NCBI GenBank assembly: GCA_937893835.1
Contig: CALCSS010000024.1
Coordinates: forward strand, 1-62,854
Direction of reading: 5' to 3'
Source of the DNA: an uncultured Fidelibacterota bacterium
GTDB lineage: Bacteria; Fidelibacterota; Marinisomatia; Marinisomatales; UBA1611
Length of the DNA stretch: 62,854 bases
Shown here: positions 1 through 62,854 of the stretch, one piece after another
How positions within the stretch are numbered: position 1 is the stretch's first letter
How the letters are laid out: every line of letters starts with the position of its first letter
Translations under genes and position numbers: made by a program
Notes under the pieces: model-generated
The model's database searches: none
Told to the model about the DNA's origin: nothing
Seen by the model: the letters and a program-made list of their open reading frames with translations, nothing else

Positions 1-31
1 CATATGTTGAATATACTGGTGTTTCACTTCT

Positions 32-1138
32 TTACTGGGGAGTTAGATTTTGTGCTTCATCAACAATGAAAAATGATTTCTGTAGGCTTCTGCCTCTTAT
101 ATAAGCGAGAGGTGTTATCAATAACTTTTCTTGTTCTAGCATTTCAGTGATTCTAAAAGCGCGTTTGTCATTATGCTTAAATTGGTGGCGAATTACGGAT
201 AAATTATCAAATAGGGGCTGCATATAAGGGTCTAATTTGGATTGAATATCCCCCGGTAAGAATCCCAGGTCTCTGTTACTTAATGGGACGATTGGTCTTG
301 CAAGAAATATTTTTCTGAAGTCCTTACGTTTTTCAAGTGCGGCTGCCAGTGCCAACAATGTCTTTCCTGTACCAGCCTTACCGGATAAGGTTATCAAATG
401 AATACGATCATCCAACAACATATTCAACGCAAAGGATTGTTCAGCATTTCGAGGATGTATACCATAAGCATTTAGTTTATTGACCTGTACCATCTTCTTT
501 TCGAAAGGGTCATAGTATGCAAGGACAGATTTTTGTCCATTTCTAAGAATAAAATTTTCATTTGGCCTTGGCTTTTCAATTGATTTTAAATGTACAGTTT
601 CAATGCCGTTTGATTCGTAGACCATGTCAATTTCACTAGAACTCACATTTTCAATTAGTCTATTACCTGGATATATATCGCTTATGTTCTCAATGGCATC
701 GGACGTATAGTCTTCTGCCAAGAGCCCCAAAGAGCGAGCCTTTAGACGCACATTTGTATCCTTGGATACCAAGACCAACAGCCTGTCAGGGTTTTCTTCA
801 TGAAGTTTAAATGCACAATTAATGATCCTATGATCGGGGCAGTCATCTTTGAATGTTGCCTCTACATCAGGGTGCCAGTTATGGTTTACAACAACTTTTA
901 TCTTTCCATCAAATTGTTTTAACTCACCTTCATTGGTATCAATTGAAAGTTCATCCAGAAGTCTAAGAAATTCTCTAGCATTAAAATGTATCTGTTCATT
1001 ACCTCTTTTGAATTGGTCTAATTCCTCTAGAACAGAAATAGGAATTACAACCTCATTGTCTTCAAAATTTTGGATGCAAGTTGCGTCATGAAGGATGACA
1101 TTGGTGTCTATTACAAATATTTTATTTGTCATTTCCAT
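32..1138 (-). CDS. PIN domain + PhoH-like ATPase (YlaK-type), apparently truncated just after Walker B
   Basis: N-terminal PIN motif 'FVIDTNVILHD'. Walker A 'GKAGTGKT'. Walker B 'FFIVDEAQNLTPQ' is followed directly by TAA at 32-34. The roughly 70-80 C-terminal residues usual for this family are absent. Confidence 0.8.
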   Translation of the reverse strand: MEMTNKIFVIDTNVILHDATCIQNFEDNEVVIPISVLEELDQFKRGNEQIHFNAREFLRLLDELSIDTNEGELKQFDGKIKVVVNHNWHPDVEATFKDDCPDHRIINCAFKLHEENPDRLLVLVSKDTNVRLKARSLGLLAEDYTSDAIENISDIYPGNRLIENVSSSEIDMVYESNGIETVHLKSIEKPRPNENFILRNGQKSVLAYYDPFEKKMVQVNKLNAYGIHPRNAEQSFALNMLLDDRIHLITLSGKAGTGKTLLALAAALEKRKDFRKIFLARPIVPLSNRDLGFLPGDIQSKLDPYMQPLFDNLSVIRHQFKHNDKRAFRITEMLEQEKLLITPLAYIRGRSLQKSFFIVDEAQNLTPQ

Positions 1139-1248
1139 GTGTTAGATAAAGATCACTATTTTGGTTCATGGACATCAGAAAAGTTAGCATATTAAATTAA
1201 TTTTTTTCAATTCACCTTGGTCTTCATTTTTGAAAATATTTTCATATT

Positions 1249-1500
1249 TTAGGGTATGAATTCAAACATGGCACCTAATATTTGGTAAAGTATAAGACTA
1301 TAAAGCAACGCTAAACCGAGCAATGCGGCAGGAGTGATTCTAAAACGAACACGAAATTGACTGTGTTCCTTTTTATGATCATAATACTCTATCAGTATCT
1401 CCAATGTGATCTTGCTCAGATAAATGCAAACGATATATAATATCAATAATATACCTTGATCAACTGCAGAAAGTGATTTTAGCCACTGGCCTAGACTCAT
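1249..1500 (-). CDS. small hypothetical membrane protein
   Basis: 83-aa ORF with two hydrophobic segments. A 4-nt overlap with the upstream Nudix gene suggests co-translation. No recognisable motif. Confidence 0.4.
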   Translation of the reverse strand: MSLGQWLKSLSAVDQGILLILYIVCIYLSKITLEILIEYYDHKKEHSQFRVRFRITPAALLGLALLYSLILYQILGAMFEFIP

Positions 1501-2117
1501 ATCCTGTCCTTTATAATATGTTTGAACTCAGATAATATCATTGAGGTTGCACCCCAAACCATTTCACCACCTAGCTCAAAATATGGCACTGTAACCGGTT
1601 GATTCGAAAAAATATCTTCTTTTAATTTACAGTTTTTTTCTAGTATCAGGTCATTGATCGAGACAGAAAATATGCGTTCTACCTCCTTGTCATGAATCAT
1701 AGTTTTTGGTTTTGTATCTGTCCATCCAATATATGGGAAAATCTCAAAATTAGATACTGGTACATAAAAGGAGGTCAAACGACCAATGATATTCATTTTA
1801 CTTTTGTTAATGCCTATCTCTTCATGCGTTTCTCGTATTGCAGCATCTATAAGTGATTCATTTTTTTCAACCATGCCTCCTGGTAAGGATATTTGCCCTT
1901 TATGATGTTCAACATTTTTACTACGTTTTGTTAGAAAAAAAAACCAATCTTCATTGAATGGATATAGTAACAGTAATACAGAGGCGGGTATTCCTTTCTC
2001 TCGATTTTCTTTTGATCTAAATCTGCGTGGTTTGACCATCATTTTTTCTTGGGCATTCTTGCCGGGAAGCACCTTATTTAAATTTTTCGAGAGATTTTCA
2101 ATAAATAATGGATTCAT
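1497..2117 (-). CDS. Nudix hydrolase, CoA-pyrophosphatase-like
   Basis: Nudix box 'GGMVEKNESLIDAAIRETHEEIGI' preceded by the CoA-type motif 'FLTKRSKNVEHHKGQISLPGG'. Confidence 0.8.
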   Translation of the reverse strand: MNPLFIENLSKNLNKVLPGKNAQEKMMVKPRRFRSKENREKGIPASVLLLLYPFNEDWFFFLTKRSKNVEHHKGQISLPGGMVEKNESLIDAAIRETHEEIGINKSKMNIIGRLTSFYVPVSNFEIFPYIGWTDTKPKTMIHDKEVERIFSVSINDLILEKNCKLKEDIFSNQPVTVPYFELGGEMVWGATSMILSEFKHIIKDRI

Positions 2118-2176
2118 AAGTAGAAAAGTTATCCCATTTTTAATTCTTCTACCCGAACTTTGATGCTGACAAAACT

Positions 2177-2815
2177 ATGAAATACAAACATATCATATGG
2201 GATTGGAATGGTACATTGCTTGATGACCGATGGCTTTGTGTAGAAGGGATCAATGAAAGTCTCAAAAAAAGATCACTACCTATTATTACAGAGGAAATAT
2301 ATAAGAAGGTCTTCTCATTTCCCGTAGAGGATTATTATGAAAGATTAGGGTTTGATTTCAAGCAAGAGCCATTTGAAGTTGCAGGAGATGAGTTTGTTGC
2401 ATACTATGCAAAGTTCTTTCATAAAACAAAACTCCACAATCAGGTTTCATCGGTCATAAAGGATATCAGTGCCGCTGGACTTAGTCAATCTATTCTTTCG
2501 GCTGGGAAACAGGAATATCTAAATGAATGGGTCAAAGTTCATGGACTATTAGACTATTTTACCATTATTCGTGGCATCGACAACCAATATGCAAGAGGGA
2601 AGGTGGAACTAGGAAAATCATTCATGAATGAACTTCCTTACGATAAGAAGGAGGTCGTTATGATAGGTGATACAGTCCATGATAGTGATGTTGCTACTGC
2701 AATGCACATAGATTGCCTATTAATTGATCATGGTCATATGGGTACTGAAAGGTTACAAAATACAGGGCGTAGGGTTTTTTCAAGAATGGGCCAGATCCTT
2801 GATTATTTGATCTAA
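2177..2815 (+). CDS. HAD-superfamily hydrolase (phosphoglycolate-phosphatase-like)
   Basis: Motif I 'IIWDWNGTLLDD' (second Asp is Asn). C-terminal acidic motif 'VVMIGDTVHDSDVA'. Confidence 0.65.
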   Translation: MKYKHIIWDWNGTLLDDRWLCVEGINESLKKRSLPIITEEIYKKVFSFPVEDYYERLGFDFKQEPFEVAGDEFVAYYAKFFHKTKLHNQVSSVIKDISAAGLSQSILSAGKQEYLNEWVKVHGLLDYFTIIRGIDNQYARGKVELGKSFMNELPYDKKEVVMIGDTVHDSDVATAMHIDCLLIDHGHMGTERLQNTGRRVFSRMGQILDYLI

Positions 2816-2822
2816 TTCTTAT

Positions 2823-5800
2823 TCAGTTTGCAAGATCTGAGATCAATAACACATCATATATATTGATCATTCCGTTCCAATCAATATCAGCAGCCAAGAA
2901 CTCGGCAGGCTGTAATTCAAAAAGACCTAATATGTAATTGACACATAATAGTGCATCTATATTTGAGATCGTACCATCACCATTGACATCACCCATCTCA
3001 TGCTGACCTGAGCCTGGAGCAAGTGCTACGACAGAGATGATTTGTTCATCTTCTTCACCTCCTATTCCATGTATATTCAGAGTTATCTCATAGATACCCG
3101 GTTCTTCACAAAAAAGAGAAGGAGTCTTTCCAACGCCAAAGGCCTCAGAGTCCAGAATCCAATTCCTTTCTCCAATAGGGCCTCTTGATTCATCAAAGAA
3201 ATGAAAATAACCTGGAGCTGATATGATATTTTGTGCCACTTTGGGAATTGCGTTGAGAGGGTCTAGGTCTCCCAGAATAGTATTCTCTACTTGTATTGCA
3301 AACTGGTTTGTTTGTTCCTGGTCATAAAAAACTTGTATGTAATCGTAATCATTTGGATAAGGAATTGATATTGGATATTCTGAAATCAATTCTAGAGTAT
3401 CCCATTCAATAAGTCCAACATCATCAAACCAAGAATAGGCAATACCGGAGTCAGGAATGTCACTATTCGCTCTAATATCAAAAAATTCTACATCTTGATC
3501 ACTGGGGATGTCTCCCCAATATCTTTGCCATGTGTATGTACCTGAAATTGAATCACCCATGGATGATGTAAATAGACTTTCTCCTGTTCGTCCAATTGCG
3601 CATCTTACCTCAAGAGTTACATTCTTTGCATTTTCTGTTTTTATGAAACCATGTATCGTATGTTCAAATTGATTGTTGAAGGGAATACGGTCTTCTAGAT
3701 CTGTCACAATATTATCAGGAGAGTCAGAGGATCTTATATGCAAGAGTCCTTTATTCCCTCTACGATATATTGAATCTTGAATAACTTCATTGTCACTATT
3801 CACATTCCATAGGCTACTGCCTTCATCTTCAAAATTTTTCATCCAGACCTTCTCTCTTCCGAGTCTGAAATGCGTTATGCTAGAATTGCCATTTGATATT
3901 TTTGAGACACTACCAGCATCAGATAATGGTATAGGGCCTGATTGAAAATATTCCTCTTCATTGAAAATGATGGACTTGGAATTCATTACCCAAGCATTAT
4001 ATTGAATTGTTTCAACTGAAATTAAAGATGTGTCCATGATCACATATGCTCTTTGATTGTCTTTATCTATGTGTAGGTAGGTGTTGAGTTCCTTGGAAAG
4101 TTTAGCGATGTGATCAAGGATCTGATTACCCAATTCACCTTTAGCTGGTACTGTCAGATAATCATCAATGTAGACTGGGTCAATGACAAAATCAATGAAC
4201 CCTGATTCATCTGCCTCTGAATTGAGGATCATTGATGGATAGGTCTCAGGATAATTTAGATCAAAGATGAAATTACCTAATGAATGGGCGATCAACTTAC
4301 CCTGATAGACCTCTACACCTTGTATAATGTGTGGGTGATGTACAATGACAAGGTCAGCACCTTCATCTATAGCAAAATGCCTTATGGCCCTATCCCACAT
4401 TTTTGGTCGATCCAACCTCCAAGAGTAGTCATCAATTTCAGTCCCATAGCGAGGGACCATTTCAAATCCACTTGAACTTGCAGGGTTGGTCCTAAGATTC
4501 TCAAATACCTCGGGAAGAGAGAATGAATCATAATCAGATCCTGGTGAATAAGAATATTCACTACCTGCATGCATCTCAATGACGATCAGATCTGCCAAGC
4601 CATCAACAGATTGAATCTGTTGTCTTAGATAATATGGTGTCATATAGGCAAAGCCAGACTTGTTCTCGCCAGCATTGAGGTAGGGTTGGTAATTGTTATA
4701 TTGACCCGTACGATCACTTGATGCCAAAAATGCGACAACTTGACCCTTGATGGATCTAGTGGCGGGGAGATATGCCTCATAACTATTCATACCAGCACCT
4801 GAATGAAGGATTCCTGCTTCATTCAGTATATTTTGAGTCTGTGTCATTGCAGGCTCCATATAATCTAATATATGGTTATTGGCCAAGGAAACAACATCAA
4901 TCCCGCCATAGACCAAGCCACTGACATTTTCTGGTGCACAACGAAAAATGATGCTCTTGGTCGGATGGGGATAGCCTTGATCTGATAGAGGGATCTCCAG
5001 ATTGGCAATGGATAGATCAGCAGCCATTCCAAGTAGATCTCTTGTAGGTTCAAATAATGCTTGAACGCCTTGAGTTGTGATGATTCCATCATTGTCCTCA
5101 AATCTTCTTCCCATCATGATGTCTCCAACAAAATTCATTGTGATGGGGAAGGTTGAACTTCCTTGGTCCACCTCTATTGTTGTTGATGACCATCCTTGTT
5201 GTCCGGTCTCATCTTCAACGGTTAATATGACAGTATATTCATGGTCATCCTCAACTAGGTAATCATGATGTGGGTTGGGTTCATTTGATGTGCTGCCATC
5301 ACCAAACTCCCAATGATAGGAGAATGCATATGAGTCTGTATCTTGTACCACTGAATTAAAAGAGGCTGACAGCATTTGGCTGTGGTTTTGATTGCGTACA
5401 TCGTCTAATTCATAGCTAATTGATACGGTAGGACTGATTGCGAGATCTGCTGTTATATCTCGAATCATACTAAAATGGATACTCCCTGGGATGCTGGTTG
5501 TATCATCATGATCATTGATAAATTGAATCTCATTTATTGCTGACAATGAGTCATGCCAAGCCAACCAATCATTCCCTAATGGGAGCCTATAAGAATTCCA
5601 ATTACCTATCTCATTCGATCCCTGATAAACCGGAATCCATTGTTCTATGTCCAAGGTCTCTAAGCCAGTGAGTGAATATCGAATAAGATCAATCCCATTT
5701 GAAAAACCAATGGCCTGAATTTCAGATAGACTATCAGTTCTTGAAAAAAGTTGTAGAATGGTTCCTGAGTCAGGGGTAAATGGTTCGATCTGAATTGATT

Positions 5801-7577
5801 TCCAGCTATTTCCAAAGAGAACAAGACTATGACTGTTCCCGGGGATCGTGTTCAATGAATCTATACCATAGGCTTCTTGATCAACATCCTCATCCGAAAT
5901 GCTTTCAAAAATATTTATCTGCTCAAAGTCCAAAAGAGTGTCAGGATGTTCATGCCCAGGGAGTAGATTTGATACTATTTGAGACCAAGATCCTGTATTG
6001 TCAAAGTAATCCACACCACGAATTCTAAACCACCACTGTTCTGTATTATTGAGGCCAGATAATGTCTGATGGTCTTGCCGCATGTATTGCAGTTGATCGT
6101 GGTCTGAAAGGTCAAATGAGAGTGGAGCGTTAAACGAAGTGTCTACATCTGCCTCGATCTGAAATGATCTAAAATTGGTATCATCTGTTGGCGTCCAGGT
6201 CAAGTAGACCTGCTCGGAGTTATCCATATTATATGCTCTAATAAATTCAATTGAATCAGGAGCAATATTATCAGGAATCGATTCCCAGTGGGATAGGTAT
6301 AGCTCTGTGGCGTCAATGAATGGTTGATAATATTCTCTTATCATTGAAAAATTATCAATATTAGTGGGGTAGGACCCATTACCATATACAGCCTCATCTG
6401 ATATGCCGGTACTATCAAAGAGCATGGGCTTTTCGTCCAATTCCACATGGATCCAGGGCTCATAGACGGAATAACCATTGGTCAAGCCTTGAAGATCGAG
6501 CATTTGTATTCCATTTGATGGTCCTCTCAATTCTGTGGCTAATGTAATGGGGAACTCGGTTTCTCCATTATCATATACGCATTGATCATCATAGAATACT
6601 TCATAATATTCCGTAACATGTAGGGAGTTGGTATTACCAAACTGACCTTGATCAATAGGATACTCTGATGTGAAATTTATTATGTCAAAGTGATCTTCTG
6701 TAATATCCCGGATAGGTTTTGTAGTAAATGAATTTTGTGATCCAGCTGCAACAATAATTGATTTACGAGGTGCGTGAGATTCATTATCAAAACTATGTAT
6801 TGCAAAAACAAGAGGCCAATGGGGATTAATGCCTACTAATGGATGCACGGCTGCCTCTTGAAATTTTTGAAATATTGTGTTGGGGTAGCGAGAAGGGTCT
6901 GACAATGACTTGCTATTTGAATAATTACCAATTCCGGTCCATAAAACTTCTCTACCTGCACCATTGATCATGAATGCAAAGGCATTGGTCTTTAGAAATA
7001 TATCAATAGCAATATAAGGAGCAATAAAATCATCGCAGGGGTGAGGGACCTGGATGATCACTTGTTCTCGTGTCGCTTGAGGATTAATAATATACATTCC
7101 CCATCCATTTCGAAAACTGCCTATTACGTCGTCCAGATCATTATCAGATTGGTTCGAGTCAATAAAGCTAGTATCCAATTGTTCTCTAATTATATGAAAT
7201 ACTCGATTATAGATAGTGTCTTCAAAAATAACCAACTCATAATAGAAAGACTCGATAGAATCCTGTAGTAATGAATCAACAAGCGTTGTATCCCCTAGGA
7301 TAAATCCAGAAAAAATATCTTCCCAATAACTTAGAATTGGATCGCCAAACTCTAATTTATTATAATTCCCAAAACCAGTTGTTTGCACATCTAACCAGTC
7401 TGGACCATAATCATTAAATCCCTCGCTAGCTATACCTTCTGTGACGTGACTAACCCAATTATCGTATGATGAGCCTGGTGAGTGACCTCCTATAAATTCA
7501 GATAGTTCACCCGTCTCATGAATGATATTCGCGAGTGAAAGACTTATACTGAGCGCACTGATAAAAATCCATTTCAT
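2823..7577 (-). CDS. 1584-aa secreted multidomain protein: unassigned N-terminal region, Fn3, PKD, CapA/PGA_cap-type metallophosphatase-like domain, C-terminal dockerin-like module
   Basis: Signal peptide 'MKWIFISALSISLSLANI'. PKD 'YHWEFGDGSTSNEPNPHHDY' (about 5290-5340). CapA-like 'MNFVGDIMMGRR...SLANNHILDY...VHHPHIIQG...HSLGNFIFD' (about 4260-5140). Dockerin repeats 'GDVNGDGTISNIDALL' and 'ADIDWNGMINIYDVLL' (2826-2996). Confidence 0.85.
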   Translation of the reverse strand: MKWIFISALSISLSLANIIHETGELSEFIGGHSPGSSYDNWVSHVTEGIASEGFNDYGPDWLDVQTTGFGNYNKLEFGDPILSYWEDIFSGFILGDTTLVDSLLQDSIESFYYELVIFEDTIYNRVFHIIREQLDTSFIDSNQSDNDLDDVIGSFRNGWGMYIINPQATREQVIIQVPHPCDDFIAPYIAIDIFLKTNAFAFMINGAGREVLWTGIGNYSNSKSLSDPSRYPNTIFQKFQEAAVHPLVGINPHWPLVFAIHSFDNESHAPRKSIIVAAGSQNSFTTKPIRDITEDHFDIINFTSEYPIDQGQFGNTNSLHVTEYYEVFYDDQCVYDNGETEFPITLATELRGPSNGIQMLDLQGLTNGYSVYEPWIHVELDEKPMLFDSTGISDEAVYGNGSYPTNIDNFSMIREYYQPFIDATELYLSHWESIPDNIAPDSIEFIRAYNMDNSEQVYLTWTPTDDTNFRSFQIEADVDTSFNAPLSFDLSDHDQLQYMRQDHQTLSGLNNTEQWWFRIRGVDYFDNTGSWSQIVSNLLPGHEHPDTLLDFEQINIFESISDEDVDQEAYGIDSLNTIPGNSHSLVLFGNSWKSIQIEPFTPDSGTILQLFSRTDSLSEIQAIGFSNGIDLIRYSLTGLETLDIEQWIPVYQGSNEIGNWNSYRLPLGNDWLAWHDSLSAINEIQFINDHDDTTSIPGSIHFSMIRDITADLAISPTVSISYELDDVRNQNHSQMLSASFNSVVQDTDSYAFSYHWEFGDGSTSNEPNPHHDYLVEDDHEYTVILTVEDETGQQGWSSTTIEVDQGSSTFPITMNFVGDIMMGRRFEDNDGIITTQGVQALFEPTRDLLGMAADLSIANLEIPLSDQGYPHPTKSIIFRCAPENVSGLVYGGIDVVSLANNHILDYMEPAMTQTQNILNEAGILHSGAGMNSYEAYLPATRSIKGQVVAFLASSDRTGQYNNYQPYLNAGENKSGFAYMTPYYLRQQIQSVDGLADLIVIEMHAGSEYSYSPGSDYDSFSLPEVFENLRTNPASSSGFEMVPRYGTEIDDYSWRLDRPKMWDRAIRHFAIDEGADLVIVHHPHIIQGVEVYQGKLIAHSLGNFIFDLNYPETYPSMILNSEADESGFIDFVIDPVYIDDYLTVPAKGELGNQILDHIAKLSKELNTYLHIDKDNQRAYVIMDTSLISVETIQYNAWVMNSKSIIFNEEEYFQSGPIPLSDAGSVSKISNGNSSITHFRLGREKVWMKNFEDEGSSLWNVNSDNEVIQDSIYRRGNKGLLHIRSSDSPDNIVTDLEDRIPFNNQFEHTIHGFIKTENAKNVTLEVRCAIGRTGESLFTSSMGDSISGTYTWQRYWGDIPSDQDVEFFDIRANSDIPDSGIAYSWFDDVGLIEWDTLELISEYPISIPYPNDYDYIQVFYDQEQTNQFAIQVENTILGDLDPLNAIPKVAQNIISAPGYFHFFDESRGPIGERNWILDSEAFGVGKTPSLFCEEPGIYEITLNIHGIGGEEDEQIISVVALAPGSGQHEMGDVNGDGTISNIDALLCVNYILGLFELQPAEFLAADIDWNGMINIYDVLLISDLAN

Positions 7578-7677
7578 TATACTAATACAGAATAAGAAAC
7601 TAAATATATTGTCCTATTGATGAATAAATAAAATGATCTAATTGTTTATATCTAATCGTTCATTAACGATTATCTTA

Positions 7678-9951
7678 TTAAAATTCAATACCGAGTCCTA
7701 CTACCGGGATGGTGCTAAAATAAGCAATTTTTCCAATATTATTATTTACGCGGCTATAAAAATAGGTCTCTATGTTCTCTCTGTTATATGTATTCCACAC
7801 CTCAAAAAACAAAACAAGATTAGAACGTTTAAGATTATATCTTTTTTCATAGTGGATAAAGAGCGAATGATAGTCCGGAGTTCTATCTTTGTTGAACTCA
7901 TCCAGGTATAATATTTGTTCATCAGCGAGTACTGAAGCATTCAGATCGATCGGTGTATAAGGACGCCCTCCGAAGTACGACCATCTGATAGAGATCTCCC
8001 AGTCTGTATTAGGCCTATATCCACCAACAATATTAAAAATGTATCGATAGTTGTGGTTCCTATTTCGTTTTATTCCATTGTAATCAGTAAAGGTCGAATT
8101 AAACATGGAACCGCCAACAAGACCATAAAAGTTTTCGGCTTTCTTTTTTTGGATCAGAATTTCTAATCCATCAGATAGCGCAGTCCCACTAGATACAATT
8201 CCATTATACATGCGAAGCTCATCAAATAAGAATGTAGGATCATTGTGAAGAGTTGCATCAGGTAATATCGGACTATTAGTATATTCTTTTTGATAGGCAG
8301 ATAATGAAAGTTTTGTGGATGGTGTGATCATATGTTCCAGGCTTAGAGAATGCTGATAAGCATTTACACTTTTCAATTTATTTGATGCATCATTTGCAAT
8401 ATAGATAGGTGGAGGATTTTGATTATAGACTCCAGCATTGAATACAATATTTGTTTTTCCTCTAATGATCTCATAGTCAAGATTGATCCTAGGAGACCAT
8501 AGATTGATCTTTTCGTAATCATTGTGATCTAAACGAAATCCAGTGGAAAAGATCAGTCTTGAAAATAAATTCTTTTTTAGCGTTAAAAATGCTGCATAGT
8601 TAGTGGTTTTAACGACCCTATCAAACGCGATCTCATTTATAAAAAATTCGCTTTTTGTTAGTTTGCGATAATAATCATAATATGTTTTATTTACCTCCGC
8701 ATCAAAACCAAACTCCATTTTAGACCCTGGTCCTAATTTTAAATGATTTACTTGGCGTATATTCTTAATATCTGTATCCTCAATAATATTAAATACTTTT
8801 TTTCCTGTATTGATATTTAAAAAGTGAGCATCTGAATTTTTTGTTGAATTGGAAATACTAGTATTTGTATATGCTCTATTGTTCCAGATATGTTTGTAGT
8901 TAATTCCTATTGTATTTTGATCATTCTTTAATTTTCCATGTTCTGTTTCTCCAACATCAATAGCACCATCAATATCTCTATCATATACACTTCCTCCATT
9001 GACCATTAGTATTGAAAAAGCATTATAGATATTTGGCCTAAACTCTAACTTGGCCTGGAAATCACTATAGGAGGGCATTCCACCGCTAGCATTTATTGCA
9101 TTAGCTAAAAGATCAAGATAACTCATCCTGTACGATGCAATGTAGGTAGATCGATCACTTAATGGTCCTTCAATTAATAAACTAAGACCTCCAACTCCAA
9201 CAAATCCTTCACCCTCGATATTTTCTCTGTTTCCAGATCGGTATGTAATATCTCCAAAACTTGATAGCTTATTGCCATATTTAGATGAGAAACCATTACT
9301 GAAAAAATCAAGACTCTCTACCATATCACTATTGATCAATCCAACAGGGCCATTCGATCTGCCATCGGCCTGTTTAAAGTGGGATACGCTTGGAATTGGA
9401 ATATTATCAATGATAAAACCATTTTCAGTTGGTCCGCCTCCTCTTACCATCATATCCTGACGGTTTTCACCTACACTTGCAACACTTGGTAAGGTGTTAA
9501 TAATTCGGCTGATCTCCTGTCCAGTACCAGGATATCTTCTTAATTCATCTCTATTAAATGATACGACCTGGTACTCTTTTATCATGGAACGTTCAAAGTA
9601 TGACTCCTCAACGATAACATCATCAATTTGAATCACAGAAGATTCAAGTTTAATATTTAAAAATTCATAGCCATTAGGCCGTACCCATATATCAGCCTTA
9701 TTCTGTGTTTTGTAACCCATAAAGCTGATCGTAACTGTGTAGTCACCCATTGGTATTTGATTAATAGTGAAATAGCCTTCCTCGTCTGAGACCGATCCGA
9801 TATTAGTGGATTTAATTATTATATTTGCACCGATCAAAGGCAGCTGGCTATCAGCGTCTAGGACCCTTCCCTTTACTATACCTGGAGGGTCAGACTGACA
9901 AAGTAAAAAACTGCTGAAAATTATTATAAATAAGAAATATTTTATTCGCAT
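7678..9951 (-). CDS. TonB-dependent-receptor-like outer-membrane barrel with N-terminal CarboxypepD_reg domain
   Basis: Signal peptide. 'VKGRVLDADSQLPLIGANIIIKSTNIGSVSDEEGYFTINQIPMGDYTVTISFMGYK'. Plug-like 'MVRGGGPTENGFIIDNIPI'. Long beta-rich region ending in aromatic 'GLGIEF'. Confidence 0.8.
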   Translation of the reverse strand: MRIKYFLFIIIFSSFLLCQSDPPGIVKGRVLDADSQLPLIGANIIIKSTNIGSVSDEEGYFTINQIPMGDYTVTISFMGYKTQNKADIWVRPNGYEFLNIKLESSVIQIDDVIVEESYFERSMIKEYQVVSFNRDELRRYPGTGQEISRIINTLPSVASVGENRQDMMVRGGGPTENGFIIDNIPIPSVSHFKQADGRSNGPVGLINSDMVESLDFFSNGFSSKYGNKLSSFGDITYRSGNRENIEGEGFVGVGGLSLLIEGPLSDRSTYIASYRMSYLDLLANAINASGGMPSYSDFQAKLEFRPNIYNAFSILMVNGGSVYDRDIDGAIDVGETEHGKLKNDQNTIGINYKHIWNNRAYTNTSISNSTKNSDAHFLNINTGKKVFNIIEDTDIKNIRQVNHLKLGPGSKMEFGFDAEVNKTYYDYYRKLTKSEFFINEIAFDRVVKTTNYAAFLTLKKNLFSRLIFSTGFRLDHNDYEKINLWSPRINLDYEIIRGKTNIVFNAGVYNQNPPPIYIANDASNKLKSVNAYQHSLSLEHMITPSTKLSLSAYQKEYTNSPILPDATLHNDPTFLFDELRMYNGIVSSGTALSDGLEILIQKKKAENFYGLVGGSMFNSTFTDYNGIKRNRNHNYRYIFNIVGGYRPNTDWEISIRWSYFGGRPYTPIDLNASVLADEQILYLDEFNKDRTPDYHSLFIHYEKRYNLKRSNLVLFFEVWNTYNRENIETYFYSRVNNNIGKIAYFSTIPVVGLGIEF

Positions 9952-10003
9952 AGAGATGAATGGTTTATGTATGATAGATATTTAAAGCGGAAATCTGATA
10001 TAA

Positions 10004-13000
10004 TTATTTGAGATAGATCAATTTTTGTACATTGCTTGATCTCTTTAGATCAAGTTTAGCAAAATAGATTCCAGTACCCACATGGTGACCGTGTTCATTT
10101 TCACCATTCCATTTTATCAAATGTCTTCCTGTACCAAAATGTACTAAGGGGAATTCTCTAACTTTTTCACCAAGTACATTGAATATCACTATGGTCGAAT
10201 TGATTGGAGATGAAAGTTCGAATGGTATGTTCACTGCTCCATTGAATGGATTGGGATATGCAGGCATTAAGGCGTGCATGGTGGGAATATTATTTTCTTG
10301 ATCATCGTTGTTGAGATAATTTGAATTTTGTGAACCAGGGGAACCATAATTTGATGAATTTGACCAAGACTCTGCCAATGAATTGTCAAGATTGGAGTTT
10401 ATCAACTCTAGTGTTGGACCACTTCCATCTGGCTCTGGGGGCCAGGGCGCGTCATCATCGTAATTGACAGAATCGATCAAAACGCCTTCCGCATCATAGA
10501 TCCTCACCTCATCACCACCGCCACCTAGGCCAAAATCAAAAGGACCAATGACAGATATGTCATTAGAAAAATGATCAAAGAAAGTAGACGGATCATCAGA
10601 AATGATCAAGTAATGTTCGCTCAAAAGGATGGTTTCATCTGGAAAAGCATATGAATGGTCATCATCTTCATCTTTAAATGTCCATCCAGAAATATCAAGA
10701 TCCATTTCGCCTGGATTATAAACCTCTATCCAATCACCAGATTCATGGTCGTCACTTGAATTATAATTGATCTCATTGATAACCAGAGACCCAGGGCTTA
10801 GCTCGGTAGGCAAAAAAATGGCCGTTAATGTCATACCATCTGATACGTTCACTTTCATTGTGATGTTGGAATCTGGGAACTCAAGCCAGTGACTGAATTC
10901 AAAACCGTCATTCTGCTCTGCCCTTACCTCGATCGGAATGGTAGGAAAATAATAGCCATGCCAGTTTGTCTCAGAGATGTCAAGGGTATTTAGTTTGACA
11001 GACCCTCCGAATTCAGGGGCCATGGCTATTGTGACCTGAGATATGTTTGGTAGGTCAAACTCATCTCTCAAGTGAATGATCGCCCGAGGTCTTCTAATAT
11101 TGGAAAAGTCCTCCATTACATCCAGTCTATATTCCCAATTGGTGGTGGAGTTGGGCCAATTACCATCATTGTACCACCTAGAACGATGTATTGGGATCAT
11201 ATCTTCGACATTGCCTGCAATCGAGTCAAGGCTGGCGATCAGAAATTCTGGCATGAAAACAGTATTGAGCATGTCACAGTAAATATTTATGAATGAATCC
11301 CTAAAATGGCCATTCTCCATAAGCCTTCTAAATACAAAGGTGCTCCAAGGAGGATTGGGCCACCCAGGTCCGTTTGGATCTAGCGCAAAGGCCAGAGTAT
11401 TATAATTATATGCATTTGGATCCCAGATGCCAAAACCAAAGTCGGTATCATAGAGTATCCATCGCCATTTTCCTCCAACGCGGTGATCTCTCCAAAACTT
11501 GATATTATTTCCCGGCCAATCTCTATTGTCCACAAATATCTGGAATGCCTGATAACTCATATATGATTCAATATCGATCCAGTTCTGAAGAGCATTTTGA
11601 ACAATGGGATCATTCATGTCCTGCGTGTCTAGATAATTGATCAATATCTTATAATCTGCATTCGTACCATGTACAATATTCTCGTCATTTACTCCTTGTA
11701 TGTCCAAGAGGTCTATGTTCTCCGGAGAGATCGAGTGATTTGATGATAGAAAATGTTCATTCACTTTTTCTCTTATATTTTGAATGCCCCAGAATTCCCC
11801 ATTGATATATAATGTCGCTGGTCGATATCTCTGATGATCAATGTCGAGGCCTTCTGTCAGACTTGTAATGAATCCATCTCTCAAAATAGTTGATTCCCAA
11901 TCGTTTCCTGAATTGCGCAAAACGAATGCCTCATAGTTATCGATATCCGAATCTGGGAACAATTGATAATCAAAGGTACTTGGGCCAATGTAGCTTCTAG
12001 AAAAGATCGACAGGGATTTTTGTGGGAATGCCCTGCTCCAGCCACCAAATATCTTTGCCCCTGCATCTGCAGCATACCCTGAACCATCAACCTCCAATAT
12101 CTCAAAGTGTATGGGTCGTTCCCAATCTTCCCAAAAATTAGCGCCAAAGTAAGGGAAGTTCCATACGTCAGCATTTGGACCCATGACATACATTCCAGTA
12201 TCTTCATCAAAGAAACTATTCGGGTCAGTTGAAATGAATATGGCTGGTAGTCCAATAGGAGGGTCCTCATCCAATAGGAATGTCTTGGTACTAATGTCAG
12301 AGGGGACCCAACCATCTAAAAAGGTGCGGGCCCTCAATACTGTAGAAGCATCAATGACAATCGGATATTCGTATGTTAGGTCGGAGGTGGTTGGAATCGT
12401 ACCATCTGTGGTAAAGTAGATCAATGCTGTCTCATCATCAATACTTGTTAATTCAATGGCGAGTTGGCTCTGATCATAAAATCCAGATTCCAATGAGAAC
12501 TCAGGTGTGGATAATGACCCTAGATAGGATGGGGTAGTATTTGAAGACCCAGGAGTCGGTTCATTGAATAAGGCCCATGATTCACCCTCAAGGTATCTAC
12601 CAAATGACATGTCCGTATCAAGATTCTCGATAGTGATCGAGTCAATGATGGTCTCCACAGGATCACTGATCAATATGGTCTCATCTTCCGAGCTAAGCCT
12701 GAAGTTGGTATGTAAAAAAGAATTTGGAATAGGCATTGATCCATGTGGGTCTGATATATCATCTATTTCTGTATCATACCCTAGAGTAAGGAATGGTATG
12801 CAACTCATATCAGAGGAGTTATTGGTATAATTGTGAACTTGAATTGCCAATGTGTTTGTTCCTTCAAGTATTGGAAATGTACTCAGATCCATATTTATTT
12901 CTTCAGGGAAACCCCCAGAATAGATCTCTGCCTCATGTAGATCTGTTGCCGTTGTATTATGGTAAACGATCGAACCGGATTCTCCTAGGTTTCTGCGCGA

Positions 13001-13591
13001 GAACTCAACCCCATTCAGATAGGCGATATAACCATCATCATAATCAATATGGAACAAGGCTTTTTGAATGATGGTTGGGTCCTCAACCTCAAATTCCTTT
13101 CTAACATAAACGCTGAGCACTTGCGGTGTCTCTGTATTGTCATCATCATCACCATAGCCAAACCCACTTTCTCCAGTAGACCAGAACTCAATATTTGTCT
13201 CAGTCAATTCCCAATTAGATACAGGAGCACTGGTCCCTATCCAATATGACCAAGTATCTCCCCAGTCGATCTTTGCGTCCCATTGGACCACGTAGTCCTT
13301 TCTATCTTTATCAGATGCGAAGACAACAAGGAAGTCATCTGGCTCTAAGGCAATGGAGGGGAAGGTCCATTTGGATAGGTCCTCCGGGTCATCTGTGAGC
13401 CCAAAGCCCAAGAGGTCTATTAATTCGTTAGTTGGATTATGTAGCTCTATCCAATCTGGGGTGTCGCCATCCTCATCATATAGATTATCCCCATTACTAG
13501 TGACGATCTCATTCAATCGAACCGATTGTCCAAAAGGAAGTGAGAAAATCAATAGAAGAAAAGATGATCTAATTAAATATCGCATGGGCAC
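10004..13591 (-). CDS. secreted CotH-kinase-family protein flanked by two lamin-tail domains (LTD), with T9SS C-terminal sorting domain
   Basis: LTD 'LNEIVTSNGDNLYDEDGDTPDWIELHNPT' (N-terminal) and 'LVINEINYNSSDDHESGDWIEVYNPG' (C-terminal). Central CotH-like region ('VLRNSGNDWESTILRDGF', 'NNIKFWRD'). CTD 'YPNPFNGAVNIPFEL...GIYFAKL...KLIYLK' at 10004-10261. Confidence 0.8.
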   Translation of the reverse strand: MPMRYLIRSSFLLLIFSLPFGQSVRLNEIVTSNGDNLYDEDGDTPDWIELHNPTNELIDLLGFGLTDDPEDLSKWTFPSIALEPDDFLVVFASDKDRKDYVVQWDAKIDWGDTWSYWIGTSAPVSNWELTETNIEFWSTGESGFGYGDDDDNTETPQVLSVYVRKEFEVEDPTIIQKALFHIDYDDGYIAYLNGVEFSRRNLGESGSIVYHNTTATDLHEAEIYSGGFPEEINMDLSTFPILEGTNTLAIQVHNYTNNSSDMSCIPFLTLGYDTEIDDISDPHGSMPIPNSFLHTNFRLSSEDETILISDPVETIIDSITIENLDTDMSFGRYLEGESWALFNEPTPGSSNTTPSYLGSLSTPEFSLESGFYDQSQLAIELTSIDDETALIYFTTDGTIPTTSDLTYEYPIVIDASTVLRARTFLDGWVPSDISTKTFLLDEDPPIGLPAIFISTDPNSFFDEDTGMYVMGPNADVWNFPYFGANFWEDWERPIHFEILEVDGSGYAADAGAKIFGGWSRAFPQKSLSIFSRSYIGPSTFDYQLFPDSDIDNYEAFVLRNSGNDWESTILRDGFITSLTEGLDIDHQRYRPATLYINGEFWGIQNIREKVNEHFLSSNHSISPENIDLLDIQGVNDENIVHGTNADYKILINYLDTQDMNDPIVQNALQNWIDIESYMSYQAFQIFVDNRDWPGNNIKFWRDHRVGGKWRWILYDTDFGFGIWDPNAYNYNTLAFALDPNGPGWPNPPWSTFVFRRLMENGHFRDSFINIYCDMLNTVFMPEFLIASLDSIAGNVEDMIPIHRSRWYNDGNWPNSTTNWEYRLDVMEDFSNIRRPRAIIHLRDEFDLPNISQVTIAMAPEFGGSVKLNTLDISETNWHGYYFPTIPIEVRAEQNDGFEFSHWLEFPDSNITMKVNVSDGMTLTAIFLPTELSPGSLVINEINYNSSDDHESGDWIEVYNPGEMDLDISGWTFKDEDDDHSYAFPDETILLSEHYLIISDDPSTFFDHFSNDISVIGPFDFGLGGGGDEVRIYDAEGVLIDSVNYDDDAPWPPEPDGSGPTLELINSNLDNSLAESWSNSSNYGSPGSQNSNYLNNDDQENNIPTMHALMPAYPNPFNGAVNIPFELSSPINSTIVIFNVLGEKVREFPLVHFGTGRHLIKWNGENEHGHHVGTGIYFAKLDLKRSSNVQKLIYLK

Positions 13592-13616
13592 TTGATTCTG
13601 TTGAAGATCAATTTAA

Positions 13617-15650
13617 TTAATAACTAAGTCCGTGTCCAAATGGGAAAAGTGGATCGTAGTCTTGGTCTCCTTCATTTAGGGGTAATTGTCCAGTATCTCG
13701 GGGCCAAGAAAAACTAAGTTTCCCTGTTGGTGAGAAATCTCCAAAAAGCACGTCTGACACGCCCTCGCCTGCCATGCCTGGTAGCCAGGCCGCGATGAAC
13801 CCGTTCCATCTATCGACATGGTCCTTAATGACCAGTGGCCTTCCTGATAGTATGATGACAATGACCTGATTACCAGATTTATAGCATCTTTCAAGAACTG
13901 CCTCATCGAAGCTATTTAGTCCAATGGTTGGACTATCACCATAACCCTCAGCATAGGGATATTCGCCGATCACTGCGATAACCACACCATCTTTTGACAA
14001 ATTATCTGCTCTTGGGTCGTAGGTGACCGAGCCTTTCCCATCTGTTGCTTCCATTATCCCTTCTAGTATGCTCGTTCCACTTGGCTGAAATGGAGATGAT
14101 CTCTCATAAAGTTCAAATTCATTCTTATTGACAGACCCATCTGAATTCTTGTCCATATTATTAAAGAATGAGCTTGCATTTCCAGCATCATATTTTGCAT
14201 CGTATATCCCCTTGAAATAAGAGGACACCTCTTTGGAGTTGATGGTGCCGTTACCATTCTGGTCCAGTATCTCAAGATCTGGTCTGGTCTTCCCCTGCCA
14301 CTCAACGGTCCATCCTCCGTTTTGCATTCCTAGATTATTTGCCCCTGATCCCACGATCGTGATCTTTTCATCTTTTTTCAGTGGCAGAACATTTGATTCA
14401 TTTTTCATTAATACCATACTCATCCTCACAGCATCGCGTGCTACTTGTCGATGGTCCTTAGATCCAACCTGATCTACGTATTCGATATTCCCATATGGAG
14501 ATTCAAATAGATCCAGATCGTATTTTACGCGTAGTATCCTGGTCACTGCTTCATCGATCCTTGATATGGGGATGGAACCTTCCTCGACCGATTCTTTCAA
14601 TAGATCAATGAAGGTCTTATAATGATTTTGTCCATAAAGCGATCCAGGGACCATGACCAGGTCGATGCCAGCATTGATCGATGTGATGATATCAGATTTG
14701 TAGTCACCAGGGATCTCATCGATGCCTGCCCAATCTGTCACTACGAGCCCCTCGAATCCGAGTTCGGTCTTTAATAGGTCATTGATCAAATATTTACTTC
14801 CGTGACATTTGATTCCATTCCAACTATTGAAACTGATCATTACTGTCTTGACGCCCGCCCTTATAGCCTCTAGATAGGGAGGGAGATGAACCTTTCTGAG
14901 CTCTTCCTCGGTTAGGCGCGTGTCCCCTCTATCAATCTTATAGGTGTGTATTCCTTCCTCTAGAGAACCGGTCTCCCAACTGGTTCCTCCATCACCTATG
15001 AAGTGTTTTGCGCAAGCGGCGATCTTCCTTCCGTCAAAGATGTCCAAGGCATCCTCATAGCCGGTTATCGCGGCATGGGAGAGTCTGGTAACTATCTCAG
15101 TGGACTCACTGAACCCCTCATATTGCCTACCCCAACGGTCGTCTTGAGGCACCGTGATGCAAGGTGAGAATGTCCAGTGGAGGCCTGTGGCAGCAACCTC
15201 AACAGCTGTGGCGTGATTCACCCTATATATCAGGTCAGGGTTATTACTACAACCGAGGCCGATATTATGCGGGAATACGGTTGCCCCAACAACATTATTG
15301 TGACCATGTACTGCGTCTATGCCATATACCAGAGGTATCTTGAGCCGCGTTGAAAGAGCCTGTCCTTGATAGCTGTTGATCATATTGACCCATCCTTTGG
15401 GGGTATTGTCATCAGGGACCGACCCACCTCCACTGAGGATGGAACCCAAAAAATACTTTGCTATGTCTTCTTCGCTGTCCAACATTCTCTTGTCCACTTG
15501 GGTCATCTGTCCGACCTTCTCATCAAGCGTCATCTTTTGTACAAGTTCTTCAACAAAACGTTCTCTTTGATGGTCTGTGCCTGTACATCCACTTATGAGG
15601 ATGCCAAACATCAATAAGTTGATCATTCTATAAACTGTTTTCATTTGCAT
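13617..15650 (-). CDS. GH3 exo-beta-glucosidase / glucan exohydrolase (ExoI/BglX-type) lipoprotein with an inserted EF-hand pair
   Basis: 'KVGQMTQV', 'GIDAVHGHNNV', 'KHFIGDGGT', nucleophile block 'GLVVTDWAGID', 'GGWTVEWQG', 'AAWLPGMAGEGVSDVLFGD'. Lipobox 'LISGC'. Confidence 0.9.
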   Translation of the reverse strand: MQMKTVYRMINLLMFGILISGCTGTDHQRERFVEELVQKMTLDEKVGQMTQVDKRMLDSEEDIAKYFLGSILSGGGSVPDDNTPKGWVNMINSYQGQALSTRLKIPLVYGIDAVHGHNNVVGATVFPHNIGLGCSNNPDLIYRVNHATAVEVAATGLHWTFSPCITVPQDDRWGRQYEGFSESTEIVTRLSHAAITGYEDALDIFDGRKIAACAKHFIGDGGTSWETGSLEEGIHTYKIDRGDTRLTEEELRKVHLPPYLEAIRAGVKTVMISFNSWNGIKCHGSKYLINDLLKTELGFEGLVVTDWAGIDEIPGDYKSDIITSINAGIDLVMVPGSLYGQNHYKTFIDLLKESVEEGSIPISRIDEAVTRILRVKYDLDLFESPYGNIEYVDQVGSKDHRQVARDAVRMSMVLMKNESNVLPLKKDEKITIVGSGANNLGMQNGGWTVEWQGKTRPDLEILDQNGNGTINSKEVSSYFKGIYDAKYDAGNASSFFNNMDKNSDGSVNKNEFELYERSSPFQPSGTSILEGIMEATDGKGSVTYDPRADNLSKDGVVIAVIGEYPYAEGYGDSPTIGLNSFDEAVLERCYKSGNQVIVIILSGRPLVIKDHVDRWNGFIAAWLPGMAGEGVSDVLFGDFSPTGKLSFSWPRDTGQLPLNEGDQDYDPLFPFGHGLSY
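14118..14264 (-). other. two canonical EF-hand Ca2+-binding loops inside the GH3 (insert spans about 14079-14291)
   Basis: Loops 'DQNGNGTINSKE' (14229-14264) and 'DKNSDGSVNKNE' (14118-14153). Both satisfy D-x-[DN]-x-[DN]-G-x-[IV]-x-x-x-E. Confidence 0.75.
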
Positions 15651-16635
15651 GGGTCCTTCTTTTTACCATTTCTACTGGAAGCAGTGTGGTGGTTGAATTG
15701 GTCTTTTTTTCATTATTATCTCTGATCTTTGATCTTAGGGATTCAAGTGATGCTTCTGCCAAAAGATCCAGGTCTGTGCCAATTGTTGATAGTTTTGGAT
15801 AAAATACCTTGCTATAGGGCATGTTATCGTATCCGACCATCCCAAAATCCCCAGGTATGGCCATTCCATTTTCCAAGGCAGTATGTAAAAATCCAAGTGC
15901 CATTTGGTCATTTGATGAGAATATGCCCAATCCTCTCGTTCCATTTTGTCGTATGTCTTTGAAAGCTGTCTCTCCAGAGGCAAATGAATAATCTCCTTGG
16001 AATTCCCAATCAATTTTAAATCCACTCTTTTGCAGTGCATCACTGAATCCATTTTTTCTGAGATTTGCCTCCCATTTTATCATTGGACCAGTGATGATAC
16101 CAAAATTCTTAAAGCCTGCATCGATCAATGTCTTCCCAGCCAATCTGCCTCCTTCATATGAATCAAATGTGATGGTCGGAAGTATGTTCCCATCAACAGG
16201 GGCAATAGAGATAATGGGGAATGGCCGGACCTTATTTAAGATCTTTTCATAGTCTTCACTGACCAGGGTGGGTGCCATTAATATGATCCCATCATGGAAC
16301 TTGGACACCAGATGTATCTTTTCGACAAGGTTGGAGGAATGTTTTGCAGAATGTATGCTGATCTGGATGTTCATCTTCGATGCGATCCTATCAAAGCTCT
16401 CATAGAGGCAAGAGTAGAACTCCTCTGCATCATGCTGAGTGACCATCGCCATCTCAATGGGGATGTCTATGTTGCTGTACTGATTTAAGGATATCTTATA
16501 ACCAAGATCTCTTGCTGTATGGATGATGTCATATACGCTTTGCGAGCGGCCCTTCGCCTTCCCTGAAAGTACTCTGGAAACGGTTGCGACCGAATATCCG
16601 GATCTGATTGCTATGTCTTCTAACTTAACCTTCAT
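15628..16635 (-). CDS. LacI-family transcriptional regulator
   Basis: HTH 'KLEDIAIRSGYSVATVSRVLSG' plus a periplasmic-binding-fold C-terminal domain. I prefer ATG at 16633-16635 over the track's TTG at 16641. The 3' end overlaps the GH3 start by 23 nt. Confidence 0.85.
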   Translation of the reverse strand: MKVKLEDIAIRSGYSVATVSRVLSGKAKGRSQSVYDIIHTARDLGYKISLNQYSNIDIPIEMAMVTQHDAEEFYSCLYESFDRIASKMNIQISIHSAKHSSNLVEKIHLVSKFHDGIILMAPTLVSEDYEKILNKVRPFPIISIAPVDGNILPTITFDSYEGGRLAGKTLIDAGFKNFGIITGPMIKWEANLRKNGFSDALQKSGFKIDWEFQGDYSFASGETAFKDIRQNGTRGLGIFSSNDQMALGFLHTALENGMAIPGDFGMVGYDNMPYSKVFYPKLSTIGTDLDLLAEASLESLRSKIRDNNEKKTNSTTTLLPVEMVKRRTHANENSL

Positions 16636-16690
16636 TTGCAAAAAAATTTAAAGTTTATAAAAATAATTTGCAAAGTTTTACATTTTCAAG

Positions 16691-16720
16691 TTAGGTTTAC
16701 CTGAATATCAGAAAACCTAA
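16691..16720. promoter_or_regulatory. 8-bp perfect inverted repeat TTAGGTTT-N14-AAACCTAA in the divergent LacI / symporter intergenic region
   Basis: Read directly from the sequence. The location fits an operator, but an 8-bp stem is near chance expectation for a window of this size. Confidence 0.3.
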
Positions 16721-16744
16721 GCCTAAATACGCATATAATGGTCG

Positions 16745-16756
16745 TTGAACGTTATG
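16745..16756. promoter_or_regulatory. CG-centred imperfect palindrome TTGAACGTTATG, LacI-family operator-like
   Basis: Core AACGTT with flanks resembling the TGAAACGTTTCA-type half sites of LacI/PurR/FruR-family operators. Lies about 25 nt upstream of the symporter start. Confidence 0.3.
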
Positions 16757-16780
16757 TGCTATACCTTGAGAAGATAAACT

Positions 16781-18412
16781 ATGGATAATTTTGCCCTTCT
16801 AAGTTTTGTGCTCGCAACTGCCTCGGTTGCTTTTTTCACATACCATATCGTGCAGAAGATGCAACGATCTGATAACGCCGCCGAAGAATATTTTACTGGC
16901 GGCCGTGCCTTGAGCTGGCCGGTTGTTGCCGGATCACTATTGTTGACGAATCTGTCTACTGAGCAATTGGTAGGTCTAAATGGAGACGTGTTTGGTGACA
17001 AGGTACTTGTAGGGGTTGCATGGGAGGCCCTCGCTGCATTTGCCATGATCGCAACTGCCTTGATCTTTCTTCCACGATATCTAGCAAGCGGATTCACAAC
17101 AACTCCTGCTTTTCTAGAGAAGAGATTTGACAAGACGACCCGATCCATGGTATCGGGTTTGTTTTTATTTGGATATGTTACGGTTCTTCTGCCTGTGGTA
17201 TTATACACTGGGTCACTTGCACTAAAGGGCATGTTCGATCTTGAATATCCCATCTGGATGATCGCTGCGACCATTGGTGTTCTTGGTAGTTCCTATGCGA
17301 TCTTTGGTGGATTGAAATCAGTCGCCGTGAGCGATACATTGAATGGCATTGGACTTCTGATCGGAGGATTGGCAATACCCGCTCTTGCGCTTGCAAAACT
17401 TGGCGATGGTTCGTTCATGGATGGACTCTCAACACTATTCAATTCAAAGCCTGAGTATCTTGCGGTACTTACCAAGACAAACGTAGATGATAAGGTGGTC
17501 TCTGTTCCTTGGCCTACCTTGTTGACAGGTATGATGTTCATACAGGTCTTTTACTGGTCCACGAATCAGGTGATCGTCCAGCGTGCAATGGCGGCCAAGA
17601 GTCTTGCAGAAGGGCAGAAGGGAGTGCTCTTTGCCTCTGCCATGAAATTGGTTGGTCCCATCATGCTCTGTCTGCCAGGCATCATCGCTCTTCACATGAC
17701 GGACGTGCTGGACATTACAAAACAGGATCAGGTCTACGGGGCAGTTGTTAAACATGTTTTGCCGGACTGGTCCATAGGTCTATTTGCCGCAGTGCTCTTG
17801 GGATCCATTCTCAGTTCATTCAATAGTGCATTGAACAGTGCATCCACATTGTTCAGTCTTCAATTCTATAAGGGCTACATCAATAAAGGCGCTTCAGATG
17901 ATGAGATAGTAAGGACAGGAAAAAACTTCGGGATCATCCTTGCGGTAGCATCCATCATCATCGCACCTCTCCTGGCTCAGATGGAATCGATCTTCACATA
18001 TCTTCAAAAGGTGAATGGTCTTTATAGTGTGCCTATCATTGGAATTTTCATGCTTGGAGTGGGCACAAGGCATGTCCCCGCGATCGCAGCAAAGGTGGGT
18101 ATGGTCGTTGGAATGGTAGCCTATGCATTTTTTACATTTGTGAATATAAGTGATGTTCCAACATTTTTTGCCAATGGCGCTGGTGACCTTCACTGGCTGC
18201 ATGGTTATTTCATCAGTTTTATTCTTTCAGTCGGTGTCATGCTTGTAATAGGACACCTGCAACCCAAGACGGATGCAGAGATGGACGCCAGTGATGAGAG
18301 AGACCCTGCCCCGGTTGATATGACGCCATGGGAACATGCGAGGAATGTATCCTACGCGATCATGGGGTCAACGGTTGGAATATATCTACTGCTTACACTA
18401 GCATCAAATTAG
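16781..18412 (+). CDS. sodium:solute symporter (SSS family, SGLT-like sugar transporter)
   Basis: 543 aa with about 13-14 hydrophobic segments. 'YFTGGRALSWPV' and 'GGLKSVAVSDTLNGIG' are typical of SSS transporters. Confidence 0.9.
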   Translation: MDNFALLSFVLATASVAFFTYHIVQKMQRSDNAAEEYFTGGRALSWPVVAGSLLLTNLSTEQLVGLNGDVFGDKVLVGVAWEALAAFAMIATALIFLPRYLASGFTTTPAFLEKRFDKTTRSMVSGLFLFGYVTVLLPVVLYTGSLALKGMFDLEYPIWMIAATIGVLGSSYAIFGGLKSVAVSDTLNGIGLLIGGLAIPALALAKLGDGSFMDGLSTLFNSKPEYLAVLTKTNVDDKVVSVPWPTLLTGMMFIQVFYWSTNQVIVQRAMAAKSLAEGQKGVLFASAMKLVGPIMLCLPGIIALHMTDVLDITKQDQVYGAVVKHVLPDWSIGLFAAVLLGSILSSFNSALNSASTLFSLQFYKGYINKGASDDEIVRTGKNFGIILAVASIIIAPLLAQMESIFTYLQKVNGLYSVPIIGIFMLGVGTRHVPAIAAKVGMVVGMVAYAFFTFVNISDVPTFFANGAGDLHWLHGYFISFILSVGVMLVIGHLQPKTDAEMDASDERDPAPVDMTPWEHARNVSYAIMGSTVGIYLLLTLASN

Positions 18413-18448
18413 AATTAATTAAAATGGAAAAAACAAGGAGTTAACAAA

Positions 18449-20902
18449 ATGAAAAAACTAATATCATCCTTTGCTGTTCTTTTACTACCTGTCTTTATAT
18501 ACGGACAAGTCATTGACAACTTTGAGGCTGAACCAGACACTAGTCATTGGGACTATGATATCTCTGCAAATGCAGATCCTGCATTAAGCTATGTGAATGA
18601 AAGTTATGTGACAGACCCGGTCAATGAAGGAAGCATGGCTCTGCAATTAGATTATAGTGCACACAATATCGAGTCTTGGGGTGGATATGCAAAGGTGTAT
18701 CACCTTCATCCAGATGTTGCAACAGGTGGTACCTATGATTGGACGGGATATGATTCCATATCTGTTTCTTATTATAATAGCAGTCCTCAGTCCGAGGCCG
18801 GCGCAGTTCACTTGAGACTCAATCTTAGTGACTATGCAGGTATCACTGATGATGCATATGTGGGACTTGGAGAGTATTATTACTCCTTTCTCTATATCTT
18901 GGACAATGAACCAGGTTGGAATACGGTCACAATGCCACTAGTGCGAAATGATTCTTGGGATGGTGGTGGTTTTAACCTGACCGGTTGGGCCGGGGATTCA
19001 GATGATGGAGAGCTCGATCTGCATGCGATTGGTGGTTTTCACTTTGAATTTTCCATTGGTGGAGCAGGTGAGGGCAACAGCTCTTCGGGTACCATCGTGC
19101 TTGATAATTTTACTTTGACCGGATACCAGGGAACTGACCTCGTAATATTCAATGGAATGAGCACTCCACCTGCTTGGGGGAATCCATTCTCATGGGGCGG
19201 AGCGCAGATGTACGTCACAGAAGGTGGCGGATATGATGAGGGTACAAACGCGTTGACCTATGTCCAGCAGGATGTTTGGTCAGGCGGTGGATTCAATATG
19301 GCGCCTGCAGTTGATTTTTCAAGTGGTGGAGAGTGGTCAAGTGACTCGCTATCATTTCATATGTGGTCAGAGGCAGATGCTCCTACTCTAAGACTTCAGT
19401 TTGAGGATGGTACTGACAAGGTTGGGCTGAACTTCACACCAGAGGCAGCAGAGGGCTGGAATCATTATAGTTTTCCTCTATCGGATTTTGTTTACTTTGA
19501 TGGCTCGACTGCTTTTGATACCAGTGCTGTGACCGTTTTTCAAGTTCTCTCAGAGGGCAATGGTGCCGCAGGCAGAACATTTCACTTTGATAATGTATGG
19601 ACAGGCAATCCAGACTTTGATGTAATTGCACCTGATGCACCTGAAAATGTCGGTGCGGTCCCTGCAGATTATTATAATCTTGTCACTTGGTCTGATGTGA
19701 GTGGAGAGAGTGACGAGCTCTATCATGTCTATGCCAGTGCCGATCCCATCACAGACGTTGATGCTGGCGGAGCAGAGCTCGTGGCCGCAAACGTGTTGGA
19801 AGGTTCACAAGCTGCAGTACATTATCTATATGCACCCCTGAATGATGCATCTGTATCTTACTACTACGCGGTTGTTTGTGTGGATGCGGCTGGGAATCGA
19901 AGCGAATTGGGTGCTTCAACCAGTTCCATTACAAATACCGCTCAGGGTATTCCAACCATATCGTTGGATGTTCCGGAAAACTTTGTTGCTGATGGAGACA
20001 TGAGCGAGTGGGAGGGTGTCATGCCCTTTGTCATCAATCCAACCACCGGACATGTGGCTGCAGGAACCGTAGATGGTGACGATGACCTGACAGGTACGGT
20101 CTATCTGGCAATAGATGATGACTATCTCTACTTCGCCGCTGACGTGATAGATGACTCCTACTCTTTTGGTGATGGTGACTGGTGGAATCAAGATGCACTA
20201 CAGTTTTTTATTGGACTATACGATTGGAGAGGACCAAAGCACTCTACTATCAGTCGTGGTGATGAACCAGACTATATCCTTTATGCCAATGAGTCAACTC
20301 TACAATTGGACATATCCAATGGTGGAAGTCTAGCAGCACCTGGGAGTGATGATTTTTATTTTGAGGGATTTAATCCGGACTATGCCACTGAGGGAAGGAT
20401 ATCATTGGATACTTTGGCAGCAGCAAATAATGATGAGAGGTTTCATCCTGTAAATGGAATGCGCATTCCACTAGACATCTATTTTCATGACCAGGACAAT
20501 GGTAGCTGGGAAGGGAATGTTGGTTTTTCTCATCTTGCTACAGACCAACAATGGAATAACCCGGGCGAGTGGGCATTTACCTGGATAGGAGATGCGTCTG
20601 TGGTATCAGGTGTGGATGATGAGCATAGCCTTGTTGCTGACGAATTTGTTCTTTATCCTAATTATCCTAATCCTTTCAATCCAGAGACCAATATCAGATT
20701 CTCTCTTCCAGAGGATCAGATCGTGACCCTGAACATATATAATATGACAGGTCAATTGGTAGAGAGCCTTGTCAATGAGAGACGATCGGCGGGTGTTCAT
20801 AGTGTTCACTGGAACGCATCAGGAGTTGCATCAGGGGTCTACCTGTATCAGTTGCAGGTAGGAGGAAGGTTCCTTACCCAGAAAATGATCCTGATGAAAT
20901 AA
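18449..20902 (+). CDS. T9SS-sorted surface protein with two CBM-like beta-sandwich modules, Fn3 and a CBM9-like module (candidate glycan-binding protein)
   Basis: AAGGAG RBS 8 nt upstream. Signal peptide. 'VIDNFEAEPD...IVLDNFTLTG' and 'FHFDNVWTG' module ends. CBM9-like 'DGDMSEWEGVMPFVIN...YLAIDDDYLYFAADV'. CTD at 20654-20902. Confidence 0.75.
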   Translation: MKKLISSFAVLLLPVFIYGQVIDNFEAEPDTSHWDYDISANADPALSYVNESYVTDPVNEGSMALQLDYSAHNIESWGGYAKVYHLHPDVATGGTYDWTGYDSISVSYYNSSPQSEAGAVHLRLNLSDYAGITDDAYVGLGEYYYSFLYILDNEPGWNTVTMPLVRNDSWDGGGFNLTGWAGDSDDGELDLHAIGGFHFEFSIGGAGEGNSSSGTIVLDNFTLTGYQGTDLVIFNGMSTPPAWGNPFSWGGAQMYVTEGGGYDEGTNALTYVQQDVWSGGGFNMAPAVDFSSGGEWSSDSLSFHMWSEADAPTLRLQFEDGTDKVGLNFTPEAAEGWNHYSFPLSDFVYFDGSTAFDTSAVTVFQVLSEGNGAAGRTFHFDNVWTGNPDFDVIAPDAPENVGAVPADYYNLVTWSDVSGESDELYHVYASADPITDVDAGGAELVAANVLEGSQAAVHYLYAPLNDASVSYYYAVVCVDAAGNRSELGASTSSITNTAQGIPTISLDVPENFVADGDMSEWEGVMPFVINPTTGHVAAGTVDGDDDLTGTVYLAIDDDYLYFAADVIDDSYSFGDGDWWNQDALQFFIGLYDWRGPKHSTISRGDEPDYILYANESTLQLDISNGGSLAAPGSDDFYFEGFNPDYATEGRISLDTLAAANNDERFHPVNGMRIPLDIYFHDQDNGSWEGNVGFSHLATDQQWNNPGEWAFTWIGDASVVSGVDDEHSLVADEFVLYPNYPNPFNPETNIRFSLPEDQIVTLNIYNMTGQLVESLVNERRSAGVHSVHWNASGVASGVYLYQLQVGGRFLTQKMILMK

Positions 20903-20921
20903 GACAAAAAAGATCATTACC

Positions 20922-20957
20922 AAAGAAAGGCAGAATTTTTTCTGCCTTTCTTTTTGT
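20922..20957 (+). terminator. rho-independent terminator
   Basis: Perfect 13-bp stem AAAGAAAGGCAGA / TCTGCCTTTCTTT with 6-nt loop, followed by TTTTGTG. Far beyond chance. Confidence 0.8.
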
Positions 20958-21020
20958 GTCTTTTGTACCAAACCCCAATGGGTAAATTTTATGATCAATC
21001 AATATGGATTACTTTGAAAT

Positions 21021-23675
21021 ATGACTAGGCCTCTGCTGATTAGCTTATTTTTGTCACTGGTCTACTCCCAGACCACGGGCAAGATCTCAGGTGTGGTAAC
21101 CGATGGGGTAGAGACAAGTCCTTTACCCGGTGCCAATATCTATTTGGAGCAGACATCCTTTGGAGTAGCCTCCGATGGGTCAGGACGCTTTACTCTCATA
21201 AACATACCTCCAGGAAAATATGTTTTAAAAGTGGATATGATCGGCTATAAGTCTGTCCGGATGGAAAATGTCAATGTCTCTGTAAATCGAACCTTCTCAT
21301 TGAATGTTGAAATGGAGGCAACTGTGTTGGAGGGTGAGGTCGTTACTGTTGAAGTAGCAAGACTCGCTCAAAAAAAGGATCAGACAGGGACCATAAAGAA
21401 TATATCCGGTGACGAGATCAATGCTCTTCCAGTTGAGAGTGTTGGAGCGGTCGTCAATATGCAGGCCGGAGTTGTGAATGGTCATTTTCGAGGTGGTAGA
21501 AATACTGAGGTCACCTATATGGTCGATGGGGTCCAGGTAGATGAGGCCTTTGGTGGAGGCAGTGCAACGGTTGAGATACAGCCAGAGGCGGTTCAAGACC
21601 TAGAGGTCATAACAGGTACGTTCAATGCAGAATACGGACGAGCCATGAGTGGCGTTGTCAATGTGGTCACCAAGGACGGAGGCCCCAACTTTGAGGGTTT
21701 TGCGTCGTGGGGTGAGTCAACCTATTCTACAGACAATACAGATATATTCATAGGACTCTCACCTGAAATAAATAGAAGCTCTGACATCAAATTCAGTTTA
21801 GGCGGCCCTATCATTAGGGACAAAGTGACCTTCTTCACCAACATAAGAAAGCAGGAAAATCTTGGTCATTTAAATGGACTGAGACTTTTCCAAGTAGATG
21901 ACTATTCAAATTTTTATTCAGATGATCCCCTACTTTGGTATTCAGAGAAGACAGGTGACAGTAGTTATGTTCCAATGAATACAGGGGTAGGTATATCATC
22001 GCTTCTCAAACTAAGTTTTAATTTCATAAAGGGTATCCGTTTTTCAACTCTTTATTCTTACAGTGATGATTCTTGGTTTGGCTATGATCATGGTTTTAAA
22101 TACAATCCAGATGGCAGGGCTGAATCTGTGAAGTACACAAAGTACTATGCGTTCCAACTCAATCACATGATCTCACAAAATTTATTCTATGAGTTCAAAT
22201 ACTCCGTGACCAATAACGAATACGGTAGCTATGTATTTGAGGATGAATTTGATGGTGGCTATGTACACGATAGATACTTTGATAGTTACGGACCCGGGTT
22301 TTTAACTGGTGGCCAATCAAAGGATCACACAGTGCGTAAAATGATGGATAAAACCCTCAAGCTAGACGCGACATGGCAGGTGAACCATAATCATAGTTTC
22401 AAATCAGGTTTCCATTATTTTTCACATGATCTCGATAATCAATGGCATGCCATAAGAAACAAATATCATAATACTGCAAGCGACTCCATATACGAACCGG
22501 AGATCTTTGGAGATACGTCAGCCTATGCTGATGTTTACAAGGTATCTCCAAAAGAAGCAGCATTCTATATTCAGGACAAGATGGAGTTTGATGATATGGT
22601 TGTTAACATCGGTGTGCGATACGACCAGTTTGATCCTGAGAGCGATTTTCCCTCGGACAGAAGAAATCCAGCAAATCAATTGATCCTCCCTGACTCAATG
22701 ACAAGTCAGTATCCTCAGGCGCCTATCATTGAGCAGGTCAGTCCCAGGGTAGGTTTTGCATATCAACTTGGTAATCAGGCCGTGCTTCACTTCAGCTATG
22801 GTCATTTCTTCCAGATGCCACCAATGTATGCCATGTATCAAAACCATAGTTATCTGGTCGATCCAAATGATTTTGTCACTAGGATGGGAAATACACTGTT
22901 GGAACCAGAGAAGACCATCACCTATGAGATAGGACTCTGGCAGGAATTGAGTAGGCAGGTGAGCTTGGACATTGCTCTTTTCTATCGTGATATATACAAT
23001 CTGCTGACCACCAAGACCCTTTCCACATACAATCAGGTCAAGTATGGCCTCTACTCGAACAAGGACTATGGTAATGCTCGTGGACTGGAGATAAAACTAG
23101 ACCTGGCCCTTGGATCATTGAAAGGGATGGTCAATTATACACTACAATACACAAGAGGGAACGCAGACTCTCCTGGACAGACCTTTGATCGTGCAGGTAA
23201 CAATCAGGACCCAGTGAACCGGTTCATTCCCATGAGCTGGGACCAGCGTCACACTCTTAATGGTTCCTTGATGTATCTGAAAGAGAACCACGGTGCCACG
23301 ATCACTGCATATTACAATTCAGGTTCTCCATACACATTCTCTCCACAGAGCGAGAGCGTGCTATCAAGAATCAATCTATACCCGAACAATGATTACCGGC
23401 CCGAGAAATACTCTGTCGATGGTGCCTTCTACTATCGATTTAAGATCATGAAGGGTCTTAAGGCCACTCTGGACATCAACATATATAACATCTTCGATCG
23501 TTTGAATGAGGAATGGGTCAATGGTCAGACAGGTAGAGCATATACCGCTGTGATCAAGGAGACGGACATTGCCTCTCATCGTAGTGATTTCAATGAATAT
23601 GAGGATCGCATCGAGAATCCATCAATGTATTCTTCTCCCCGATCGATCAAAGTGGCACTAGGGGTCAACTTCTAA
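21021..23675 (+). CDS. TonB-dependent-receptor-like outer-membrane barrel with CarboxypepD_reg domain
   Basis: 'GKISGVVTDGVETSPLPGANIYLEQTSFGVASDGSGRFTLINIPPGKYVLKVDMIGYK'. Plug 'HFRGGRNTEVTYMVDGVQV'. C-terminal 'ALGVNF'. Confidence 0.8.
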   Translation: MTRPLLISLFLSLVYSQTTGKISGVVTDGVETSPLPGANIYLEQTSFGVASDGSGRFTLINIPPGKYVLKVDMIGYKSVRMENVNVSVNRTFSLNVEMEATVLEGEVVTVEVARLAQKKDQTGTIKNISGDEINALPVESVGAVVNMQAGVVNGHFRGGRNTEVTYMVDGVQVDEAFGGGSATVEIQPEAVQDLEVITGTFNAEYGRAMSGVVNVVTKDGGPNFEGFASWGESTYSTDNTDIFIGLSPEINRSSDIKFSLGGPIIRDKVTFFTNIRKQENLGHLNGLRLFQVDDYSNFYSDDPLLWYSEKTGDSSYVPMNTGVGISSLLKLSFNFIKGIRFSTLYSYSDDSWFGYDHGFKYNPDGRAESVKYTKYYAFQLNHMISQNLFYEFKYSVTNNEYGSYVFEDEFDGGYVHDRYFDSYGPGFLTGGQSKDHTVRKMMDKTLKLDATWQVNHNHSFKSGFHYFSHDLDNQWHAIRNKYHNTASDSIYEPEIFGDTSAYADVYKVSPKEAAFYIQDKMEFDDMVVNIGVRYDQFDPESDFPSDRRNPANQLILPDSMTSQYPQAPIIEQVSPRVGFAYQLGNQAVLHFSYGHFFQMPPMYAMYQNHSYLVDPNDFVTRMGNTLLEPEKTITYEIGLWQELSRQVSLDIALFYRDIYNLLTTKTLSTYNQVKYGLYSNKDYGNARGLEIKLDLALGSLKGMVNYTLQYTRGNADSPGQTFDRAGNNQDPVNRFIPMSWDQRHTLNGSLMYLKENHGATITAYYNSGSPYTFSPQSESVLSRINLYPNNDYRPEKYSVDGAFYYRFKIMKGLKATLDINIYNIFDRLNEEWVNGQTGRAYTAVIKETDIASHRSDFNEYEDRIENPSMYSSPRSIKVALGVNF

Positions 23676-26600
23676 TGCTACGTTCACTATATTATTTATT
23701 GTCTTTTATCTTATTCTCGTTCTTTCTTTTTGGACAAGGTAAGGAGTACGAAGGTCCTGAAGATCCTGCCGGTGATCCATCAGCAGAGCGTGAAGGATAT
23801 ATGACCGGGAACAGGGTACTGATCTATTTCAAGAACACCACGGAGATATCAGACTGGCCTGCAGTAAATGCATCCCGTTGGCCAAATAACAATGACGGCG
23901 TGAAGATGGTAGATGGCATTGGTCTCTTGGTCGGTGCAAAGGTATACATCCAAAATGATAGTCTCGAGTCAACGGTTGACACGATTCCTCTAACAGAGCT
24001 GATTGATATCTATACCCAAGACAAGCACACTCTTCACTATCTCCAGACGAGTTATAGGGAAGAGATGGATCGTGACCCAACAGGAACGGTCGAGTGGGGC
24101 TTCTACCCTGTATTTGGCTACTTTAATGAGGCAGACGAGTATCCGGCCGTATCCAATATTGAGAACTCTTGGCCTATTGGCGGATGGCCCTCAACAGGAT
24201 TGGAGACCAAGTGGCCAGGCGAGTGGAATGGTCGTTTTGGTCGTGGAGTGACCTACGCAGATCAGGAATGCTATTATGTGGTCAATGATGCTCAAGATCT
24301 AGAGTATCTAGGTGCTGAGGACAATGTCAAATATTTTCCACGTCCTGGTAAGCACATCGGTGATCTCAAGCCTGATGTTACAAAACAGGTCGGAGAGCCT
24401 TGGGGGGGGCTTGGTCTCAGAGTGGACGTACGTGGATTCCAATGGAACAATCCACAGGCCAGGGATGCTATATTTTGGGAATACTCCATCGCGAACATAT
24501 CAGACTATGACCTGAGGGATGTTGCCTTTGGCTATTGGGTTGATAATGGAATTGGTAATGACAACTCTGATGATATTGGATACTTCGATGTCGAGATCGA
24601 CATGTCCTATTCGTGGGATATTAATGGCATCGGCACAGGAGGACTTCCAACTGGGGTCATGGGTTTTGCATATCTTGAGAGCCCGGGACTTGCCTATGAC
24701 TATCAAGACAATGACTTTGATGGACTTACCGATGAGAAACGGGACAATGAGCCAACTGCCTTGGTGGGCCCTACGGATGGGATCACTGATATTGATGCCT
24801 TTCTTGAATTTTATAAATTAGAGCTTGAGGATCTAAAAGAACACTGGGACGCAGATGAGGACCAAGACTGGGAAGATGGTGAGGATCTGAATGGAGATGG
24901 TATCTATCAATTGGCAGAGTATTATGGGGATGACATTGGCATTGATGGAGTTGGACCTGGTGAATTGAATTATGATGGTCCCGATGCAGATGGTTCAGAA
25001 TGCAATCACAGACCTGACTTTGTTGAGGGTGTCGGTTGTGAGCCAAATTTCAATACTACTGATGTCTCCGAATCAGACATGGTCGGACTTACATCATTTA
25101 GAATGTTTCCCATACCGAGCCATGCCGCATCCAATGAGACAGAGTGGTTCAAGAATGATCAAGTGATGTGGGACCTTGTTGGTGGTGACACACTTGAGGA
25201 ATTTGAGGGTAATATTTCCAATTTGGTCGAGGTGTTTGCCTCAGGGCCCTTCCCACTCTATCAGGGCAGAGTAGAGAGGATATCCATGTCAGAATTACAC
25301 TCATATGACCCCCTGGCAGGTCTGAACTCTGATGATCATTCTGCTCCGGCCCTCTATGAGTTGAAGCGTATTGTGCAGGTGATCTATGAGAAGGACTATC
25401 GCTTTGCACAGCCACCTAAGATGCCTACTCTCACGGCCACAGCAGGAGATGGAGAGGTCATCTTGACCTGGGATGATATTTCAGATACCAGAACAAGAGA
25501 CCCCTTTGTTGGAAATATAAATGACTTTGAAGGTTATAAGGTCTATCGTGCAACAGATAAATATATGGCGGACCCTGAGATCATCACAGATGGGTATGGC
25601 ACGCCCATGTTCAAGAAACCATTGTACCTGTGTGACATGCTCGATCAAAGCCCACACAATCCCAATGAGACAAATGGTATGGTTCACCAGTGTAGCGGCT
25701 TCACTGACTATGGATTGGTGAATGGAACCGGATACAACCTTGGAAATAATTCAGGGATCAACCACATATTCGTGGACAATACGGTTCAAAACGGACGTAC
25801 CTATTACTATGCAATAGTCGCCTATGATTATGGGGCGCCAGACATCGGACCTGGTATCTCACCCTCTGAGAATAATGCAGTGATCGAGTTGGACGAGTAT
25901 GAGAATATTCGTTCCATTGGAAAGAACGTGGCCATTGTCGTGCCTCGTCAGTCTGCGGCAGGTTACATACCACCCAGTCTGGAGATGGAGGATATCGATC
26001 TCCTGGGATCTGGAACGGTCACTCCAATGATCAGAGCTCAAGGGAGCCTGAAGGAAGGGCATCAATATGCCGTTACATTTGGTGTGGATACCATAGCCGT
26101 GGTTAGTGGATACGATCATGGTTTCCAATATGTGACGGATGAGATCTTGGTCTATGATGTCACTGACAGCGTCTACCTTGTATATACAGAGAACTCGACA
26201 AAGTACATTGGTACTAATCTTATATTAAATGATGTTGTTGATGGGATACCAAATTATTGGACCTTGAATCCTGTTGGTACCATAGAGACAGATGTATTTG
26301 ATGGTCTCCAAATAGAGATTGATGATTACTTGGAGATACCAGAGTATAGATATGGAAACTCCGGCTGGGTCAATGGAGATGGGATCATGAGAGTAACACC
26401 ATCTGAGGCTGAAGGCATAAAAATGGCCTGGAAATATCAAGTTGTTTTCACTGATGATGATTCCGCCTATGTGGGTATGGCGTCAACTGGAACAGTTAGA
26501 GATGAACTAGGACAGTCGATTGGTACGCAAAAGATAATGAATCCAGCACTGAGTTTTTATGTGCAGAATACATCCTTTGTTGATTCGGCAGGGAACTATG

Positions 26601-27184
26601 AGTTAATGGATGCTGTCATATATGACCTTGATGATAATGATACGTTTGACATTTTCATTGATAAGATATTCATAGGAGCCACTGGAAGCAATCGCTGGAG
26701 AGGCACGGCCTTTGTCATTGACTTTCAACTTACTACTGAGTCAACATTCCCCCAGCCTGGAGATGTATATCAATTGGACTGGAAACGACCATTTTATGAG
26801 ACTGATACAATTCGATTTACCGTAAATGAGAATCAAGGCCTAGACACAGACGCCTTGGCAAGTGGCATGAAGAATATCAAAGTGGTGCCCAATCCATATG
26901 TAATGACGAATATGATGGAAGAGGCTGTCACGAATCCATATCTCAACCAAAGAAGAAAAATATTGTTCACTCATATTCCCGCTGAATGTACGATCAAGAT
27001 TTTCACGGTGAGTGGGGTCTTGGTCGATGAGATAAAAGTTCAGAATGAGCCAGACCAAGGAATTGTTCACTGGGACATGCTTACAAGAGAGAGCCTTGAG
27101 ATTGCTGCAGGTATGTATATATATCATATAGAGTCGAATGTCACAGGTGATTCCAAACTAGGAAAATTTGCGGTGATCAAATGA
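23675..27184 (+). CDS. 1169-aa secreted protein of unknown function with Asp-rich Ca-binding-type loops, Fn3 and a variant CTD-like C-terminus
   Basis: Start overlaps the TBDR stop (TAATG). Signal peptide. 'DNDFDGLTDEKRD' and 'DEDQDWEDGEDLNGDG'. Fn3 'GDGEVILTWDDISD...YKVYRA'. C-terminus 'IKVVPNPYVM...IKIFTVSGVLV...GMYIYHIE...FAVIK' (26873-27184). Confidence 0.8.
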   Translation: MLRSLYYLLSFILFSFFLFGQGKEYEGPEDPAGDPSAEREGYMTGNRVLIYFKNTTEISDWPAVNASRWPNNNDGVKMVDGIGLLVGAKVYIQNDSLESTVDTIPLTELIDIYTQDKHTLHYLQTSYREEMDRDPTGTVEWGFYPVFGYFNEADEYPAVSNIENSWPIGGWPSTGLETKWPGEWNGRFGRGVTYADQECYYVVNDAQDLEYLGAEDNVKYFPRPGKHIGDLKPDVTKQVGEPWGGLGLRVDVRGFQWNNPQARDAIFWEYSIANISDYDLRDVAFGYWVDNGIGNDNSDDIGYFDVEIDMSYSWDINGIGTGGLPTGVMGFAYLESPGLAYDYQDNDFDGLTDEKRDNEPTALVGPTDGITDIDAFLEFYKLELEDLKEHWDADEDQDWEDGEDLNGDGIYQLAEYYGDDIGIDGVGPGELNYDGPDADGSECNHRPDFVEGVGCEPNFNTTDVSESDMVGLTSFRMFPIPSHAASNETEWFKNDQVMWDLVGGDTLEEFEGNISNLVEVFASGPFPLYQGRVERISMSELHSYDPLAGLNSDDHSAPALYELKRIVQVIYEKDYRFAQPPKMPTLTATAGDGEVILTWDDISDTRTRDPFVGNINDFEGYKVYRATDKYMADPEIITDGYGTPMFKKPLYLCDMLDQSPHNPNETNGMVHQCSGFTDYGLVNGTGYNLGNNSGINHIFVDNTVQNGRTYYYAIVAYDYGAPDIGPGISPSENNAVIELDEYENIRSIGKNVAIVVPRQSAAGYIPPSLEMEDIDLLGSGTVTPMIRAQGSLKEGHQYAVTFGVDTIAVVSGYDHGFQYVTDEILVYDVTDSVYLVYTENSTKYIGTNLILNDVVDGIPNYWTLNPVGTIETDVFDGLQIEIDDYLEIPEYRYGNSGWVNGDGIMRVTPSEAEGIKMAWKYQVVFTDDDSAYVGMASTGTVRDELGQSIGTQKIMNPALSFYVQNTSFVDSAGNYELMDAVIYDLDDNDTFDIFIDKIFIGATGSNRWRGTAFVIDFQLTTESTFPQPGDVYQLDWKRPFYETDTIRFTVNENQGLDTDALASGMKNIKVVPNPYVMTNMMEEAVTNPYLNQRRKILFTHIPAECTIKIFTVSGVLVDEIKVQNEPDQGIVHWDMLTRESLEIAAGMYIYHIESNVTGDSKLGKFAVIK

Positions 27185-28236
27185 TGAAGGCCCTACAAAG
27201 AATATTGATTTTTTGTTTTATCATCATCATGCCTTTAGAGGCACAGATGATCAATAGATATGGTACCACCGCTGCAAATTTCCTTGAGATAGGCGTTGGC
27301 AGTGATGGCAGTGCCATGGGTGAGGCTTTTGTTGCGGTGACCAGCGGCATCTCTTCCATTTACTGGAACCCCGCAGGTCTTGCAAACCTTGAGAGGTCAA
27401 CGGTTGCCTTTATGATGCATCCTTGGATCGTTGATATCAATATGCTGTTCACAGGTGGTGCGTTCATTGTCCCGGGAGTCGGGAATATAGGGTTTGGTAT
27501 CACTCAAATGGACTATGGTGAGATGCCTGTGACGACCCTTGAATATCAGGAGGGCACAGGTGAGAACTTTACTGCAAGTGACATGGCCGCCACCTTGACA
27601 TTTTCACGTAAGATCGTCTCCTGGTTTGCATTTGGATCATCACTAAAATACATCAGATCAAATATTTGGCACAGTTCAGCAAATTCCTTTGCAGTCGATC
27701 TTGGCGTACTGGTAAATACAAAATTTTTCTCTTTTACAGGAAATGATAAAGACGGAATGAATATTGGAATGAGTATATCCAATTACGGTACAAGGATGAG
27801 GTTTGATGGTATTGATATCTATCAGCCGGTGGACATATCAGAATACGAGGAAGGCAACTATGGTGATGTCGCAGGTCAATTCAGACCATCGGAATGGGAA
27901 TTACCATTGATCTTTAGGATCGGAATTGCACTGAAACCTATTGTGAACAATTTTTCTAGGGTCACTGTTGCAGTTGATGCGCTACACCCCAATAATAATT
28001 CTGAGTCCATAAACGTTGGTTGTTCGATGGATAACAATATTCCAGGATTTGGTATGTTTAGTTTAAGAGGCGGGGTCAAGGCACTCTATATGGATAGTCC
28101 TCAGTATGGATATACGGGTGGCCTAGGTCTCGAGATGTTCTATATTGGAAATCGATCGCTGTCCATAGACTACGCATATAAGAGCATGGGCATATTGGGA
28201 GATGTTCATGTTTATACTGTGGGTTTTTCTTTCTGA
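27181..28236 (+). CDS. PorV/PorQ-family-like outer-membrane beta-barrel (T9SS accessory type)
   Basis: N-terminus 'YGTTAANFLEIGVGSDGSAMGEAFVAVTSGISSIYWNPAGLANLE' matches my recollection of the PorV/PorQ signature. Beta-rich, ends 'YTVGFSF'. Start overlaps the upstream stop. Confidence 0.65.
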   Translation: MMKALQRILIFCFIIIMPLEAQMINRYGTTAANFLEIGVGSDGSAMGEAFVAVTSGISSIYWNPAGLANLERSTVAFMMHPWIVDINMLFTGGAFIVPGVGNIGFGITQMDYGEMPVTTLEYQEGTGENFTASDMAATLTFSRKIVSWFAFGSSLKYIRSNIWHSSANSFAVDLGVLVNTKFFSFTGNDKDGMNIGMSISNYGTRMRFDGIDIYQPVDISEYEEGNYGDVAGQFRPSEWELPLIFRIGIALKPIVNNFSRVTVAVDALHPNNNSESINVGCSMDNNIPGFGMFSLRGGVKALYMDSPQYGYTGGLGLEMFYIGNRSLSIDYAYKSMGILGDVHVYTVGFSF

Positions 28237-28242
28237 TAACCT

Positions 28243-29712
28243 ATGGTACGGGCTCTGTCCTGCTTCGCACTTATTGTAATAATACCTAACTGTTCTGGTC
28301 ATAAGGACTCGGTCAAAGGTGATCAGATCCTTGCCTATGTTGGAGATAGGACCATTACCATTCAAGACTTCTTAAGAAGGGCTGAATATTCGATAAGACC
28401 TGCTTATTGCCGCCAGTCCAACTATTTACATAAAAAGATCGTGTTGAATTCATTGATCGCTGAGAAGATGACAGGTCTGGAGATGGATACAAAAAAGGAC
28501 GATCTTTTGGAAAGTTCTAATTTTAAGAAATTTCTAAAGGGTAGAACGGAACAGGCAATGCGTCAGGTCTTCTATAATGATTCCTTTTATGATTCAGTCT
28601 CACTATCGGACGATGATATAAGGGAACGCTATCTACTTTCAGGCAGGACCATTCAAATAGATTATCTGAGTTTACCAGATATGGAGATGGTTCAGAAGTT
28701 CAAACAGCTTCTTGATGGTGGGATGCCCTTGGACTCGATCTATTCATATCTTTGGCAGGGTGACGTACCTTCAAGAACTATTAATTGGTTTGATCGAGAG
28801 CCAAAGATGATCCACGATGGCCTTTTCAGAGAAGATCTGGAAAAGGGTGAGATCATTGGACCATTCAAGGCAGATGATGGTACCTACCTAGTGATCGAGG
28901 TAAGGGGCTGGTCCGATCAACCTGTGATCACACAAGACCAGCAAGATCTACGTTGGAATGATGTTAGTGATAGATTGAAAGAGACTAGTGCCACGGGTCA
29001 GTTTAAGGATTATGTTGAAAATTTGATGAAAGATAAAAAAATGGATCTAGAACCAGAGACATTCAATTCATATGCTTCGATCGCAGGTGATCATTATCTA
29101 AGAGATGAAGAAGAGAAGAAGATAGCAATTGATCAGGCTATATGGGATAACGCTGAGCAAATCGACCTGAGACCCTTTGACAATAGGGCAGGTCTTGATC
29201 TATCGGCGACCTTATTTCGATATGATGGCAAAAATTATAGTGTCGGAGACTTCAATGATATGTTGAGATCACATCCTCTTGTTTTTCGAAAGAGAAAGAT
29301 GAACAAGGGGGAATTCCGATCACAACTAAAATTCGCGATCGCTGATCTATTGAGAGACATGGAATTGACTCGAGTATGCTATGATAAAGGCCTGGACAGT
29401 GACTGGAGAGTGGAGTCCAATGTGTTTCTATGGGAGGATGCATATGCCAGCAGGAGATATATGGAGATAAATGGTCTAGATGACAATGCAACAGAGCAAG
29501 AGTCACTTGATCTTTTTGGTTCTATCATTGATTCATTACAGGAAGCATATTCAAATAAGATCAAGATAAATATGGATGCCTTTGAGACGCTTGAACTCAC
29601 ATCAACTGACATGCTGGTCACTCAAAGGGGCTTGCCATATCCGATAGTTGTTCCATCATTTCCTATTTTAACGTCTGATAACCGATTAGATTATGGATCA
29701 ATATTAAAATAG
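28243..29712 (+). CDS. SurA/PpiD-like periplasmic chaperone lipoprotein (degenerate parvulin region)
   Basis: Lipobox-like 'IIPNCSG'. SurA-N-like 'ILAYVGDRTITIQDFLRRAEYS'. Parvulin-tail-like 'GEIIGPFKADDGTYLVIEVRG'. Confidence 0.45.
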   Translation: MVRALSCFALIVIIPNCSGHKDSVKGDQILAYVGDRTITIQDFLRRAEYSIRPAYCRQSNYLHKKIVLNSLIAEKMTGLEMDTKKDDLLESSNFKKFLKGRTEQAMRQVFYNDSFYDSVSLSDDDIRERYLLSGRTIQIDYLSLPDMEMVQKFKQLLDGGMPLDSIYSYLWQGDVPSRTINWFDREPKMIHDGLFREDLEKGEIIGPFKADDGTYLVIEVRGWSDQPVITQDQQDLRWNDVSDRLKETSATGQFKDYVENLMKDKKMDLEPETFNSYASIAGDHYLRDEEEKKIAIDQAIWDNAEQIDLRPFDNRAGLDLSATLFRYDGKNYSVGDFNDMLRSHPLVFRKRKMNKGEFRSQLKFAIADLLRDMELTRVCYDKGLDSDWRVESNVFLWEDAYASRRYMEINGLDDNATEQESLDLFGSIIDSLQEAYSNKIKINMDAFETLELTSTDMLVTQRGLPYPIVVPSFPILTSDNRLDYGSILK

Positions 29713-29715
29713 ATC

Positions 29716-31512
29716 ATGCGATATATTATTTTAATCAATTTTTTGGTCGGTCTATGTCAGGCTCAACTTTACAGAGGTGCCGAGCTTAGGACACTGGAAC
29801 CTGTTCTCTATGGAAAATTCGAGGCAAGATATAAGCCTGCCCAAGGAGATGGTGTTCTGTCCTCATTTTTCACCTATAATGACAGTTGTTGTTCTGAAAC
29901 ACCGTGGAATGAGATCGACATTGAACTTCTTGGAAGATATGACCATGTGATCGACTTTAATACCATTACCTGGGGACAAAGTTCGCACATTCGTCAGCAT
30001 TACATTCCATTTAATCCTCATGTGGATTTTCATACATATGGTTTTGAATGGACCCCCGACTACGTTGCTTGGTTCATTGATGGTGAGGAGGTGTATAGGC
30101 AGACCGGTGGACATATTGATGAGATGCACTATTCACAGAAGATAATGATGAACATTTGGAATCCGGTCTATGATGATTGGGTCGGCATTTGGGATGAGAG
30201 AGTATTACCAAGATTTGCATTCTACGACCATGTCAGCTATGCATCGTATACCCCTGGTGAGGGCAATGTGGGGACTGATTCCAATTTTACATTGGCATGG
30301 CAAGATGATTTTGATTCCTTTGATTCCACTCGCTGGGAAAAAAGCGATGACCATACATGGGGCGGGAACCAATCATTGTTCATAGAGGAGAATGTTGTTT
30401 ACCAGGATGGATATATGATCCTTTGCTTGACCAATCTATCCGAAACTGGATTGGTTGACAATACAATACCGTCTGCGCTTTGGGCAAGGCACCATGGGTA
30501 CTCGATCGACATGCGTTTTTCAGAGGAAATAGGCTTATCCAGTTCTGAGGACATCAATAATTACAGTCTGGCAAACACCACTATCAACAGCGCAGAATTA
30601 TTGGAGGATCGACGCTCTGTTACCCTTACGATGGATAGTGAACAATTTGATGCAGCAAATATGGGAGTGTTTAACATAGAGGATGATAATGTTCCACCAA
30701 ATTCAATTGATTGGCAGATCGTGTGGATCGACTCGCCAGAGCCAATGAGTTACGCGCTGATCAATGTAGGTGGTGATAGTATGTCGATCTACTCGACCGA
30801 TCAGGTGTGGAGTTCTAGTGTTCAATATGGTCACGAGGGAGGAAATTATCAGGTGATCGATGAGTCTATTGATATTGTTGGTACGACAAATGATGACATC
30901 TACAGATCGTCATTGAATCGAGTTGCAGGGTACAAGGTCCGCCTGGTCCCAGGTTTTTATAATTTGAATCTTATGTTCTCTGATAACCACTATTCACAGC
31001 CTGGTGATCGAAAATTTGATATTACCATTGAAGATAGCCTTTGGGTGAATGATCTGGATGTCATAGGGGAGGTAGGGCACACAACCGCACACAATGTGCT
31101 TCTTGATAGAGTTTTGGTTGCAGATGGCACCTTGGATATCTATTTCTCTGCAGAGGTATATGGAACTGGATATTCTCATGCCGGTCCATTTCTCAATGGG
31201 ATGGAGATTGGGCTTGATGAGCCACTATCTGTTGTGTCAAATACACCAATGCAATTTAATTTCAAGGCACCATATCCAAACCCTTTTAACAATAAGATCA
31301 CCATACCAATTGAAATGATAAATGATACTCAAGTGAGGGTTGATGTCATTGATGCAGCTGGTAGAGTAGTTGATACTATATTTGATGGAATGATGTCAAC
31401 TGGGAGTCATCAATTGGAATGGAATAGTAAGAGCCAGGCAAGTGGCATGTATATCATTAGAACAACCGTTGGTAAGGTTAATCATTATGAAAAGACCATT
31501 CTACTTAAATAG
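29716..31512 (+). CDS. GH16 beta-glucanase (Fibrobacter-type lichenase-like) + malectin-like domain + T9SS CTD
   Basis: 'YGKFEARYK...LSSFFTY', catalytic 'WNEIDIELLG', 'FHTYGFEWTPDYVAWFIDG', 'FTLAWQDDFDSFDSTRWEK'. Malectin-like 'YRSSLNRVAGYKVRLVPGFYNLNLMFSDNHYSQPGDRKFDITIED'. CTD at 31267-31512. Confidence 0.85.
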   Translation: MRYIILINFLVGLCQAQLYRGAELRTLEPVLYGKFEARYKPAQGDGVLSSFFTYNDSCCSETPWNEIDIELLGRYDHVIDFNTITWGQSSHIRQHYIPFNPHVDFHTYGFEWTPDYVAWFIDGEEVYRQTGGHIDEMHYSQKIMMNIWNPVYDDWVGIWDERVLPRFAFYDHVSYASYTPGEGNVGTDSNFTLAWQDDFDSFDSTRWEKSDDHTWGGNQSLFIEENVVYQDGYMILCLTNLSETGLVDNTIPSALWARHHGYSIDMRFSEEIGLSSSEDINNYSLANTTINSAELLEDRRSVTLTMDSEQFDAANMGVFNIEDDNVPPNSIDWQIVWIDSPEPMSYALINVGGDSMSIYSTDQVWSSSVQYGHEGGNYQVIDESIDIVGTTNDDIYRSSLNRVAGYKVRLVPGFYNLNLMFSDNHYSQPGDRKFDITIEDSLWVNDLDVIGEVGHTTAHNVLLDRVLVADGTLDIYFSAEVYGTGYSHAGPFLNGMEIGLDEPLSVVSNTPMQFNFKAPYPNPFNNKITIPIEMINDTQVRVDVIDAAGRVVDTIFDGMMSTGSHQLEWNSKSQASGMYIIRTTVGKVNHYEKTILLK

Positions 31513-32572
31513 CACCATAACCGTATTCCTTTTGGTATCTGTAGCATCCTCAAAGCCATATAGAGGAGGTGAGTTACGGACGATAGACACCTACCGATAC
31601 GGTAGATATGAGGTCAGCATGAGATCTGCCTCAGGTAGCGGAATTGTAAGTTCTTTTTTCACCTATCGTGATTATTGGGCAGAGGGCTTGAGTGGATCAC
31701 GGCATTGGAACGAGATCGATTGGGAGATATTGGGTCAACATGAGGATGAGGCCTCAACAAATCTCATCATACAGAACCAATGGGACTATGTTCAGGAATT
31801 GGACCTTGACTTCAATCCGCATGAGGGTCTCCACACTTATGCAATTGAGTGGACTCCAGATAATGTCCTCTTTTTCATTGATGATGACCTGGTTCGAACC
31901 GTTGATAATTTTTATGCCGACTCCATGTATCACTACCAAAAGATCATGATGAATCTCTGGCAGCCCACTGCATCGAGTTGGGTAGGTACATTTGATTCTG
32001 ATATCTTACCGGTCTACGCTTTCTATGATTGGGTAAAATATTATGCATATGTACCAGGCTCGGGAAATACAGGAACGAACAACGATTTCATTCTTCTATG
32101 GACCGATGATTTCGATTATATGGATCCTAACCGTTGGGAGCGCGCTACGCATACCTTTGACGGGAATAATGTAGACTTCATTGAGGAAAATGTCGTATTC
32201 CAGTACGGACATATGATACTGTGTTTGACGACCCCAGGAGACACAGGATATAATGGTGATCCCTTGAAGACCACATCAACCACCGGACTACCATACTCCA
32301 TCTCAATGGGTAGGGCCTATCCAAACCCATTTAATCATAATATCACGTTTCCATTGACCCTCAATGGCGAAGGCTCGATCGAGTATGCCATATATGATAT
32401 CAATGGGAGGATCGTTACGGTTGGACACAACAGGCTTGGATCAAGCAGAGATAGGTCCATCCACTGGAATGGTATGCGCCAGGATGGTACCCCTGTCCCA
32501 TCAGGGACCTATTTCTTCAAATTGATCAATGATGACATTGCGCTCACTCAAAAGATCCTCTATCTAAAATGA
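31487..32572 (+). CDS. GH16 beta-glucanase (paralog of the preceding gene) + T9SS CTD
   Basis: 'YGRYEVSMR...VSSFFTY', catalytic 'HWNEIDWEILG', 'LHTYAIEWTPDNVLFFIDD'. CTD at 32315-32572. Start taken at ATG 31487 ('MKRPFYLNSTITVFLLVSVASS' signal peptide) rather than the track's GTG at 31442. Confidence 0.85.
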   Translation: MKRPFYLNSTITVFLLVSVASSKPYRGGELRTIDTYRYGRYEVSMRSASGSGIVSSFFTYRDYWAEGLSGSRHWNEIDWEILGQHEDEASTNLIIQNQWDYVQELDLDFNPHEGLHTYAIEWTPDNVLFFIDDDLVRTVDNFYADSMYHYQKIMMNLWQPTASSWVGTFDSDILPVYAFYDWVKYYAYVPGSGNTGTNNDFILLWTDDFDYMDPNRWERATHTFDGNNVDFIEENVVFQYGHMILCLTTPGDTGYNGDPLKTTSTTGLPYSISMGRAYPNPFNHNITFPLTLNGEGSIEYAIYDINGRIVTVGHNRLGSSRDRSIHWNGMRQDGTPVPSGTYFFKLINDDIALTQKILYLK

Positions 32573-33783
32573 TGATGTTTAGATCACACTCTTTGATGAG
32601 TCTAATGTTCATTTTCCTATGTTGCTCAGAGAATGATACCAAGAACGACCATTCTGAAGAAAATCCACCTGAAACATTGGAGGAATGGGAGCAGGTGTGG
32701 ACAGAAGAATTTGATGGTGACACTCTGGATCTTTCCAAATGGAATATATTACGCTGGCGTCCAGGGTGGGTCAATAACGAACAACAGGCCTATACAGATA
32801 GGGATACTAATGTCTTTTTGGAAAATGGCAATCTAGTGATCCAGGGTTTGATAGAGCCAGATTATTACGACACTGACCATGCAGGCAATCAATACAATGC
32901 GGACTATACCTCAGGCAGGATCAACACAGATGACAGATTCTCTTGGACATATGGACGATTTGACATCAAGGCAAAATTGCCAAAAGGCAATGGATCCTGG
33001 CCTGCAATATGGATGCTCGGTGAGAACATATCAAGTGCGGGGTGGCCTGACTGTGGAGAGATAGATATCATGGAGCACGTTGGTTTTGATGATGGGAATA
33101 TTCATGGTTCAATACATACCAAGGATTATAACCATATGATCAATACTCAAAGATCTGGTTCAACATTGATCAGCACTGCCACAGAATCATTCCATGTCTA
33201 TTCATTGGAGTGGAGCCCGAACTACTTACGCTATCTGGTAGATGATCAACCTTTCTTTTTTGTTTACAATGACAGTGATGGTGATGTGGCAAGATGGCCT
33301 TTTGATGCGCCGCAGTATATGATATTGAATCTGGCAATTGGTGGTGACTGGGGCGGAGCTCAAGGAATTGACCCAAGTTCTTTCCCTATGAGGATGCTGG
33401 TTGATCATGTCAGAGTCTCCAAGCGATCAGAAGATATTGGTGATGTGCAAGTGACCTTTCAAGTGGACATGGAAAATATGAATGTAACCGGGACCGGTGT
33501 GTGGCTTTCTGGAGGCTCCATCAGTTCTGGAAGTTCTGGTGGACTACAGATGGAGCCGACCACAGATAGTGGAGTATGGAAGGCCCAGTTAACCCTACCA
33601 CCCAATTCCTCTTTTACCTATAAGTATAGGAATGGGTATTTCCCTGGTTCCTGGTCTGGTGGCTGGGAAACCCTCAGTGACGAATGTGGTGTGGGACAAT
33701 ATAATGATCGGTCTGTATCCATAGGCATTGCAGACACGACCCTATCAATTGTATGTTTTAATGAGTGTTCAGAATGCAATTGA
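32569..33783 (+). CDS. GH16 laminarinase-type endo-beta-1,3-glucanase + C-terminal CBM-like module (no CTD, lipobox-like N-terminus)
   Basis: 'YTSGRINT', 'YGRFDIKAKLPKGNGSWPAIWMLG', catalytic 'GEIDIMEHVG', 'FHVYSLEWSPNYLRYLVDD'. C-terminal 'VTFQVDM...VWLSGG...FTYKYRNG'. N-terminus 'MFIFLCCSE'. Confidence 0.85.
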   Translation: MMMFRSHSLMSLMFIFLCCSENDTKNDHSEENPPETLEEWEQVWTEEFDGDTLDLSKWNILRWRPGWVNNEQQAYTDRDTNVFLENGNLVIQGLIEPDYYDTDHAGNQYNADYTSGRINTDDRFSWTYGRFDIKAKLPKGNGSWPAIWMLGENISSAGWPDCGEIDIMEHVGFDDGNIHGSIHTKDYNHMINTQRSGSTLISTATESFHVYSLEWSPNYLRYLVDDQPFFFVYNDSDGDVARWPFDAPQYMILNLAIGGDWGGAQGIDPSSFPMRMLVDHVRVSKRSEDIGDVQVTFQVDMENMNVTGTGVWLSGGSISSGSSGGLQMEPTTDSGVWKAQLTLPPNSSFTYKYRNGYFPGSWSGGWETLSDECGVGQYNDRSVSIGIADTTLSIVCFNECSECN

Positions 33784-35783
33784 ATAAATTTTTTATTAAG
33801 CAGATCTCAAAGAGATCATTATTGACTCTAGCATTGACCTCATCCTTATTGGGTCAGGGGTTTCTCCACGTTGAGGATGGCCAGATCGTTGAGGGCAATG
33901 GTGAGCCAATTCTATTAAGAGGATTTGGCCTTGGGGGCTGGCTAGTGCCTGAGGGATATATGCTTCATAATCAAGCCTGGATCGAAGGGTTTGAATCACC
34001 AACACAGATTCAAGATCATGTCGAGGATCTTGTGGGTGTGGAGACCGCATATGAATTTTGGGAGTCATATCGTCAAAACTATGTGGCTCAGGTGGACATT
34101 GATCAGATCGCTGAATGGGGATTCAATCATATCAGGGTTCCCTTTCACTATAAACAGTTCTATGATGAATCGGGATCTGATACACCCATTGGTTATGGCA
34201 TCATCGATGAATTGATCTCATGGTGCGAGCCTTACAATATGTATATTATTTTGGATATGCATTGTGCTCCTGGAGGTCAGAATGGTGGGCCCATAAGCGA
34301 CAGTGATGGGACTGCCCGTTTATGGTTGGACAATGAGAACAAGGAATTGACCACTCAGATATGGAGAGAGATCGCGGACTATTATTCTGAGGAGACCTTG
34401 ATCGGAGGCTATGATCTCATCAACGAGCCGGTGCTGCCAGATGGGGTCACTACAGAAGAGCTCAGACAGTTATACATTGATATCACTGATGCCATACGAG
34501 AGGTCGATACAAATCATATATTGTATGTTGAAGGCAACTGGTATGGAACAGATTTTACTGGCCTCACCCCACCTTGGGATGAAAATATGTCCTATTCATT
34601 TCATAAGTATTGGGGAGAGACATCACTGTCAACCATCCAATCCTATATTGGAATGAGCAATCAATATGAGATTCCACTGTGGATGGGCGAGGCTGGTGAG
34701 AATTCTAATCAATGGTATTACGAGGTCTTTAAATTATTGGAGGAGAATGACATAGGATGGAATTTTTGGACTCACAAGAAAGTTGACAAGATCTCTAGTC
34801 CATTCTCGGTATTGGTCACCGGTCAGTACCAGACACTTATAAATTACTGGAGCGGAAATGCTTCTCAGCCTTCTCCAGAGTATTCAGAGGCAGCGCTTAT
34901 AAGTTTTGCCAATAGCCTCAAGCTTGAGAATTGCATATCCATGCCTGGTGTGATCGCATCACTGACCGACCCTGAATATGGCGAGATCTCCAAACCTTAT
35001 TCACAACATAGTATCCCTGGAATTATACCTGCAGTAGAATATGACATAGGGGTATGGGGCATGTCTTATACAGATAGTGATTACATCAACAATGGTGATG
35101 GTAGTTGGAATGAAGGCTGGACATATAGAAATGATGGAGTGGACATTGAATATAATAATGGGTCCAATAGCAGCCATCCCTATAATGTTGGTTGGACGGA
35201 TACAGGTGAATGGCTAGGATATACGATACAGGATGTGACCCCAGGAACATATGATCTGAAGGTCAGGGTTGCAGCCCCCAATTCTGGGGGGATGTTCTTT
35301 GTACAGTTGGATGGTGTCAATCTTGCGGTTGTTGATGTTCCCAGTACGGGTGGCTGGTATGATTGGCAGAATATGCTGATCCCCGATGTTGAAGTATCAG
35401 AGGGTGAGCAATTCTTAAAGATTCAGATCGTTCAGGCGGGATTTAACATTGAAAGGATCAAATTTGAGTCACTGGTCTCAACGGAAGAGAATCCGATCAT
35501 CGTGAATGGATTCATGCTCGGGGAACCTTTTCCAAACCCTTTCAATCCGAAGGTGAATCTAAAACTCAGTGTTCACGAAAAGAGGAAACATATTGCCTAC
35601 ATATATGATATAAGAGGCAATCTCGTTTGGGAGATAGATTATGGAACATTGGAGATAGATACCTATGACCTTGAGTGGAATGGTCTAAATGAAAAAGGAG
35701 GCCCCGTCAAAAGTGGTGTATATTTTTTCAAGATTCAGGCAGATGAGATCAGTCAGACCAAGAAGATGATCATGTTAAAATAA
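33765..35783 (+). CDS. GH5 glycoside hydrolase + CBM6/35-like module + T9SS CTD
   Basis: 'LRGFGLGGWLVPEGYM', acid/base 'DLINEPV', nucleophile 'LWMGEAGEN'. CBM6-like 'IPAVEYD...GWTDTGEWLGYTI...GFNIERIKF'. CTD at 35526-35783. Confidence 0.8.
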   Translation: MFRMQLNKFFIKQISKRSLLTLALTSSLLGQGFLHVEDGQIVEGNGEPILLRGFGLGGWLVPEGYMLHNQAWIEGFESPTQIQDHVEDLVGVETAYEFWESYRQNYVAQVDIDQIAEWGFNHIRVPFHYKQFYDESGSDTPIGYGIIDELISWCEPYNMYIILDMHCAPGGQNGGPISDSDGTARLWLDNENKELTTQIWREIADYYSEETLIGGYDLINEPVLPDGVTTEELRQLYIDITDAIREVDTNHILYVEGNWYGTDFTGLTPPWDENMSYSFHKYWGETSLSTIQSYIGMSNQYEIPLWMGEAGENSNQWYYEVFKLLEENDIGWNFWTHKKVDKISSPFSVLVTGQYQTLINYWSGNASQPSPEYSEAALISFANSLKLENCISMPGVIASLTDPEYGEISKPYSQHSIPGIIPAVEYDIGVWGMSYTDSDYINNGDGSWNEGWTYRNDGVDIEYNNGSNSSHPYNVGWTDTGEWLGYTIQDVTPGTYDLKVRVAAPNSGGMFFVQLDGVNLAVVDVPSTGGWYDWQNMLIPDVEVSEGEQFLKIQIVQAGFNIERIKFESLVSTEENPIIVNGFMLGEPFPNPFNPKVNLKLSVHEKRKHIAYIYDIRGNLVWEIDYGTLEIDTYDLEWNGLNEKGGPVKSGVYFFKIQADEISQTKKMIMLK

Positions 35784-35856
35784 TTTTGGGTGTTTTTGTC
35801 GTATTTGTTAAGTTACATATGTAAAGAAATTTTAGTTTTTTCATAGATAAGGATCA

Positions 35857-37047
35857 ATGATAATGAGAGTAAGAATACTTTATTTAATTCCAATATTACT
35901 ACTACTAGCCGGTTGCCAGTTTGGTGACAAAGAGGGATATGAAACATCAGATGCTGAATTGATACAGATGATAATCGCGGCGGAGAAGATAGAGATAGAT
36001 ATTGAAGAACTACCTGATCAGTCTAGGTCATATGTTGAGAATGATAATGAGTATGACGAGATAGGGACTCACTATGCCTCTGAATTGGGATATGAGGTAG
36101 AACGTATTGGGAATGGCCATAGAAGTGGTCATCGCGGTGAGGTGTATTTTAACCTCGAAGGAAGAAAACTGGACCCCAACGACTGGGGCAGCAAGGGTCG
36201 TGACTGGGATAGAGGAGAACACGAGGATTGGGAATGTTTCTCTCTTGTTTTTCCTATCACCTTTGACATGCCTGATGGTTCTACGATCACGGTCGAGACA
36301 GATGATGAGGATGGATGGTCTGATATCAAGTCATGGTATGAGGAAAATCCAGGGATGGGGCAGAGACCTCTGATGCAATTCCCTGTGGTGATCTTTTTTA
36401 ATGAAGAATCAATGACCATCGATAGTCAACAAGAGTTGAGTAATGCATATCATGCATGCCGACCTGAGCGTGATGGAGAATGGAAACGAGATGATGATGG
36501 TGAGGCATGCTTTGAATTGGTTTATCCGATAACCTTTACTATGCCAGATGGTTCTAGCATGACGGTTGAGGATGGTGAAAATGGCTGGGATGAGTTGAAG
36601 GATTGGTATGATGAAAACGAAGGATATGAGGAGGTCAGACCTGAACTTCAGTATCCGGTAGACATCGTATATGAGACCGAGGAAGGTGATTCAACTATCA
36701 CGGTAAACAATGATGAGGAGATGGAATCAGCCAAAGATGAATGCCGAGGTGAGTGGGAAGAAGGTTGGGAAGAGGATCCAGAGGGAGAAGAAGACGAGGA
36801 ATGTTTTGATTATGTTCTGCCTGTGACCTTTGTGATGCCTGATGGGTCGACCATTACCGTAGAGGATGAAGGCGGATGGTTCCTGTTGAGGAGATGGTAT
36901 GAGGAAAATGGTGAATCGGAAGAGGAGCCGGGTCTCCAGTATCCGGTAGATATCGTGTATGAGACAGAGGAAGGTAATTCAACGGTTACGATAAATAATG
37001 ATGAGGAGATGGAAGAGGCCTATCAAAATTGTGAGAATGATGTTTAG
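35857..37047 (+). CDS. highly acidic lipoprotein with PepSY-like N-terminal part and three Cys-bracketed tandem modules
   Basis: Lipobox 'LLLAGC'. Three repeats of 'CF.LV.P(I/V)TF.MPDGS.(I/M)TVE...GW...(K/R).WY(E/D)EN...(Q/L)(F/Y)PV.I(V/F)...(D/N)...E(L/M)..A...C'. Confidence 0.7.
   Translation: MIMRVRILYLIPILLLLAGCQFGDKEGYETSDAELIQMIIAAEKIEIDIEELPDQSRSYVENDNEYDEIGTHYASELGYEVERIGNGHRSGHRGEVYFNLEGRKLDPNDWGSKGRDWDRGEHEDWECFSLVFPITFDMPDGSTITVETDDEDGWSDIKSWYEENPGMGQRPLMQFPVVIFFNEESMTIDSQQELSNAYHACRPERDGEWKRDDDGEACFELVYPITFTMPDGSSMTVEDGENGWDELKDWYDENEGYEEVRPELQYPVDIVYETEEGDSTITVNNDEEMESAKDECRGEWEEGWEEDPEGEEDEECFDYVLPVTFVMPDGSTITVEDEGGWFLLRRWYEENGESEEEPGLQYPVDIVYETEEGNSTVTINNDEEMEEAYQNCENDV
36235..37032 (+). 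repeat. three tandem 75-79-codon modules (36235-36459, 36508-36744, 36802-37032)
   Basis: Modules 2 and 3 also share a clearly similar DNA segment of about 82 nt (36649-36730 vs 36937-37018, offset 288 nt), indicating recent duplication. Confidence 0.75.
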
Positions 37048-37078
37048 ATCGTACTATAACTTTGATCAATTATTAGCC

Positions 37079-37113
37079 AAGGTCTCGATATTTATCGGGA
37101 CCTTATTTTTTAG
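37079..37113 (+). terminator. rho-independent terminator
   Basis: AAGGTCTCGATA / TATCGGGACCTT stem (12 pairs including one G-U) followed by ATTTTTT. Confidence 0.65.
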
Positions 37114-37125
37114 AGATAAATAATA

Positions 37126-37617
37126 ATGAAATGTATAATAATGATATGTATCCTGCCCCTTTGGTTGAATGCTCAGCAAAGCACGTCCATGCCAAAGGAG
37201 GGATTGGATGATCGAAAGAAATGGGAAGTTCTAAGACAGAGAATTGAGACCGCTGTTGATAGGGGTGATATTTCTAGAGAAGAGGCAGATAAGAGATATG
37301 CAAGTTTTCGTGCCCGAGCTACTGGTCAAAGGGTCGAGAGAAAAGACCTGGTCATGGAAAGCCATTTCAAAAGACTGGGCATTGATGACATTGATGAATT
37401 GAAAAATAGGCTATTGGATCAGGATATTCCCGCTGACCAGTTGGATGCAGTGCTAGGCGGAATGCTTAGATTGGTGCATGCGGTAAAGCTAGACAGAGAA
37501 AATTATAGAATGAATCCTCGAATAGAGGCATATTTCAAAGATAGACTTGGATTGACGAGCTCTCAGGCCAATAAGATATTGCTGATCTCAAAAGAAATAG
37601 TTTCTGGAAGTTTCTAA
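37126..37617 (+). CDS. hypothetical secreted helical protein
   Basis: Signal peptide 'MKCIIMICILPLWLNAQ'. Charged helical sequence with no motif recognised. Confidence 0.5.
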   Translation: MKCIIMICILPLWLNAQQSTSMPKEGLDDRKKWEVLRQRIETAVDRGDISREEADKRYASFRARATGQRVERKDLVMESHFKRLGIDDIDELKNRLLDQDIPADQLDAVLGGMLRLVHAVKLDRENYRMNPRIEAYFKDRLGLTSSQANKILLISKEIVSGSF

Positions 37618-37638
37618 ATTAAAAAACGATCTGATTCA

Positions 37639-40077
37639 TTGTTTTTCCTTCGATCTATAAAGGTCATCATATTTATATCTCTCACTTTTTTGGTGGCACA
37701 GAATACATCAAGCATCAATGGTTTTGTAAGAAATAATGCGAATGGGGAGCCCATATCCTATGCAAATGTCTTTATAAGTAATACATCGATAGGCGCAGCA
37801 ACAAATCGGGACGGATACTTTGTAATATCTGATATACCTCTAGGTGAGTATGAGGTCAATGTGTCCATGATAGGATATGCAGTCCACAAGGAAATGGTAG
37901 AGCTCTTTGATGGAAGTCCGGTCAGACTGGAGATTGGTATGAAAGATCAGGTGATCGAAGGCTCAGAGGTTTTGGTCACGGCAGAACGTCAAAAATTTGA
38001 GAGGTCCATCGAGAGCAGTCAAATATCCTTGGACATCAGAGAGATAAATTCCGCACCTGCTTTCATAGAGCCTGATGTATTTAGAACCCTGCAAATGCTT
38101 CCGGGAGTCCAGACCACAAGCGATTTTTCCAGTGCGCTTTATGTTAGAGGTAGTACTCCCGACCAGAACCTGATCATGCTGGATGGCATCGTGGTCTATA
38201 ACCCCTATCATCTAGGCGGGATCTTCTCAACGTTCAATACGGATGCGATAAAGGAAGCAGATTTTCATGCTGGAGGATTCCCTGCGAGGCACGGAGGAAG
38301 AATGGGGGCCATACTCAATGTGATCAATCGAGAGGGCAATACGAACGAGATTACGGGCATGGCCAATATCTCTCTCATTTCTAGCAAGGGTTTACTGGAA
38401 GGTCCACTACCAAGGTGGAGGGGAATGAAGGGTTCTTGGATGATATCAGGGCGTAGGACCTATTTTGATTCAATTGTCGATGCTCTGAAGATACCAATGG
38501 GTCAGAAGGCTGATGGCACGGATGCATATTTTCAGTTTCCATATTTCTTTTATGACTATCAAGTGAAGATCAATCTAGACATCAACCAAGACCATCGCAT
38601 CACATACTCTCGTTTCTATGGTGATGACGTGTTAGACTATTCCTGGGATGAAAGGGAAAGCATAGATAATGCAAATGTAGATCGTGATACAGAGACTGGT
38701 TTTAGCATCAAATGGCCTTGGGGGAATCGTACAAATGGTCTTATATGGCGGTGGATCATGTCTCCTGAGGTGGTCGCAAAGACCTTTGTATCAAATAGTA
38801 GGTATCGATTTGATTTTGACCTTGGTTTTTATTTTAGGGATACCTACACCTATGCAGACTCTGTAACGGCAATATTTACAGATGTTAACTGGAGACTGTA
38901 TGATATTATCAATGATAATTCAATAGAGACTGAGTTAACTTGGAAAGCAACTGATCGTCATGAGATAACGGGGGGCTTCCAATTAAAGAGTGTGGACTTT
39001 GATCTTGGAGAAGAAGTGAAAATCGCCACCCAGGATACATCCGTCATTTTTTCACCATTAACTCTAGATAATAAGACCCGTGAGATCTCATTCTTCATTC
39101 AAGACAGGTGGGAATTCTCAGAAAAATTAAAATTTCAATTAGGAATCAGGGGCACTGATTACAACTTGCATGATGAGTTTTATCTTGATCCAAGACTGGG
39201 AATGAAATATCATTATTCAAAGGATATTGCCTTGAAGCTAAATTGGGGACTCTATCATCAATTCTTGACCACTGCAAATAATCAGGATGAAAATCTCAGG
39301 TTGGTGGAACTCTGGCTAGGTATACCTGAGGACAAGCCTGCTGCCATATCTCAACACATAATAGGTGGCCTTGAATACATGTCCCCAAAAAATATTTTTT
39401 ATCGATTAGAGCTATACCAAAAAGATTTCGATAATCTTCTCACATTGAAACAAGAAAATCAGAATACGATGGAAGGGGGTGAGTCTGACACCCCATTCAA
39501 TGAGTTTTGGGATACTAGAGGAAATAGTTGGGGCGTTGAATTCTTATTGAAAAAATCATCTGGCAGGCTAAATGGCTGGGTCGGATATACCTACGCAGAG
39601 ACAAAATATTTCACTGAGCCCAGTGGATGGCATCATCCGAACTTTGACCGAACCCATACAATCAATGTCGTAGGCAATATTGAACTGACAGAAGAACTTG
39701 AGATAAGTACGGCTCTCACACAATCAAGTGGAAATCCCTATACAAAGATTCTGGGAAGGGTCTATGATTGGGAACAGAATCTATATAGTGATACATACTG
39801 GTATCCTCTTGATAGTTATATCGTTGGAGAAAAGAACACAGAGCGTTATGATGATTATTTCAGGATAGATGTTGGTATGACACGAAAAGGTGGCAACTTA
39901 TTTGGCCTGGAATATGATACATACTGGCAGGTGATGAATGTTACAAAACACTTGAATGCATTTAGTTATGCTTATAGGACAAAAACAGGTATGAACGGTG
40001 ATCAATTGGGTGTGGAAAGAAGAGTGGTCCCACAGTTCCCCTTGATCCTTACCTTTGGGGTGAAATTTGATTTTTAA
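37639..40077 (+). CDS. TonB-dependent-receptor-like outer-membrane barrel with CarboxypepD_reg domain (TTG start)
   Basis: 'SSINGFVRNNANGEPISYANVFISNTSIGAATNRDGYFVISDIPLGEYEVNVSMIGY'. Plug 'LYVRGSTPDQNLIMLDGIVVYNPYHLGG'. Ends 'TFGVKFDF'. Confidence 0.8.
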   Translation: MFFLRSIKVIIFISLTFLVAQNTSSINGFVRNNANGEPISYANVFISNTSIGAATNRDGYFVISDIPLGEYEVNVSMIGYAVHKEMVELFDGSPVRLEIGMKDQVIEGSEVLVTAERQKFERSIESSQISLDIREINSAPAFIEPDVFRTLQMLPGVQTTSDFSSALYVRGSTPDQNLIMLDGIVVYNPYHLGGIFSTFNTDAIKEADFHAGGFPARHGGRMGAILNVINREGNTNEITGMANISLISSKGLLEGPLPRWRGMKGSWMISGRRTYFDSIVDALKIPMGQKADGTDAYFQFPYFFYDYQVKINLDINQDHRITYSRFYGDDVLDYSWDERESIDNANVDRDTETGFSIKWPWGNRTNGLIWRWIMSPEVVAKTFVSNSRYRFDFDLGFYFRDTYTYADSVTAIFTDVNWRLYDIINDNSIETELTWKATDRHEITGGFQLKSVDFDLGEEVKIATQDTSVIFSPLTLDNKTREISFFIQDRWEFSEKLKFQLGIRGTDYNLHDEFYLDPRLGMKYHYSKDIALKLNWGLYHQFLTTANNQDENLRLVELWLGIPEDKPAAISQHIIGGLEYMSPKNIFYRLELYQKDFDNLLTLKQENQNTMEGGESDTPFNEFWDTRGNSWGVEFLLKKSSGRLNGWVGYTYAETKYFTEPSGWHHPNFDRTHTINVVGNIELTEELEISTALTQSSGNPYTKILGRVYDWEQNLYSDTYWYPLDSYIVGEKNTERYDDYFRIDVGMTRKGGNLFGLEYDTYWQVMNVTKHLNAFSYAYRTKTGMNGDQLGVERRVVPQFPLILTFGVKFDF

Positions 40078-41140
40078 GTTGCCATGTCGAATCATCTTCT
40101 CGTTTATGATGATCAGTATCATGGGATGCCTTTTCCCGACCAATGAGTGGGAGGACCTAGAGTCTGATTATGATCATGTATTGAATGTCTTTGGTCTGAT
40201 CAATCTAGACCCTGGTCACCCAAGTTATGTTGGACTCTATAGAACGACAGACCTTGATGAGACCGTATTGACCCTAGTTGAAACGGATACCCTATACTGG
40301 TGCGATTGCGATGATGATGAATGTTGGGAATGTGATGAAGGTCAGGATGGTTATTGGGTAGTGGACTCGATCTATGAACCTGCCGCCCTTATAAAAGACG
40401 CATCCGTCAATGTGATCGATGATCAGGGTAACAATTTTGAGCTATCATATGTTGATAAGATAACATTCGTGGATACCGTATACTTCGACACGACATTTAC
40501 TTTCTATGGCACCACGATCACATGGGATACCACCTACTACGACACGAATGATTTCCGCATCAATTTCTATGTTGACACAACTGGTTCCTTTGTTCCTCAA
40601 CCAGAGACCAATTATGATCTAAGCATATCTGCTCCTGGTTTTGATCCGGTGACGGGGTCACTCATGACGCCATCCATCCCAAATATTGATTCTCTATCAC
40701 AGAGGGGAAGGTCTGTTGATACTATTACTGCAAATGAACCTTTTGACATTCATTGGAGTCAGACAATGGGCATGGGGCTGGTCACTGGAGAGGTGATCTT
40801 TGGTAATTTTTGGGAAGACACATCAAATGGTGATTGGTGCGGAGGATATTTTGATGATTTTGTGATAGACCTTGAGGATGATTCTCAAAATCCATATGGG
40901 ATCACTGCTGAATATTGTGGAGAAGAGATGGACACACAGGAAACCTTAGACTATTTTATACGCCTCACTGCCATGGAAGATAATTACCATGAGTATTTTA
41001 TCACTGGTGAGATGGGCGAATATTCAAATGCGTTGCTCAATTATCCTACCACAAAGGGCCGCTCGGTTGGTATCGAGGGAGGATTTGGTTTTTTTGGATC
41101 GATCGCATCTGATGGCCTTTTATTAAAGATAGCACCATAA
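40067..41140 (+). CDS. hypothetical lipoprotein coupled to the TBDR (position analogous to DUF4249 partners)
   Basis: TTG start overlapping the TBDR end. Signal/lipobox 'MIFKLPCRIIFSFMMISIMGC'. Cys/Asp-rich 'CDCDDDECWECDEG'. Confidence 0.6.
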   Translation: MIFKLPCRIIFSFMMISIMGCLFPTNEWEDLESDYDHVLNVFGLINLDPGHPSYVGLYRTTDLDETVLTLVETDTLYWCDCDDDECWECDEGQDGYWVVDSIYEPAALIKDASVNVIDDQGNNFELSYVDKITFVDTVYFDTTFTFYGTTITWDTTYYDTNDFRINFYVDTTGSFVPQPETNYDLSISAPGFDPVTGSLMTPSIPNIDSLSQRGRSVDTITANEPFDIHWSQTMGMGLVTGEVIFGNFWEDTSNGDWCGGYFDDFVIDLEDDSQNPYGITAEYCGEEMDTQETLDYFIRLTAMEDNYHEYFITGEMGEYSNALLNYPTTKGRSVGIEGGFGFFGSIASDGLLLKIAP

Positions 41141-41141
41141 A

Positions 41142-41340
41142 GAATATGAATGTAGGGCTTGGTGTGTAGAAAAAAATAGATTGAGGCAGTATAAACATAA
41201 TTCATTTAACTTCTGGGTAAATACCGTTTAAATGGAATGCTAAAAATGAACAAGGGAAGTTAGTTTCCGCAAGAGTATACATTTATATGATTCAGGCAGA
41301 TAATCTAAGCAAACCAAGAAAATGACCTTTTTAAAGTAAA
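41142..41340 (+). pseudogene. relic of a T9SS C-terminal sorting domain (orphan fragment)
   Basis: 41221-41340 translates to 'IPFKWNAKNEQGKLVSARVYIYMIQADNLSKPRKMTFLK*', clearly related to intact CTD ends such as '...DWNAKNDQGQPVSAGVYLYRIQAGDFIQTKKMILLK'. A stop lies immediately upstream in this frame. A different frame upstream gives a CTD-like 'VEKNRLRQYKHNSFNFW'. Confidence 0.55.
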
Positions 41341-41349
41341 GAGATAGAA

Positions 41350-42489
41350 ATGAAATCAATTACAACTATAATTCTACTATTTAATTCAATTTTTTATGCC
41401 CTGAATGGACAGACTCAATTTGATGCGGTTGGTAGTGAATTGGCTAAGTTAGAACTCATACTCCAAGAAGCCTCTAGATCTTCACAGAGAGTATTCGTTG
41501 AGGACTTTACAGGTCTCCAATGACCCTATTGCCCTTCAGCAAGTTTTGCGATATCCGAGATGTTAGATACCTATCCAGAGACATTGGTTAACATAGAGTG
41601 GCACAGTCCAAATTTTACTCCAGGGAATTCAGATTTTGATATTTCAGAGTATTCCACAAGGGCAAATCTCTATGGTGTTGGGGGTATTCCTCATACACAA
41701 TGGAATGGAGTTGAAGAAACCATTGGTGGATATGCAAATGGTAATTGGGAACCTTTCATGGGCACATTTATGAATTTGTATAATTATATGATAGGCAATG
41801 AAACCCCATATGAGATTTCCATCAATGGGCAAATTGGATCAGAAGTCTCATATGATGTAATCATATCAATGGATTCGGACCTGAGCAATGCCAATCAAAA
41901 GGTTGATGTGTTTGTGGTAGAGGATAATATCTGGTCATATTGGACTGGTGCAGGTCAATATCATAATGCCAGAAATGTGGCAAGAGATTGGCTTTTATCA
42001 GAAGATCTGGAAATAAATTCTTCGGGAGAATCTCAAACATTCTCAGGATCATTTGATTTGGGAGAAAGTTGGAACTCAGATAGTGTAAAAATAATTGCAA
42101 TAGTTCAAAACTATTCATCAAACCAGATCTATCAAGTTACGCAGGTTAATATTAATGAGATGAATCCAGACATTGATGATGATGGCATCCTGAATCATGA
42201 AGATAATTGTATTGATATCTTTAATCCTGACCAAGAAGACCAAGATTCAGACCTTATAGGTGACGCTTGCGATCCTTGTGATAATCTGATATATGTTTCA
42301 GGAAATCTAAATGGTGATGTGAATAATGACCAACCTGTGATAGACATATTTGATGTTTTGATATTATCAGACTATTTTAATTCTGGTGAGTTAAATGAAT
42401 GCCAAGATCTAATAGTTGATATTAATGACGATGGAAATGTCAATGTGGTTGATCTAATATCGCTATTGCAAATAATCATGGGTAATTAA
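41350..42489 (+). CDS. candidate selenoprotein: signal peptide + Omp28-related/thioredoxin-fold domain with U-x-x-C, thrombospondin-type-3 repeats and dockerin-like C-terminus
   Basis: ATG 41350 ('MKSITTIILLFNSIFYA...VFVEDFTGLQ'), TGA at 41521-41523, then 'PYCPSASFAISEM...' in frame with track ORF 41560-42489. TSP3-like 'DIDDDGILNHEDNCIDIFNPDQEDQDSDLIGDACDPCD'. Dockerin-like 'GNLNGDVNNDQPVIDIFDVLIL...VDINDDGNVNVVDLISLL'. Confidence 0.7.
41521..41523 (+). other. in-frame TGA, candidate selenocysteine codon (FTGLQ-U-PYC-P)
   Basis: Occupies the first-Cys position of the FTGxxCxxCP redox motif. Frame continuity was verified by hand. Confidence 0.65.
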
Positions 42490-42570
42490 AATAGGAAACT
42501 ATGATTATGCAGAATATTATTCTCCAGTTTCAAAAGAGATTCGCTTGACCGATGATGAGTAAGTAGTTCA

Positions 42571-43899
42571 ATGAAAATAGCACTTACTTTATCCATCATG
42601 TTTTTAAATATAATCAGTGCCCAGAGAGTAGTGGGATACTATCCGCAATGGGTTGTGGCTAATCTACAGATCGAGGAAATAGAGTTTGATGTTGTAACCC
42701 ATGTCATCCACTCCTTTGCATGGCCAAATGTGGATGGCAGTATCTCTTCATACGATGGCATGTTTGGTTCAGGGATGAGTGATGTGGTCCATGGGCAAGG
42801 TGCCAAATTTCTTCTAAGTCTAGGAGGATGGGGAAATCATGAGGGCTTTGAGGCGGTTAGTGCAGATGAAGACCTTCGTGAGGGATTCATCTATAACCTT
42901 GCGAGCATATTGACGATCAATGAATATGATGGGGTAGACTTGGATTGGGAATTCCCAGAATCGGAGGCAGATAGAGAGAACCTAAACCTTTTAGTATCAG
43001 AGATGGATTCTATTTTTTATGCTCTTGATCCAGACTGGATGATCACTATGGCTGTCCCTGTTTCAAATTGGTACGGACAGTGGCACGATTTTGATTTTTT
43101 GGTCGATCACGTTGATTTTTTCAATGCCATGACATATGGGACCCATGGTAACTGGTCCAGTCACGCGGGGCATCTCTCGCCTCTTTATCCGTCACCACCT
43201 GGTGATCTGGATGGCTCCTGCCACACCAATATGAACTATCTATCCAATATCCGAGGAGTACCAAGAGATAAAATAAATATGGGAATGCCATTCTGGGGTA
43301 TTAAATGGGAATCACCAAACATCAATGAGCCATTTACGGGAAGCACAGTTGATGTCATGTACTATGACATCCCTCAATTGATAGGTAACGGTTGGACCTA
43401 CCAGTGGGATGATGATGCACTGTGTCCATACCTTATCAAAGACGATAGCACTCGGATCATAACCTATGAGAATCCGCAATCGATAGGATTAAAATGTCAA
43501 TATATTTCAGAGCAAGAACTTGGTGGCGTCATGATCTGGGCACTATCATATGATAAAACTGAAAACGGTCAAGAATTGATACAGTCCATCCAAGAGAATT
43601 ATCTAATTAATTTTCCAGATGAATCTTACTCAATACCAAATGAGATATCTTTGAGTGCTTATCCCAATCCATTCAACCCCTCCTGCAACATAGATATAGA
43701 CCTAGAACATGATCTGTTTGTCCAAATAATGGTAAATGACCTTCTTGGTCACGAGGTCAAATTGTTAAATAATAAAGTACTTCGAAAAGGAAGCCATCAG
43801 TTCTCATGGGAGGCTAGAGACCACCCCAATGGAATTTATTTCATTACTACCAAGCAGAATAAGTTCATTCAAACCAGGAAGATCACCTTACTTAAATAA
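42571..43899 (+). CDS. GH18 chitinase-like glycoside hydrolase + T9SS CTD
   Basis: 'VVGYYPQW', 'LLSLGGWG', catalytic 'DGVDLDWEFP', 'GGVMIWALSYD'. CTD at 43657-43899. Confidence 0.85.
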   Translation: MKIALTLSIMFLNIISAQRVVGYYPQWVVANLQIEEIEFDVVTHVIHSFAWPNVDGSISSYDGMFGSGMSDVVHGQGAKFLLSLGGWGNHEGFEAVSADEDLREGFIYNLASILTINEYDGVDLDWEFPESEADRENLNLLVSEMDSIFYALDPDWMITMAVPVSNWYGQWHDFDFLVDHVDFFNAMTYGTHGNWSSHAGHLSPLYPSPPGDLDGSCHTNMNYLSNIRGVPRDKINMGMPFWGIKWESPNINEPFTGSTVDVMYYDIPQLIGNGWTYQWDDDALCPYLIKDDSTRIITYENPQSIGLKCQYISEQELGGVMIWALSYDKTENGQELIQSIQENYLINFPDESYSIPNEISLSAYPNPFNPSCNIDIDLEHDLFVQIMVNDLLGHEVKLLNNKVLRKGSHQFSWEARDHPNGIYFITTKQNKFIQTRKITLLK

Positions 43900-43948
43900 C
43901 ACTCTCTTCATGGGTTTTTTGTTTGTGGGATGATAGGTAGATTTATGA

Positions 43949-44575
43949 ATGATAAAGTGCATCAAATTACTCCTATGGTCCTGTAGGCCTATAAAAAAAA
44001 CATTTGAGATCAGCATAGGGGTAGCCTTTTGTATCCTGGTTCATGGTTGCGAAGAAGCAAGTACAGATCTTGATGATATTACAGATCATGGTGTCGTTAT
44101 AAATGAGATCAATTACAACTCATCGGATGCTTTTGACCCAGATGATTGGGTGGAGATCTATAATGGAAACAGTGATGTTATGGACCTGAGTTCTTGGGTC
44201 TTGAAGGATGATGATGACGATCATTTTTTTACCTTGCCTTCAAATACATTTTTGCAACCATATCAATATCTAATCCTTTGCAGAGATACCGTGAAATTCA
44301 CAGCTTTGTTTCCTGAAGTTATTTCGTATTATGGTGGTATGGATTTTGGTCTTGGAGGAGGAGGGGATCATGTCAGGTTTTTTGATGCTAATGGTTCAAT
44401 GGTAGATATGGTGGAATACGATGATAATGATCCATGGCCAACACTGGCAGATGGTAGCGGACCCACTATCGAGTTGAGACACCCATCATTGGATAATGCA
44501 CTATGGGAAAATTGGTCTGCATCCAATGGAAATGGAACACCTGGGGTGATCAATAGCACCTACGATGATGAATGA
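43949..44575 (+). CDS. stand-alone lamin-tail-domain (LTD) lipoprotein, paralog of the C-terminal LTD of the CotH protein
   Basis: 'VVINEINYNSSDAFDPDDWVEIYNGNSDVMDLSSWVLKDDDDDHFF...FGLGGGGDHVRFFDANG...DGSGPTIEL', about half identical by eye to 10004-13591 residues 'LVINEINYNSSDDHESGDWIEVYNPG...'. Lipobox-like 'LVHGC'. Confidence 0.7.
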   Translation: MIKCIKLLLWSCRPIKKTFEISIGVAFCILVHGCEEASTDLDDITDHGVVINEINYNSSDAFDPDDWVEIYNGNSDVMDLSSWVLKDDDDDHFFTLPSNTFLQPYQYLILCRDTVKFTALFPEVISYYGGMDFGLGGGGDHVRFFDANGSMVDMVEYDDNDPWPTLADGSGPTIELRHPSLDNALWENWSASNGNGTPGVINSTYDDE

Positions 44576-44706
44576 ATTAGATTCACCATCCTTAAAAAAC
44601 ATCAATAATTAGTAAATTGATGTCATTCATTGGTAGTTTTGTGTTAGAAGTTTTATATAAAGATTTGATTTAACCTTCTTACAAAATATAAAATAACAGG
44701 AAAAAA

Positions 44707-45279
44707 ATGGAATTCTCAACTGAACTATTTAATCTAGCCTTCAGATTTGGATTTAATCTATCGATCGCTTACGTGATCATAAAACTGATATATCATCGAG
44801 ATCATAATAATAACGATTTTGTTTTTACATATTTCATGTTCAATTCATTGATCTTCTTTTTTGCGTACATATTGGGGAATATGGACATTAATATTGGCTT
44901 TGCTTTTGGATTATTTGCTGTGTTTGCCATTCTTCGATATAGGACCGACCCGATTCCCATCAAAGAAATGACCTATCTATTTGTTGTGATTACCATAGGT
45001 GTCATAAATGCCCTAGGTCAAAATGAAGTATCCTATGGCGAATTATTATTTACAAATGTTACACTGGTTCTATTAACCTATTTTCTTGAAAATTATTGGC
45101 AAAATAATTTACTTCGTCGTCGTACCGTGGAATATGAGATCATTGAGAACATAAAACCCGAAAACCATGAAAAATTACTTCTTGACCTGAAAGATAGAAC
45201 AGGACTATCCATTGTACATTTCGAGATTCGAAGGGTCTTTTTGGATAAGGTCAATATTCGAATTTATTCCACAGATTGA
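44707..45279 (+). CDS. DUF4956-like integral membrane protein
   Basis: 190 aa with an N-terminal multi-helix hydrophobic part and a charged C-terminal tail. This resembles my recollection of DUF4956 proteins, which usually accompany VTC and CotH genes. Confidence 0.55.
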   Translation: MEFSTELFNLAFRFGFNLSIAYVIIKLIYHRDHNNNDFVFTYFMFNSLIFFFAYILGNMDINIGFAFGLFAVFAILRYRTDPIPIKEMTYLFVVITIGVINALGQNEVSYGELLFTNVTLVLLTYFLENYWQNNLLRRRTVEYEIIENIKPENHEKLLLDLKDRTGLSIVHFEIRRVFLDKVNIRIYSTD

Positions 45280-45282
45280 ATA

Positions 45283-45978
45283 ATGAGGAAAACAGATTCT
45301 TTGGTATTAATGATATTAATTAAATACCTGAATTTGTTTATCAAAGGTCCTATGTTGATTGGTCGGTACTGTTTATTCATCTTATTTTTACAATGTGCAT
45401 TTGCAGCGGATGAAACTGAGTCATGGAATAGCATAGGATTTGAAAAAAACTTGCCATACTCACTTGAACTTGAATTTGATCAGGAGATTCGGTTAATAGA
45501 TCAACTATCTACAGTGAAACAGACCATCTCTGAGATATCACTATCCTATAAGATCCTGGATGGAGTTAGAATTTTCATTCCCTTGCGATATGCCATATTT
45601 GAGGATAAGGTCAAACAGCGATTAAGTTTTGGTGGGTCATATAAATATGGTTGGGATCCTGTAAGTCTCAAGTATCGGATAAAGTTACAAAGGACATATG
45701 AGAATGGAGATTCTCCTGAGGATCTGATTAGAAACAGAATCACGATTGAGTATAAGTTAAGTAAAAAGATCGAACCCTATGTGTCTGGGGAATTTTTTCA
45801 TCTTTACAATATAGATCGATTTCAGTATAATGAAAATAGGATTTCCTTTGGTTTCAATGTTGATCTTCCAAAAAAGAGATCTATAAAGATTTTCTATACA
45901 CGGAAGAAAGAAGATATTGATAGTTCTAAGCCAGATCAGATCAATATATTTGGTCTAGCCTATGATCTTAAATGGTAA
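45283..45978 (+). CDS. small outer-membrane beta-barrel-like protein (DUF2490-like)
   Basis: Signal peptide ending 'CAFAADE'. Alternating-polarity strands. C-terminal 'FGLAYDLKW'. Confidence 0.45.
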   Translation: MRKTDSLVLMILIKYLNLFIKGPMLIGRYCLFILFLQCAFAADETESWNSIGFEKNLPYSLELEFDQEIRLIDQLSTVKQTISEISLSYKILDGVRIFIPLRYAIFEDKVKQRLSFGGSYKYGWDPVSLKYRIKLQRTYENGDSPEDLIRNRITIEYKLSKKIEPYVSGEFFHLYNIDRFQYNENRISFGFNVDLPKKRSIKIFYTRKKEDIDSSKPDQINIFGLAYDLKW

Positions 45979-46006
45979 TGGGGAAACCTGAGGAAGAGGA
46001 ATCACT

Positions 46007-48238
46007 ATGAAGTACATAATAAAACAAATATTTTACACTTTTCTCTTTACTACATGTTTGTCAGCTCAATGGTCAACTGACTCCTCTTCACCTCAGTTTC
46101 TTGGGAGTGGTGTCCAACCCCAAATAGCATCGACATCAGATGGCGGCACTTACATTACATGGATCACCGATGGTAGTTATCATGTGTATATCCAACGAAT
46201 GGATGAATTGGGAGTAGCCCAGTTTGGTGATGCGGGGCTTTTGGTCAGCGATAATGATAATGCATCTTGGATCGCGGTCTACCATCTTAATATTGCAATC
46301 GATGAAAATGATAATGCTATCATATCGACCGTTGACCAAAGAACCGGAAATTGGGAGGTCTATGCATGGAAGGTATCCCCAGAGGGTCTTATGTTGTGGG
46401 GCGAGGATGGGATCACGATCACGAATTCTAGTACAAGCAATATGTCTCCAAGGCTTACGATCCTTGAAGATAATAGTTTGATAATTACATGTAGTCATAA
46501 TGATGGTGAAATTCTATTCCAACATGTGTCATCCGAGGGAGACTTGTTATGGGGTGATGGTATAATAAAGCAGGATGACACTAGAAATCTTGTCTCTCCT
46601 CAGTCCATTGTTGATGAGAATGGCGATATTGTCTTCCAATGGTTAAGACAATCCTCTGGATGGCCAATCTATAGTGAAATCTTTGTCCAAAAATATGATC
46701 TGAATGGTGAACCGCTATGGGCAGAACCTATTTTGATCGTGGGACCAACTTCGTTTCCAATGGGAAATTGGTCACAACAATTACTTTCTGCTCCTGATGG
46801 AGGAAGTTTTATTTCATGGACAGAAATGTCAGGCAATGTACAAACTGCAATAGTTGAATCGATTACGGATGAGGGCTCAACACTTTGGAATGGCGGAATG
46901 GAACTCTCCGCAAACTCGAATAATTTTAGGATGTCACCAATGCTGGTAATTTCTGATGATTCTTACGAGATGATGGCTGTTTGGAGAGAGGCAAATGGTA
47001 GCCAGTCCCAGCGAGGAATATTTGCGCAGCGTGTAGATAGTACTGGAAACAGACTGTGGGGAGAAAATGGTGTGGCTGTTGTAGACATGAATGGTAGTTA
47101 TGACTATCTAGATGTCTCAGTATCAGAATTTGATGATGAGATCATTGTTACTTATTTAGAGCAAAGTTCTAATATGAATGGCGATGTTTTCTCTAAAAGA
47201 TTGGATTCATTGGGCAATGGGACATGGGAAGATGGAACGGTGGTCATAACCAGTTCAAATGATCCAAAATCAGACCTGAAGGCCGAAAAAGGATCGAATT
47301 GTTTATTTATCTCTTGGTCAGAGAATGGATCGATATTTGCTCATTGTTTGAGGGATGATGGTAGCCTGGGCCCTCCTGATATAATCCCATCAGTGGATTG
47401 CGACAGTGGTTATGTTGAGATCGATGGATTATGTTTTTATGAGGATGACCTAGCTGTTCTACAAAATATGATCGATAATAGCTATGAAAGTGGGATCGAT
47501 CTGGGCTGTGAGGAAGGCGATGCTTACTGTGGATCACCTAATCCTTATATGGACGATCCAGACTCATGGTTCTGGAAGACCATTGATGGGGAAGAATATA
47601 ATTTTGCTGATGGAGATAGCATTGTAGAGCCTTTGGAATTAGGTGTTCAAGAATGGGTAGACGGGAGATTGACAAGTATCATGTGTGGTGCTTATATCTA
47701 TTGCCAATTATCGGGTCCAATACCATCAATCATCAATGAATTGACTGAAATAGACCAGTTTAGGTTTGAGGGTAATTATTTTTCTGATTATATACCGGAA
47801 ACCATATGTGAACTGAATATTGATTATGAAGATGATCTATCATTTGATATTTCTTGGAATTTATTGTGCCCACCCTATCCTACCTGTATTGAGGAAAATA
47901 TAGGAGAGCAGGATATTTCAGACTGTGAGCAAGTTTCTACGATCGATGGGACAATACCCAATCCCTTTGAGTTAGATAATGCCTATCCCAATCCCTTTAA
48001 CCCTATGACAAGATTGGGATATTATCTTCCAAAGGAATCTTTTGTTGAAATAACAATTTATGATATGTTAGGCAATTCAATAAGTCATTTGGTAAATGAA
48101 AAACAAACATTTGGTCATAGATCAGTGGATTGGAATGCTAAAAATGATCAGGGTCAACCAGTATCAGCAGGAGTTTACTTATATAGAATTCAAGCAGGTG
48201 ACTTTATCCAAACAAAAAAGATGATACTCTTAAAATAG
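46007..48238 (+). CDS. T9SS-sorted protein: seven-repeat propeller-like N-terminal region + Cys-rich LRR-like region + CTD
   Basis: About seven repeats carrying 'G..LWG..G(I/V)', e.g. 'EGLMLWGEDGITI', 'EGDLLWGDGII', 'NGEPLWAEPILI', 'TGNRLWGENGVAV'. 'IPETICEL...NLLCPPYPTC'. CTD at 47981-48238. Confidence 0.7.
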   Translation: MKYIIKQIFYTFLFTTCLSAQWSTDSSSPQFLGSGVQPQIASTSDGGTYITWITDGSYHVYIQRMDELGVAQFGDAGLLVSDNDNASWIAVYHLNIAIDENDNAIISTVDQRTGNWEVYAWKVSPEGLMLWGEDGITITNSSTSNMSPRLTILEDNSLIITCSHNDGEILFQHVSSEGDLLWGDGIIKQDDTRNLVSPQSIVDENGDIVFQWLRQSSGWPIYSEIFVQKYDLNGEPLWAEPILIVGPTSFPMGNWSQQLLSAPDGGSFISWTEMSGNVQTAIVESITDEGSTLWNGGMELSANSNNFRMSPMLVISDDSYEMMAVWREANGSQSQRGIFAQRVDSTGNRLWGENGVAVVDMNGSYDYLDVSVSEFDDEIIVTYLEQSSNMNGDVFSKRLDSLGNGTWEDGTVVITSSNDPKSDLKAEKGSNCLFISWSENGSIFAHCLRDDGSLGPPDIIPSVDCDSGYVEIDGLCFYEDDLAVLQNMIDNSYESGIDLGCEEGDAYCGSPNPYMDDPDSWFWKTIDGEEYNFADGDSIVEPLELGVQEWVDGRLTSIMCGAYIYCQLSGPIPSIINELTEIDQFRFEGNYFSDYIPETICELNIDYEDDLSFDISWNLLCPPYPTCIEENIGEQDISDCEQVSTIDGTIPNPFELDNAYPNPFNPMTRLGYYLPKESFVEITIYDMLGNSISHLVNEKQTFGHRSVDWNAKNDQGQPVSAGVYLYRIQAGDFIQTKKMILLK

Positions 48239-48292
48239 GTTAACACCCAATCGACTCCCTGCTATTTTTAATTAGAAGAATCTGCTAGAGTC

Positions 48293-49597
48293 TCATAATC
48301 CAATGATCATCTCAGCCAAAGTATCTATGTCACTATGATCAATGTTTCTGTCTCTATTTACATCAAATCTGTAAAGGTGATAAATGTCTAGGTTAGACCC
48401 TTCTTCAGCAAAGTGGTCAGCTATGATGCTTAGATCAATAATATCAACCTTATCATCCAGATTTGTATCACCAAGAATTAAATTTGTATCGAATTGCCAT
48501 TCATGCTTTGTGACCCTATAGCAATAGACAGGGTCTGTATATTTTAAGTCTAGAACGATATTCTTATCCTGATCCACTTCTGTGACCACCCCGATTTGCT
48601 CCTCTAATCTTCCCCAATTGATTAGAGTATTGTTGTTCGGCAATCTTTGAGCACTTCCCATTGCAAGCCCAACATAACCTTCGGGATGTGAGAAGTCCCA
48701 AACCAGATTTGCAGTCATATTAGTTTCATCCAACTCATATTCTACAGCTCTAGATATTGGTGGTTCGTGGTCATTCCCATTATCGAAAAGTAATAGATTT
48801 CCATTCTCCAGTCTTCTTACATCATGTTGTCTACTGAACCCATTATAATCATCATTTATAATGGTAAACTGATTATTTGCTCCACCCAATATCCAAATGA
48901 CCTGGCCGTTGTCTCGATCTAATTTAATTACCTCACTGCTTATCCTATTTGATATGATTATATTGGAATCCTCATCAATCTCTATGCTATTACCATGCAT
49001 CCACATAATGAAACCTGCTGACAGGTTAATATAATTGTAGTTGGTAATATTCAAATGGTCCCACGCATTCCATTCAAAGATCAGATTCTTATCTGAATCA
49101 AATTCTTGAATGATGAGGGTTACGACCGTTGCATTGGTATTGCCACCTGGGTCAATTGTGCTTAGATCGACCGATATTGAATCATATGCTTGTATTAAGT
49201 ATCCACCATTCTGTAAGAGTTGTATGTCATGAAAGTCTGTATAATACCCGTTAGCACATGTCAGTGTGTCAATCTCGGTCATATATTCGTTCATTATTAT
49301 CCATGCATTATTCTCATGGTCAAAATAAGATATTCTATCTTGTTGAACCTTGAGGTCAAGTCCCAAGGGTCCTGAATTCACTACCCAGACCGCATCCAAC
49401 ATCGAATCAATAATTGCCATATATCTTGGCATTGTACCTGTAGTTGGAGAGAGATGAGCCAGATTATGTATGAATATGTTTGCTGGATAGGGATCATTAT
49501 TCACAATGATCTCGAAGTCCAAATAGTTCACCTCTTGTGATAATACTAAACAAGTAGAAACAAAAAAAGTTATAATGATGTGTTTTACAAGATTCAT
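48293..49597 (-). CDS. arylsulfotransferase (ASST)-like beta-propeller protein with dockerin-like C-terminus
   Basis: 'FSRQHDVRRLENGNLLLFDNGN' and 'ISNRISSEVIKLDRDNGQVIW' are typical of the ASST fold. Dockerin-like 'GDTNLDDKVDIIDLSII...FDVNRDRNIDHSDIDTLAEMI'. Confidence 0.65.
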   Translation of the reverse strand: MNLVKHIIITFFVSTCLVLSQEVNYLDFEIIVNNDPYPANIFIHNLAHLSPTTGTMPRYMAIIDSMLDAVWVVNSGPLGLDLKVQQDRISYFDHENNAWIIMNEYMTEIDTLTCANGYYTDFHDIQLLQNGGYLIQAYDSISVDLSTIDPGGNTNATVVTLIIQEFDSDKNLIFEWNAWDHLNITNYNYINLSAGFIMWMHGNSIEIDEDSNIIISNRISSEVIKLDRDNGQVIWILGGANNQFTIINDDYNGFSRQHDVRRLENGNLLLFDNGNDHEPPISRAVEYELDETNMTANLVWDFSHPEGYVGLAMGSAQRLPNNNTLINWGRLEEQIGVVTEVDQDKNIVLDLKYTDPVYCYRVTKHEWQFDTNLILGDTNLDDKVDIIDLSIIADHFAEEGSNLDIYHLYRFDVNRDRNIDHSDIDTLAEMIIGL

Positions 49598-49715
49598 AAG
49601 GATTTACATATCCAAATAAGAAAAAAAATATGACATTCACCAGAAATTTCTTCATGTTTATATTTATACGACCATATTAATATCCTACTATGATAAGAAA
49701 ACCCGATACTCGATC

Positions 49716-51770
49716 ATGAAGAAAGGGATCCTTCTGCTATTGCCTATCTTATGCATAGCAAAAAATCTTTCTCTTGAACATCGAATCAATCCACCTAATA
49801 GAGAGTTGATGGACGTAGAGATAGTTAATGACATTATGATCATACCAGGTAATTTGGATGGTTATGACTTCTACGATATCTCTGACCCTACCGATCCAAC
49901 CATAATTGCCAATCTTGAGATCCCAATGGGCAATGGCAATCGTTCTTTGCCAGGGATATGGGTATCAGCCACGGATAGCGTGGCCTATTTTACTTGCAGA
50001 ACAAAGCAAGAGGGCTCTGCCATCGTTGATTTTTCTGATCCAAATAATCCCGTCCATATTGGGGCACTTTCCCTAAGTGGAACAGATATGAATGACCCTT
50101 CCTTTGAGGGCTCTGATATTAGTGGCAACCTATTGGCCGTTGCCATGCACGAGGATGGTGTCATATTCTATGATATATCAGATCCATTAGAACCTGATCT
50201 TATCTTGCAAAGACCATGTGAAAATGCTTGGACCGTTGCCTTTATTGATTCAAATCATTATGTGATAGGAAATGGTGATCACGGAATCATTATTGAAGAA
50301 TTTTATTGTCTAGAAGATACTTGTGAAAGTAGTTCCTTTCCAACGGAGGGTGCGGTCAAGGATCTGGCAATAAAAGATCATTTGCTTTTTGTGGCTGAAG
50401 GTTCTGATGGAATCTCAATTTACGATATCTTAGATATTGATCAACCGATTCTGTTAGACCGATATGATACTCCAGGACTATCAAACAAGATTGCTTTGTT
50501 TGGTACGAATAAGATTGCTGTATCCGATTGGTTGGATGTCAAGATCCTTGAGTGGACAGGTACTGGATTGGAACTGGTCGGTTACAAAAGTACGGGCAAA
50601 CGTACAATGGCAATTGGTGCAAGGGACAGTATAATATATTCTGCTGAGTGGCAGCATCTACAAACATTTTCATTTGGTGATATTCAAGAAGGAGACTTGG
50701 ACGTGGGTTCCTGGGACATATCCTATCCCAATCTTGAGATTGGTCAGAGTGATACATTTGATCTTTTGTTTGAGAATAATGGTCAATCACCACTTGGACT
50801 CTATCCACCTTTTATCAATCATGCTGATTTTCAATCAATTAATTTTCCAGAGTATCTTGGTCCTGGAGATACTAGTATTGCCCAGGTCATTTATAACAGG
50901 TCGAGCCAAAATGCATCAGGGGTGATGCAGATCACATCAAGTGACCCGGATGAATCACAAATCGATATTCTTTTAGTAGGGAACTATGAGGGGGGAATTG
51001 TAGGCTTGCCCGCACCTGCGTTTACCTTGCCTATTGCTGCGAATGGATCTGGAGATTTTCTCCTAAGTGACTATTTAGGTCAGGTAGTGGTGGTAGCATT
51101 CTTTGCCCCTGGATGACCTGTTTGCATTCCGGAGTTATCGGATCTAGAAACATCCATTTGGCAGACCTATCCTCAGGATAGCGTAATGCTTGTGGGAATC
51201 ACATCTGTGAGCCAAAACCAGATAGAGCAATTCATTGAGGAAACGGGGGTCACATATCCAATTCTACAAGATGAATCTAGCAGCGGTCTTGGAGGCTTTG
51301 GTGGTGTGGTCTATGATGACTATTACATTCCTAATCAGGGATCTCCCTATCCTAGGGATTTCATTATCGATCAAAATGGAATATTGGTATATGCCAATAA
51401 TGAGGTGGACACTGATTATATGCTTTTTATCATAAATGAGCTTCTTACAGAGGAAGATATTGTTGGCGTTCAAAATGATGCGTATCCAATTAATGGGTTC
51501 AATTTCCTTTCAGTATATCCCAATCCATTTAATCCTATCACTACGATTAGATATGATTTACATAAAGATGATTTTGTAACTATCACGGTCTATGATATGC
51601 TTGGTAATATTGTTAGTACTCTCGTAAACCAGAATCAAAATTCAGGTTATAGGACAGTACAATGGAATGCTACAAATGATCAAGGACAATTAGTCTCTGC
51701 CGGAGTATATCTATATAGCATAGAAGTGGAAGAGTTCAGGCAGACCAAGAAAATGATACTCCTTAAATAG
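49716..51770 (+). CDS. candidate selenoprotein: LVIVD-repeat beta-propeller + Ig-like domain + TlpA/ResA-type thioredoxin domain with U-x-x-C + T9SS CTD
   Basis: Track ORFs 49716-51116 and 51186-51770 are in the same frame, separated only by TGA 51114-51116 and 23 open codons. Thioredoxin block 'FLLSDYLGQVVVVAFFAPG-U-PVC-IPELSDLE...VTYPILQDE...PRDFIIDQNGILVY'. LVIVD-type 'YDFYDISDPTDPTIIANL'. CTD at 51513-51770. Confidence 0.75.
51114..51116 (+). other. in-frame TGA, candidate selenocysteine codon (FFAPG-U-PVC-IPEL)
   Basis: Occupies the first-Cys position of the WCxxC block of TlpA/AhpC-TSA-type thioredoxin folds. Confidence 0.7.
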
Positions 51771-51893
51771 GCATAAAATATTAGATATCAAGTTCTTAAC
51801 CTTTGGATAAAAAGTGAATAGAAAAAACTGGAATCTCGTCAATTAGCCCTCTTTAACTAATTTTTTATTAAAGTTTTCTATTTAATATATGAT

Positions 51894-52214
51894 ATGAGAA
51901 GGATGCTAAAAACGTTCATTACATTTGGATTATCAATCCTATTCTTATCAGTAACATTACATATTGATCTGCATCATCATGAACATTACGATGGATACAG
52001 CATATGTGATATTGATTGTGATGATGAAAAACATCATTCTATAGATCACAAATGTGAAAAATGTCTTAATAAGACCAATAGACTGATTGGTCAAGAATGT
52101 ATTGATTCTTCATTAGATGAGTATGGAGCATCACTTCATTTTTTAAATGAAAGTTTTAATAGTAGCCATAAATTTTATGGCGCATATGGTCGTCCTCCCC
52201 CAAGACTCCTTTAG
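51894..52214 (+). CDS. small His/Cys-rich membrane-anchored protein (putative metal-binding)
   Basis: N-terminal hydrophobic helix, then 'HIDLHHHEHYDGYSICDIDCDDEKHHSIDHKCEKC'. Confidence 0.45.
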   Translation: MRRMLKTFITFGLSILFLSVTLHIDLHHHEHYDGYSICDIDCDDEKHHSIDHKCEKCLNKTNRLIGQECIDSSLDEYGASLHFLNESFNSSHKFYGAYGRPPPRLL

Positions 52215-52234
52215 TTAAAAACACTATTTTAATC

Positions 52235-52264
52235 ACATCACTTATGAAAAATTTTCAGTGATGT
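52235..52264. promoter_or_regulatory. inverted repeat ACATCACT-N14-AGTGATGT between the two His-rich genes
   Basis: 8-bp perfect arms. The loop contains the GAAAAATTTTC sub-palindrome. Lies 34 nt upstream of the 52298 start. The stem length alone is near chance level. Confidence 0.3.
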
Positions 52265-52297
52265 TCAACTAGTAGATAATTTTTTAAGGAGCATTTT

Positions 52298-52795
52298 ATG
52301 CAATTTTTATTTTTACACCCTATCAGGGTGCGCGTAGTTTTTTTATTAACTAGCATGATATTATTTACAATCAGCTGTGAAGACGATGACCACGATCATG
52401 ACGAAGAACATATAGATGCAGATGGTTTTGTTTTAGAAGATGAAAGTGGAACTGAGGTTTATAGAGAGTTTGAAGGAGCAATGACCGGAACAGTTACATT
52501 GACAGTTGGTGATACTCTTGAACTTACCGTGCACTTCCTTGACCATGAAGCAAATGAGATTGAGCATGAAGAAGAAGAACATGAAGATGAGTTAAAAGTC
52601 TCTGAAAACGATGCCAACATTGCAGTGGTAGAAGTTGAATCCCATGAAGATGGTGAAGAAGATGAAGAACACCATGAGATGGCACTTCATGTAATTGGAG
52701 TCAGCACAGGAACAACGAGCTTTAAGCTTCAATTGATGCATGAGGATCACGCGGACTATACATCAACAAACAACGTTCCGGTAACGATAAATTAA
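52298..52795 (+). CDS. His/Asp/Glu-rich lipoprotein (putative periplasmic or surface metal-binding protein)
   Basis: AAGGAG RBS. Lipobox 'FTISC'. 'DDDHDHDEEHID', 'HFLDHEANEIEHEEEEHEDE', 'ESHEDGEEDEEHHEMALH', 'LMHEDHADY'. Confidence 0.6.
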   Translation: MQFLFLHPIRVRVVFLLTSMILFTISCEDDDHDHDEEHIDADGFVLEDESGTEVYREFEGAMTGTVTLTVGDTLELTVHFLDHEANEIEHEEEEHEDELKVSENDANIAVVEVESHEDGEEDEEHHEMALHVIGVSTGTTSFKLQLMHEDHADYTSTNNVPVTIN

Positions 52796-55001
52796 TAAAT
52801 ACCACATAATACTATGTTTCCTGGGGCTCTTATGGTCCCAGGAAACATCAGTTTCAGGTCTCATTATGAATGATGATGACAAGACACCTGTACACGGAGC
52901 TAATGTTTACATTAAAGAACTTAGTATTGGAGCCGTATCCCAAGTAGATGGCCGTTTCATTTTAGATAATGTCTCACTTGGAAAAATATCAATATCGATT
53001 TCTATGATTGGTTTTAAGAATCTAAACAAATCATATATTTTAGATACAAAGAATACTGATTTGGGAAGTTTTTACCTTTCAAGAGATACAATAAAAATTG
53101 AAGAAATAGTTGTTGACGCACACCATGAGCTTAGACCTCATGGATTCATTTCTAACATTAATGTTGCTGGTGATCAATACCACAACATGGTTAAGTCTTC
53201 TCTAGCCTTAACTCTAGAGCAGCAAACGGGGCTATCCATCAGATCCATGGGCCAAGGTGTAACCCAACCGGTGTTAAGAGGATATTCAGGTGATAGATTT
53301 TTACTTACAGAAAATGGTATTACTGCTGGAGATCTATCAAATACATCCATTGACCACACGATTAGTATGGACATGGCAGCTTATAATAATATCAGAATCA
53401 TCCGTGGACCAGAGGCCTTGCTATTCGGATCCAATACGATTGGCGGAGTAATTGATGTTTCTCGAAAAAATAATACGGAAGCTAGGTTTAATAAATTACA
53501 TGTTAGAAATATTTCAGGAATGGAATCCTCTAATGAAAGTTTTTTTGGAAATTTTATTGCATATCTTCCCTATAAAGAAAATCATCAATTTGGTTTTTCG
53601 CTTTTAAGTAGAACCGCGGGTGATCAAAAATCTCCAGAGTCATCAATAGAAAATACTGCACTATCCAACAGAGAGTTAACAGGAAGCTATTCCTATTTTG
53701 GTAAGAATGATAGATCAACAATCTCATATGAACAAATAGAAATGGATTATGGTATCCCAGGAAGTTTGGAGGGACATATAGATGGTGTAGATATTAAAAT
53801 GAATAAAAGGACCCTAAAACACACATACCATAAAGATATTTCTTTTCTAGGTTTTCAAACCCTTGATATAGATCAACGCTTCATAGATTATGGACATACT
53901 GAAAATGAAAAAGACAACCCTAATCCTTCTGTGATCATGGACCAGGAAATTTTTTCTTTACAAAGCAAGATTACTGGGAATAAACTAACCGCAGGTTCAT
54001 TACTTCAATATCGAAACTTTGAAGCAGGGGGGTTTTATTGGACGCCAGATACCAAGGAAATGAGCGTTGCTCTTTTTGGATTAATTGAACGTGAAATAAA
54101 TGATTTTATTTTACAATTTTCATCAAGGGCAGAATATTTATTGGTGCTTCCAGATACAGAATTATTATATCTTTCCAATATAAATGAAAGTCTAGTTAAG
54201 AAACGAAAATTCCAAGTATTTTCAGCGGCATTAGGAGTTATCCGAGATTGGAAGAATTGGGAACTTTCACTTGGCACCATGCTTACTCAAAGAGCACCAG
54301 GAATTGAGGATCTTTTTTCTGATGGTCCACATCTTGGTACATATGCATATGAAATTGGGCAACCTAAATTGATGTTAGAAAAAACAATTGGTCTTGAGGC
54401 ATCACTTAGGCGTCAAATGGGAAAAATCGACATAAGATTCACAGGTTATCAAAACTATAGTCCAAATTTTCATATTAGCACAAAAATGGGAGATGGCTAT
54501 GAACCTGGTGCAGATTGGATCGAATGGGGAAGTGGATCAAGTGGATGGCTATACAAATACCAAATGAACGGTTTCAGAGCGCGTATCTATGGTTTTGAAT
54601 CCGAGTTGGAGTATGAACTATTTAAGATGATAAACCTGTATGGTAGTGCTTCATTTACTAGAGGAGAAAACATTTCAGAGAATAGACCACTTGCATACAT
54701 GCCACCAGATAAAATCATCTTTTCAACAGAACTAGATTTGCAACCATTTTCTATAACACTGCAACTAAAAAAGGTTTTACCACAAACAAGGTTAGGTGAA
54801 TTCGAAACCAAAACTGAGGGATATTTTATCGCTGATTTAAATGGCAGTCTCACAATCCACCGATCTCAGATAACTCACAAGATCATTTTTCAGATAGATA
54901 ATATTTTCAATCAGGTATATTATAATCACCTTTCAAGTATAAAACGAATCATGCCTGAAAAAGGACAAAGTTTCAGCATGCAATATCGCTTAGTGTTTTA
55001 A
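52791..55001 (+). CDS. TonB-dependent receptor (CarboxypepD_reg + plug + barrel); true start upstream of the track's ATG 52866 and non-canonical
   Basis: The frame is open from 52791 and encodes '(I)NKYHIILCFLGLLWSQETSVSGLI' before 'MNDDDKTPVHGANVYIKE...'. That is the signal peptide and first strand seen in the other three TBDRs, but there is no ATG/GTG/TTG in this stretch. Plug 'PVLRGYSGDRFLLTENGI'. Ends 'MQYRLVF'. Confidence 0.75.
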   Translation: MNKYHIILCFLGLLWSQETSVSGLIMNDDDKTPVHGANVYIKELSIGAVSQVDGRFILDNVSLGKISISISMIGFKNLNKSYILDTKNTDLGSFYLSRDTIKIEEIVVDAHHELRPHGFISNINVAGDQYHNMVKSSLALTLEQQTGLSIRSMGQGVTQPVLRGYSGDRFLLTENGITAGDLSNTSIDHTISMDMAAYNNIRIIRGPEALLFGSNTIGGVIDVSRKNNTEARFNKLHVRNISGMESSNESFFGNFIAYLPYKENHQFGFSLLSRTAGDQKSPESSIENTALSNRELTGSYSYFGKNDRSTISYEQIEMDYGIPGSLEGHIDGVDIKMNKRTLKHTYHKDISFLGFQTLDIDQRFIDYGHTENEKDNPNPSVIMDQEIFSLQSKITGNKLTAGSLLQYRNFEAGGFYWTPDTKEMSVALFGLIEREINDFILQFSSRAEYLLVLPDTELLYLSNINESLVKKRKFQVFSAALGVIRDWKNWELSLGTMLTQRAPGIEDLFSDGPHLGTYAYEIGQPKLMLEKTIGLEASLRRQMGKIDIRFTGYQNYSPNFHISTKMGDGYEPGADWIEWGSGSSGWLYKYQMNGFRARIYGFESELEYELFKMINLYGSASFTRGENISENRPLAYMPPDKIIFSTELDLQPFSITLQLKKVLPQTRLGEFETKTEGYFIADLNGSLTIHRSQITHKIIFQIDNIFNQVYYNHLSSIKRIMPEKGQSFSMQYRLVF
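52814..52848 (+). promoter_or_regulatory. perfect 12-bp hairpin ATGTTTCCTGGG-N11-CCCAGGAAACAT inside the TBDR signal-peptide coding region
   Basis: Read directly from the sequence. No T-tract on either side, so it is not a canonical terminator. A 12-bp perfect stem is well beyond chance for this window. Confidence 0.6.
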
Positions 55002-55088
55002 CTATTCATCATCACATTAAAATAGTCCGAATAATTAGTATAAATCTCGATTTAGACTGTGAGAATCTCATTTATTAATAGAAAACAA

Positions 55089-55112
55089 CGAATTATTAAC
55101 GTTATTAATTCG
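55089..55112. terminator. 24-nt near-perfect palindrome between convergent genes (possible bidirectional terminator)
   Basis: CGAATTATTAAC/GTTATTAATTCG, 11 of 12 pairs. Lies between the TBDR (+) and ABC-F (-) 3' ends. AT-rich, so stability is modest. Confidence 0.4.
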
Positions 55113-55197
55113 ACTTATTTTCGTCATGACAAATATTATTTCAGGAAATAAGAGGGATTTAGATGAGCCTCATAACCCGATTGGAGCTGTGATGATT

Positions 55198-56793
55198 CTA
55201 AGCGGGGTTTTTTGTTTGTGATGATTGGTAGTTTTCGTAACTGCTGTATTCAATGATTTTATCACTTTTTATCTCTATTAATCTGGTCGCCAATGAAGAA
55301 ATGAATTCTCTATCGTGACTAACAAAGATTGTTGTACCATCAAAAAGACCCAGAGCATGGTTCAGAGACTCTATAGATTCCATATCAAGGTGATTTGTTG
55401 GCTCGTCCAATATGATTACGTTGGCTCTTTGCAGAATAATCTTTCCGAATAGCATTCGTCGTTGTTCACCTCCTGAAAGAACGCTTATAGGTTTGTTGAT
55501 ATCATCTTGAGAGAAGAGTAGTCTACCAAGTGTCCCACGTATTGTTTCCATATCATCTTCTTGATGGCTCCATTTTGCCATCCAATCGACCAGAGAGATA
55601 TTTGACTTGAACTCTTCACTGTGATTTTGTGCGAAATAACCTATGACGGCATTTTCTGACCATTTGGTTGATCCGTCATCAGCAAAACTGTCATCAATTA
55701 GGCATTTAAGCAATGTGGTCTTTCCGATTCCATTTTCTCCAATTATAGCAATACGATCACCTGAGTTAATGGTCATGCTAAACTTTTTTATTATGCTTAG
55801 CTTATCATAAGCCTTTGAGATATTTTCCAGTTCTAAAACTTTGTTGTGTACCTTTTTGCCTTGATTGAACCTGATAAATGGATAGACTCTACTTGAGTTT
55901 TTTATGTCATCTAATTTGATCTTATTGATCTGATTGGCCCTTGATGTTGCCTGTCTTGCTTTTGATGCATTTGCAGAGAATCTTTTTACAAAAGATTGGA
56001 GTTCATTGATCTTTGCTTGTTTTTTAGCATTTTCATTGATCAATGTTTCTCGTGCCTGAGTAGAAGCGATCATAAAATCATCGTAGTTGCCAGGGTAGAG
56101 TCTGATCTCACCATAATCAAGATCAGCCACGTGGGTGCAAACACTATTTAAAAAGCGACGGTCATGAGAAATGACTATCATGGTGCAGTCTCGAGATCGG
56201 AGTGTGTTTTCGAGCCAGCGTATTGTATTGATATCCAAATTATTGGTAGGCTCATCTAGCAATAAAATACCGGGGTCACCAAAAAGTGCTTGAGCCAGTA
56301 GAACTCTAAGTTTTAATCCTGGAGCAATTGAGCTCATTGGTCTAGCATGGTCCTTTATCGGTATTCCTACCCCTAATAATAGTTCCTCTGCTTCTGCTTC
56401 GGCAGTGTATCCATCCATCTCACCAAACTCTGATTCAAGGTCTGCAACTCTCATTCCTTGTTCCTCAGTCATATTTGGTAAACTATAGATATGATCTCTT
56501 TCTTGTTTTATCTTCCAAAGTAGGCCATGACCCATAATAACACAGTCAGAGACTTTTAAATCCTCATATGCAAATTGATCTTGATTTAGTTTTGCCAGTC
56601 TCTTGGTCTTATCAATTGACACAGTACCAGAGCTTGCATCAATCTCATTTGTGAGAATCTTCATAAATGTAGATTTTCCCGAACCATTTGCACCAATTAA
56701 ACCATATCTATTATTATTGGAAAAAGACACTGTTATATTTTCGAAAAGTGGTTCGGTACCGAACTGTATGGAAATGTTATCTGTTGAGATCAT
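55198..56793 (-). CDS. ABC-F family ATPase (YbiT/EttA-like, two ABC domains, no membrane domain)
   Basis: Two Walker A motifs ('GANGSGKST', 'GENGIGKTT'), two signatures ('APGLKLRV' region and 'LSGGEQRR'), two Walker B motifs ('ILLLDEPTN', 'VIILDEPTN'). 531 aa. Confidence 0.9.
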
Positions 56794-57098
56794 TTTAGTA
56801 ATTGTTAAATGTTGTTAAAAGCCATTTAGATCGGCTAAGTCTGGTAAATAATATGCTATAAATCGAATTTGGAGTTTAATAAGAAAGACCTGATAAATAC
56901 ATAGACAATAATATAAGATTTTGTAGTTAAGTCCATCTTATAAACTTATAAATCGATTAAAGCTTTATTGATTCTAAACGAAGTTTTTTGTTAGTAGGAT
57001 GATGGGTGGGTTTACTTCAAATCTTCATATTCATCTTTCTTTTTGATATCCTTGGTTATTCCTTATAAAATCTGACTGCTGGAACTTTAGTTAATGCT

Positions 57099-57809
57099 AT
57101 GTCATTAACAAAATATCAAAGGATTTTTATGCAAAAACTGAGATTGATCGATCATATTTTAATCATTGTGCTTTCTATTACTCCTATTTTCTCAAGATCG
57201 GGGATATTGAATGTTGGTTTTGATATTGATGATACGGTCTTATTCTCAAGAGATGTCTTTTTGAACATTCCCAAAGATAAGAGAGACCCCATTGACTATG
57301 GTTGGATAAATACACATGACGAAGGTCTTTCGCTCTATATTGACCCAACTGTTGAATTGATAAATTATTTTGTTAGTAATGGGCATAATGTTTTTTTCAT
57401 CACTGCTAGACCAGGTACGAATGGTGAGACCTTGGCAACATTCTTATCAAAAGGCCTCAGGTTCCCTGTAAAGAAGAACAAGAATCTATTTTTCTCACCT
57501 AAGGAAAAAATAGATGGCAAAAGACATACGACCAAACATCGTATTATGAAGCGCCTCAAATTGGACTTGTTCTATGGTGATGGTGATTCAGATATGGTTG
57601 CAGCCTTGAAGGCTGATGTTCATCCTATTCGAATCGTGCGTCACGAAAGATCCATCATTGAATATGGGTCAAACTATTTTGGTAATACACTAGATGGGAA
57701 AACAAAACAAAATCCTTATGGCTCTGATGATCTGAGTATATTTTATTCAGGAAGTATTGGCATATTTGGTGAGTCTATTTATCCAATAGTCTGGGAAGGT
57801 CCCAAATAA
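57099..57809 (+). CDS. aphA: class B acid phosphatase (AphA-like, HAD DDDD family)
   Basis: 'VGFDIDDTVLFS', 'FFITARP', 'FYGDGDSDM' and 'PIRIVR' parallel E. coli AphA blocks as I recall them. The start could instead be the internal Met at 57129. Confidence 0.7.
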   Translation: MSLTKYQRIFMQKLRLIDHILIIVLSITPIFSRSGILNVGFDIDDTVLFSRDVFLNIPKDKRDPIDYGWINTHDEGLSLYIDPTVELINYFVSNGHNVFFITARPGTNGETLATFLSKGLRFPVKKNKNLFFSPKEKIDGKRHTTKHRIMKRLKLDLFYGDGDSDMVAALKADVHPIRIVRHERSIIEYGSNYFGNTLDGKTKQNPYGSDDLSIFYSGSIGIFGESIYPIVWEGPK

Positions 57810-57821
57810 TGGAATGTATCA

Positions 57822-58172
57822 ATGTATAGAGACCGGAAATTCATCTTATTCATATTCATTATATCTTTTTTTGGATGTGCTCATAATGTAGCAGAAGATT
57901 CAGAACAGAATTGCGCAGAAACCGAATCATTCTATGTTGAGACCATCGCTCCGATCTTATCTCAGAATTGTGTGGGTTGTCATAGTGGTGAATCTCCATC
58001 AGGTGACCTAAGGTTGGATTCCTTCACATCCGTTCGTAATTCAATAGAATCTACATTGGATAGAGTAAATCGGGATCAAGGTTCAGCAGGTTTCATGCCA
58101 CAGGGTGGAAGTAAACTGACAGAGGATCAAATGACTTCCTTACAGGTATTCTTTGAGATGGATTGTGAATGA
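57822..58172 (+). CDS. small lipoprotein with a c-type heme-binding motif (PSCyt1-like)
   Basis: Lipobox 'SFFGC'. 'SQNCVGCHSGESPSGDLRLDSF' contains CxxCH. Confidence 0.55.
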   Translation: MYRDRKFILFIFIISFFGCAHNVAEDSEQNCAETESFYVETIAPILSQNCVGCHSGESPSGDLRLDSFTSVRNSIESTLDRVNRDQGSAGFMPQGGSKLTEDQMTSLQVFFEMDCE

Positions 58173-58705
58173 AGATAAAGATCATCTATCTCTTAATGCT
58201 GGTGCCACTGGTCGCTAGAGACATATACTTCACAAGGTCAGGCAAGGTATCATTCTTCTCCTCCACTCCTATTGAGGACATAGAGGCTGATAATGGTCAG
58301 ATGACCTGTGTCATGAACCTAGAGACAGGAGAGGTCTCCTTTCGAATCCCTATCCTTGGCTTCAGTTTTAAGAATGGTCTAATGCAAGAACATTTTAATG
58401 AGAACTACATGGAGTCAGATCTATACCCCAATGCCAGTTTCAAAGGAAAGATCAATGATTGGTCCAACATAGAGCTGGCCGAAACACCACAGGCTGTGAG
58501 GTTGGATGGCACCATGACCATCCATGGTGTGAGCAAGGAAATATCGGAGAAGGGCCATATCTCCTTAAAAAATGATAACATCTTTGGAAGTTCGCGGTTC
58601 CAGGTCATAGTTGCTGATTATGACATTGAGATTCCAAAACTCCTACGTGAGAATATTGCAAAAGTAATCGATATTGACACTGAATTGATCCTAAAGAAAA
58701 AATGA
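58169..58705 (+). CDS. YceI-like periplasmic protein
   Basis: Size and pattern 'SGKVSFFSSTPIEDIEADNGQMTCVMNLETGEVSFRIPILGFSF...NASFKGKI...LDGTMTIHGVSKE'. 4-nt overlap with the upstream gene. Confidence 0.7.
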   Translation: MKIKIIYLLMLVPLVARDIYFTRSGKVSFFSSTPIEDIEADNGQMTCVMNLETGEVSFRIPILGFSFKNGLMQEHFNENYMESDLYPNASFKGKINDWSNIELAETPQAVRLDGTMTIHGVSKEISEKGHISLKNDNIFGSSRFQVIVADYDIEIPKLLRENIAKVIDIDTELILKKK

Positions 58706-59544
58706 TAAGATATATTGTTATATTATTTTTTCTAATTTGCATGTCTTATGCTCAAGGTGATCTCCTCGATCTCGTATCGGATAATGTAGCCGAATCAAAC
58801 CCCGTTCATGCAACCTTCAAGGCAACAAGGATCGTGAATTCCCAGTCGATTGAAATGCCTAGACCAGGGACACTGGAGTTCATGATATTACATCGTTTTG
58901 GGTCAATGTCTGATGGCTTCTATGACCTTTTTGGTATGGATGAGGCAGTGATACGATTTGATCTAAAGTATGGTCTAAATGATAATGTGTCTTTTGGTGC
59001 TGGTCGCAGTAGTTTGAACAAGGTCTTTGATTTCTTTTCCAAGGTGAAATTGTTACGACAAACAAGTGGCCAAGATGCCACACCCCTTTCTCTTGCGATA
59101 TTTACCAAATTTGAGATACATACCATTGATAGTGATATGGACATGACCGATAGATTTACCTTTGACCTTCAGGCACTAATTGCCAGAAAGTTCAACCGCT
59201 CATTATCGCTACAGATCACGCCGACATTCATTCATCGAAACCTAGTGCAAACACAGAAGGAACCGAATGACCTCATATCTCTAGGAATTGGCGGGCGTAT
59301 GAAATTGACAAAACGAACATCTGTCAATCTTGACACCTTTTTCCCTATTGGAGAAAGACCAGACTCATATACACAAGGTTGGGGAATCGGCTATGACATC
59401 GATACTGGTGGCCATGTATTTCAATTGATGATCACAAATGCACAAGGCTCATATGTAAGTGAATATGTTGAGCATGCAAGAGGCCAGTTCGAGGATCTTG
59501 AACTATACATTGGATTTAACATATCACGAGTTTTTAGTTTATAA
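58702..59544 (+). CDS. outer-membrane beta-barrel protein (DUF5777-like)
   Basis: 'TRIVNSQSIEMPRPGTLEFMILHRFG...GFYDLFGMDEAVIRFDLKYGL', ends 'FNISRVFSL'. 4-nt overlap with the YceI gene. Confidence 0.5.
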   Translation: MIRYIVILFFLICMSYAQGDLLDLVSDNVAESNPVHATFKATRIVNSQSIEMPRPGTLEFMILHRFGSMSDGFYDLFGMDEAVIRFDLKYGLNDNVSFGAGRSSLNKVFDFFSKVKLLRQTSGQDATPLSLAIFTKFEIHTIDSDMDMTDRFTFDLQALIARKFNRSLSLQITPTFIHRNLVQTQKEPNDLISLGIGGRMKLTKRTSVNLDTFFPIGERPDSYTQGWGIGYDIDTGGHVFQLMITNAQGSYVSEYVEHARGQFEDLELYIGFNISRVFSL

Positions 59545-59577
59545 TATACGTATATCCTTAATTTTGAAGATATTATC

Positions 59578-60840
59578 ATGGAATTAATCATTGATCATCT
59601 AATTATTTTTGTTCAAGAGATGTGGAGCCTCTGCTTGGAGATGTCTCCATTTCTATTATTGGGTATGCTTGTCTCTGGTCTCATATCAATTTTCATAGAT
59701 AGAGACCTCATATTCAAACAAATTGGTTCAAAGGATCTGGCCTCAATATTAAAGTCAACATTGTTTGGTATTCCCTTGCCTCTTTGTTCATGCGGTGTCA
59801 TACCAGTTGCTGCAACTCTCAGGGAGTCGGGAGCATCAAAGGGCTCAACCGTTTCATTCTTGGTCTCCACACCACAGACTGGTGTAGATAGTATTTTCTT
59901 GACCTATGGTATGTTAGGCCCCGTTTTTGCATTGTTTCGTCCTCTGGCCGCTCTCTTTTCCGGAGTGTTCAGTGGAGTGGTCATTAATAATTTTGATGAA
60001 GACAGTCACCACCATCTATCCGATGAAGACATAACCACAAAGGAAAGGAGATCCCTTAAAGAACGGGTCATCTCAGGTCTTGAATATGGATTTATATCCT
60101 TACCCTCTGACATAGTGGTTCCACTATTTCAAGGTCTTATTGTTGCTGCAGCAATTTCCATATTTTTACCGCCTGATATCATCGCAAATCATTTTATCTC
60201 TAATCCATATGTGCAATTTTTCATGATGCTTGCCATATCCATACCTCTATATGTATGTGCCACTGCCTCCATCCCCATTGCTGTTGCCCTTATGGCAAAA
60301 GGAGTGTCGCCTGGAGCGGCATTTGTTTTCTTGATGGCTGGACCAGCAACCAATGCATCTTCTATAGCAGTGATAAAAAATATTCTCGGTAAAAAGACTC
60401 TTTACTATTATTTGGGTCTCATTGCATTTACGGCCATTGTCTTTGGTGTGTTCCTTGACTCTTTTTTATCGATAACTCCACCAATAATGCCGAGCGCTGT
60501 TCATGACCATGACCATGGTGGAAGTTTTAGAATGCTGTTGACCATTCTATTTTTATTGATCTTGGGCAATGCATATTTGTCAAGAATTAGAACTGAAGAG
60601 GCCAGCGATATTGACACGGAAACTAGGTCGGATAGTTCATTTGAGCGAATAGAGATGACCGTAGAGGGAATGACATGTGGTCACTGTAAAGAGAGCGTTG
60701 AAAGTGTTGTGAATGGTTTTAGTGGTGTAGAGGAAGCATCTGTGGATCTTTTGTCAGGGAAGGTGATCGTGAGTGGAATTGAAATTGATGAGGCAGCGAT
60801 CAAAGAAAAGATCACAGCGAGAGGATTTTTGGTCAAATAA
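59578..60840 (+). CDS. ArsP/DUF318-type permease fused to a C-terminal heavy-metal-associated domain (SO_0444-type Cu/Zn efflux transporter-like)
   Basis: 'GIPLPLCSCGVIPVA', multiple TM segments, His cluster 'VHDHDHGG', HMA 'MTVEGMTCGHCKESVESVV'. Confidence 0.8.
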   Translation: MELIIDHLIIFVQEMWSLCLEMSPFLLLGMLVSGLISIFIDRDLIFKQIGSKDLASILKSTLFGIPLPLCSCGVIPVAATLRESGASKGSTVSFLVSTPQTGVDSIFLTYGMLGPVFALFRPLAALFSGVFSGVVINNFDEDSHHHLSDEDITTKERRSLKERVISGLEYGFISLPSDIVVPLFQGLIVAAAISIFLPPDIIANHFISNPYVQFFMMLAISIPLYVCATASIPIAVALMAKGVSPGAAFVFLMAGPATNASSIAVIKNILGKKTLYYYLGLIAFTAIVFGVFLDSFLSITPPIMPSAVHDHDHGGSFRMLLTILFLLILGNAYLSRIRTEEASDIDTETRSDSSFERIEMTVEGMTCGHCKESVESVVNGFSGVEEASVDLLSGKVIVSGIEIDEAAIKEKITARGFLVK

Positions 60841-60844
60841 GTAT

Positions 60845-61999
60845 ATGAAATACCTAAAATACTACATCTCAACCTTGACGCTCATTATTGCCGTTCATAT
60901 TTGTTTTCTTGGTGAATATTATCCAATGTTTTTTTTCGTGGGTTTTTCCTTGTTCATTATCCTTGGTGATCTGATGTTGAAGGAGGACTCTACAGAGACA
61001 AGATATTCAAAATTGTATTTATTGAATCTCCCTATGTATTTGAATTTCCCATTGTTGACCATCATTGTTCTCATTACGGTCTTTGTTCTGGGCGATGCAC
61101 CTTCTGACACATTTATAAATAGTATGATGACATATTTGAATGTTGATCTTTTGGAAATTAGAGCATCTTTGAATGTGGTCGATGCGATCTCTTTGGTTGC
61201 TCTAATGGGACTTTTCATTGGTATCATGGGAACCGTACCTGGCCATGAATTGGTCCATCGAAAGAAGAACAAGTTTGATATGTTCATGGGCAATTGGCTA
61301 TTAGCGCTCTCATGGGACTGTGCCTTTGCTATTGAACATGTATATGGGCACCACAAGAGAGTAGGACTACCGAGTGACCCAGCTACGGCCAAACGTGGTG
61401 AGAACATATTTGCATTCATAATCAGGGCTTCTATCAAAGAGCACATAGATGCTTGGAAAATAGTCATTGATCAGTATGAAAGAAGAGGCAAGTCTCTTTG
61501 GAGCTTTAATAATATAATGATATTAGGCTATCTAAGAAGTCTTGCCATCACTACCATTTCATTGATGGTGGGGGGGGGCAAAGGTATGCTTATATATCTG
61601 TTATGCGCGTTCATTGCCAAAGCGTTACTTGAAGTGATCAATTATACAGAGCATTATGGTCTAATTCGAATTGAGGGAGAGCCTGCTATGCCACATCATT
61701 CTTGGAACTCAAATAGTATATTAAGTAGCATATACCTATATAATGTTACCAGACACTCATCGCATCATGAAAAAGCAAGTTTGAGATATTGGGAGCTCAT
61801 GTCATATCGGGATGCGCCTATGATGCCTCAAGGTTATTTGACCATGCTTTACATGGCCTTGTTCCTTCCTTATTTTTTCCATAGGATGATGGCAAAGAAA
61901 CTTATTGATTGGGATGAGAGGTATGCGACCAATGAGGAACGAGTTCTAGCTCAAGAGCAGAATAATAAAAGCGGAATATCCATACTCACAGAACCTTGA
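60845..61999 (+). CDS. alkB: AlkB-type integral-membrane non-heme di-iron hydroxylase (alkane 1-monooxygenase family)
   Basis: All four His boxes are present: 'HELVHRK', 'EHVYGHHKRV', 'NYTEHYGL', 'RHSSHHE'. Start taken at ATG 60845 rather than the track's 60773, which overlaps the upstream gene. Confidence 0.75.
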   Translation: MKYLKYYISTLTLIIAVHICFLGEYYPMFFFVGFSLFIILGDLMLKEDSTETRYSKLYLLNLPMYLNFPLLTIIVLITVFVLGDAPSDTFINSMMTYLNVDLLEIRASLNVVDAISLVALMGLFIGIMGTVPGHELVHRKKNKFDMFMGNWLLALSWDCAFAIEHVYGHHKRVGLPSDPATAKRGENIFAFIIRASIKEHIDAWKIVIDQYERRGKSLWSFNNIMILGYLRSLAITTISLMVGGGKGMLIYLLCAFIAKALLEVINYTEHYGLIRIEGEPAMPHHSWNSNSILSSIYLYNVTRHSSHHEKASLRYWELMSYRDAPMMPQGYLTMLYMALFLPYFFHRMMAKKLIDWDERYATNEERVLAQEQNNKSGISILTEP

Positions 62000-62011
62000 T
62001 CAGACTGAATT

Positions 62012-62854
62012 TCAATGATCCAATACCGGCCAGTTGGATATGATATCCCTTGCCAGTTTACCTGCTTCTGTCAGATCATCTTCATTCCAACTGCCCTCAG
62101 TGCTAGCACCAGGAACAAGAATGGACCATTCTTCCTCTTTATCATTTACAGCCCAGTTACAGTGAATGATCTTATTGGTGAAGCACCAGGTCATCCAGTC
62201 ATTTGCCTCTGGGTCGACAAGACTATATCCAATTGAGCCCCACTCGGTCACAAAGATGGGTATTCCACTCTCTAGTGCCGCACTCGCTCTATCTCTAAGC
62301 CATTGATGGTGAAAGATAGTATAAAAATGAAGTGTATAGGCAATGTTTGAGAATTGGACGATGGGGTCAGCAGCGGCAAGATCCACCCTTTGAGACCATT
62401 CAGGTGTACCAACTACGATGAGATTATCAGAATCAATGCTTCTAATTGCAGATGTTACAGCAAGCGCATAGGGCTTGATCGTGTTACTCCATGAGATGTC
62501 CAATGGCTCATTGTATAATTCATAGATCACATTGTCATACTCACCATAAAGAGTTGCCATCTCCTCAAAGAAGGCGACGGCCTCTTCTTGGTGGTCCTCT
62601 GCGTGGTGGGAGTGCCAATCAATGATGACATATATTCCTTGTTCAATGGCGGCCTCCACGACCACCTTGACACGGTTCTTGTTTCCTATCTTATTATCAA
62701 GATAGCCACCAGGGTCCTCAACTCCCATTGCCGCCCGGACAATGGTGGTATTCCAATCCTCTTTTAACCAGGAGACAACATTGCTTCTGTAAAAATGTTG
62801 ACCACCCCAATTATCGTTACTCCAAAAAAAACTATTTCCTGCAAGAGAAACGGC
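62012..62854 (-). CDS. GH5 endoglucanase (cellulase family), 5'-partial, runs off the window
   Basis: The frame stays open beyond the track's Met to the window edge ('...NSFFWSNDNWGGQHFYRSNVVSWLKEDWNTTIVRAAMGV'). Acid/base 'ELYNEP'. Nucleophile 'FVTEWGS'. Confidence 0.8.
   Translation of the reverse strand, partial: AVSLAGNSFFWSNDNWGGQHFYRSNVVSWLKEDWNTTIVRAAMGVEDPGGYLDNKIGNKNRVKVVVEAAIEQGIYVIIDWHSHHAEDHQEEAVAFFEEMATLYGEYDNVIYELYNEPLDISWSNTIKPYALAVTSAIRSIDSDNLIVVGTPEWSQRVDLAAADPIVQFSNIAYTLHFYTIFHHQWLRDRASAALESGIPIFVTEWGSIGYSLVDPEANDWMTWCFTNKIIHCNWAVNDKEEEWSILVPGASTEGSWNEDDLTEAGKLARDIISNWPVLDH

What the first reader, a model, noticed from the sequence alone, without database searches (positions are those of the whole stretch)
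21021..29712. Translationally coupled TBDR / 1169-aa CTD-variant protein / PorV-like barrel / SurA-like chaperone module: a possible locus-private outer-membrane capture and anchoring complex
The TBDR stop overlaps the next start (TAATG at 23673-23677). The 1169-aa gene's stop overlaps the PorV-like start (ATG 27181 / TGA 27182-27184). The chaperone-like gene follows after 6 nt and the first CTD-bearing GH16 after 3 nt. In the established T9SS model, PorV is a FadL-like barrel that binds CTD cargo leaving the translocon, and it is normally a single housekeeping gene. Here a PorV/PorQ-like paralog is encoded inside a glycan operon. It lies directly after a huge protein with a divergent CTD ('VVPNPY...') and directly before CTD-tagged hydrolases. 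This suggests either a dedicated shuttle or anchor that holds the 1169-aa protein, and possibly the enzymes, next to the TBDR, or a functional replacement of SusD by a TBDR-giant protein-PorV assembly. I know of no described system with this composition.
Basis: inference. Interest (0 to 1): 0.75.

Follow-up and report, generated by a model that had tools for sequence, protein, structure and literature searches.

The report
SusD-less glycan importer with PorV-like anchor
In this SAR406 (Marinimicrobia) beta-glucan operon, a TonB-dependent outer-membrane receptor is encoded with a giant surface protein, that protein's own PorV-like barrel and a SurA-like chaperone; the same undescribed gene set recurs in over a hundred sugar-utilisation loci of related phyla and probably does the job SusD does in Bacteroides.

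Summary
Four tightly packed genes encode:
- a TonB-dependent receptor (TBDR) with a SusC-type N-terminal domain;
- a 1169-aa all-beta protein ("BIG") with no Pfam match;
- a PorV/PorQ-family barrel (NF033709, 189.5 bits against a cutoff of 90), which is not a PorV, PorQ or PorV2 ortholog;
- a 489-aa lipoprotein whose AlphaFold model matches PrsA and SurA.

CTD-tagged GH16 and GH5 enzymes follow.

The BIG C-terminus is homologous to ordinary T9SS type-A C-terminal sorting domains (CTDs) (hhalign 97%). It is nevertheless a distinct, highly conserved variant: VVPNPY, a roughly 20-aa insert, and a GKFAVIK end.

The gene order is not private to this genome. Across 160 loci from Marinimicrobia, Ignavibacteriota, Calditrichota, Rhodothermales, Bacteroidota MAGs, KSB1 and Krumholzibacteriia:
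- a PorV-family gene follows 127 of 137 BIG-type CTDs;
- a TBDR precedes 81 of 86 BIG genes;
- neighbouring genes are varied CAZymes, and SusD was not among their commonest families.

Best reading, by inference: BIG is exported by the T9SS and held on its cognate barrel beside the TBDR, where it acts as a SusD analogue. No paper describing this module was found. It is a new variant of known kinds. The physical complex is unproven.

The parts
20922..20953 (+). Intrinsic-terminator-like hairpin (14-bp stem plus T run) that ends the upstream CBM9/CTD gene; the TBDR therefore starts a new transcription unit
   Evidence: sequence
21021..23675 (+). TonB-dependent receptor, 884 aa. It has a signal peptide, a carboxypeptidase-regulatory-like N-terminal extension (res 22-110), a TonB-box-like GEVVTVEV at res 105-112, a plug and a barrel. 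It is not a SusC/RagA-family member.
   Evidence: TIGR04056 67 bits against a cutoff of 368.25
23675..27184 (+). BIG, a 1169-aa secreted all-beta multidomain protein with no Pfam family. It has a signal peptide, an N-terminal beta domain interrupted by acidic DxDxDG Ca-binding-like loops (res ~341-475), an FN3-like domain (~583-725), variable beta-sandwiches (~726-1055) and a variant CTD.
26879..27181 (+). Variant T9SS-type C-terminal domain of BIG (res 1069-1169): VVPNPY, a ~20-aa low-confidence insert with an invariant Glu and a near-invariant Arg (nt 26900-26956), a beta-sandwich core and a GKFAVIK end. It is the most conserved part of the protein.
27181..28236 (+). PorV/PorQ-family outer-membrane barrel, 351 aa. 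It belongs to a distinct subfamily that is always encoded next to BIG.
28243..29712 (+). SurA/PrsA-like chaperone, 489 aa, a probable lipoprotein (invariant Cys17). Its parvulin domain is too diverged for Pfam to detect in this lineage.
29716..31512 (+). GH16 + malectin + ordinary type-A CTD (secreted beta-glucanase)
31442..32572 (+). GH16 + ordinary type-A CTD. The true start is probably the internal ATG near 31487.
32569..33783 (+). GH16 without a CTD (probably periplasmic)
33765..35783 (+). GH5 + CBM6/35 + ordinary type-A CTD
13617..20902 (.). Accessory genes of the same beta-glucan locus: GH3 (13617-15650, -), LacI-family regulator (15628-16641, -), sodium:solute symporter (16781-18412, +), CBM9 + CTD protein (18449-20902, +)

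Best explanation
The four genes form a conserved outer-membrane module that is the core of SusD-less polysaccharide-utilisation loci in non-Bacteroidia FCB bacteria.

Proposed mechanism:
1. BIG crosses the inner membrane through Sec and leaves the cell through the T9SS.
2. Its variant C-terminal domain is recognised by the co-encoded PorV/PorQ-family barrel rather than by housekeeping PorV. BIG stays bound to that barrel, as PorZ stays on PorQ, PorU on PorV and SprB on SprF. The barrel therefore serves as both carrier and membrane anchor.
3. This places BIG at the cell surface next to the co-translated TonB-dependent receptor. There BIG captures oligosaccharides released by the T9SS-secreted GH16 and GH5 enzymes and hands them to the receptor, which is the job SusD and the SGBPs do in Bacteroides.
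4. The SurA/PrsA-like lipoprotein helps fold or assemble the barrel(s) or BIG.
5. Periplasmic GH16 and GH3 and the Na+/solute symporter finish uptake.

Shown: the gene identities; the CTD homology and its variant signature; the exclusive pairing of the variant CTD with the PorV-like gene; near-invariant linkage to a TBDR; the CAZyme context.

Inferred: T9SS export, CTD retention, barrel docking, contact with the TBDR, glycan binding.
For: - PorV/PorQ family membership is met in the window and in 59 of 59 neighbours of BIG homologues.
- The BIG C-terminus is homologous to local type-A CTDs (hhalign 97.1%) and is predicted as a seven-strand sandwich. The only PDB sequence hits of the whole-family profile are the PorZ and PorU CTDs, and these are also the top Foldseek hits.
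- The variant CTD is the most conserved region of BIG: top-residue frequency 0.60 for the core and 0.91 for VVPNPY, against 0.32 for the variable sandwiches.
- The two CTD classes separate cleanly. 141 C-termini score 118-146 bits on the BIG-type model and no more than 27 bits on the ordinary model, and all 141 are BIG proteins. More than 136 neighbouring proteins carry ordinary CTDs.
- In the window there is one BIG-type CTD, one PorV-family gene and eight ordinary CTDs.
- Linkage: a PorV-family gene starts within 500 nt downstream of 127 of 137 BIG-type CTDs, and a TBDR ends within 600 nt upstream of 81 of 86 BIG genes. The reciprocal search from the PorV-like side gives BIG immediately upstream in 53 of 59 loci, and the other six have a TBDR immediately upstream; in two of those six BIG lies just downstream of the PorV-like gene.
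- In the permuted orders seen (BIG-TBDR-PorV, TBDR-PorV-BIG) all three genes still stay adjacent.
- Context: of 79 neighbours, 35 carry Por_Secre_tail; GH13/CBM20, GH2, GH3, GH16, GH9, SBPs and LacI also occur; SusD is not among the 25 commonest families.
- The chaperone fold is shown. It lies immediately downstream of the PorV-like gene in 34 of 52 close relatives.
- Precedents for cognate barrel and retained-CTD pairs, and for FadL-type barrels as platforms: PMC10202324, PMC10994853, PMC12578637.
Against: - BIG scores below the curated CTD threshold (TIGR04183 18.9 bits against 23) and has no PF18962 hit.
- Ordinary CTDs from the window also hit PorU and PorZ, so the PorZ/PorU resemblance does not by itself indicate retention.
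- No carbohydrate-binding module or other known domain was recognised in BIG.
- BIG is all-beta and is not homologous to SusD.
- No multimer prediction, proteomics or genetics was available.
- T9SS core genes are not in the window.
- The cellular side on which the chaperone lipoprotein sits is unknown.
- Genome-wide counts of PorV paralogues could not be made.
Confidence: 0.55

Rival explanations
1. The PorV-like barrel is only a transient, cargo-specific shuttle. It carries BIG out of the SprA translocon. BIG's CTD is then cleaved by PorU, and BIG is either attached to LPS or released. There is no stable barrel anchor and no obligatory contact with the TBDR.
For: This is the canonical role of PorV for type-A cargo (PMC10994853). 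The BIG CTD is homologous to type-A CTDs.
Against: The variant CTD is unusually well conserved across phyla and contains a conserved insert. It has a strict one-to-one genomic pairing with the barrel. Both features fit a lasting, specific interface better than they fit transit. The known dedicated barrels (PorQ, SprF) keep their partners (PMC10202324).
Confidence: 0.2
2. BIG and its barrel form an independent surface adhesin or scaffold, for example a Ca-dependent glycan- or particle-binding protein. It is co-regulated with the TBDR but does not work in physical partnership with it.
For: BIG resembles multi-sandwich adhesins and S-layer proteins in the Foldseek search. It has acidic Ca-binding-like loops.
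Against: TBDR adjacency is near-invariant (81 of 86) and survives gene-order permutations. The start-stop overlap with the TBDR gene suggests stoichiometric co-production. Only the TBDR next to BIG, among the four in the window, has a PorV-like gene.
Confidence: 0.1
3. BIG is an unrecognised carbohydrate-active enzyme, and the module is mainly a secretion and anchoring device for it.
For: Many Asp, Glu and Trp residues are invariant in the N-terminal domain. The family has no annotation.
Against: The same conserved core occurs in loci for chemically different glycans: GH13/CBM20, GH16, GH2 and GH9. That is unlike a substrate-specific enzyme. No catalytic fold was detected.
Confidence: 0.08
4. 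The 351-aa barrel works as a FadL-type diffusion channel that is independent of the T9SS, and the BIG C-terminus is merely a generic Ig-like domain.
For: There are weak Toluene_X/FadL Pfam hits. 10 of 59 relatives weakly hit BamG.
Against: The protein scores far better on the PorV/PorQ family model (59 of 59). The BIG C-terminus is specifically homologous to T9SS CTDs. By the submitters' labels, all but one of the labelled loci (L058, Victivallales) come from FCB lineages, and these loci are rich in CTD cargo.
Confidence: 0.07

Closest known systems
SusC/SusD (TBDT plus SGBP-A) core of Bacteroidota polysaccharide utilisation loci
   Same: The TBDR gene comes first and is followed at once by a gene for a large surface protein. 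The TBDR has the SusC-type carboxypeptidase-regulatory N-terminal extension. The pair is embedded among CAZymes, a regulator and an inner-membrane sugar transporter, and each glycan locus has its own copy.
   Different: The TBDR fails the SusC/RagA model (67 bits against 368.25). The partner is a 1169-aa all-beta protein with a T9SS-type CTD, not an alpha-helical TPR lipoprotein. A third obligatory gene (the PorV/PorQ-family barrel) and often a fourth (the SurA-like protein) are present. SusD was not among the 25 commonest families in 79 neighbours.
T9SS cargo and carrier/anchor pairs: PorZ-PorQ and PorU-PorV (P. gingivalis attachment complex), SprB-SprF and other type-B CTD / PorP-SprF pairs (F. 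johnsoniae)
   Same: A protein with a special C-terminal domain is encoded next to its own FadL/PorV-type barrel. The BIG CTD profile's best PDB hits are the PorZ and PorU CTDs, and BIG ends in GKFAVIK where PorZ ends in RFAVIR. The barrel belongs to the PorV/PorQ family.
   Different: The barrel is not a PorV, PorQ or PorV2 ortholog (82, 80 and 54 bits against cutoffs of 250, 220 and 325). The BIG CTD is a type-A derivative with a ~20-aa insert, and no type-B CTD model was matched. The pair is fused into a TonB-dependent nutrient-uptake operon, an arrangement described in none of the papers retrieved. Ordinary CTDs also hit PorU and PorZ.
BamG-BamH of the Bacteroidota BAM complex (PMC12578637)
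   Same: A 14-stranded FadL-family barrel acts as a platform for a large extracellular protein, and peptidyl-prolyl isomerases form part of the assembly. 10 of 59 PorV-like relatives weakly hit the BamG model.
   Different: BamG is an essential housekeeping protein associated with BamA. Its partner is a lipoprotein, not a CTD protein. It is not linked to TBDRs or CAZymes.
Cytophaga hutchinsonii chu_1276-1280 'atypical PUL' (PMC12016534)
   Same: It is a SusD-independent locus with a TBDT-like barrel, a further outer-membrane protein and beta-sandwich glycan-binding proteins, and it is needed for cellulose use.
   Different: Its described composition is two ~375-aa-class SGBP-B-like proteins. 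No ~1100-aa CTD protein, PorV-family barrel or SurA-like gene is reported. The relationship was not tested here.
SurA / PrsA / PEB4 parvulin-type chaperones
   Same: The AF2 model of the 489-aa protein matches PrsA, BAM-bound SurA, PEB4 and LIC12922 at probability 1.0. 17 of 26 relatives hit Rotamase_2 and 7 of 26 hit SurA_N_3. Like PrsA, it has a lipobox Cys.
   Different: The window protein has no Pfam, NCBIfam or PDB sequence hit of its own. It is locus-specific rather than housekeeping. PPIase activity is doubtful.

Membership tests
PorV/PorQ family (NCBIfam NF033709) | Whole-protein HMM score at or above the curated cutoff (90 bits) | tested here: met
   189.5 bits, full-length match 1-326 of 326. 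59 of 59 BIG-adjacent relatives match.
PorV/PorQ family (NCBIfam NF033709) | 14-stranded FadL-like outer-membrane barrel | not tested
   Indirect evidence only: weak Pfam PorV and Toluene_X hits and a PDB PorV hit, 6h3i_F, at E=5.8e-9 over residues 8-213.
PorV proper (NF033710), PorQ (NF033711), PorV2 (NF052325) equivalogs | Score at or above the equivalog cutoff (250, 220 and 325 bits) | tested here: not met
   82.4, 79.8 and 54 bits. The protein is therefore a separate subfamily, not the housekeeping PorV or PorQ.
T9SS type-A C-terminal sorting domain (TIGR04183 / PF18962) | HMM score at or above the curated cutoff | tested here: not met
   TIGR04183 gives 18.9 bits against 23, E=1.1e-3; there is no PF18962 hit.
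T9SS type-A C-terminal sorting domain (TIGR04183 / PF18962) | Homologous beta-sandwich at the extreme C-terminus | tested here: met
   hhalign of the BIG-CTD profile against the window's seven type-A CTDs gives 97.1% probability, E=6.1e-11. AF2 predicts seven strands at 1069-1167. PDB profile hits are the PorZ and PorU CTDs.
T9SS type-A C-terminal sorting domain (TIGR04183 / PF18962) | Export depends on the T9SS, and the CTD is processed or retained | not testable with these tools
   This needs genetics or proteomics.
Type-B CTD cargo with a PorP/SprF carrier | A TIGR04131-type CTD and an adjacent PorP/SprF-family barrel | tested here: not met
   Neither protein hit a type-B CTD or PorP/SprF model at E<=0.01. 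The logic is analogous, but these proteins are not members.
SusC/RagA TonB-linked outer-membrane protein (TIGR04056) | HMM score at or above 368.25 bits | tested here: not met
   67.1 bits, confined to the N-terminal 200 residues.
SusC/RagA TonB-linked outer-membrane protein (TIGR04056) | Carboxypeptidase-regulatory N-terminal extension, TonB box, plug and 22-strand barrel | tested here: met
   PF13715, PF07715 and PF00593 all match. GEVVTVEV lies at residues 105-112. The strand count was not tested.
SusC/RagA TonB-linked outer-membrane protein (TIGR04056) | An adjacent SusD/RagB-family gene | tested here: not met
   The next gene (BIG) has no Pfam family. SusD was not among the 25 commonest families in 79 neighbours of related loci.
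SusD/RagB | TPR-rich alpha-helical lipoprotein matching the SusD Pfam families | tested here: not met
   BIG has no SusD hit, is almost entirely beta and has an ordinary signal peptide rather than a lipobox.
SurA/PrsA/PpiD-type chaperone | N- and C-terminal helical chaperone module flanking a parvulin-like domain | tested here: met
   Foldseek gives probability 1.0 to PrsA (4wo7), SurA in BAM-SurA (9hg7_F), PEB4 (3rfw) and isolated parvulins. The model has pLDDT 79 and pTM 0.78.
SurA/PrsA/PpiD-type chaperone | Sequence match to the Rotamase or SurA_N families | tested here: inconclusive
   The window protein has none. 17 of 26 locus-linked relatives hit Rotamase_2 and 7 of 26 hit SurA_N_3.

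The most novel reading that the evidence does not exclude
BIG-type CTD proteins and their co-encoded PorV/PorQ-family barrels would be a further, undescribed class of T9SS cargo-carrier pairing, alongside type A with PorV, PorZ with PorQ, and type B with PorP/SprF. On this reading the pair is used to build a three-component (TBDR, BIG, barrel) TonB-dependent glycan importer. That importer would replace SusCD across Marinimicrobia (SAR406), Ignavibacteriota, Calditrichota, Rhodothermales, KSB1 and related lineages, with a dedicated SurA-like assembly factor.
Probability: 0.5. Interest if true: 0.85.

Novelty: new variant of a known kind. Interest (0 to 1): 0.72.

Why it matters
SusCD pairs are the defining signature used to find polysaccharide-utilisation loci, and the loci examined here would be missed by that criterion. 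SusD was not among the commonest families next to these modules. The lineages include SAR406, one of the most abundant deep-ocean bacterial clades.

A conserved module of TBDR, giant CTD protein and PorV-like barrel would give three things:
- a genomic marker for PUL-like loci in these lineages;
- a concrete, testable answer to how their TonB-dependent receptors capture glycans;
- a new functional role for the PorV/PorQ barrel family and for T9SS C-terminal domains, as built-in anchors of nutrient-uptake machines rather than only secretion signals.

BIG is a large protein family with no annotation at all: 375 clusters at 50% identity with E<=1e-30 and 1384 with E<=1e-10. Cultured Rhodothermus marinus appears to carry the same gene arrangement beside its xylanase (Rmar_1070-1072, listed only as hypothetical proteins in PMC6987092). 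If so, experiments are feasible.

Tried and rejected
- Sequence searches of BIG against Pfam, NCBIfam and PDB found nothing outside the C-terminal domain.
- Whole-model Foldseek gave only low-TM, generic multi-sandwich matches apart from PorZ and PorU.
- I considered that the PorZ/PorU hits might mark a 'retained' class of CTD. A control with the window's ordinary CTDs also hit PorU (E=1.3e-5) and PorZ (E=7.8e-4), so I do not rely on this.
- My first neighbourhood count, based on greedy ORF calling, undercounted PorV adjacency (50 of 63). The 'exceptions' were artefacts. The count was redone with six-frame HMM searches.
- 'BIG' labels on small ORFs proved to be CTD-only cross-hits. For the same reason, the figure of 3152 clusters at E<=1e-3 overstates the size of the family.
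- The mafft --auto iteration timed out. The 59-sequence PorV alignment was too diverse for pattern search and was replaced by an 8-sequence alignment.
- The sigma-70 promoter scan did not exceed the shuffled controls (48 sites against a mean of 50.9). It is in any case not suited to FCB promoters.
- Rfam found nothing in the window.
None found a paper describing the module.
- The C. hutchinsonii chu_1276-1280 locus was considered as a possible characterised example. It was rejected as the same system because its described composition differs.
- The statement that Melioribacter roseus has 'SusCDE' (PMC3534657) could not be checked against this module.

Full report
**1. Observation**

- ORFs: 21021-23675 (884 aa), 23675-27184 (1169 aa), 27181-28236 (351 aa), 28243-29712 (489 aa), 29716-31512 (598 aa).
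- Junctions: a TAATG overlap at 23673-23677, an ATGA overlap at 27181-27184, and gaps of 6 nt and 3 nt.
- A strong terminator-like hairpin at 20922-20953 precedes the TBDR.
- The genes then run without a gap larger than 74 nt to 35783, so they are most simply read as one operon.

Names attached to close homologues place the window in Candidatus Marinimicrobia / Neomarinimicrobiota (SAR406).

**2. What the genes are**

Gene 1 is a TonB-dependent receptor.
- It has a carboxypeptidase-regulatory-like N-terminal extension, a plug and a barrel, and a TonB-box-like GEVVTVEV at residues 105-112.
- It is not a SusC/RagA-family member (67 bits against a cutoff of 368.25).

Gene 3 matches the PorV/PorQ family model NF033709 over its full length, at 189.5 bits against a cutoff of 90.
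- It falls far below the equivalog cutoffs for PorV (82 against 250), PorQ (80 against 220) and PorV2 (54 against 325).
- It also matches the solved F. johnsoniae PorV at E=5.8e-9.
- It is therefore a distinct subfamily of the PorV/PorQ barrels.

Gene 4 has no Pfam, NCBIfam or PDB sequence match.
- Its AlphaFold2 model (pLDDT 79, pTM 0.78) matches PrsA, BAM-bound SurA, PEB4, LIC12922 and isolated parvulins at Foldseek probability 1.0.
- Of 26 locus-linked relatives from other phyla, 17 hit Rotamase_2 and 7 hit SurA_N_3.
- An invariant Cys17 follows a hydrophobic stretch, which indicates a lipoprotein.

The rest of the locus makes sense as a beta-glucan system:
- downstream: GH16 + malectin + CTD, GH16 + CTD, GH16 without a CTD, and GH5 + CBM6 + CTD;

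**3. The 1169-aa protein (BIG)**

BIG has a Sec signal peptide and no Pfam family. It belongs to a large, wholly unannotated family: 375 clusters at 50% identity with E<=1e-30 and 1384 with E<=1e-10. The count at E<=1e-3 is inflated by CTD-only cross-hits.

The AF2 model is good (pLDDT 80, pTM 0.67) and almost entirely beta. Its parts are:
- an N-terminal domain interrupted by acidic DxDxDG-type loops;
- an FN3-like domain;
- poorly conserved beta-sandwiches at about residues 831-1055;
- a short helix;
- a seven-strand C-terminal sandwich.

The C-terminal domain scores just below the curated CTD threshold (TIGR04183, 18.9 bits against 23). A profile of it nevertheless aligns to the seven ordinary type-A CTDs of this window at 97.1% probability, E=6e-11. 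The only PDB sequence hits of the family profile are the CTDs of PorZ and PorU, and these are also the top two Foldseek hits. A control shows that ordinary CTDs hit PorU and PorZ too, so I read this as 'T9SS CTD' and not as proof that the domain is retained.

Three features set the domain apart:
- It has a signature conserved across phyla: VVPNPY, a ~20-residue insert of low model confidence with an invariant Glu and a near-invariant Arg, F-T-H-L-P-x-x-C-T-I-R-I-Y-T, and a GKFAVIK end.
- It is the most conserved part of the protein.
- It separates cleanly from ordinary CTDs. In 160 loci, 141 C-termini score 118-146 bits on the BIG-type model and no more than 27 bits on the ordinary model. All 141 are BIG proteins, and more than 136 neighbouring proteins carry ordinary CTDs.

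In the window there is exactly one BIG-type CTD, one PorV-family gene, eight ordinary CTDs and four TBDR-like genes. Only the TBDR next to BIG has a PorV-like gene.

**4. Conservation**

A scan of one genome per species with a BIG-family alignment returned 80 loci. By the submitters' labels they come from Marinimicrobia, Ignavibacteriota (including Melioribacteraceae), Calditrichota, Rhodothermales, Bacteroidota MAGs (Cytophagia, Chitinophagales), KSB1, Krumholzibacteriia and others.

Counts from six-frame HMM searches:

| Set | PorV-family gene starts within 500 nt downstream of a BIG-type CTD | TBDR ends within 600 nt upstream of BIG |
|---|---|---|
| 80 genome loci | 65 of 70 | 54 of 57 |
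| All 160 loci | 127 of 137 | 81 of 86 |

- An earlier, lower count was an ORF-calling artefact.
- The reciprocal search from the PorV-like protein in metagenome contigs found BIG immediately upstream in 53 of 59 loci. The other six have a TBDR immediately upstream; in two of them BIG lies just downstream of the PorV-like gene (TBDR-PorV-BIG), and in two BIG precedes the TBDR (BIG-TBDR-PorV).
- Tandem BIG genes ahead of a single barrel also occur (L119, L160).
- The SurA-like gene lies immediately downstream of the barrel in 34 of 52 close relatives and within three genes in 41 of 52. It is present somewhere in 28 of 75 of the more distant genome loci, often just upstream of the TBDR.
- All 59 adjacent barrels match NF033709.
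- Of 79 flanking proteins, 35 carry Por_Secre_tail. The rest include GH13/CBM20, glucoamylase, GH2, GH3, GH16, GH9, solute-binding proteins and LacI regulators. No SusD family is among the 25 most frequent.

The module is therefore the shared core of PUL-like loci for different glycans.

**5. Mechanism**

The best-supported reading is a three-component outer-membrane importer.
- BIG is exported by the T9SS.
- Its variant CTD is recognised by, and remains docked on, its cognate PorV/PorQ-family barrel.
- This holds BIG beside the TonB-dependent receptor, where it captures oligosaccharides made by the secreted GH16 and GH5 enzymes.
- The SurA/PrsA-like lipoprotein assists assembly.

The logic rests on four points:
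- the exclusive one-to-one pairing of the variant CTD with the barrel;
- conservation of the CTD and of a predicted-disordered insert, which is what a fixed protein interface would produce;
- near-invariant linkage to a TBDR that survives permutation of gene order, with start-stop overlaps;
- established precedents for barrels that keep their partners. These are PorZ-PorQ, PorU-PorV and type-B cargo with PorP/SprF (PMC10202324, PMC10994853), and BamG as a platform for BamH alongside surface PPIases (PMC12578637).

Export, retention, docking, TBDR contact and glycan binding are all inferred. I put this reading at about 0.55. The main rival is that the barrel is only a transient, dedicated shuttle (0.2). 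Minor rivals are an independent adhesin or scaffold, a cryptic enzyme, and a T9SS-independent FadL-type channel.

**6. Comparison with known systems and novelty**

- The module works like SusCD but is not a member of that family. The TBDR fails TIGR04056, BIG is not SusD-like, and two extra genes are involved.
- It works like a T9SS cargo-carrier pair but fits none of the described classes. The barrel is not PorV, PorQ, PorV2 or PorP, and the CTD is a type-A derivative that falls below the type-A threshold.
- The C. hutchinsonii chu_1276-1280 'atypical PUL' has a different described composition.
- Ten literature searches found no description of this module.
- The R. marinus xylan locus lists Rmar_1070 (TBDR), Rmar_1071 (hypothetical, with a Por CTD) and Rmar_1072 (hypothetical) without comment. 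This is probably the same triad in a cultured organism, but I could not test it by sequence.

I classify the finding as a new variant of known kinds (PUL-type TBDT systems and T9SS carrier pairs), with high interest for the T9SS, PUL and marine-carbon fields.

**7. Verdict**

However, the module is widespread rather than unique to this genome, the enzymes are unlikely clients of the barrel, and the physical complex is unproven.
- Interest: 0.72.

Noticed in passing
window 41350-42489 (+), TGA at 41521-41523: An Omp28-related selenoprotein gene. The in-frame TGA lies in the motif TGLQ-U-PYCP (UxxC). The part after the TGA matches NF045500 at 468 bits. ORF callers split the gene at the TGA. No Rfam SECIS match at E<=1.
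   Followed up: partly
window 37639-41140 (+): A second TBDR (812 aa, with the CarbopepD_reg extension) overlaps a 357-aa Cys- and Asp-rich ORF with no family match, just upstream of the selenoprotein. This may be another outer-membrane module. It has no BIG and no PorV-like gene.
   Followed up: no
window 35857-37047 (+): A 396-aa, highly acidic lipoprotein (LLLAGC lipobox) with three internal repeats of CF-LV-PITF-MPDGS-TVE-GW-WY-EN. It ends the beta-glucan operon and its function is unknown. The only Pfam hits are spurious low-complexity matches.
   Followed up: no
window 13617-15650 (-): A GH3 beta-glucosidase with an EF-hand pair inserted in the C-terminal domain (residues ~460-513).
   Followed up: no
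window 2823-13591 (-): Three genes on the minus strand: a CotH kinase-like + lamin-tail + CTD protein (1195 aa); a TBDR-like gene with an N-terminal extension and plug but no Pfam barrel hit (757 aa); and a 1584-aa PGA_cap + PKD + dockerin protein.
   Followed up: no
L012, L113, L128, L138, L145, L160; L017, L029, L119: Variants of the module. Gene order is permuted (BIG-TBDR-PorV, TBDR-PorV-BIG), two BIG genes sit in tandem ahead of one PorV-like gene (L119, L160; in L017 an ordinary-CTD protein intervenes), and in L029 a second TBDR-BIG pair directly follows a complete module.
   Followed up: partly
window 28243-29712 compared with L007, L010, L012 and other relatives: The Marinimicrobia SurA-like proteins have lost any detectable Rotamase or SurA_N sequence signal, which relatives from other phyla keep (17 of 26 and 7 of 26). 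This suggests a degenerate parvulin domain, giving a chaperone without isomerase activity.
   Followed up: partly
L065:226-1791, L066:4497-6506, L014:109-1104: A few shorter proteins share N-terminal or central regions with BIG but end in an ordinary-type CTD. They may be paralogues that use housekeeping PorV.
   Followed up: no
window 31442-31512 and 33765-33783: The mechanically called GTG starts of the second GH16 and of the GH5 overlap the preceding genes by 71 nt and 19 nt. The real starts are probably internal; for the GH16, the ATG near 31487 precedes a signal peptide.
   Followed up: no

Follow-up and report, generated by a model that had tools for sequence, protein, structure and literature searches.

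A probable exported selenoprotein of the Omp28-related family, with an internal UGA codon, in marine Marinimicrobia (SAR406)

Two of the described systems that are closest to the gene analysed here may be introduced first. The NCBIfam family NF045500 (NF045500.1, 'Omp28-related selenoprotein', Omp28_seleno, equivalog_domain) is represented by a 377-position model that spans thioredoxin-like, Omp28-like, thrombospondin type-3 (TSP3) and dockerin parts, and the property after which it is named is selenocysteine (Sec) in place of the first CxxC cysteine. Our literature search on Omp28 or Marinimicrobia/SAR406 selenoproteins returned no paper on this family and no experimental selenium incorporation in any member. 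HBP35 of Porphyromonas gingivalis is a cell-surface hemin-binding protein, whose C48 and C51 give thioredoxin activity in vitro, reducing insulin disulfides, and whose gene complements an E. coli dsbA mutant (PMC2907840). Table S2 of Peng et al. 2016, where Sec utilisation was scored by SelD, SelA and SelB searches, counts two SAR406 single-cell genomes among the organisms with this trait (PMC5029168).

We analysed a stretch of 62,854 nucleotides from an uncultured Fidelibacterota bacterium (the window). An earlier note, made from its letters, had proposed that a frame opens at ATG 41350, passes a TGA and continues into a called ORF (41560–42489). Translation confirmed this arrangement. The frame holds a single in-frame TGA (41521–41523), 171 nt or 57 codons downstream of the ATG, and it then stays open until TAA 42487–42489 with no other stop. 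Met 41560, the start of the called ORF, is the next Met and lies 39 nt past the TGA. Read-through of 41350–42489 yields 379 residues and places the TGA within VFVEDFTGLQ-U-PYC-PSASF, in agreement with the FTGLQ-U-PYC-P motif of the note. The product would consist, in this order, of a signal peptide, a thioredoxin fold with U58-P-Y-C61, an Omp28-like beta-sandwich, a TSP3 repeat and a dockerin (Table 1). tblastn matches in related genomes covered query residues 1–377, across the TGA.

Table 1. Features assigned to the gene and its predicted product (window coordinates).
Feature	Position	Strand	Details
Complete CDS of the probable selenoprotein	41350..42489	+	379 codons including one UGA (probable Sec), then TAA stop (translation)
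Predicted N-terminal signal peptide MKSITTIILLFNSIFYALNG	41350..41409	+	Lys2, then hydrophobic stretch; putative cleavage site
Thioredoxin-fold domain, residues ~48–147	41491..41790	+	U58-x-x-C61, invariant Pro114; AlphaFold2 and Foldseek
UGA codon probably read as selenocysteine, residue 58	41521..41523	+	First position of the U-P-Y-C redox motif (41521–41532)
SECIS-like apical hairpin	41536..41551	+	Core stem 41539–41542 / 41546–41549; loop G41543 U41544 U41545
Omp28-like beta-sandwich, residues 148–270	41791..42159	+	Pfam PF11551, Foldseek 2R2C
Thrombospondin type-3 (calcium-binding) repeat, residues 272–311	42163..42282	+	phmmer vs PDB
Dockerin type I-like module, residues 322–372	42313..42465	+	PF00404 23.2 bits, cut-off 22.9 (marginal)

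The joined protein matched NF045500 with 560.2 bits (E = 2.7e-168, cut-off 200), and the alignment of residues 22–377 with model positions 15–376 of 377 was near full-length. The family is therefore already known. Judged by this match, the gene is a member of NF045500, which is already curated as a selenoprotein family, and it is not a new candidate. The candidate selenoprotein of the earlier note thus gained support from this assignment, from the conserved TGA and from the distant Cys homologues described below, but not as a novelty; since the family is already curated, the current understanding is unchanged. We are confident, short of certainty, that one gene occupies 41350–42489 and codes for an exported member of the 'Omp28-related selenoprotein' family in a marine Marinimicrobia (SAR406) bacterium. 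On the comparative evidence, the internal TGA very probably encodes selenocysteine.

The domains named in the note (Omp28-related, thioredoxin fold, TSP3, dockerin) were borne out by Pfam, phmmer and AlphaFold2/Foldseek. The fold was judged on the AlphaFold2 model of the homologue P0002 (mean pLDDT 85). The thioredoxin region of this model (pLDDT ~95) comprises strand beta1 (42–48), the redox site (52/55), a helix (55–68), a strand (73–79), a helix (94–101), two strands (109–112 and 116–119) and a helix (128–141). This is the beta-alpha-beta-alpha-beta-beta-alpha order of the thioredoxin fold, with the CxxC at the N-terminus of helix 1. Foldseek with the same model returned HBP35, 2AXO and many thioredoxins, the thioredoxins at probability 1.0, and the family profile matched the MJ0307 thioredoxin (1fo5) with E = 1.6e-4. 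Pro114 (GGIPH) does not vary in the alignment; it lies directly before beta3, at the cis-Pro position of thioredoxin folds. The signal-peptide region had low confidence in the AlphaFold2 model. The N-termini of the homologues are all short and K-rich, followed by a hydrophobic segment, in many cases with -xAQ or -xSQ at its end.

For the Omp28-like part, the PF11551 score of 34.6 bits (E = 2.2e-8) missed the gathering threshold of 34.9 bits by 0.3. PF11551 is precomputed on most homologues, and the strands at residues 148–261 of the P0002 model correspond to ~154–267 in the window numbering. Foldseek matched the Omp28 structure 2R2C (E = 1e-4), and the sandwich also matched the second domain of 5Y1A. 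Because most homologues carry PF11551 and the fold matches 2R2C, we regard the domain as homologous. The TSP3 repeat was matched by thrombospondin-2 (phmmer vs PDB, E = 1.5e-15) and COMP (E = 3.4e-12), and NCBIfam throspo3_MtsC covers residues 272–309. PDB dockerins gave weak matches to the C-terminal module. No Por_Secre_tail (T9SS sorting domain) was found in the protein with the Pfam/NCBIfam profiles, its C-terminus being formed by the TSP3 repeat and the dockerin.

By itself, the window sequence is insufficient to settle the read-through, because its six frames hold four in-frame TGAs flanked on either side by 40 or more open codons (200 or more in total), and because the hairpin after the TGA is matched by shuffled sequences. 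The in-frame TGAs at 45277, between the DUF4956 and DUF2490 genes, and at 2825, at the end of a minus-strand gene, were set aside as ordinary gene boundaries.

Comparison was made over 37 copies in 22 loci, which come from 21 species-representative Marinimicrobia (SAR406) genomes and the window (50–73% identity). The aligned codon was TGA in 37/37 copies. The 25 codons 5′ of it contained no stop in any copy, and their pairwise differences at codon positions 1/2/3 were 0.29/0.20/0.61, as compared to 0.23/0.17/0.47 for the 30 downstream codons. By this pattern, both flanks of the TGA carry a coding signature across the 37 copies. The earlier note had held that the upstream 57 codons alone make no sense; in line with the joined frame that it proposed, these codons evolve as coding sequence. 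Disruptive mutations elsewhere in the gene, which the note had named as a refuting observation, were absent. Its call for Cys-containing homologues was answered by six distant sequences with C-x-x-C at the TGA column (P0192, P0194, P0196, P0198, P0202, and P0227; 36–45% identity), the closer homologues all having TGA. Taken over the aligned copies, the comparative data are decisive in showing that the TGA pattern exceeds chance.

Among the best 120 public protein clusters, all but one are truncated after the TGA, and the named members are called 'hypothetical protein' or 'uncharacterized protein'. The single cluster that spans the site reads 'W' there; in this homologue (P0002), the Tara Oceans contig carries TGA at that codon. 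Nearly every public gene call places the start at the Met that follows the TGA. This Met is missing in many homologues, in which the gene callers begin even later, at MYGVGG, and so it is not a conserved start.

With the U of UGA as nt 1, the GUU loop of the hairpin occupies nt 23–25. The note had drawn a hairpin at 41536–41551 with U-A, C-G, a bulged A41538, G-C, C-G, A-U and A-U around the loop. It does exist in the window, where bulging A41538 allows C41537–G41550 and U41536–A41551 to form, but this extension is an alternative specific to one copy. The helix supported by the alignment is a 5-bp stem, of which the window copy retains 4 bp, its fifth pair being an A-G mismatch (41538/41550). 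Over the 37 copies, 184 of the 185 cells of the 5-bp helix were paired (99.5%). Compensatory changes occur at synonymous sites, namely C-G to U-A in 8 copies and G-C to A-U in 3 copies, including the window. The hairpin codons were AGT in 37/37, GCG in 30/37 and 29/37, and TTC in 34/37 copies, with background use of 20%, 11%, and 33%, respectively. These frequencies indicate that the synonymous codon choice is strongly skewed toward the hairpin structure.

Single-sequence folding gave a different picture. The window hairpin had a folding energy of −1.9 kcal/mol, and 40/200 shuffles folded as well; it is the weakest among the 37. Folding of 41515–41600, which the note had recommended, gave z = +0.9 and thus no signal, so the evidence for the hairpin rests on the comparative analysis. 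We found no Rfam SECIS match over the whole window at gathering thresholds, and at permissive E-values 41480–41620 gave no SECIS family and one chance snoRNA match. A lower 3-bp stem (alignment columns 18–20 / 44–46) was rejected with only 64% pairing, as was a stem extension (columns 25–26 / 40–41) that pairs in only 4–6 of the 37 copies. RNAalifold further predicted pairs between the GG and CC flanking the UGA, which is uninformative because those columns never vary. The 'weak SECIS candidate' of the note nevertheless held up: it is conserved family-wide with compensatory changes, although the window copy is its weakest example. In the minimal SECIS of E. coli fdhF, the apical hairpin likewise lies just 3′ of the UGA, inside the coding region, and presents G23 and U24 in its loop at the same distance from the UGA (PMC8659212). 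The E. coli element is 17 nt long (nt 15–31) with a bulged U17, whereas the window family has a 5-bp stem and a 3-nt loop (nt 18–30), without a conserved bulge in the consensus or a supported lower stem.

The window contains a second U-x-x-C gene (49716–51770), in which TGA takes the place of the first Cys in a redoxin motif and whose product has a T9SS tail. In 12 related loci, homologues of this gene, with the motif W-U-x-x-C and a hairpin that covaries, adjoin the Omp28 genes. By these sequence features, the organism appears to decode Sec at a further gene besides the Omp28-type one.

Several other readings of the TGA were weighed. It could be recoded to Cys or another standard amino acid, by a Cys-charged tRNA-Sec-like tRNA or a suppressor, giving a full-length protein that is no selenoprotein. 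Mukai and colleagues (2016–2017) reportedly found bacteria that re-read Sec codons as Cys via selC-like tRNAs. ARAGORN detected no tRNA-Sec in the window or the 21 related loci, and six-frame searches of the window and 331 kb of related loci with SelD/SelB/SelA signature motifs gave nothing credible for selA, selB or selD, which counts for this reading; Cys also works at position 58 in the distant homologues. Plain suppression, however, needs no conserved SelB-type hairpin at the correct spacing, and a single TGA-to-TGY change would supply Cys, yet TGA has been kept in every copy. Of the 32 other domain-supported genes of the window, 9 end in TGA as an ordinary stop, so general suppression would be harmful. 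The SelD/SelA/SelB trait reported for SAR406 genomes (PMC5029168) also speaks against recoding, which we judge improbable. The same 9/32 genes imply the standard genetic code and already refute an alternative code in which TGA specifies an amino acid (code 4 or code 25). That reading could draw on the W written at the TGA site by one gene caller, but Trp or Gly would be ill-suited where homologues have a catalytic Cys. Neither code is known from T9SS-bearing FCB-group bacteria, and the likelihood of this reading is negligible.

If the UGA terminated translation, the gene would be split or decaying, or the downstream ORF would be the sole functional product. The prevailing public gene calls, starting after the TGA as 'hypothetical protein', and the marginal thermodynamics of the window hairpin would fit this reading. 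Against it, the upstream 57 codons are stop-free in 37 copies and under purifying selection, and the Met after the TGA is no conserved start. The ORF at 41560–42489 would lack the signal peptide, as the note had pointed out, and, by the P0002 model, also strand beta1 and the entire redox motif of the thioredoxin fold. Decay is at odds with the retention of a single stop, invariably TGA and invariably at the first-Cys position, across 50–73% identity and 3–4 paralogues per genome. Termination is thus very improbable, even more so than recoding. A sequencing or assembly error for TGT or TGC in the window would require one base change only, but the same TGA in 37 independently assembled copies (MAGs, single-cell genomes, Tara contigs) leaves it hardly any probability. 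Insertion of selenocysteine at this codon is the reading that we prefer.

We infer Sec insertion, export, redox activity, anchoring and substrate for this protein, and a mechanism can be proposed on that footing. The UGA at 41521 would be decoded as selenocysteine with the help of an mRNA hairpin 14–15 nt 3′ of it, consisting of a G+C-rich stem of 4–5 bp and the loop G23-U24-U25. This hairpin would bring SelB and its bound Sec-tRNA(Sec) to a ribosome that pauses on the UGA, in the manner of the minimal SECIS of E. coli fdhF. The N-terminal signal peptide would direct secretion via the Sec translocon. Sec58, located where helix 1 begins, may then act as the exposed nucleophile, with Cys61 as the resolving residue and the pair cycling between selenol/thiol and selenenylsulfide in thiol-disulfide exchange outside the cytoplasm. 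The Omp28-like sandwich, the calcium-binding TSP3 repeat and the dockerin could keep the protein attached to the cell surface or to a partner.

The window copy adjoins a TonB-dependent receptor and a GH18 gene, and neighboring genes carry Por_Secre_tail. When 17 window proteins were compared with the related loci by tblastn, only the selenoprotein matched, and the neighborhood was not conserved. The gene neighbors differ between the window and the related loci, so the context gives no functional clue. In related genomes, 3–4 tandem Omp28-type U-x-x-C paralogues adjoin a redoxin-type W-U-x-x-C selenoprotein that shares their TSP3 and dockerin tail; also beside them are a DUF6029 protein and a TlpA-like redoxin of the Cys type. 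It is conceivable, though we think it unlikely, that Marinimicrobia build a surface-anchored set of selenoenzymes, with dockerin tails assembling on one scaffold into an extracellular multi-selenoprotein redox module. If so, the module, in a bacterium abundant in the ocean, might act on dissolved organic matter that is rich in disulfides or of the organosulfur kind, or aid metal or haem uptake near TonB-dependent receptors. No such assembly has been described.

For annotation, the result means that the gene is real and full-length and that the truncated public calls lose the signal peptide and the catalytic site. The same correction applies to hundreds of marine metagenome entries. Comparative support is added for an unusually small bacterial SECIS with a 5-bp stem, a GUU loop and the E. 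coli spacing. The data also suggest that several exported redox proteins of SAR406, an abundant and uncultured lineage of the ocean, contain selenium, a point of relevance to the demand for this element in the sea.

Among proteins of known structure, HBP35 (5Y1A) was the best Foldseek match (E = 5.3e-13, 255 aligned columns, TM 0.47/0.55). Both proteins have an N-terminal thioredoxin-like domain followed by a beta-sandwich, with the motif about 50 residues in (C48/C51 vs U58/C61), and HBP35 is exported, as the window protein is predicted to be. By analogy with HBP35, thiol-disulfide redox activity may be expected of the window protein. HBP35 differs in having Cys where the window protein has Sec; the identity is only 15%, and the sequence-profile similarity to the family is not significant (E = 0.66). 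Its C-terminus is a T9SS sorting domain, whereas the window protein ends in the TSP3 repeat and the dockerin.

The Omp28 outer-membrane lipoproteins (PF11551; NF033782; 2R2C) share the beta-sandwich at residues 148–270, and NF033782 aligned over residues 36–270 with 54.7 bits, below its curated cut-off of 150. Unlike them, the window protein has no lipobox Cys and adds Sec, the TSP3 repeat and the dockerin. The predicted bacterial and marine metagenomic U-x-x-C selenoproteins with a thioredoxin fold (thioredoxin, DsbA-like, thiol:disulfide interchange) follow the same design, in which the N-terminal Cys of CxxC, where helix 1 begins, is exchanged for Sec, and Cys homologues exist. TIGR02187 PDO_seleno_TRX gave a weak match (E = 7e-4). 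Unlike these selenoproteins, the window family combines the Omp28 sandwich with TSP3 and dockerin modules, and its known distribution is confined to Marinimicrobia. As compared with NF045500, nothing essential differs in the window copy, which shares TGA at the Sec position of the family; it is a single copy, whereas several relatives have tandem arrays of 3–4 copies.

Translation of the window bore out the frame described in the earlier note. It starts at ATG 41350 and reads MKSITTIILLFNSIFYALNGQ...SQRVFVEDFTGLQ up to TGA 41521-41523, 57 codons after the ATG. It then continues as PYCPSASFAISEMLDTYPE... and stays open until TAA 42487-42489. The ORF list divides this gene into a 57-codon and a 309-codon ORF, the latter from Met 41560. 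The family searches were carried out with the joined 379-residue protein, Sec being written as Cys. It matched NCBIfam NF045500.1, 'Omp28-related selenoprotein', at model positions 15-376 of 377 (E = 2.7e-168, 560 bits, curated cut-off 200). Therefore, a family with exactly this architecture is already curated as a selenoprotein. The thrombospondin type-3 and dockerin-like modules anticipated in the earlier note were recovered by PDB sequence and Pfam searches.

Coordinates of the domains, genes and related features
Feature	Location	Remark
Omp28	main protein, residues 148-270	Pfam, 34.6 bits, 0.3 below threshold
Thrombospondin type-3 (TSP3) repeats	main protein, residues 272-311	PDB sequence search, E = 1.5e-15
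Dockerin_1	main protein, residues 322-372	Pfam
Thioredoxin fold	P0002 model, residues 42-141	U/C pair 52/55 at start of helix 1
Beta-sandwich	P0002 model, residues 148-261	
Dockerin helices	P0002 model	
Redoxin-type TGAs	L002 11342; L003 13904; L004 8955; L005 11331; L006 16565; L008 15009; L009 13323; L010 7649; L011 3974; L014 14090; L016 4518; L017 13859	
Omp28-type tandem array (example)	L006 10001-16251	
ORF, 357 residues	window 40067-41140 (+)	directly upstream of main gene; overlaps TonB-dependent receptor gene end by 11 nt
ORF, 1169 residues	window 23675-27184 (+)	
ORF, 489 residues	window 28243-29712 (+)	
Glycan-utilisation cluster	window 13617-35783	
PGA_cap/PKD protein, 1584 residues	window 2823-7577 (-)	C-terminal dockerin type I
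Arylsulfotransferase-like protein	window 48293-49597 (-)	C-terminal dockerin type I
CotH kinase protein, 1195 residues	window 10004-13591 (-)	lamin-tail domains, chitobiase C-terminal domain, T9SS sorting domain

Judged on the window alone, the TGA and its hairpin would not be compelling, because the six frames hold four in-frame TGAs with long open flanks and the hairpin is weak against shuffles. Folding of 41515-41600, proposed in the earlier note, gave no support (z = +0.9).

A search of 5.8 billion proteins yielded 305 relatives. All but one of the best 120 clusters start after the TGA position and are about 271-329 residues long; those members that have source names are called 'hypothetical protein' or 'uncharacterized protein'. 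The sole full-length entry among them, P0002, has 'W' at this site. The DNA of its Tara Oceans contig reads TGA there, so the 'W' came from a code-4 gene call. A genome scan with one genome per species gave 21 loci with homologues. Where a taxon is named, the source is a MAG or single-cell genome of Marinimicrobia (Neomarinimicrobiota, SAR406); the remaining ones are labelled just 'uncultured bacteria'. Together with the window they hold 37 gene copies, and the aligned codon is TGA in 37/37. The flanks are kept as ASRSSQ(R/K)VFVEDFTGLx-TGA-PYCPSASFA, and the upstream 25 codons are free of stops in every copy. Pairwise differences at codon positions 1/2/3 follow the same pattern upstream (0.29/0.20/0.61 over these 25 codons) and downstream (0.23/0.17/0.47). 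An exhaustive search of cluster representatives found distant full-length homologues (36-45% identity) with Cys at the TGA column, the check proposed in the earlier note. Their motifs at the U58-C61 columns are CPYC (P0192, P0196, P0227), CTYC (P0194), CYYC (P0198) and CTFC (P0202). Aligned in this way, the TGA copies and the Cys homologues form a classic Sec/Cys pair. Another relative, P0183 (495 aa), shares 49-51% identity with the selenoproteins (window protein, P0002), yet has D-Q-Y-S in place of U-P-Y-C and a C-terminal part also unlike theirs. Two readings fit it: a homologue that is redox-dead, or a mis-called sequence.

The hairpin was examined in an alignment of the 37 copies over 75 nt around the TGA. 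Columns 27-31 pair with 35-39 around a loop at 32-34 (consensus C-G-C-G-A / G-U-U / U-C-G-C-G), with 184 of 185 cells paired. Pair 27-39 changes from C-G to U-A in 8 copies and pair 30-36 from G-C to A-U in 3, window included. None of the shuffles matched the observed covariation score, and every slid register was worse. Variation falls at synonymous third positions in the codons for Ser, Ala, Phe and Ala. Codon choice departs far from the background, taken as synonymous codon use in window genes: AGT for the loop Ser (37/37 copies; background 19.6%), GCG for the first and second stem Ala (30/37 and 29/37; 10.7%), and TTC for Phe (34/37; 33%). A lower stem was unsupported in this alignment, and Rfam gave zero matching families. 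The earlier note had drawn the hairpin at 41536-41551 as a weak SECIS candidate. It is present and covaries across the family, and the window's copy is the family's weakest, at -1.9 kcal/mol with 40/200 shuffles folding equally well. An A-G mismatch replaces its outer pair (41538/41550), leaving a 4-bp stem or the bulged-A alternative of the earlier note.

These data bear on the other ways of reading the gene. A sequencing error is excluded for practical purposes by the recurrence of the TGA in all copies, and so is a pseudogene by the conserved coding flanks and stop-free upstream codons. An alternative genetic code is likewise excluded for practical purposes. The 32 domain-supported window genes end in TGA (9), TAA (16) or TAG (7), and thus TGA is not a general sense codon in the organism. 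Termination at the UGA with use of just the downstream ORF is unlikely, as it would lose the conserved signal peptide, strand beta1 and redox motif. Of the rivals, decoding as Cys by a selC-like tRNA is the least improbable; it is argued against by the conserved SelB-type hairpin and by the retention of TGA in 37/37 copies.

As for Sec decoding itself, tRNA-Sec and sel genes were absent from the window and from 331 kb of related sequence. Two SAR406 single-cell genomes are listed among 'Sec-utilizing organisms', a trait judged by searches for SelD, SelA and SelB, and are credited with 1 and 5 known selenoproteins (Peng et al. 2016, PMC5029168, Table S2). This listing and a second U-x-x-C gene in the window indirectly help the case for Sec decoding by the organism.

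This second gene, 49716-51770 (+), looks like a selenoprotein gene. An ORF with LVIVD repeats (49716-51116) closes at TGA 51114-51116 and runs in frame past it into ORF 51186-51770, where an AhpC/TSA-redoxin domain is represented just by its C-terminal half and a T9SS sorting domain is also present. Read-through gives the motif VVVAFFAPG-U-PVC-IPE, with a hairpin (UCCGG-AGUUA-UCGGA, 51128-51142) downstream. No NCBIfam family scored above cut-off (best ResA, 27.6 bits vs 170), so databases may cover this gene less well than the main one. Homology (E = 6e-9, U positions aligned) links its redoxin domain to a W-U-(P/G/S)-x-C redoxin gene located 1-4 kb from Omp28-type genes in 12 related loci. 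In these Marinimicrobia loci the motif is FTSW-U-PSC-QxEAP, and the variants of the downstream hairpin, GUGGA/GCGGA/UCGGA - GGC - UCCAC/UCCGC/UCCGA, are compensatory changes that involve non-synonymous codons. The redoxin-type protein of locus L006 ends in TSP3 and dockerin, as Omp28-type proteins do.

The gene neighbourhood is not conserved: the window has a TonB-dependent receptor, an unknown gene and GH18 next to the gene, and related loci have a TlpA-like redoxin, DUF6029 and paralogues. Six loci (L002, L003, L004, L005, L006, L008) carry 3-4 tandem Omp28-type paralogues with 39-73% identity to the window protein. Every paralogue has a TGA and a hairpin of its own, whereas the window carries just one such gene, in another context. 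After the first copy in L006 come a Cys-type TlpA-like redoxin (WATWCVPC, 11123-11650) and a DUF6029 protein.

Elsewhere in the window, the 357-, 1169- and 489-residue ORFs had no Pfam/NCBIfam match and sit inside TonB-receptor and glycoside-hydrolase clusters. The large glycan-utilisation cluster looks like a beta-glucan (laminarin-type) locus. It comprises a GH3 with an inserted EF-hand pair, a LacI regulator, a sodium:solute symporter, a CBM9 protein, a TonB-dependent receptor, a PorV-like protein, three consecutive GH16 genes and a GH5 with CBM6/35, most with T9SS sorting domains. The two further dockerin ends indicate that the organism uses dockerin besides T9SS tails on secreted proteins. 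The domain mix of the CotH kinase protein is unusual.

For the structure, we used an AlphaFold2 model of P0002 (mean pLDDT 85, pTM 0.70; window numbering = P0002 + 6, giving U58/C61). Pro114 (GGIPH) is invariant in the alignment and lies at the cis-Pro position preceding strand beta3. The top Foldseek match in PDB was P. gingivalis HBP35 (5Y1A, E = 5.3e-13), followed by 2AXO, the Omp28 domain 2R2C and many thioredoxins. HBP35, a surface protein, owes its insulin-reducing activity to C48 and C51, and its gene can complement a dsbA mutant of E. coli (PMC2907840). By analogy, we infer that the window protein is exported and acts as a thiol-disulfide oxidoreductase. Sec58 would attack and Cys61 would resolve the intermediate, while the TSP3 and dockerin modules would keep the protein in place. 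We found no experimental work on the Omp28-related selenoprotein family in the literature.

Thus, the observation of the earlier note was confirmed and its selenoprotein reading is supported by NF045500.1, the invariant TGA, the Cys homologues and the hairpin covariation. The gene belongs to a family that had been curated before, and is no element of a new kind. What remains of interest is the systematic truncation of this family in public data, the way several exported selenoproteins cluster in Marinimicrobia, and the hairpin as a candidate minimal SECIS with clean covariation. The E. coli minimal SECIS is the upper stem-loop of nt 15-31, 11 nt past the UGA, with bulged U17 and loop G23 and U24 conserved (review PMC8659212). 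Numbered from the U of UGA, the family hairpin spans nt 18-30 with loop G23-U24-U25, and the spacing of the loop G/U from the UGA is therefore identical to that of E. coli.

Follow-up and report, generated by a model that had tools for sequence, protein, structure and literature searches.

Two UGA-interrupted genes of a marine Marinimicrobia bacterium belong to known UxxC selenoprotein families and carry export signals suggestive of cell-surface display

Background

GOS_C and Prx-like 1 are both among the selenoproteins described by Zhang and Gladyshev in 2008 (PLoS Genet, PMC2398784). For GOS_C, the UxxC motif, the Trx-like fold and a SECIS-like element were noted in that paper, which gives no taxon, function or localisation for the family (PMC2398784). 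The Prx-like 1 or 'Prx-like thiol:disulfide oxidoreductase' selenoproteins are assigned to pfam00578 and also carry UxxC (PMC2398784, PMC9312934). HBP35 of P. gingivalis has a CxxC motif and thioredoxin activity in vitro, is exported by the type IX secretion system (T9SS) and is anchored at the cell surface, as demonstrated by experiment (PMC2907840, PMC3120885).

The DNA analyzed here, a stretch of 62,854 nucleotides referred to as the window, derives from a marine bacterium of the FCB group (Marinimicrobia/SAR406), as the earlier note had supposed. It contains two genes, A and B (Table 1), in which TGA occupies the first Cys position of a CxxC-type motif, at 41521 and 51114. The best overall explanation, considered very probable, is that both are genuine selenoprotein genes with UGA at the N-terminal, nucleophilic position of UxxC in a thioredoxin fold. 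Their novelty had been overrated, since both families were published in 2008 and gene A is covered by a curated NCBIfam model. Neither family is new, and the likely surface display of the products is the only fresh angle.

Table 1. Coordinates of genes A and B, their predicted parts and one context gene in the window
Feature	Position	Strand	Basis or remark
PorV/PorQ-family T9SS outer-membrane protein (context)	27181..28236	+	NCBIfam NF033709, 189.5 bits vs cut-off 90
Gene A, Omp28-related selenoprotein, GOS_C family	41350..42489	+	379 codons incl. Sec58
Gene A putative Sec-type signal peptide MKSITTIILLFNSIFYALNGQ	41350..41412	+	by eye: Lys2, then ~15 hydrophobic residues
Gene A thioredoxin-fold domain, ~residues 40-140	41467..41769	+	AF2 model of orthologue, Foldseek
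Gene A Sec58 codon UGA, U-P-Y-C first position (FTGLQ-U-PYC)	41521..41523	+	conserved TGA, Cys homologues
Gene A SECIS-like hairpin GCAA[GUU]UUGC	41539..41549	+	15 nt 3' of UGA
Gene A Omp28-like beta-sandwich, residues 148-270	41791..42159	+	Pfam PF11551, E 2.2e-8
Gene A thrombospondin type-3 (TSP3) calcium-binding repeat (residues 272-311) and dockerin type I (322-372)	42163..42465	+	
Gene B, propeller-redoxin-CTD selenoprotein, GOS 'Prx-like 1' set	49716..51770	+	684 codons incl. Sec467
Gene B putative signal peptide MKKGILLLLPILCIAK	49716..49763	+	by eye
Gene B beta-propeller with LVIVD repeat (~18-320) and Ig-like sandwich (~328-421)	49767..50978	+	Pfam LVIVD, AF2 model of orthologue P0121; coordinates approximate
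Gene B TlpA/ResA-like thioredoxin-fold domain, residues 429-566	51000..51413	+	AhpC-TSA E 1.9e-18, Redoxin E 5.8e-14
Gene B Sec467 codon UGA, U-P-V-C first position (FFAPG-U-PVC)	51114..51116	+	conserved TGA
Gene B SECIS-like hairpin UCCGG[AGUUA]UCGGA	51128..51142	+	11 nt 3' of UGA
Gene B T9SS type A C-terminal sorting domain (CTD), residues 600-681	51513..51758	+	PF18962 / TIGR04183

Architecture of the two genes

Gene A is a single frame in translation, broken only by its TGA (VFVEDFTGLQ before it, PYCPSASFAI after it). The NCBIfam model NF045500 (Omp28_seleno) matches residues 22-377 with 560.2 bits against a cut-off of 200, and orthologues from 21 Marinimicrobia genomes share 50-73% identity across residues 1-377; some of these genomes have 3-4 paralogues in tandem. 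The N-termini of the homologues consist of MKK, a hydrophobic stretch and S-F-S/A-Q. The thioredoxin-fold region is modelled with pLDDT >90 in the AF2 model of orthologue P0002, for which Foldseek recovers HBP35 (PDB 5Y1A) and many thioredoxins, and it gives weak matches to TIGR00411/TIGR02187 and to thioredoxin 1FO5. The sandwich, which matches the P. gingivalis Omp28 domain 2R2C in Foldseek, scores 34.6 bits with PF11551, slightly below the cut-off of 34.9. Sequence matches of the TSP3 repeat in the PDB are the repeats of thrombospondin-2 and COMP, and the dockerin is borderline (Dockerin_1, 23.2 bits against a cut-off of 22.9). The conserved downstream neighbor of gene A orthologues is a Cys-type TlpA-like redoxin.

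Gene B is also one frame with a single break, the TGA between VVVVAFFAPG and PVCIPELSD, at which public gene callers split it into two genes of 466 and 194 aa. Searches with tblastn recovered about 40 metagenome loci with 55-80% identity, covering residues 1-684. No curated NCBIfam model covers the gene, and no description of its propeller-CTD fusion was found in the searchable literature. The N-terminus appears as a low-confidence helix at residues 2-11 in the AF2 model, and the propeller matches only generic propellers in Foldseek, the best being PorZ (5M11). The redox domain scores 67 bits with AhpC-TSA (cut-off 26), and in alignments to 3KCM, 2LS5 and StoA (3ERW) its U faces the first Cys of WCxxC. 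The sorting domain, located 3' of the Sec codon, exceeds the cut-offs of both Por_Secre_tail PF18962 (35.9 bits against 27) and TIGR04183 (42.9 against 23).

The redox domains of the two genes have no pairwise sequence similarity, so that the description of the genes as independent is acceptable in this respect; they are not unrelated, both being of the thioredoxin fold.

Conservation of the TGA codons

The proposed comparison of TGA with TGT/TGC in marine relatives gave TGA in 37/37 distinct copies of gene A (counted over 21 species-level Marinimicrobia genomes, the window and one metagenome contig) and in 29/29 distinct copies of gene B from ocean metagenomes. In both genes the protein sequence is conserved on either flank of the TGA and straight across it. 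Nearly all database homologues are truncated at exactly this codon, and the few 'full-length' entries (P0002, P0121, P0123, P0151-P0153) show W at the Sec position, where the DNA reads TGA, because the gene caller applied code 4 to short contigs. Sec58 of gene A aligns with Cys in distant homologues (WCPYC in P0250, CTYC in P0252, CPYC in P0254 and P0285, CYYC in P0256 and CTFC in P0260), and the Sec position of gene B corresponds to WCxxC in solved TlpA/ResA/StoA-like proteins. Genes A and B are read as selenoproteins because their TGA is fully conserved, Cys replaces it in distant homologues and SECIS-like hairpins follow it.

The window's annotated genes comprise about 20,000 codons with 7 [C/U]xxC sites, and the chance of two random nonsense mutations both falling on the first position of such a site is ~1e-7, in agreement with the earlier claim that coincidence is very improbable. 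A six-frame scan of the window for in-frame TGAs with at least 40 open codons on each side yielded no credible case beyond genes A and B. A third candidate, the TGA at 45277, was rejected, as one gene merely terminates there and its neighbor starts with an ATG in the same frame. TGA is the terminator of 12 of the 39 long ORFs, whose protein ends are well defined, among them the previously cited 23675-27184, 31442/31487-32572 and 44707-45279.

SECIS-like hairpins downstream of the UGA codons

Both genes have a small hairpin closely following the UGA. The stem counts 4-5 bp, in certain copies as many as 7, and is capped by a loop of the AGUU type. In the gene A family the stem has 5 bp, two of which show compensatory changes (CG 25 / UA 9 / UG 2 and GC 34 / AU 3), and its covariation score lies above 500/500 shuffles and every slid control. 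The window copy is the weakest of the family, having 4 bp, an A.G at the outer pair, an energy of -1.9 kcal/mol against -6.2 for the consensus, and a competing hairpin. The gene B hairpin (-4.0 kcal/mol) is identical in all copies, and is documented by conservation alone, covariation being absent. Synonymous entropy in its codons CCG-GAG-TTR-TCG is 0, except for the last loop base, while fourfold codons at its flanks reach 1.6-1.9 bits; CCG and TCG are rare in the window (9% of Pro and 8% of Ser codons, respectively).

A scan of ~0.9 Mb on both strands for in-frame TGAs that have ORFs on either side and AGUUN enclosed by a stem of 4 bp or more matched gene A 37 times, gene B 41 times and a single other site. 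Minimum-free-energy folding of the window sequences did not rise above shuffles and neither hairpin matched Rfam. The same genomes harbor another secreted UxxC family, the third, and three pairs of its own hairpin are compensatory. The hairpins would act as bacterial SECIS elements, recruiting SelB with Sec-tRNA(Sec) to the UGA 11-15 nt upstream.

Export and surface display

The export signals of both genes look real, and the finished proteins would leave the cytoplasm through the Sec translocon by means of their putative N-terminal signal peptides. Por_Secre_tail is found in 8 proteins of the window, gene B and seven others. The targeting modules recognized in the earlier note are present, namely a T9SS type A domain above cut-off, a borderline dockerin and, in addition, a PorV/PorQ-family gene. 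Since gene B ends in a type A sorting domain, the type IX system would most likely take its product past the outer membrane, where it would be either anchored to or released from the surface. This domain is encoded past the UGA, and only the Sec-containing read-through product would consequently be sortable. The dockerin and calcium-binding thrombospondin repeat of gene A suggest attachment to a cohesin-type envelope partner, although none was identified. The chemistry may consist of selenylsulfide/thiol exchange on extracytoplasmic substrates, by disulfide reduction, oxidation or isomerisation, or by capture of thiophilic ligands. The proposal of exported selenoproteins is thus borne out by conserved TGA, Cys homologues and hairpins, whereas their display at the surface is suggested by the domains only. 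The two genes lie within 10 kb of each other and near glycan-degrading genes, but relatives do not preserve this arrangement, and it is of no functional weight.

The alternative that fares best accepts both proteins as true selenoproteins and places them in the periplasm, like TlpA, ResA or DsbE, with no surface display. It is unlikely, yet the most serious of those considered: TlpA/ResA-like domains are normally periplasmic and receive electrons from DsbD/CcdA, an electron donor outside the cell is not known, gene A has no T9SS CTD and a borderline dockerin, and its orthologues adjoin the TlpA-like redoxin. However, the eight CTDs of the window clearly exceed curated cut-offs, the PorV/PorQ-family component is at hand, and experiment places HBP35, whose fold is nearest to that of gene A, at the surface (PMC3120885).

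Other readings of the UGA codons

Hairpin-dependent recoding could in principle insert Cys or another residue, for instance through a SelB-like factor with Cys-tRNA or under selenium scarcity. The window and 0.86 Mb of related loci yielded neither selA, selB or selD nor tRNA-Sec, the open ocean is selenium-poor, and three SAR406 single-cell genomes are reported to hold an 'orphan SelD' only, other selenium-trait genes being absent (PMC5029168); these genomes are incomplete, which makes the orphan weak evidence. Against such insertion, TGT or TGC would be a far cheaper way to encode Cys and occurs in no copy, while UGA has been retained over ~40-80% protein divergence and three families each have a hairpin dedicated to it, as is classic for selenoproteins, and both families are classed as selenoproteins by NCBI curators and by Zhang and Gladyshev. 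Insertion of a residue other than Sec is therefore improbable.

Scarcely better placed, and if anything a little worse, is a true stop with two products per locus: from gene B a 466-aa propeller devoid of sorting signal plus a separately initiated 194-aa C-terminal fragment, and from gene A a 57-aa peptide plus a 309-aa protein from Met71. ATGs do occur downstream, at 41560 and 51186, databases hold the truncated forms, and a degree of termination is usual at Sec codons, which makes truncated products likely as well. But no part of the protein is better conserved than the residues from the TGA to the following ATG (PYCPSASFAI; PVC[IS]PELSD[FL]ETSIWQ), which complete the thioredoxin active site, their conservation is explained without any ribosome-binding context, the downstream ATG is not conserved (orthologues have starts at differing residues), and the fragments would bear secretion or anchoring modules without a signal peptide.

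Pseudogenes born of nonsense mutations or assembly errors, to which the splitting by gene callers and the degraded window hairpin of gene A might point, have a negligible probability given the same codon at the same position in 66/66 distinct copies (independent assemblies, MAGs and one single-cell genome), the strong amino-acid conservation on both flanks, an RNA-level constraint beginning directly past the TGA and the improbable placement of both codons at [C/U]xxC. That the lineage reads UGA as Trp or Gly throughout its genome (code 4 or 25) is equally negligible in probability, as the W entries that recommend it are artefacts of gene calling, TGA is an ordinary stop and only two in-frame TGAs occur in the window's ~20,000 codons, which agrees with the earlier exclusion of an alternative code. 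Selenocysteine insertion is thus retained for both genes.

Comparison with known systems

Gene A belongs to the same family as GOS_C, represented by NF045500 'Omp28-related selenoprotein', and differs from it in nothing essential; published GOS_C reads (VFVEDFTGLNUPYCPSASFAI...GIPHTQWNG) match it. The present analysis extends the description of the family by placing it in Marinimicrobia and by noting its tandem paralogues, its resemblance in fold to HBP35, a tail made of TSP3 repeat and dockerin, and how unusually weak the hairpin is in the window copy. Gene B resembles Prx-like 1 in that its redox domain matches AhpC-TSA with U at the first Cys of CxxC, and GOS reads of its family (FFSPGUPVCSPELSD, FFAPNUPVCSPELSDM) are filed as '#Prx-like 1' in Dataset S1. 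However, that family is defined by a lone redox domain, whereas gene B combines signal peptide, LVIVD beta-propeller, Ig-like domain, redoxin and T9SS CTD.

In bacterial SECIS elements the consensus distance from UGA to loop is 16-37 nt. The window hairpins, with 16-19 nt, fall within it, and like the E. coli fdhF type and the bSECISearch consensus they lie inside the coding region, start 11-15 nt past the UGA and have G then U at the first apical loop positions. They differ in the very short stems of this lineage (4-5 bp core) and in its typical loop, AGUU(N), or AGGCU in the third family, which no Rfam model matches.

With TlpA/ResA/StoA/DsbE, gene B shares an alignable domain at residues 429-566, in which the WCxxC-type active sites coincide, and a presumed place outside the cytoplasm. 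It nevertheless stays below all equivalog cut-offs (ResA, 27.6 bits against 170), has Gly/Asn-U where these proteins have Trp ahead of the motif, and carries a propeller and a T9SS CTD in place of a membrane anchor; no cytochrome-maturation or DsbD/CcdA genes were seen in its context.

HBP35 uses Cys instead of Sec, has a CTD where gene A has the TSP3 repeat and dockerin, and shows no detectable sequence similarity to gene A. By fold it is the top Foldseek match of the gene A orthologue model, covering thioredoxin domain and sandwich (E 1.3e-12, 253 columns), and the Cys homologue P0256 of gene A, like HBP35, ends in a T9SS CTD in place of the dockerin.

In-frame TGA codons in two redox motifs

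Genes A (41350-42489) and B (49716-51770), encoding an Omp28-related protein and a propeller-redoxin protein with a T9SS C-terminal sorting domain (CTD), each translate as a single frame, of 379 and 684 codons respectively, with a TGA triplet as the sole break. The codon lies at 41521-41523 in gene A (context VFVEDFTGLQ-U-PYCPSASFAI) and at 51114-51116 in gene B (context VVVVAFFAPG-U-PVCIPELSD), confirming the claim of the earlier note that both fall on the first cysteine position of a CxxC motif. Given that the genes of the window comprise about 20,000 codons and just seven [C/U]xxC sites, the probability that two random nonsense mutations would both hit the first position of such a site is approximately 1e-7, and chance placement is, as had been argued, very unlikely. 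Also in agreement with that note, TGA is otherwise a normal stop, terminating 12 of the 39 long ORFs in the window, including the three cited there.

The scan for in-frame TGA codons that had been proposed was carried out within the window in six frames, and recovered no further credible case with an open frame on both sides besides genes A and B. The TGA at 45277 was rejected as a recoding candidate, being an ordinary stop after which the ATG of the next gene follows in frame. The remaining six-frame candidates are situated in non-coding frames and were discarded as well.

Conservation of the TGA codon and cysteine homologues

At the DNA level, comparison of TGA with TGT/TGC among relatives returned TGA in 37 of 37 distinct gene A copies and in 29 of 29 distinct gene B copies. 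Coding conservation extends through both codons, with tblastn alignments spanning the UGA at 50-80% identity. In protein searches, homologues ranging from 83% down to 38% identity were almost all truncated exactly at the TGA, gene A matches beginning just past it and gene B matches stopping at ...FFAPG. A few full-length homologue entries have Trp at the selenocysteine (Sec) position. Their interpretation as TGA-to-TGG mutants was rejected, since the underlying DNA reads TGA; the residue is an artefact of gene callers that picked code 4 on short contigs.

Public predictions with Trp at this position are the database homologues P0002 (related DNA locus L003:104-1234), P0121 (L001:71-2134), P0123, P0151-P0153, P0173 and P0300. 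Most other public entries break off at the codon or are divided there, and on ENA contig k141_42049 (L086) gene B has been called as two genes of 466 and 194 aa. Gene callers thus split genes A and B or read UGA as Trp on short contigs. The miscalled UGA leaves an abundant ocean phylum with thousands of predictably wrong database entries, which gives the present observations value for annotation.

Cysteine occupies the Sec position of gene A in the distant homologues P0250, P0252, P0254, P0256, P0260 and P0285 (CxxC), the motif taking the forms WCPYC, CTYC, CPYC, CYYC and CTFC among distant homologues. In alignments with the solved TlpA/ResA/StoA-like structures 3KCM, 2LS5 and 3ERW, it is the leading Cys of their WCxxC motif that corresponds to the Sec residue of gene B. 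In one gene A paralogue, P0241 (495 aa), DQYS replaces UPYC, leaving no redox motif, and a Lamin Tail Domain has been added in front of the dockerin; this protein appears to be a redox-dead offshoot of the family.

Conserved hairpins downstream of the UGA

Members of the gene A family share a hairpin, CGCGA[GUU]UCGCG, 14 nt past the UGA, with two compensatory pairs (CG 25, UA 9, UG 2; and GC 34, AU 3). Its covariation score lies above those of all slid controls and was reached by none of 500 shuffles. Copies of gene B have a hairpin, UCCGG[AGUUR]UCGGA, 11 nt past the UGA, which is invariant among them. The synonymous entropy of its codons (CCG-GAG-TTR-TCG) is zero, the last loop base excepted, compared to 1.6-1.9 bits at the flanking fourfold codons. 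Two of these codons are fixed despite being rare, CCG and TCG accounting for 9% of Pro and 8% of Ser codons in the window. An AGUU loop is common to both hairpins. Both strands of about 0.9 Mb were scanned for an in-frame TGA flanked on either side by ORFs and accompanied by an AGUUN loop on a stem of 4 bp or more; apart from a single further site, all matches were copies of gene B (41) or gene A (37). MFE folding of single sequences past either UGA was not significant (z-scores +0.7 to -0.7), and Rfam gave no match, either over the whole window at gathering thresholds or in permissive E-value mode around the gene B UGA; the evidence for the hairpins is therefore comparative.

The gene A hairpin of the window (41530-41549) is the weakest of the family, with only 4 bp and an energy of -1.9 kcal/mol (consensus, -6.2). 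Among the 37 copies it alone fails to pair at the outer position, where a UCA Ser codon gives A.G. A rival hairpin, UUGC[CCUUCA]GCAA, can form in competition with it. The weak hairpin may make Sec insertion less efficient in this strain, or may be a polymorphism or a sequencing error.

Relatives and a third UxxC family

Gene A relatives occur in 21 species-level genomes, every named one among them being a MAG or a single-cell genome of Candidatus Marinimicrobia/Neomarinimicrobiota (SAR406). Gene A is single copy in the window; tandem arrays of three or four paralogues, 40-72% identical to it and with TGA and hairpin in every copy, are found in other Marinimicrobia (Table). At 18 gene A loci the conserved gene directly downstream encodes a Cys-type TlpA/ResA-like redoxin, such as L017:11282-11890 (Redoxin 85 bits, AhpC-TSA 78 bits). 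The gene downstream of gene A in the window is not a redoxin; it encodes a GH18 enzyme with a T9SS CTD (42571-43899).

In other Marinimicrobia genomes this redoxin is followed by a third secreted UxxC selenoprotein, absent from the window, that consists of a signal peptide, a redoxin domain (LFTSW-U-PSC-QxEAP), a TSP3 repeat, a dockerin-like stretch and a T9SS CTD. TGA is present in 12 of 12 copies, and the hairpin, NNGGA[GGC]UCCNN, has three compensatory pairs. All NCBIfam models fell below cut-off for this family.

Taken together, conserved TGA codons, Cys homologues and downstream hairpins under RNA-level selection support the Sec interpretation of the earlier note: genes A and B are genuine selenoprotein genes, encoding putatively exported thioredoxin-fold proteins of a marine FCB-group bacterium. 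The case for Sec decoding, built by comparing sequences, is very strong, since this classic three-part signature recurs in three distinct families within the lineage, and both UGA codons are accordingly predicted to be read as Sec. Three single-cell genomes of SAR406 have SelD only, as an 'orphan', according to a 2016 survey (PMC5029168). Neither the window nor any of 45 related loci gave a tRNA-Sec with ARAGORN, and E. coli SelA, SelB and SelD gave no tblastn match in the window plus 0.86 Mb of related loci, a result that is uninformative because these loci are flanks of the same neighbourhoods only.

Table. Domains, neighbouring genes and related loci of the two selenoprotein genes
Feature	Location	Strand	Remarks
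Omp28 domain	gene A, residues 148-270		
Thrombospondin type-3 calcium-binding repeat, then borderline dockerin	gene A, after Omp28		
LVIVD repeat	gene B		
AhpC-TSA/Redoxin domain	gene B, residues 429-566		
T9SS type A sorting domain	gene B, residues 600-681		above Pfam and NCBIfam cut-offs
Large beta-glucan/glycan utilisation cluster	10004-37047		most enzymes with T9SS sorting domains
Arylsulfotransferase-like beta-propeller, C-terminal dockerin	48293-49597	-	divergent from gene B
TonB-dependent receptor	52866-55001		after the small proteins at 51894-52795
Tandem gene A arrays	L005:3441-11031, L006:6044-13585, L007:2363-8597, L008:3504-10964, L009:10001-16251, L011:8426-14696		
Third UxxC family	L017:13886-15385		TGA 14090
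Third UxxC family, further copies	L005:11342, L006:13904, L007:8955, L008:11331, L009:16565, L011:15009		
Third UxxC family, further copies	L012:13323, L013:7649, L014:3974, L019:4518, L020:13859		

Domain architecture and predicted export

The redox domains of genes A and B show no pairwise sequence similarity and are thus independent families, as the earlier note had held; its word 'unrelated' is too strong, the thioredoxin fold being common to both. The N-termini of both proteins (MKK/MKS followed by 12-15 hydrophobic residues) resemble signal peptides by eye only. Of the surface-targeting modules that had been proposed, the CTD of gene B stands above the cut-offs (TIGR04183, 42.9 bits versus 23; PF18962, 35.9 bits versus 27), and the dockerin of gene A is borderline (Dockerin_1, 23.2 bits versus a gathering score of 22.9; PDB dockerin matches weak, E 0.02-0.4). 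A Pfam search detected no T9SS CTD in gene A, which has the dockerin instead. The Cys homologue P0256 has a T9SS CTD above cut-off where gene A has its dockerin, and for this reason the C-terminal modules of the family appear interchangeable.

The sole cohesin match was sub-threshold and located in other loci, in a small protein at L050:14170-14748 (22.4 bits versus a cut-off of 24.1) with equivalents at nine other gene B loci. This protein may be a partner of dockerin-bearing Marinimicrobia proteins, including gene A.

In gene B, AhpC-TSA (pfam00578) matches residues 429-559 with 67 bits against a gathering score of 26. The model of a gene B orthologue comprises a beta-propeller, an Ig-like sandwich, a thioredoxin fold and a CTD sandwich, and its Foldseek matches are generic propellers, with the T9SS surface protein PorZ at the top. 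The sorting domain is encoded downstream of the UGA, so that a product ended at this codon would be devoid of its export ticket.

T9SS sorting domains are present on eight window proteins and dockerins on three, and a T9SS component family is represented by a PorV/PorQ gene (27181-28236; NF033709, 189.5 bits versus 90). This gene adjoins two large proteins without family assignment, at 23675-27184 (1169 aa) and 28243-29712 (489 aa). These domains, and the analogy with HBP35 of Porphyromonas gingivalis, are the only basis for proposing that Marinimicrobia display Sec centres at their surface through T9SS domains or dockerins, an idea worth testing. A serious alternative is that the products of genes A and B are periplasmic. 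Our literature search found no paper linking T9SS with selenoproteins. With somewhat less than even confidence, we propose surface display in a broader form, in which Marinimicrobia would run an extracellular selenoproteome of at least three secreted UxxC thioredoxin-fold families, namely the Omp28/HBP35-like (often in tandem arrays of 3-4), propeller-redoxin-CTD and redoxin-TSP3-CTD proteins, placed on or beyond the outer membrane via T9SS domains or dockerins. Access to the surface would then depend on selenium supply and on how efficiently SelB works, the sorting domain being encoded past the UGA. If T9SS display were true, Sec chemistry would extend to the cell exterior, with no thioredoxin reductase at hand, and the trace-selenium economy of the dark ocean would be tied to the handling of external substrates by SAR406.

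Genomic neighbourhood

The earlier note had also pointed to the proximity of the two selenoprotein genes to each other and to glycan-degrading genes. The 10-kb linkage between genes A and B is kept in no related locus; we therefore dropped the proposal of a functional unit made up of these genes or of the glycan-degrading genes nearby, and their proximity is given no functional weight. The adjacent arylsulfotransferase (ASST)-like protein was considered as a substrate of gene B, by analogy with DsbL/AssT. This candidate was dropped too, since the pairing is kept only in L025, the closest relative. Elsewhere, the conserved genes around gene B encode a protein-L-isoaspartate O-methyltransferase on the upstream side (29 loci) and, on the other side, downstream, a DUF5683 protein (22 loci).

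The window as a whole is devoted to glycan utilisation and contains three GH16 genes, GH5, GH3, GH18 and four TonB-dependent receptors. Its large cluster (Table) includes the three GH16 genes, GH5+CBM6, GH3, a LacI-type regulator, a sodium:solute symporter, TonB-dependent receptors, a CotH+LTD protein and the PorV/PorQ-family gene. Just downstream of gene B, at 51894-52795, are two small secreted-looking proteins without family match, one rich in His, Cys and Asp (CDIDCDDEKHH...CEKC) and the other in His, Glu and Asp (DDDHDHDEEH..., EEEEHEDE), a composition that suggests metal binding.

Comparison with known families

Gene A scores 560.2 bits on the NCBIfam model NF045500, 'Omp28-related selenoprotein' (cut-off 200; model positions 15-376 of 377). 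Reads of the form ...VFVEDFTGLNUPYCPSASFAI...GIPHTQWNG... had been filed under 'Hypothetical protein GOS_C' in the supplement of PMC2398784; under '#Hypothetical protein GOS_C' in its Dataset S2, a string count returned PYCPSASF 22 times, FTGLNUPYC 17 times and GIPHTQWNG 14 times. In that paper, by Zhang & Gladyshev, GOS_C comprised 74 sequences and was presented as a family of unknown function sharing a Trx-like fold, a UxxC motif and a SECIS-like element (PMC2398784), and the UxxC of gene A similarly lies in an N-terminal thioredoxin fold in the AF2 model. The gene B family (...FFSPGUPVCSPELSD..., ...FFAPNUPVCSPELSDM...) is included in the '#Prx-like 1' block of Dataset S1 (PMC2398784), and the third family is also among the 2008 GOS 'Prx-like 1' reads. 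Since these entries and NF045500 match genes A and B, their identity as selenoproteins has been known since 2008 and is no new kind of biology. Literature searches on Marinimicrobia selenocysteine, Omp28 selenoproteins and T9SS selenoproteins returned nothing relevant beyond two papers of the Zhang group. What the present analysis adds is the predicted HBP35-like fold of gene A, the predicted propeller/Ig-like/thioredoxin/CTD architecture of gene B and the placement of its sorting domain after the UGA.

HBP35 is a hemin-binding protein with a thioredoxin motif that is exported by T9SS and anchored at the cell surface, and its thioredoxin activity in vitro requires its two Cys residues (PMC2907840, PMC3120885). 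The AF2 model of a gene A orthologue (mean pLDDT 80.8), a thioredoxin domain followed by a beta-sandwich, has HBP35 (5Y1A) as its best PDB match (Foldseek E 1.3e-12, probability 1.00, 253 columns), with a TM-score of 0.54 when normalised by target length; thioredoxins and the Omp28 domain 2R2C come next. A PDB sequence search with gene A gave no match to 5Y1A at E <= 1. Gene A thus differs from HBP35 in having neither detectable sequence homology to it nor a T9SS CTD, and for these reasons is not filed as an HBP35-like member; the likeness is one of resemblance only, in the two-domain fold predicted for gene A, in which a thioredoxin domain is combined with a beta-sandwich.
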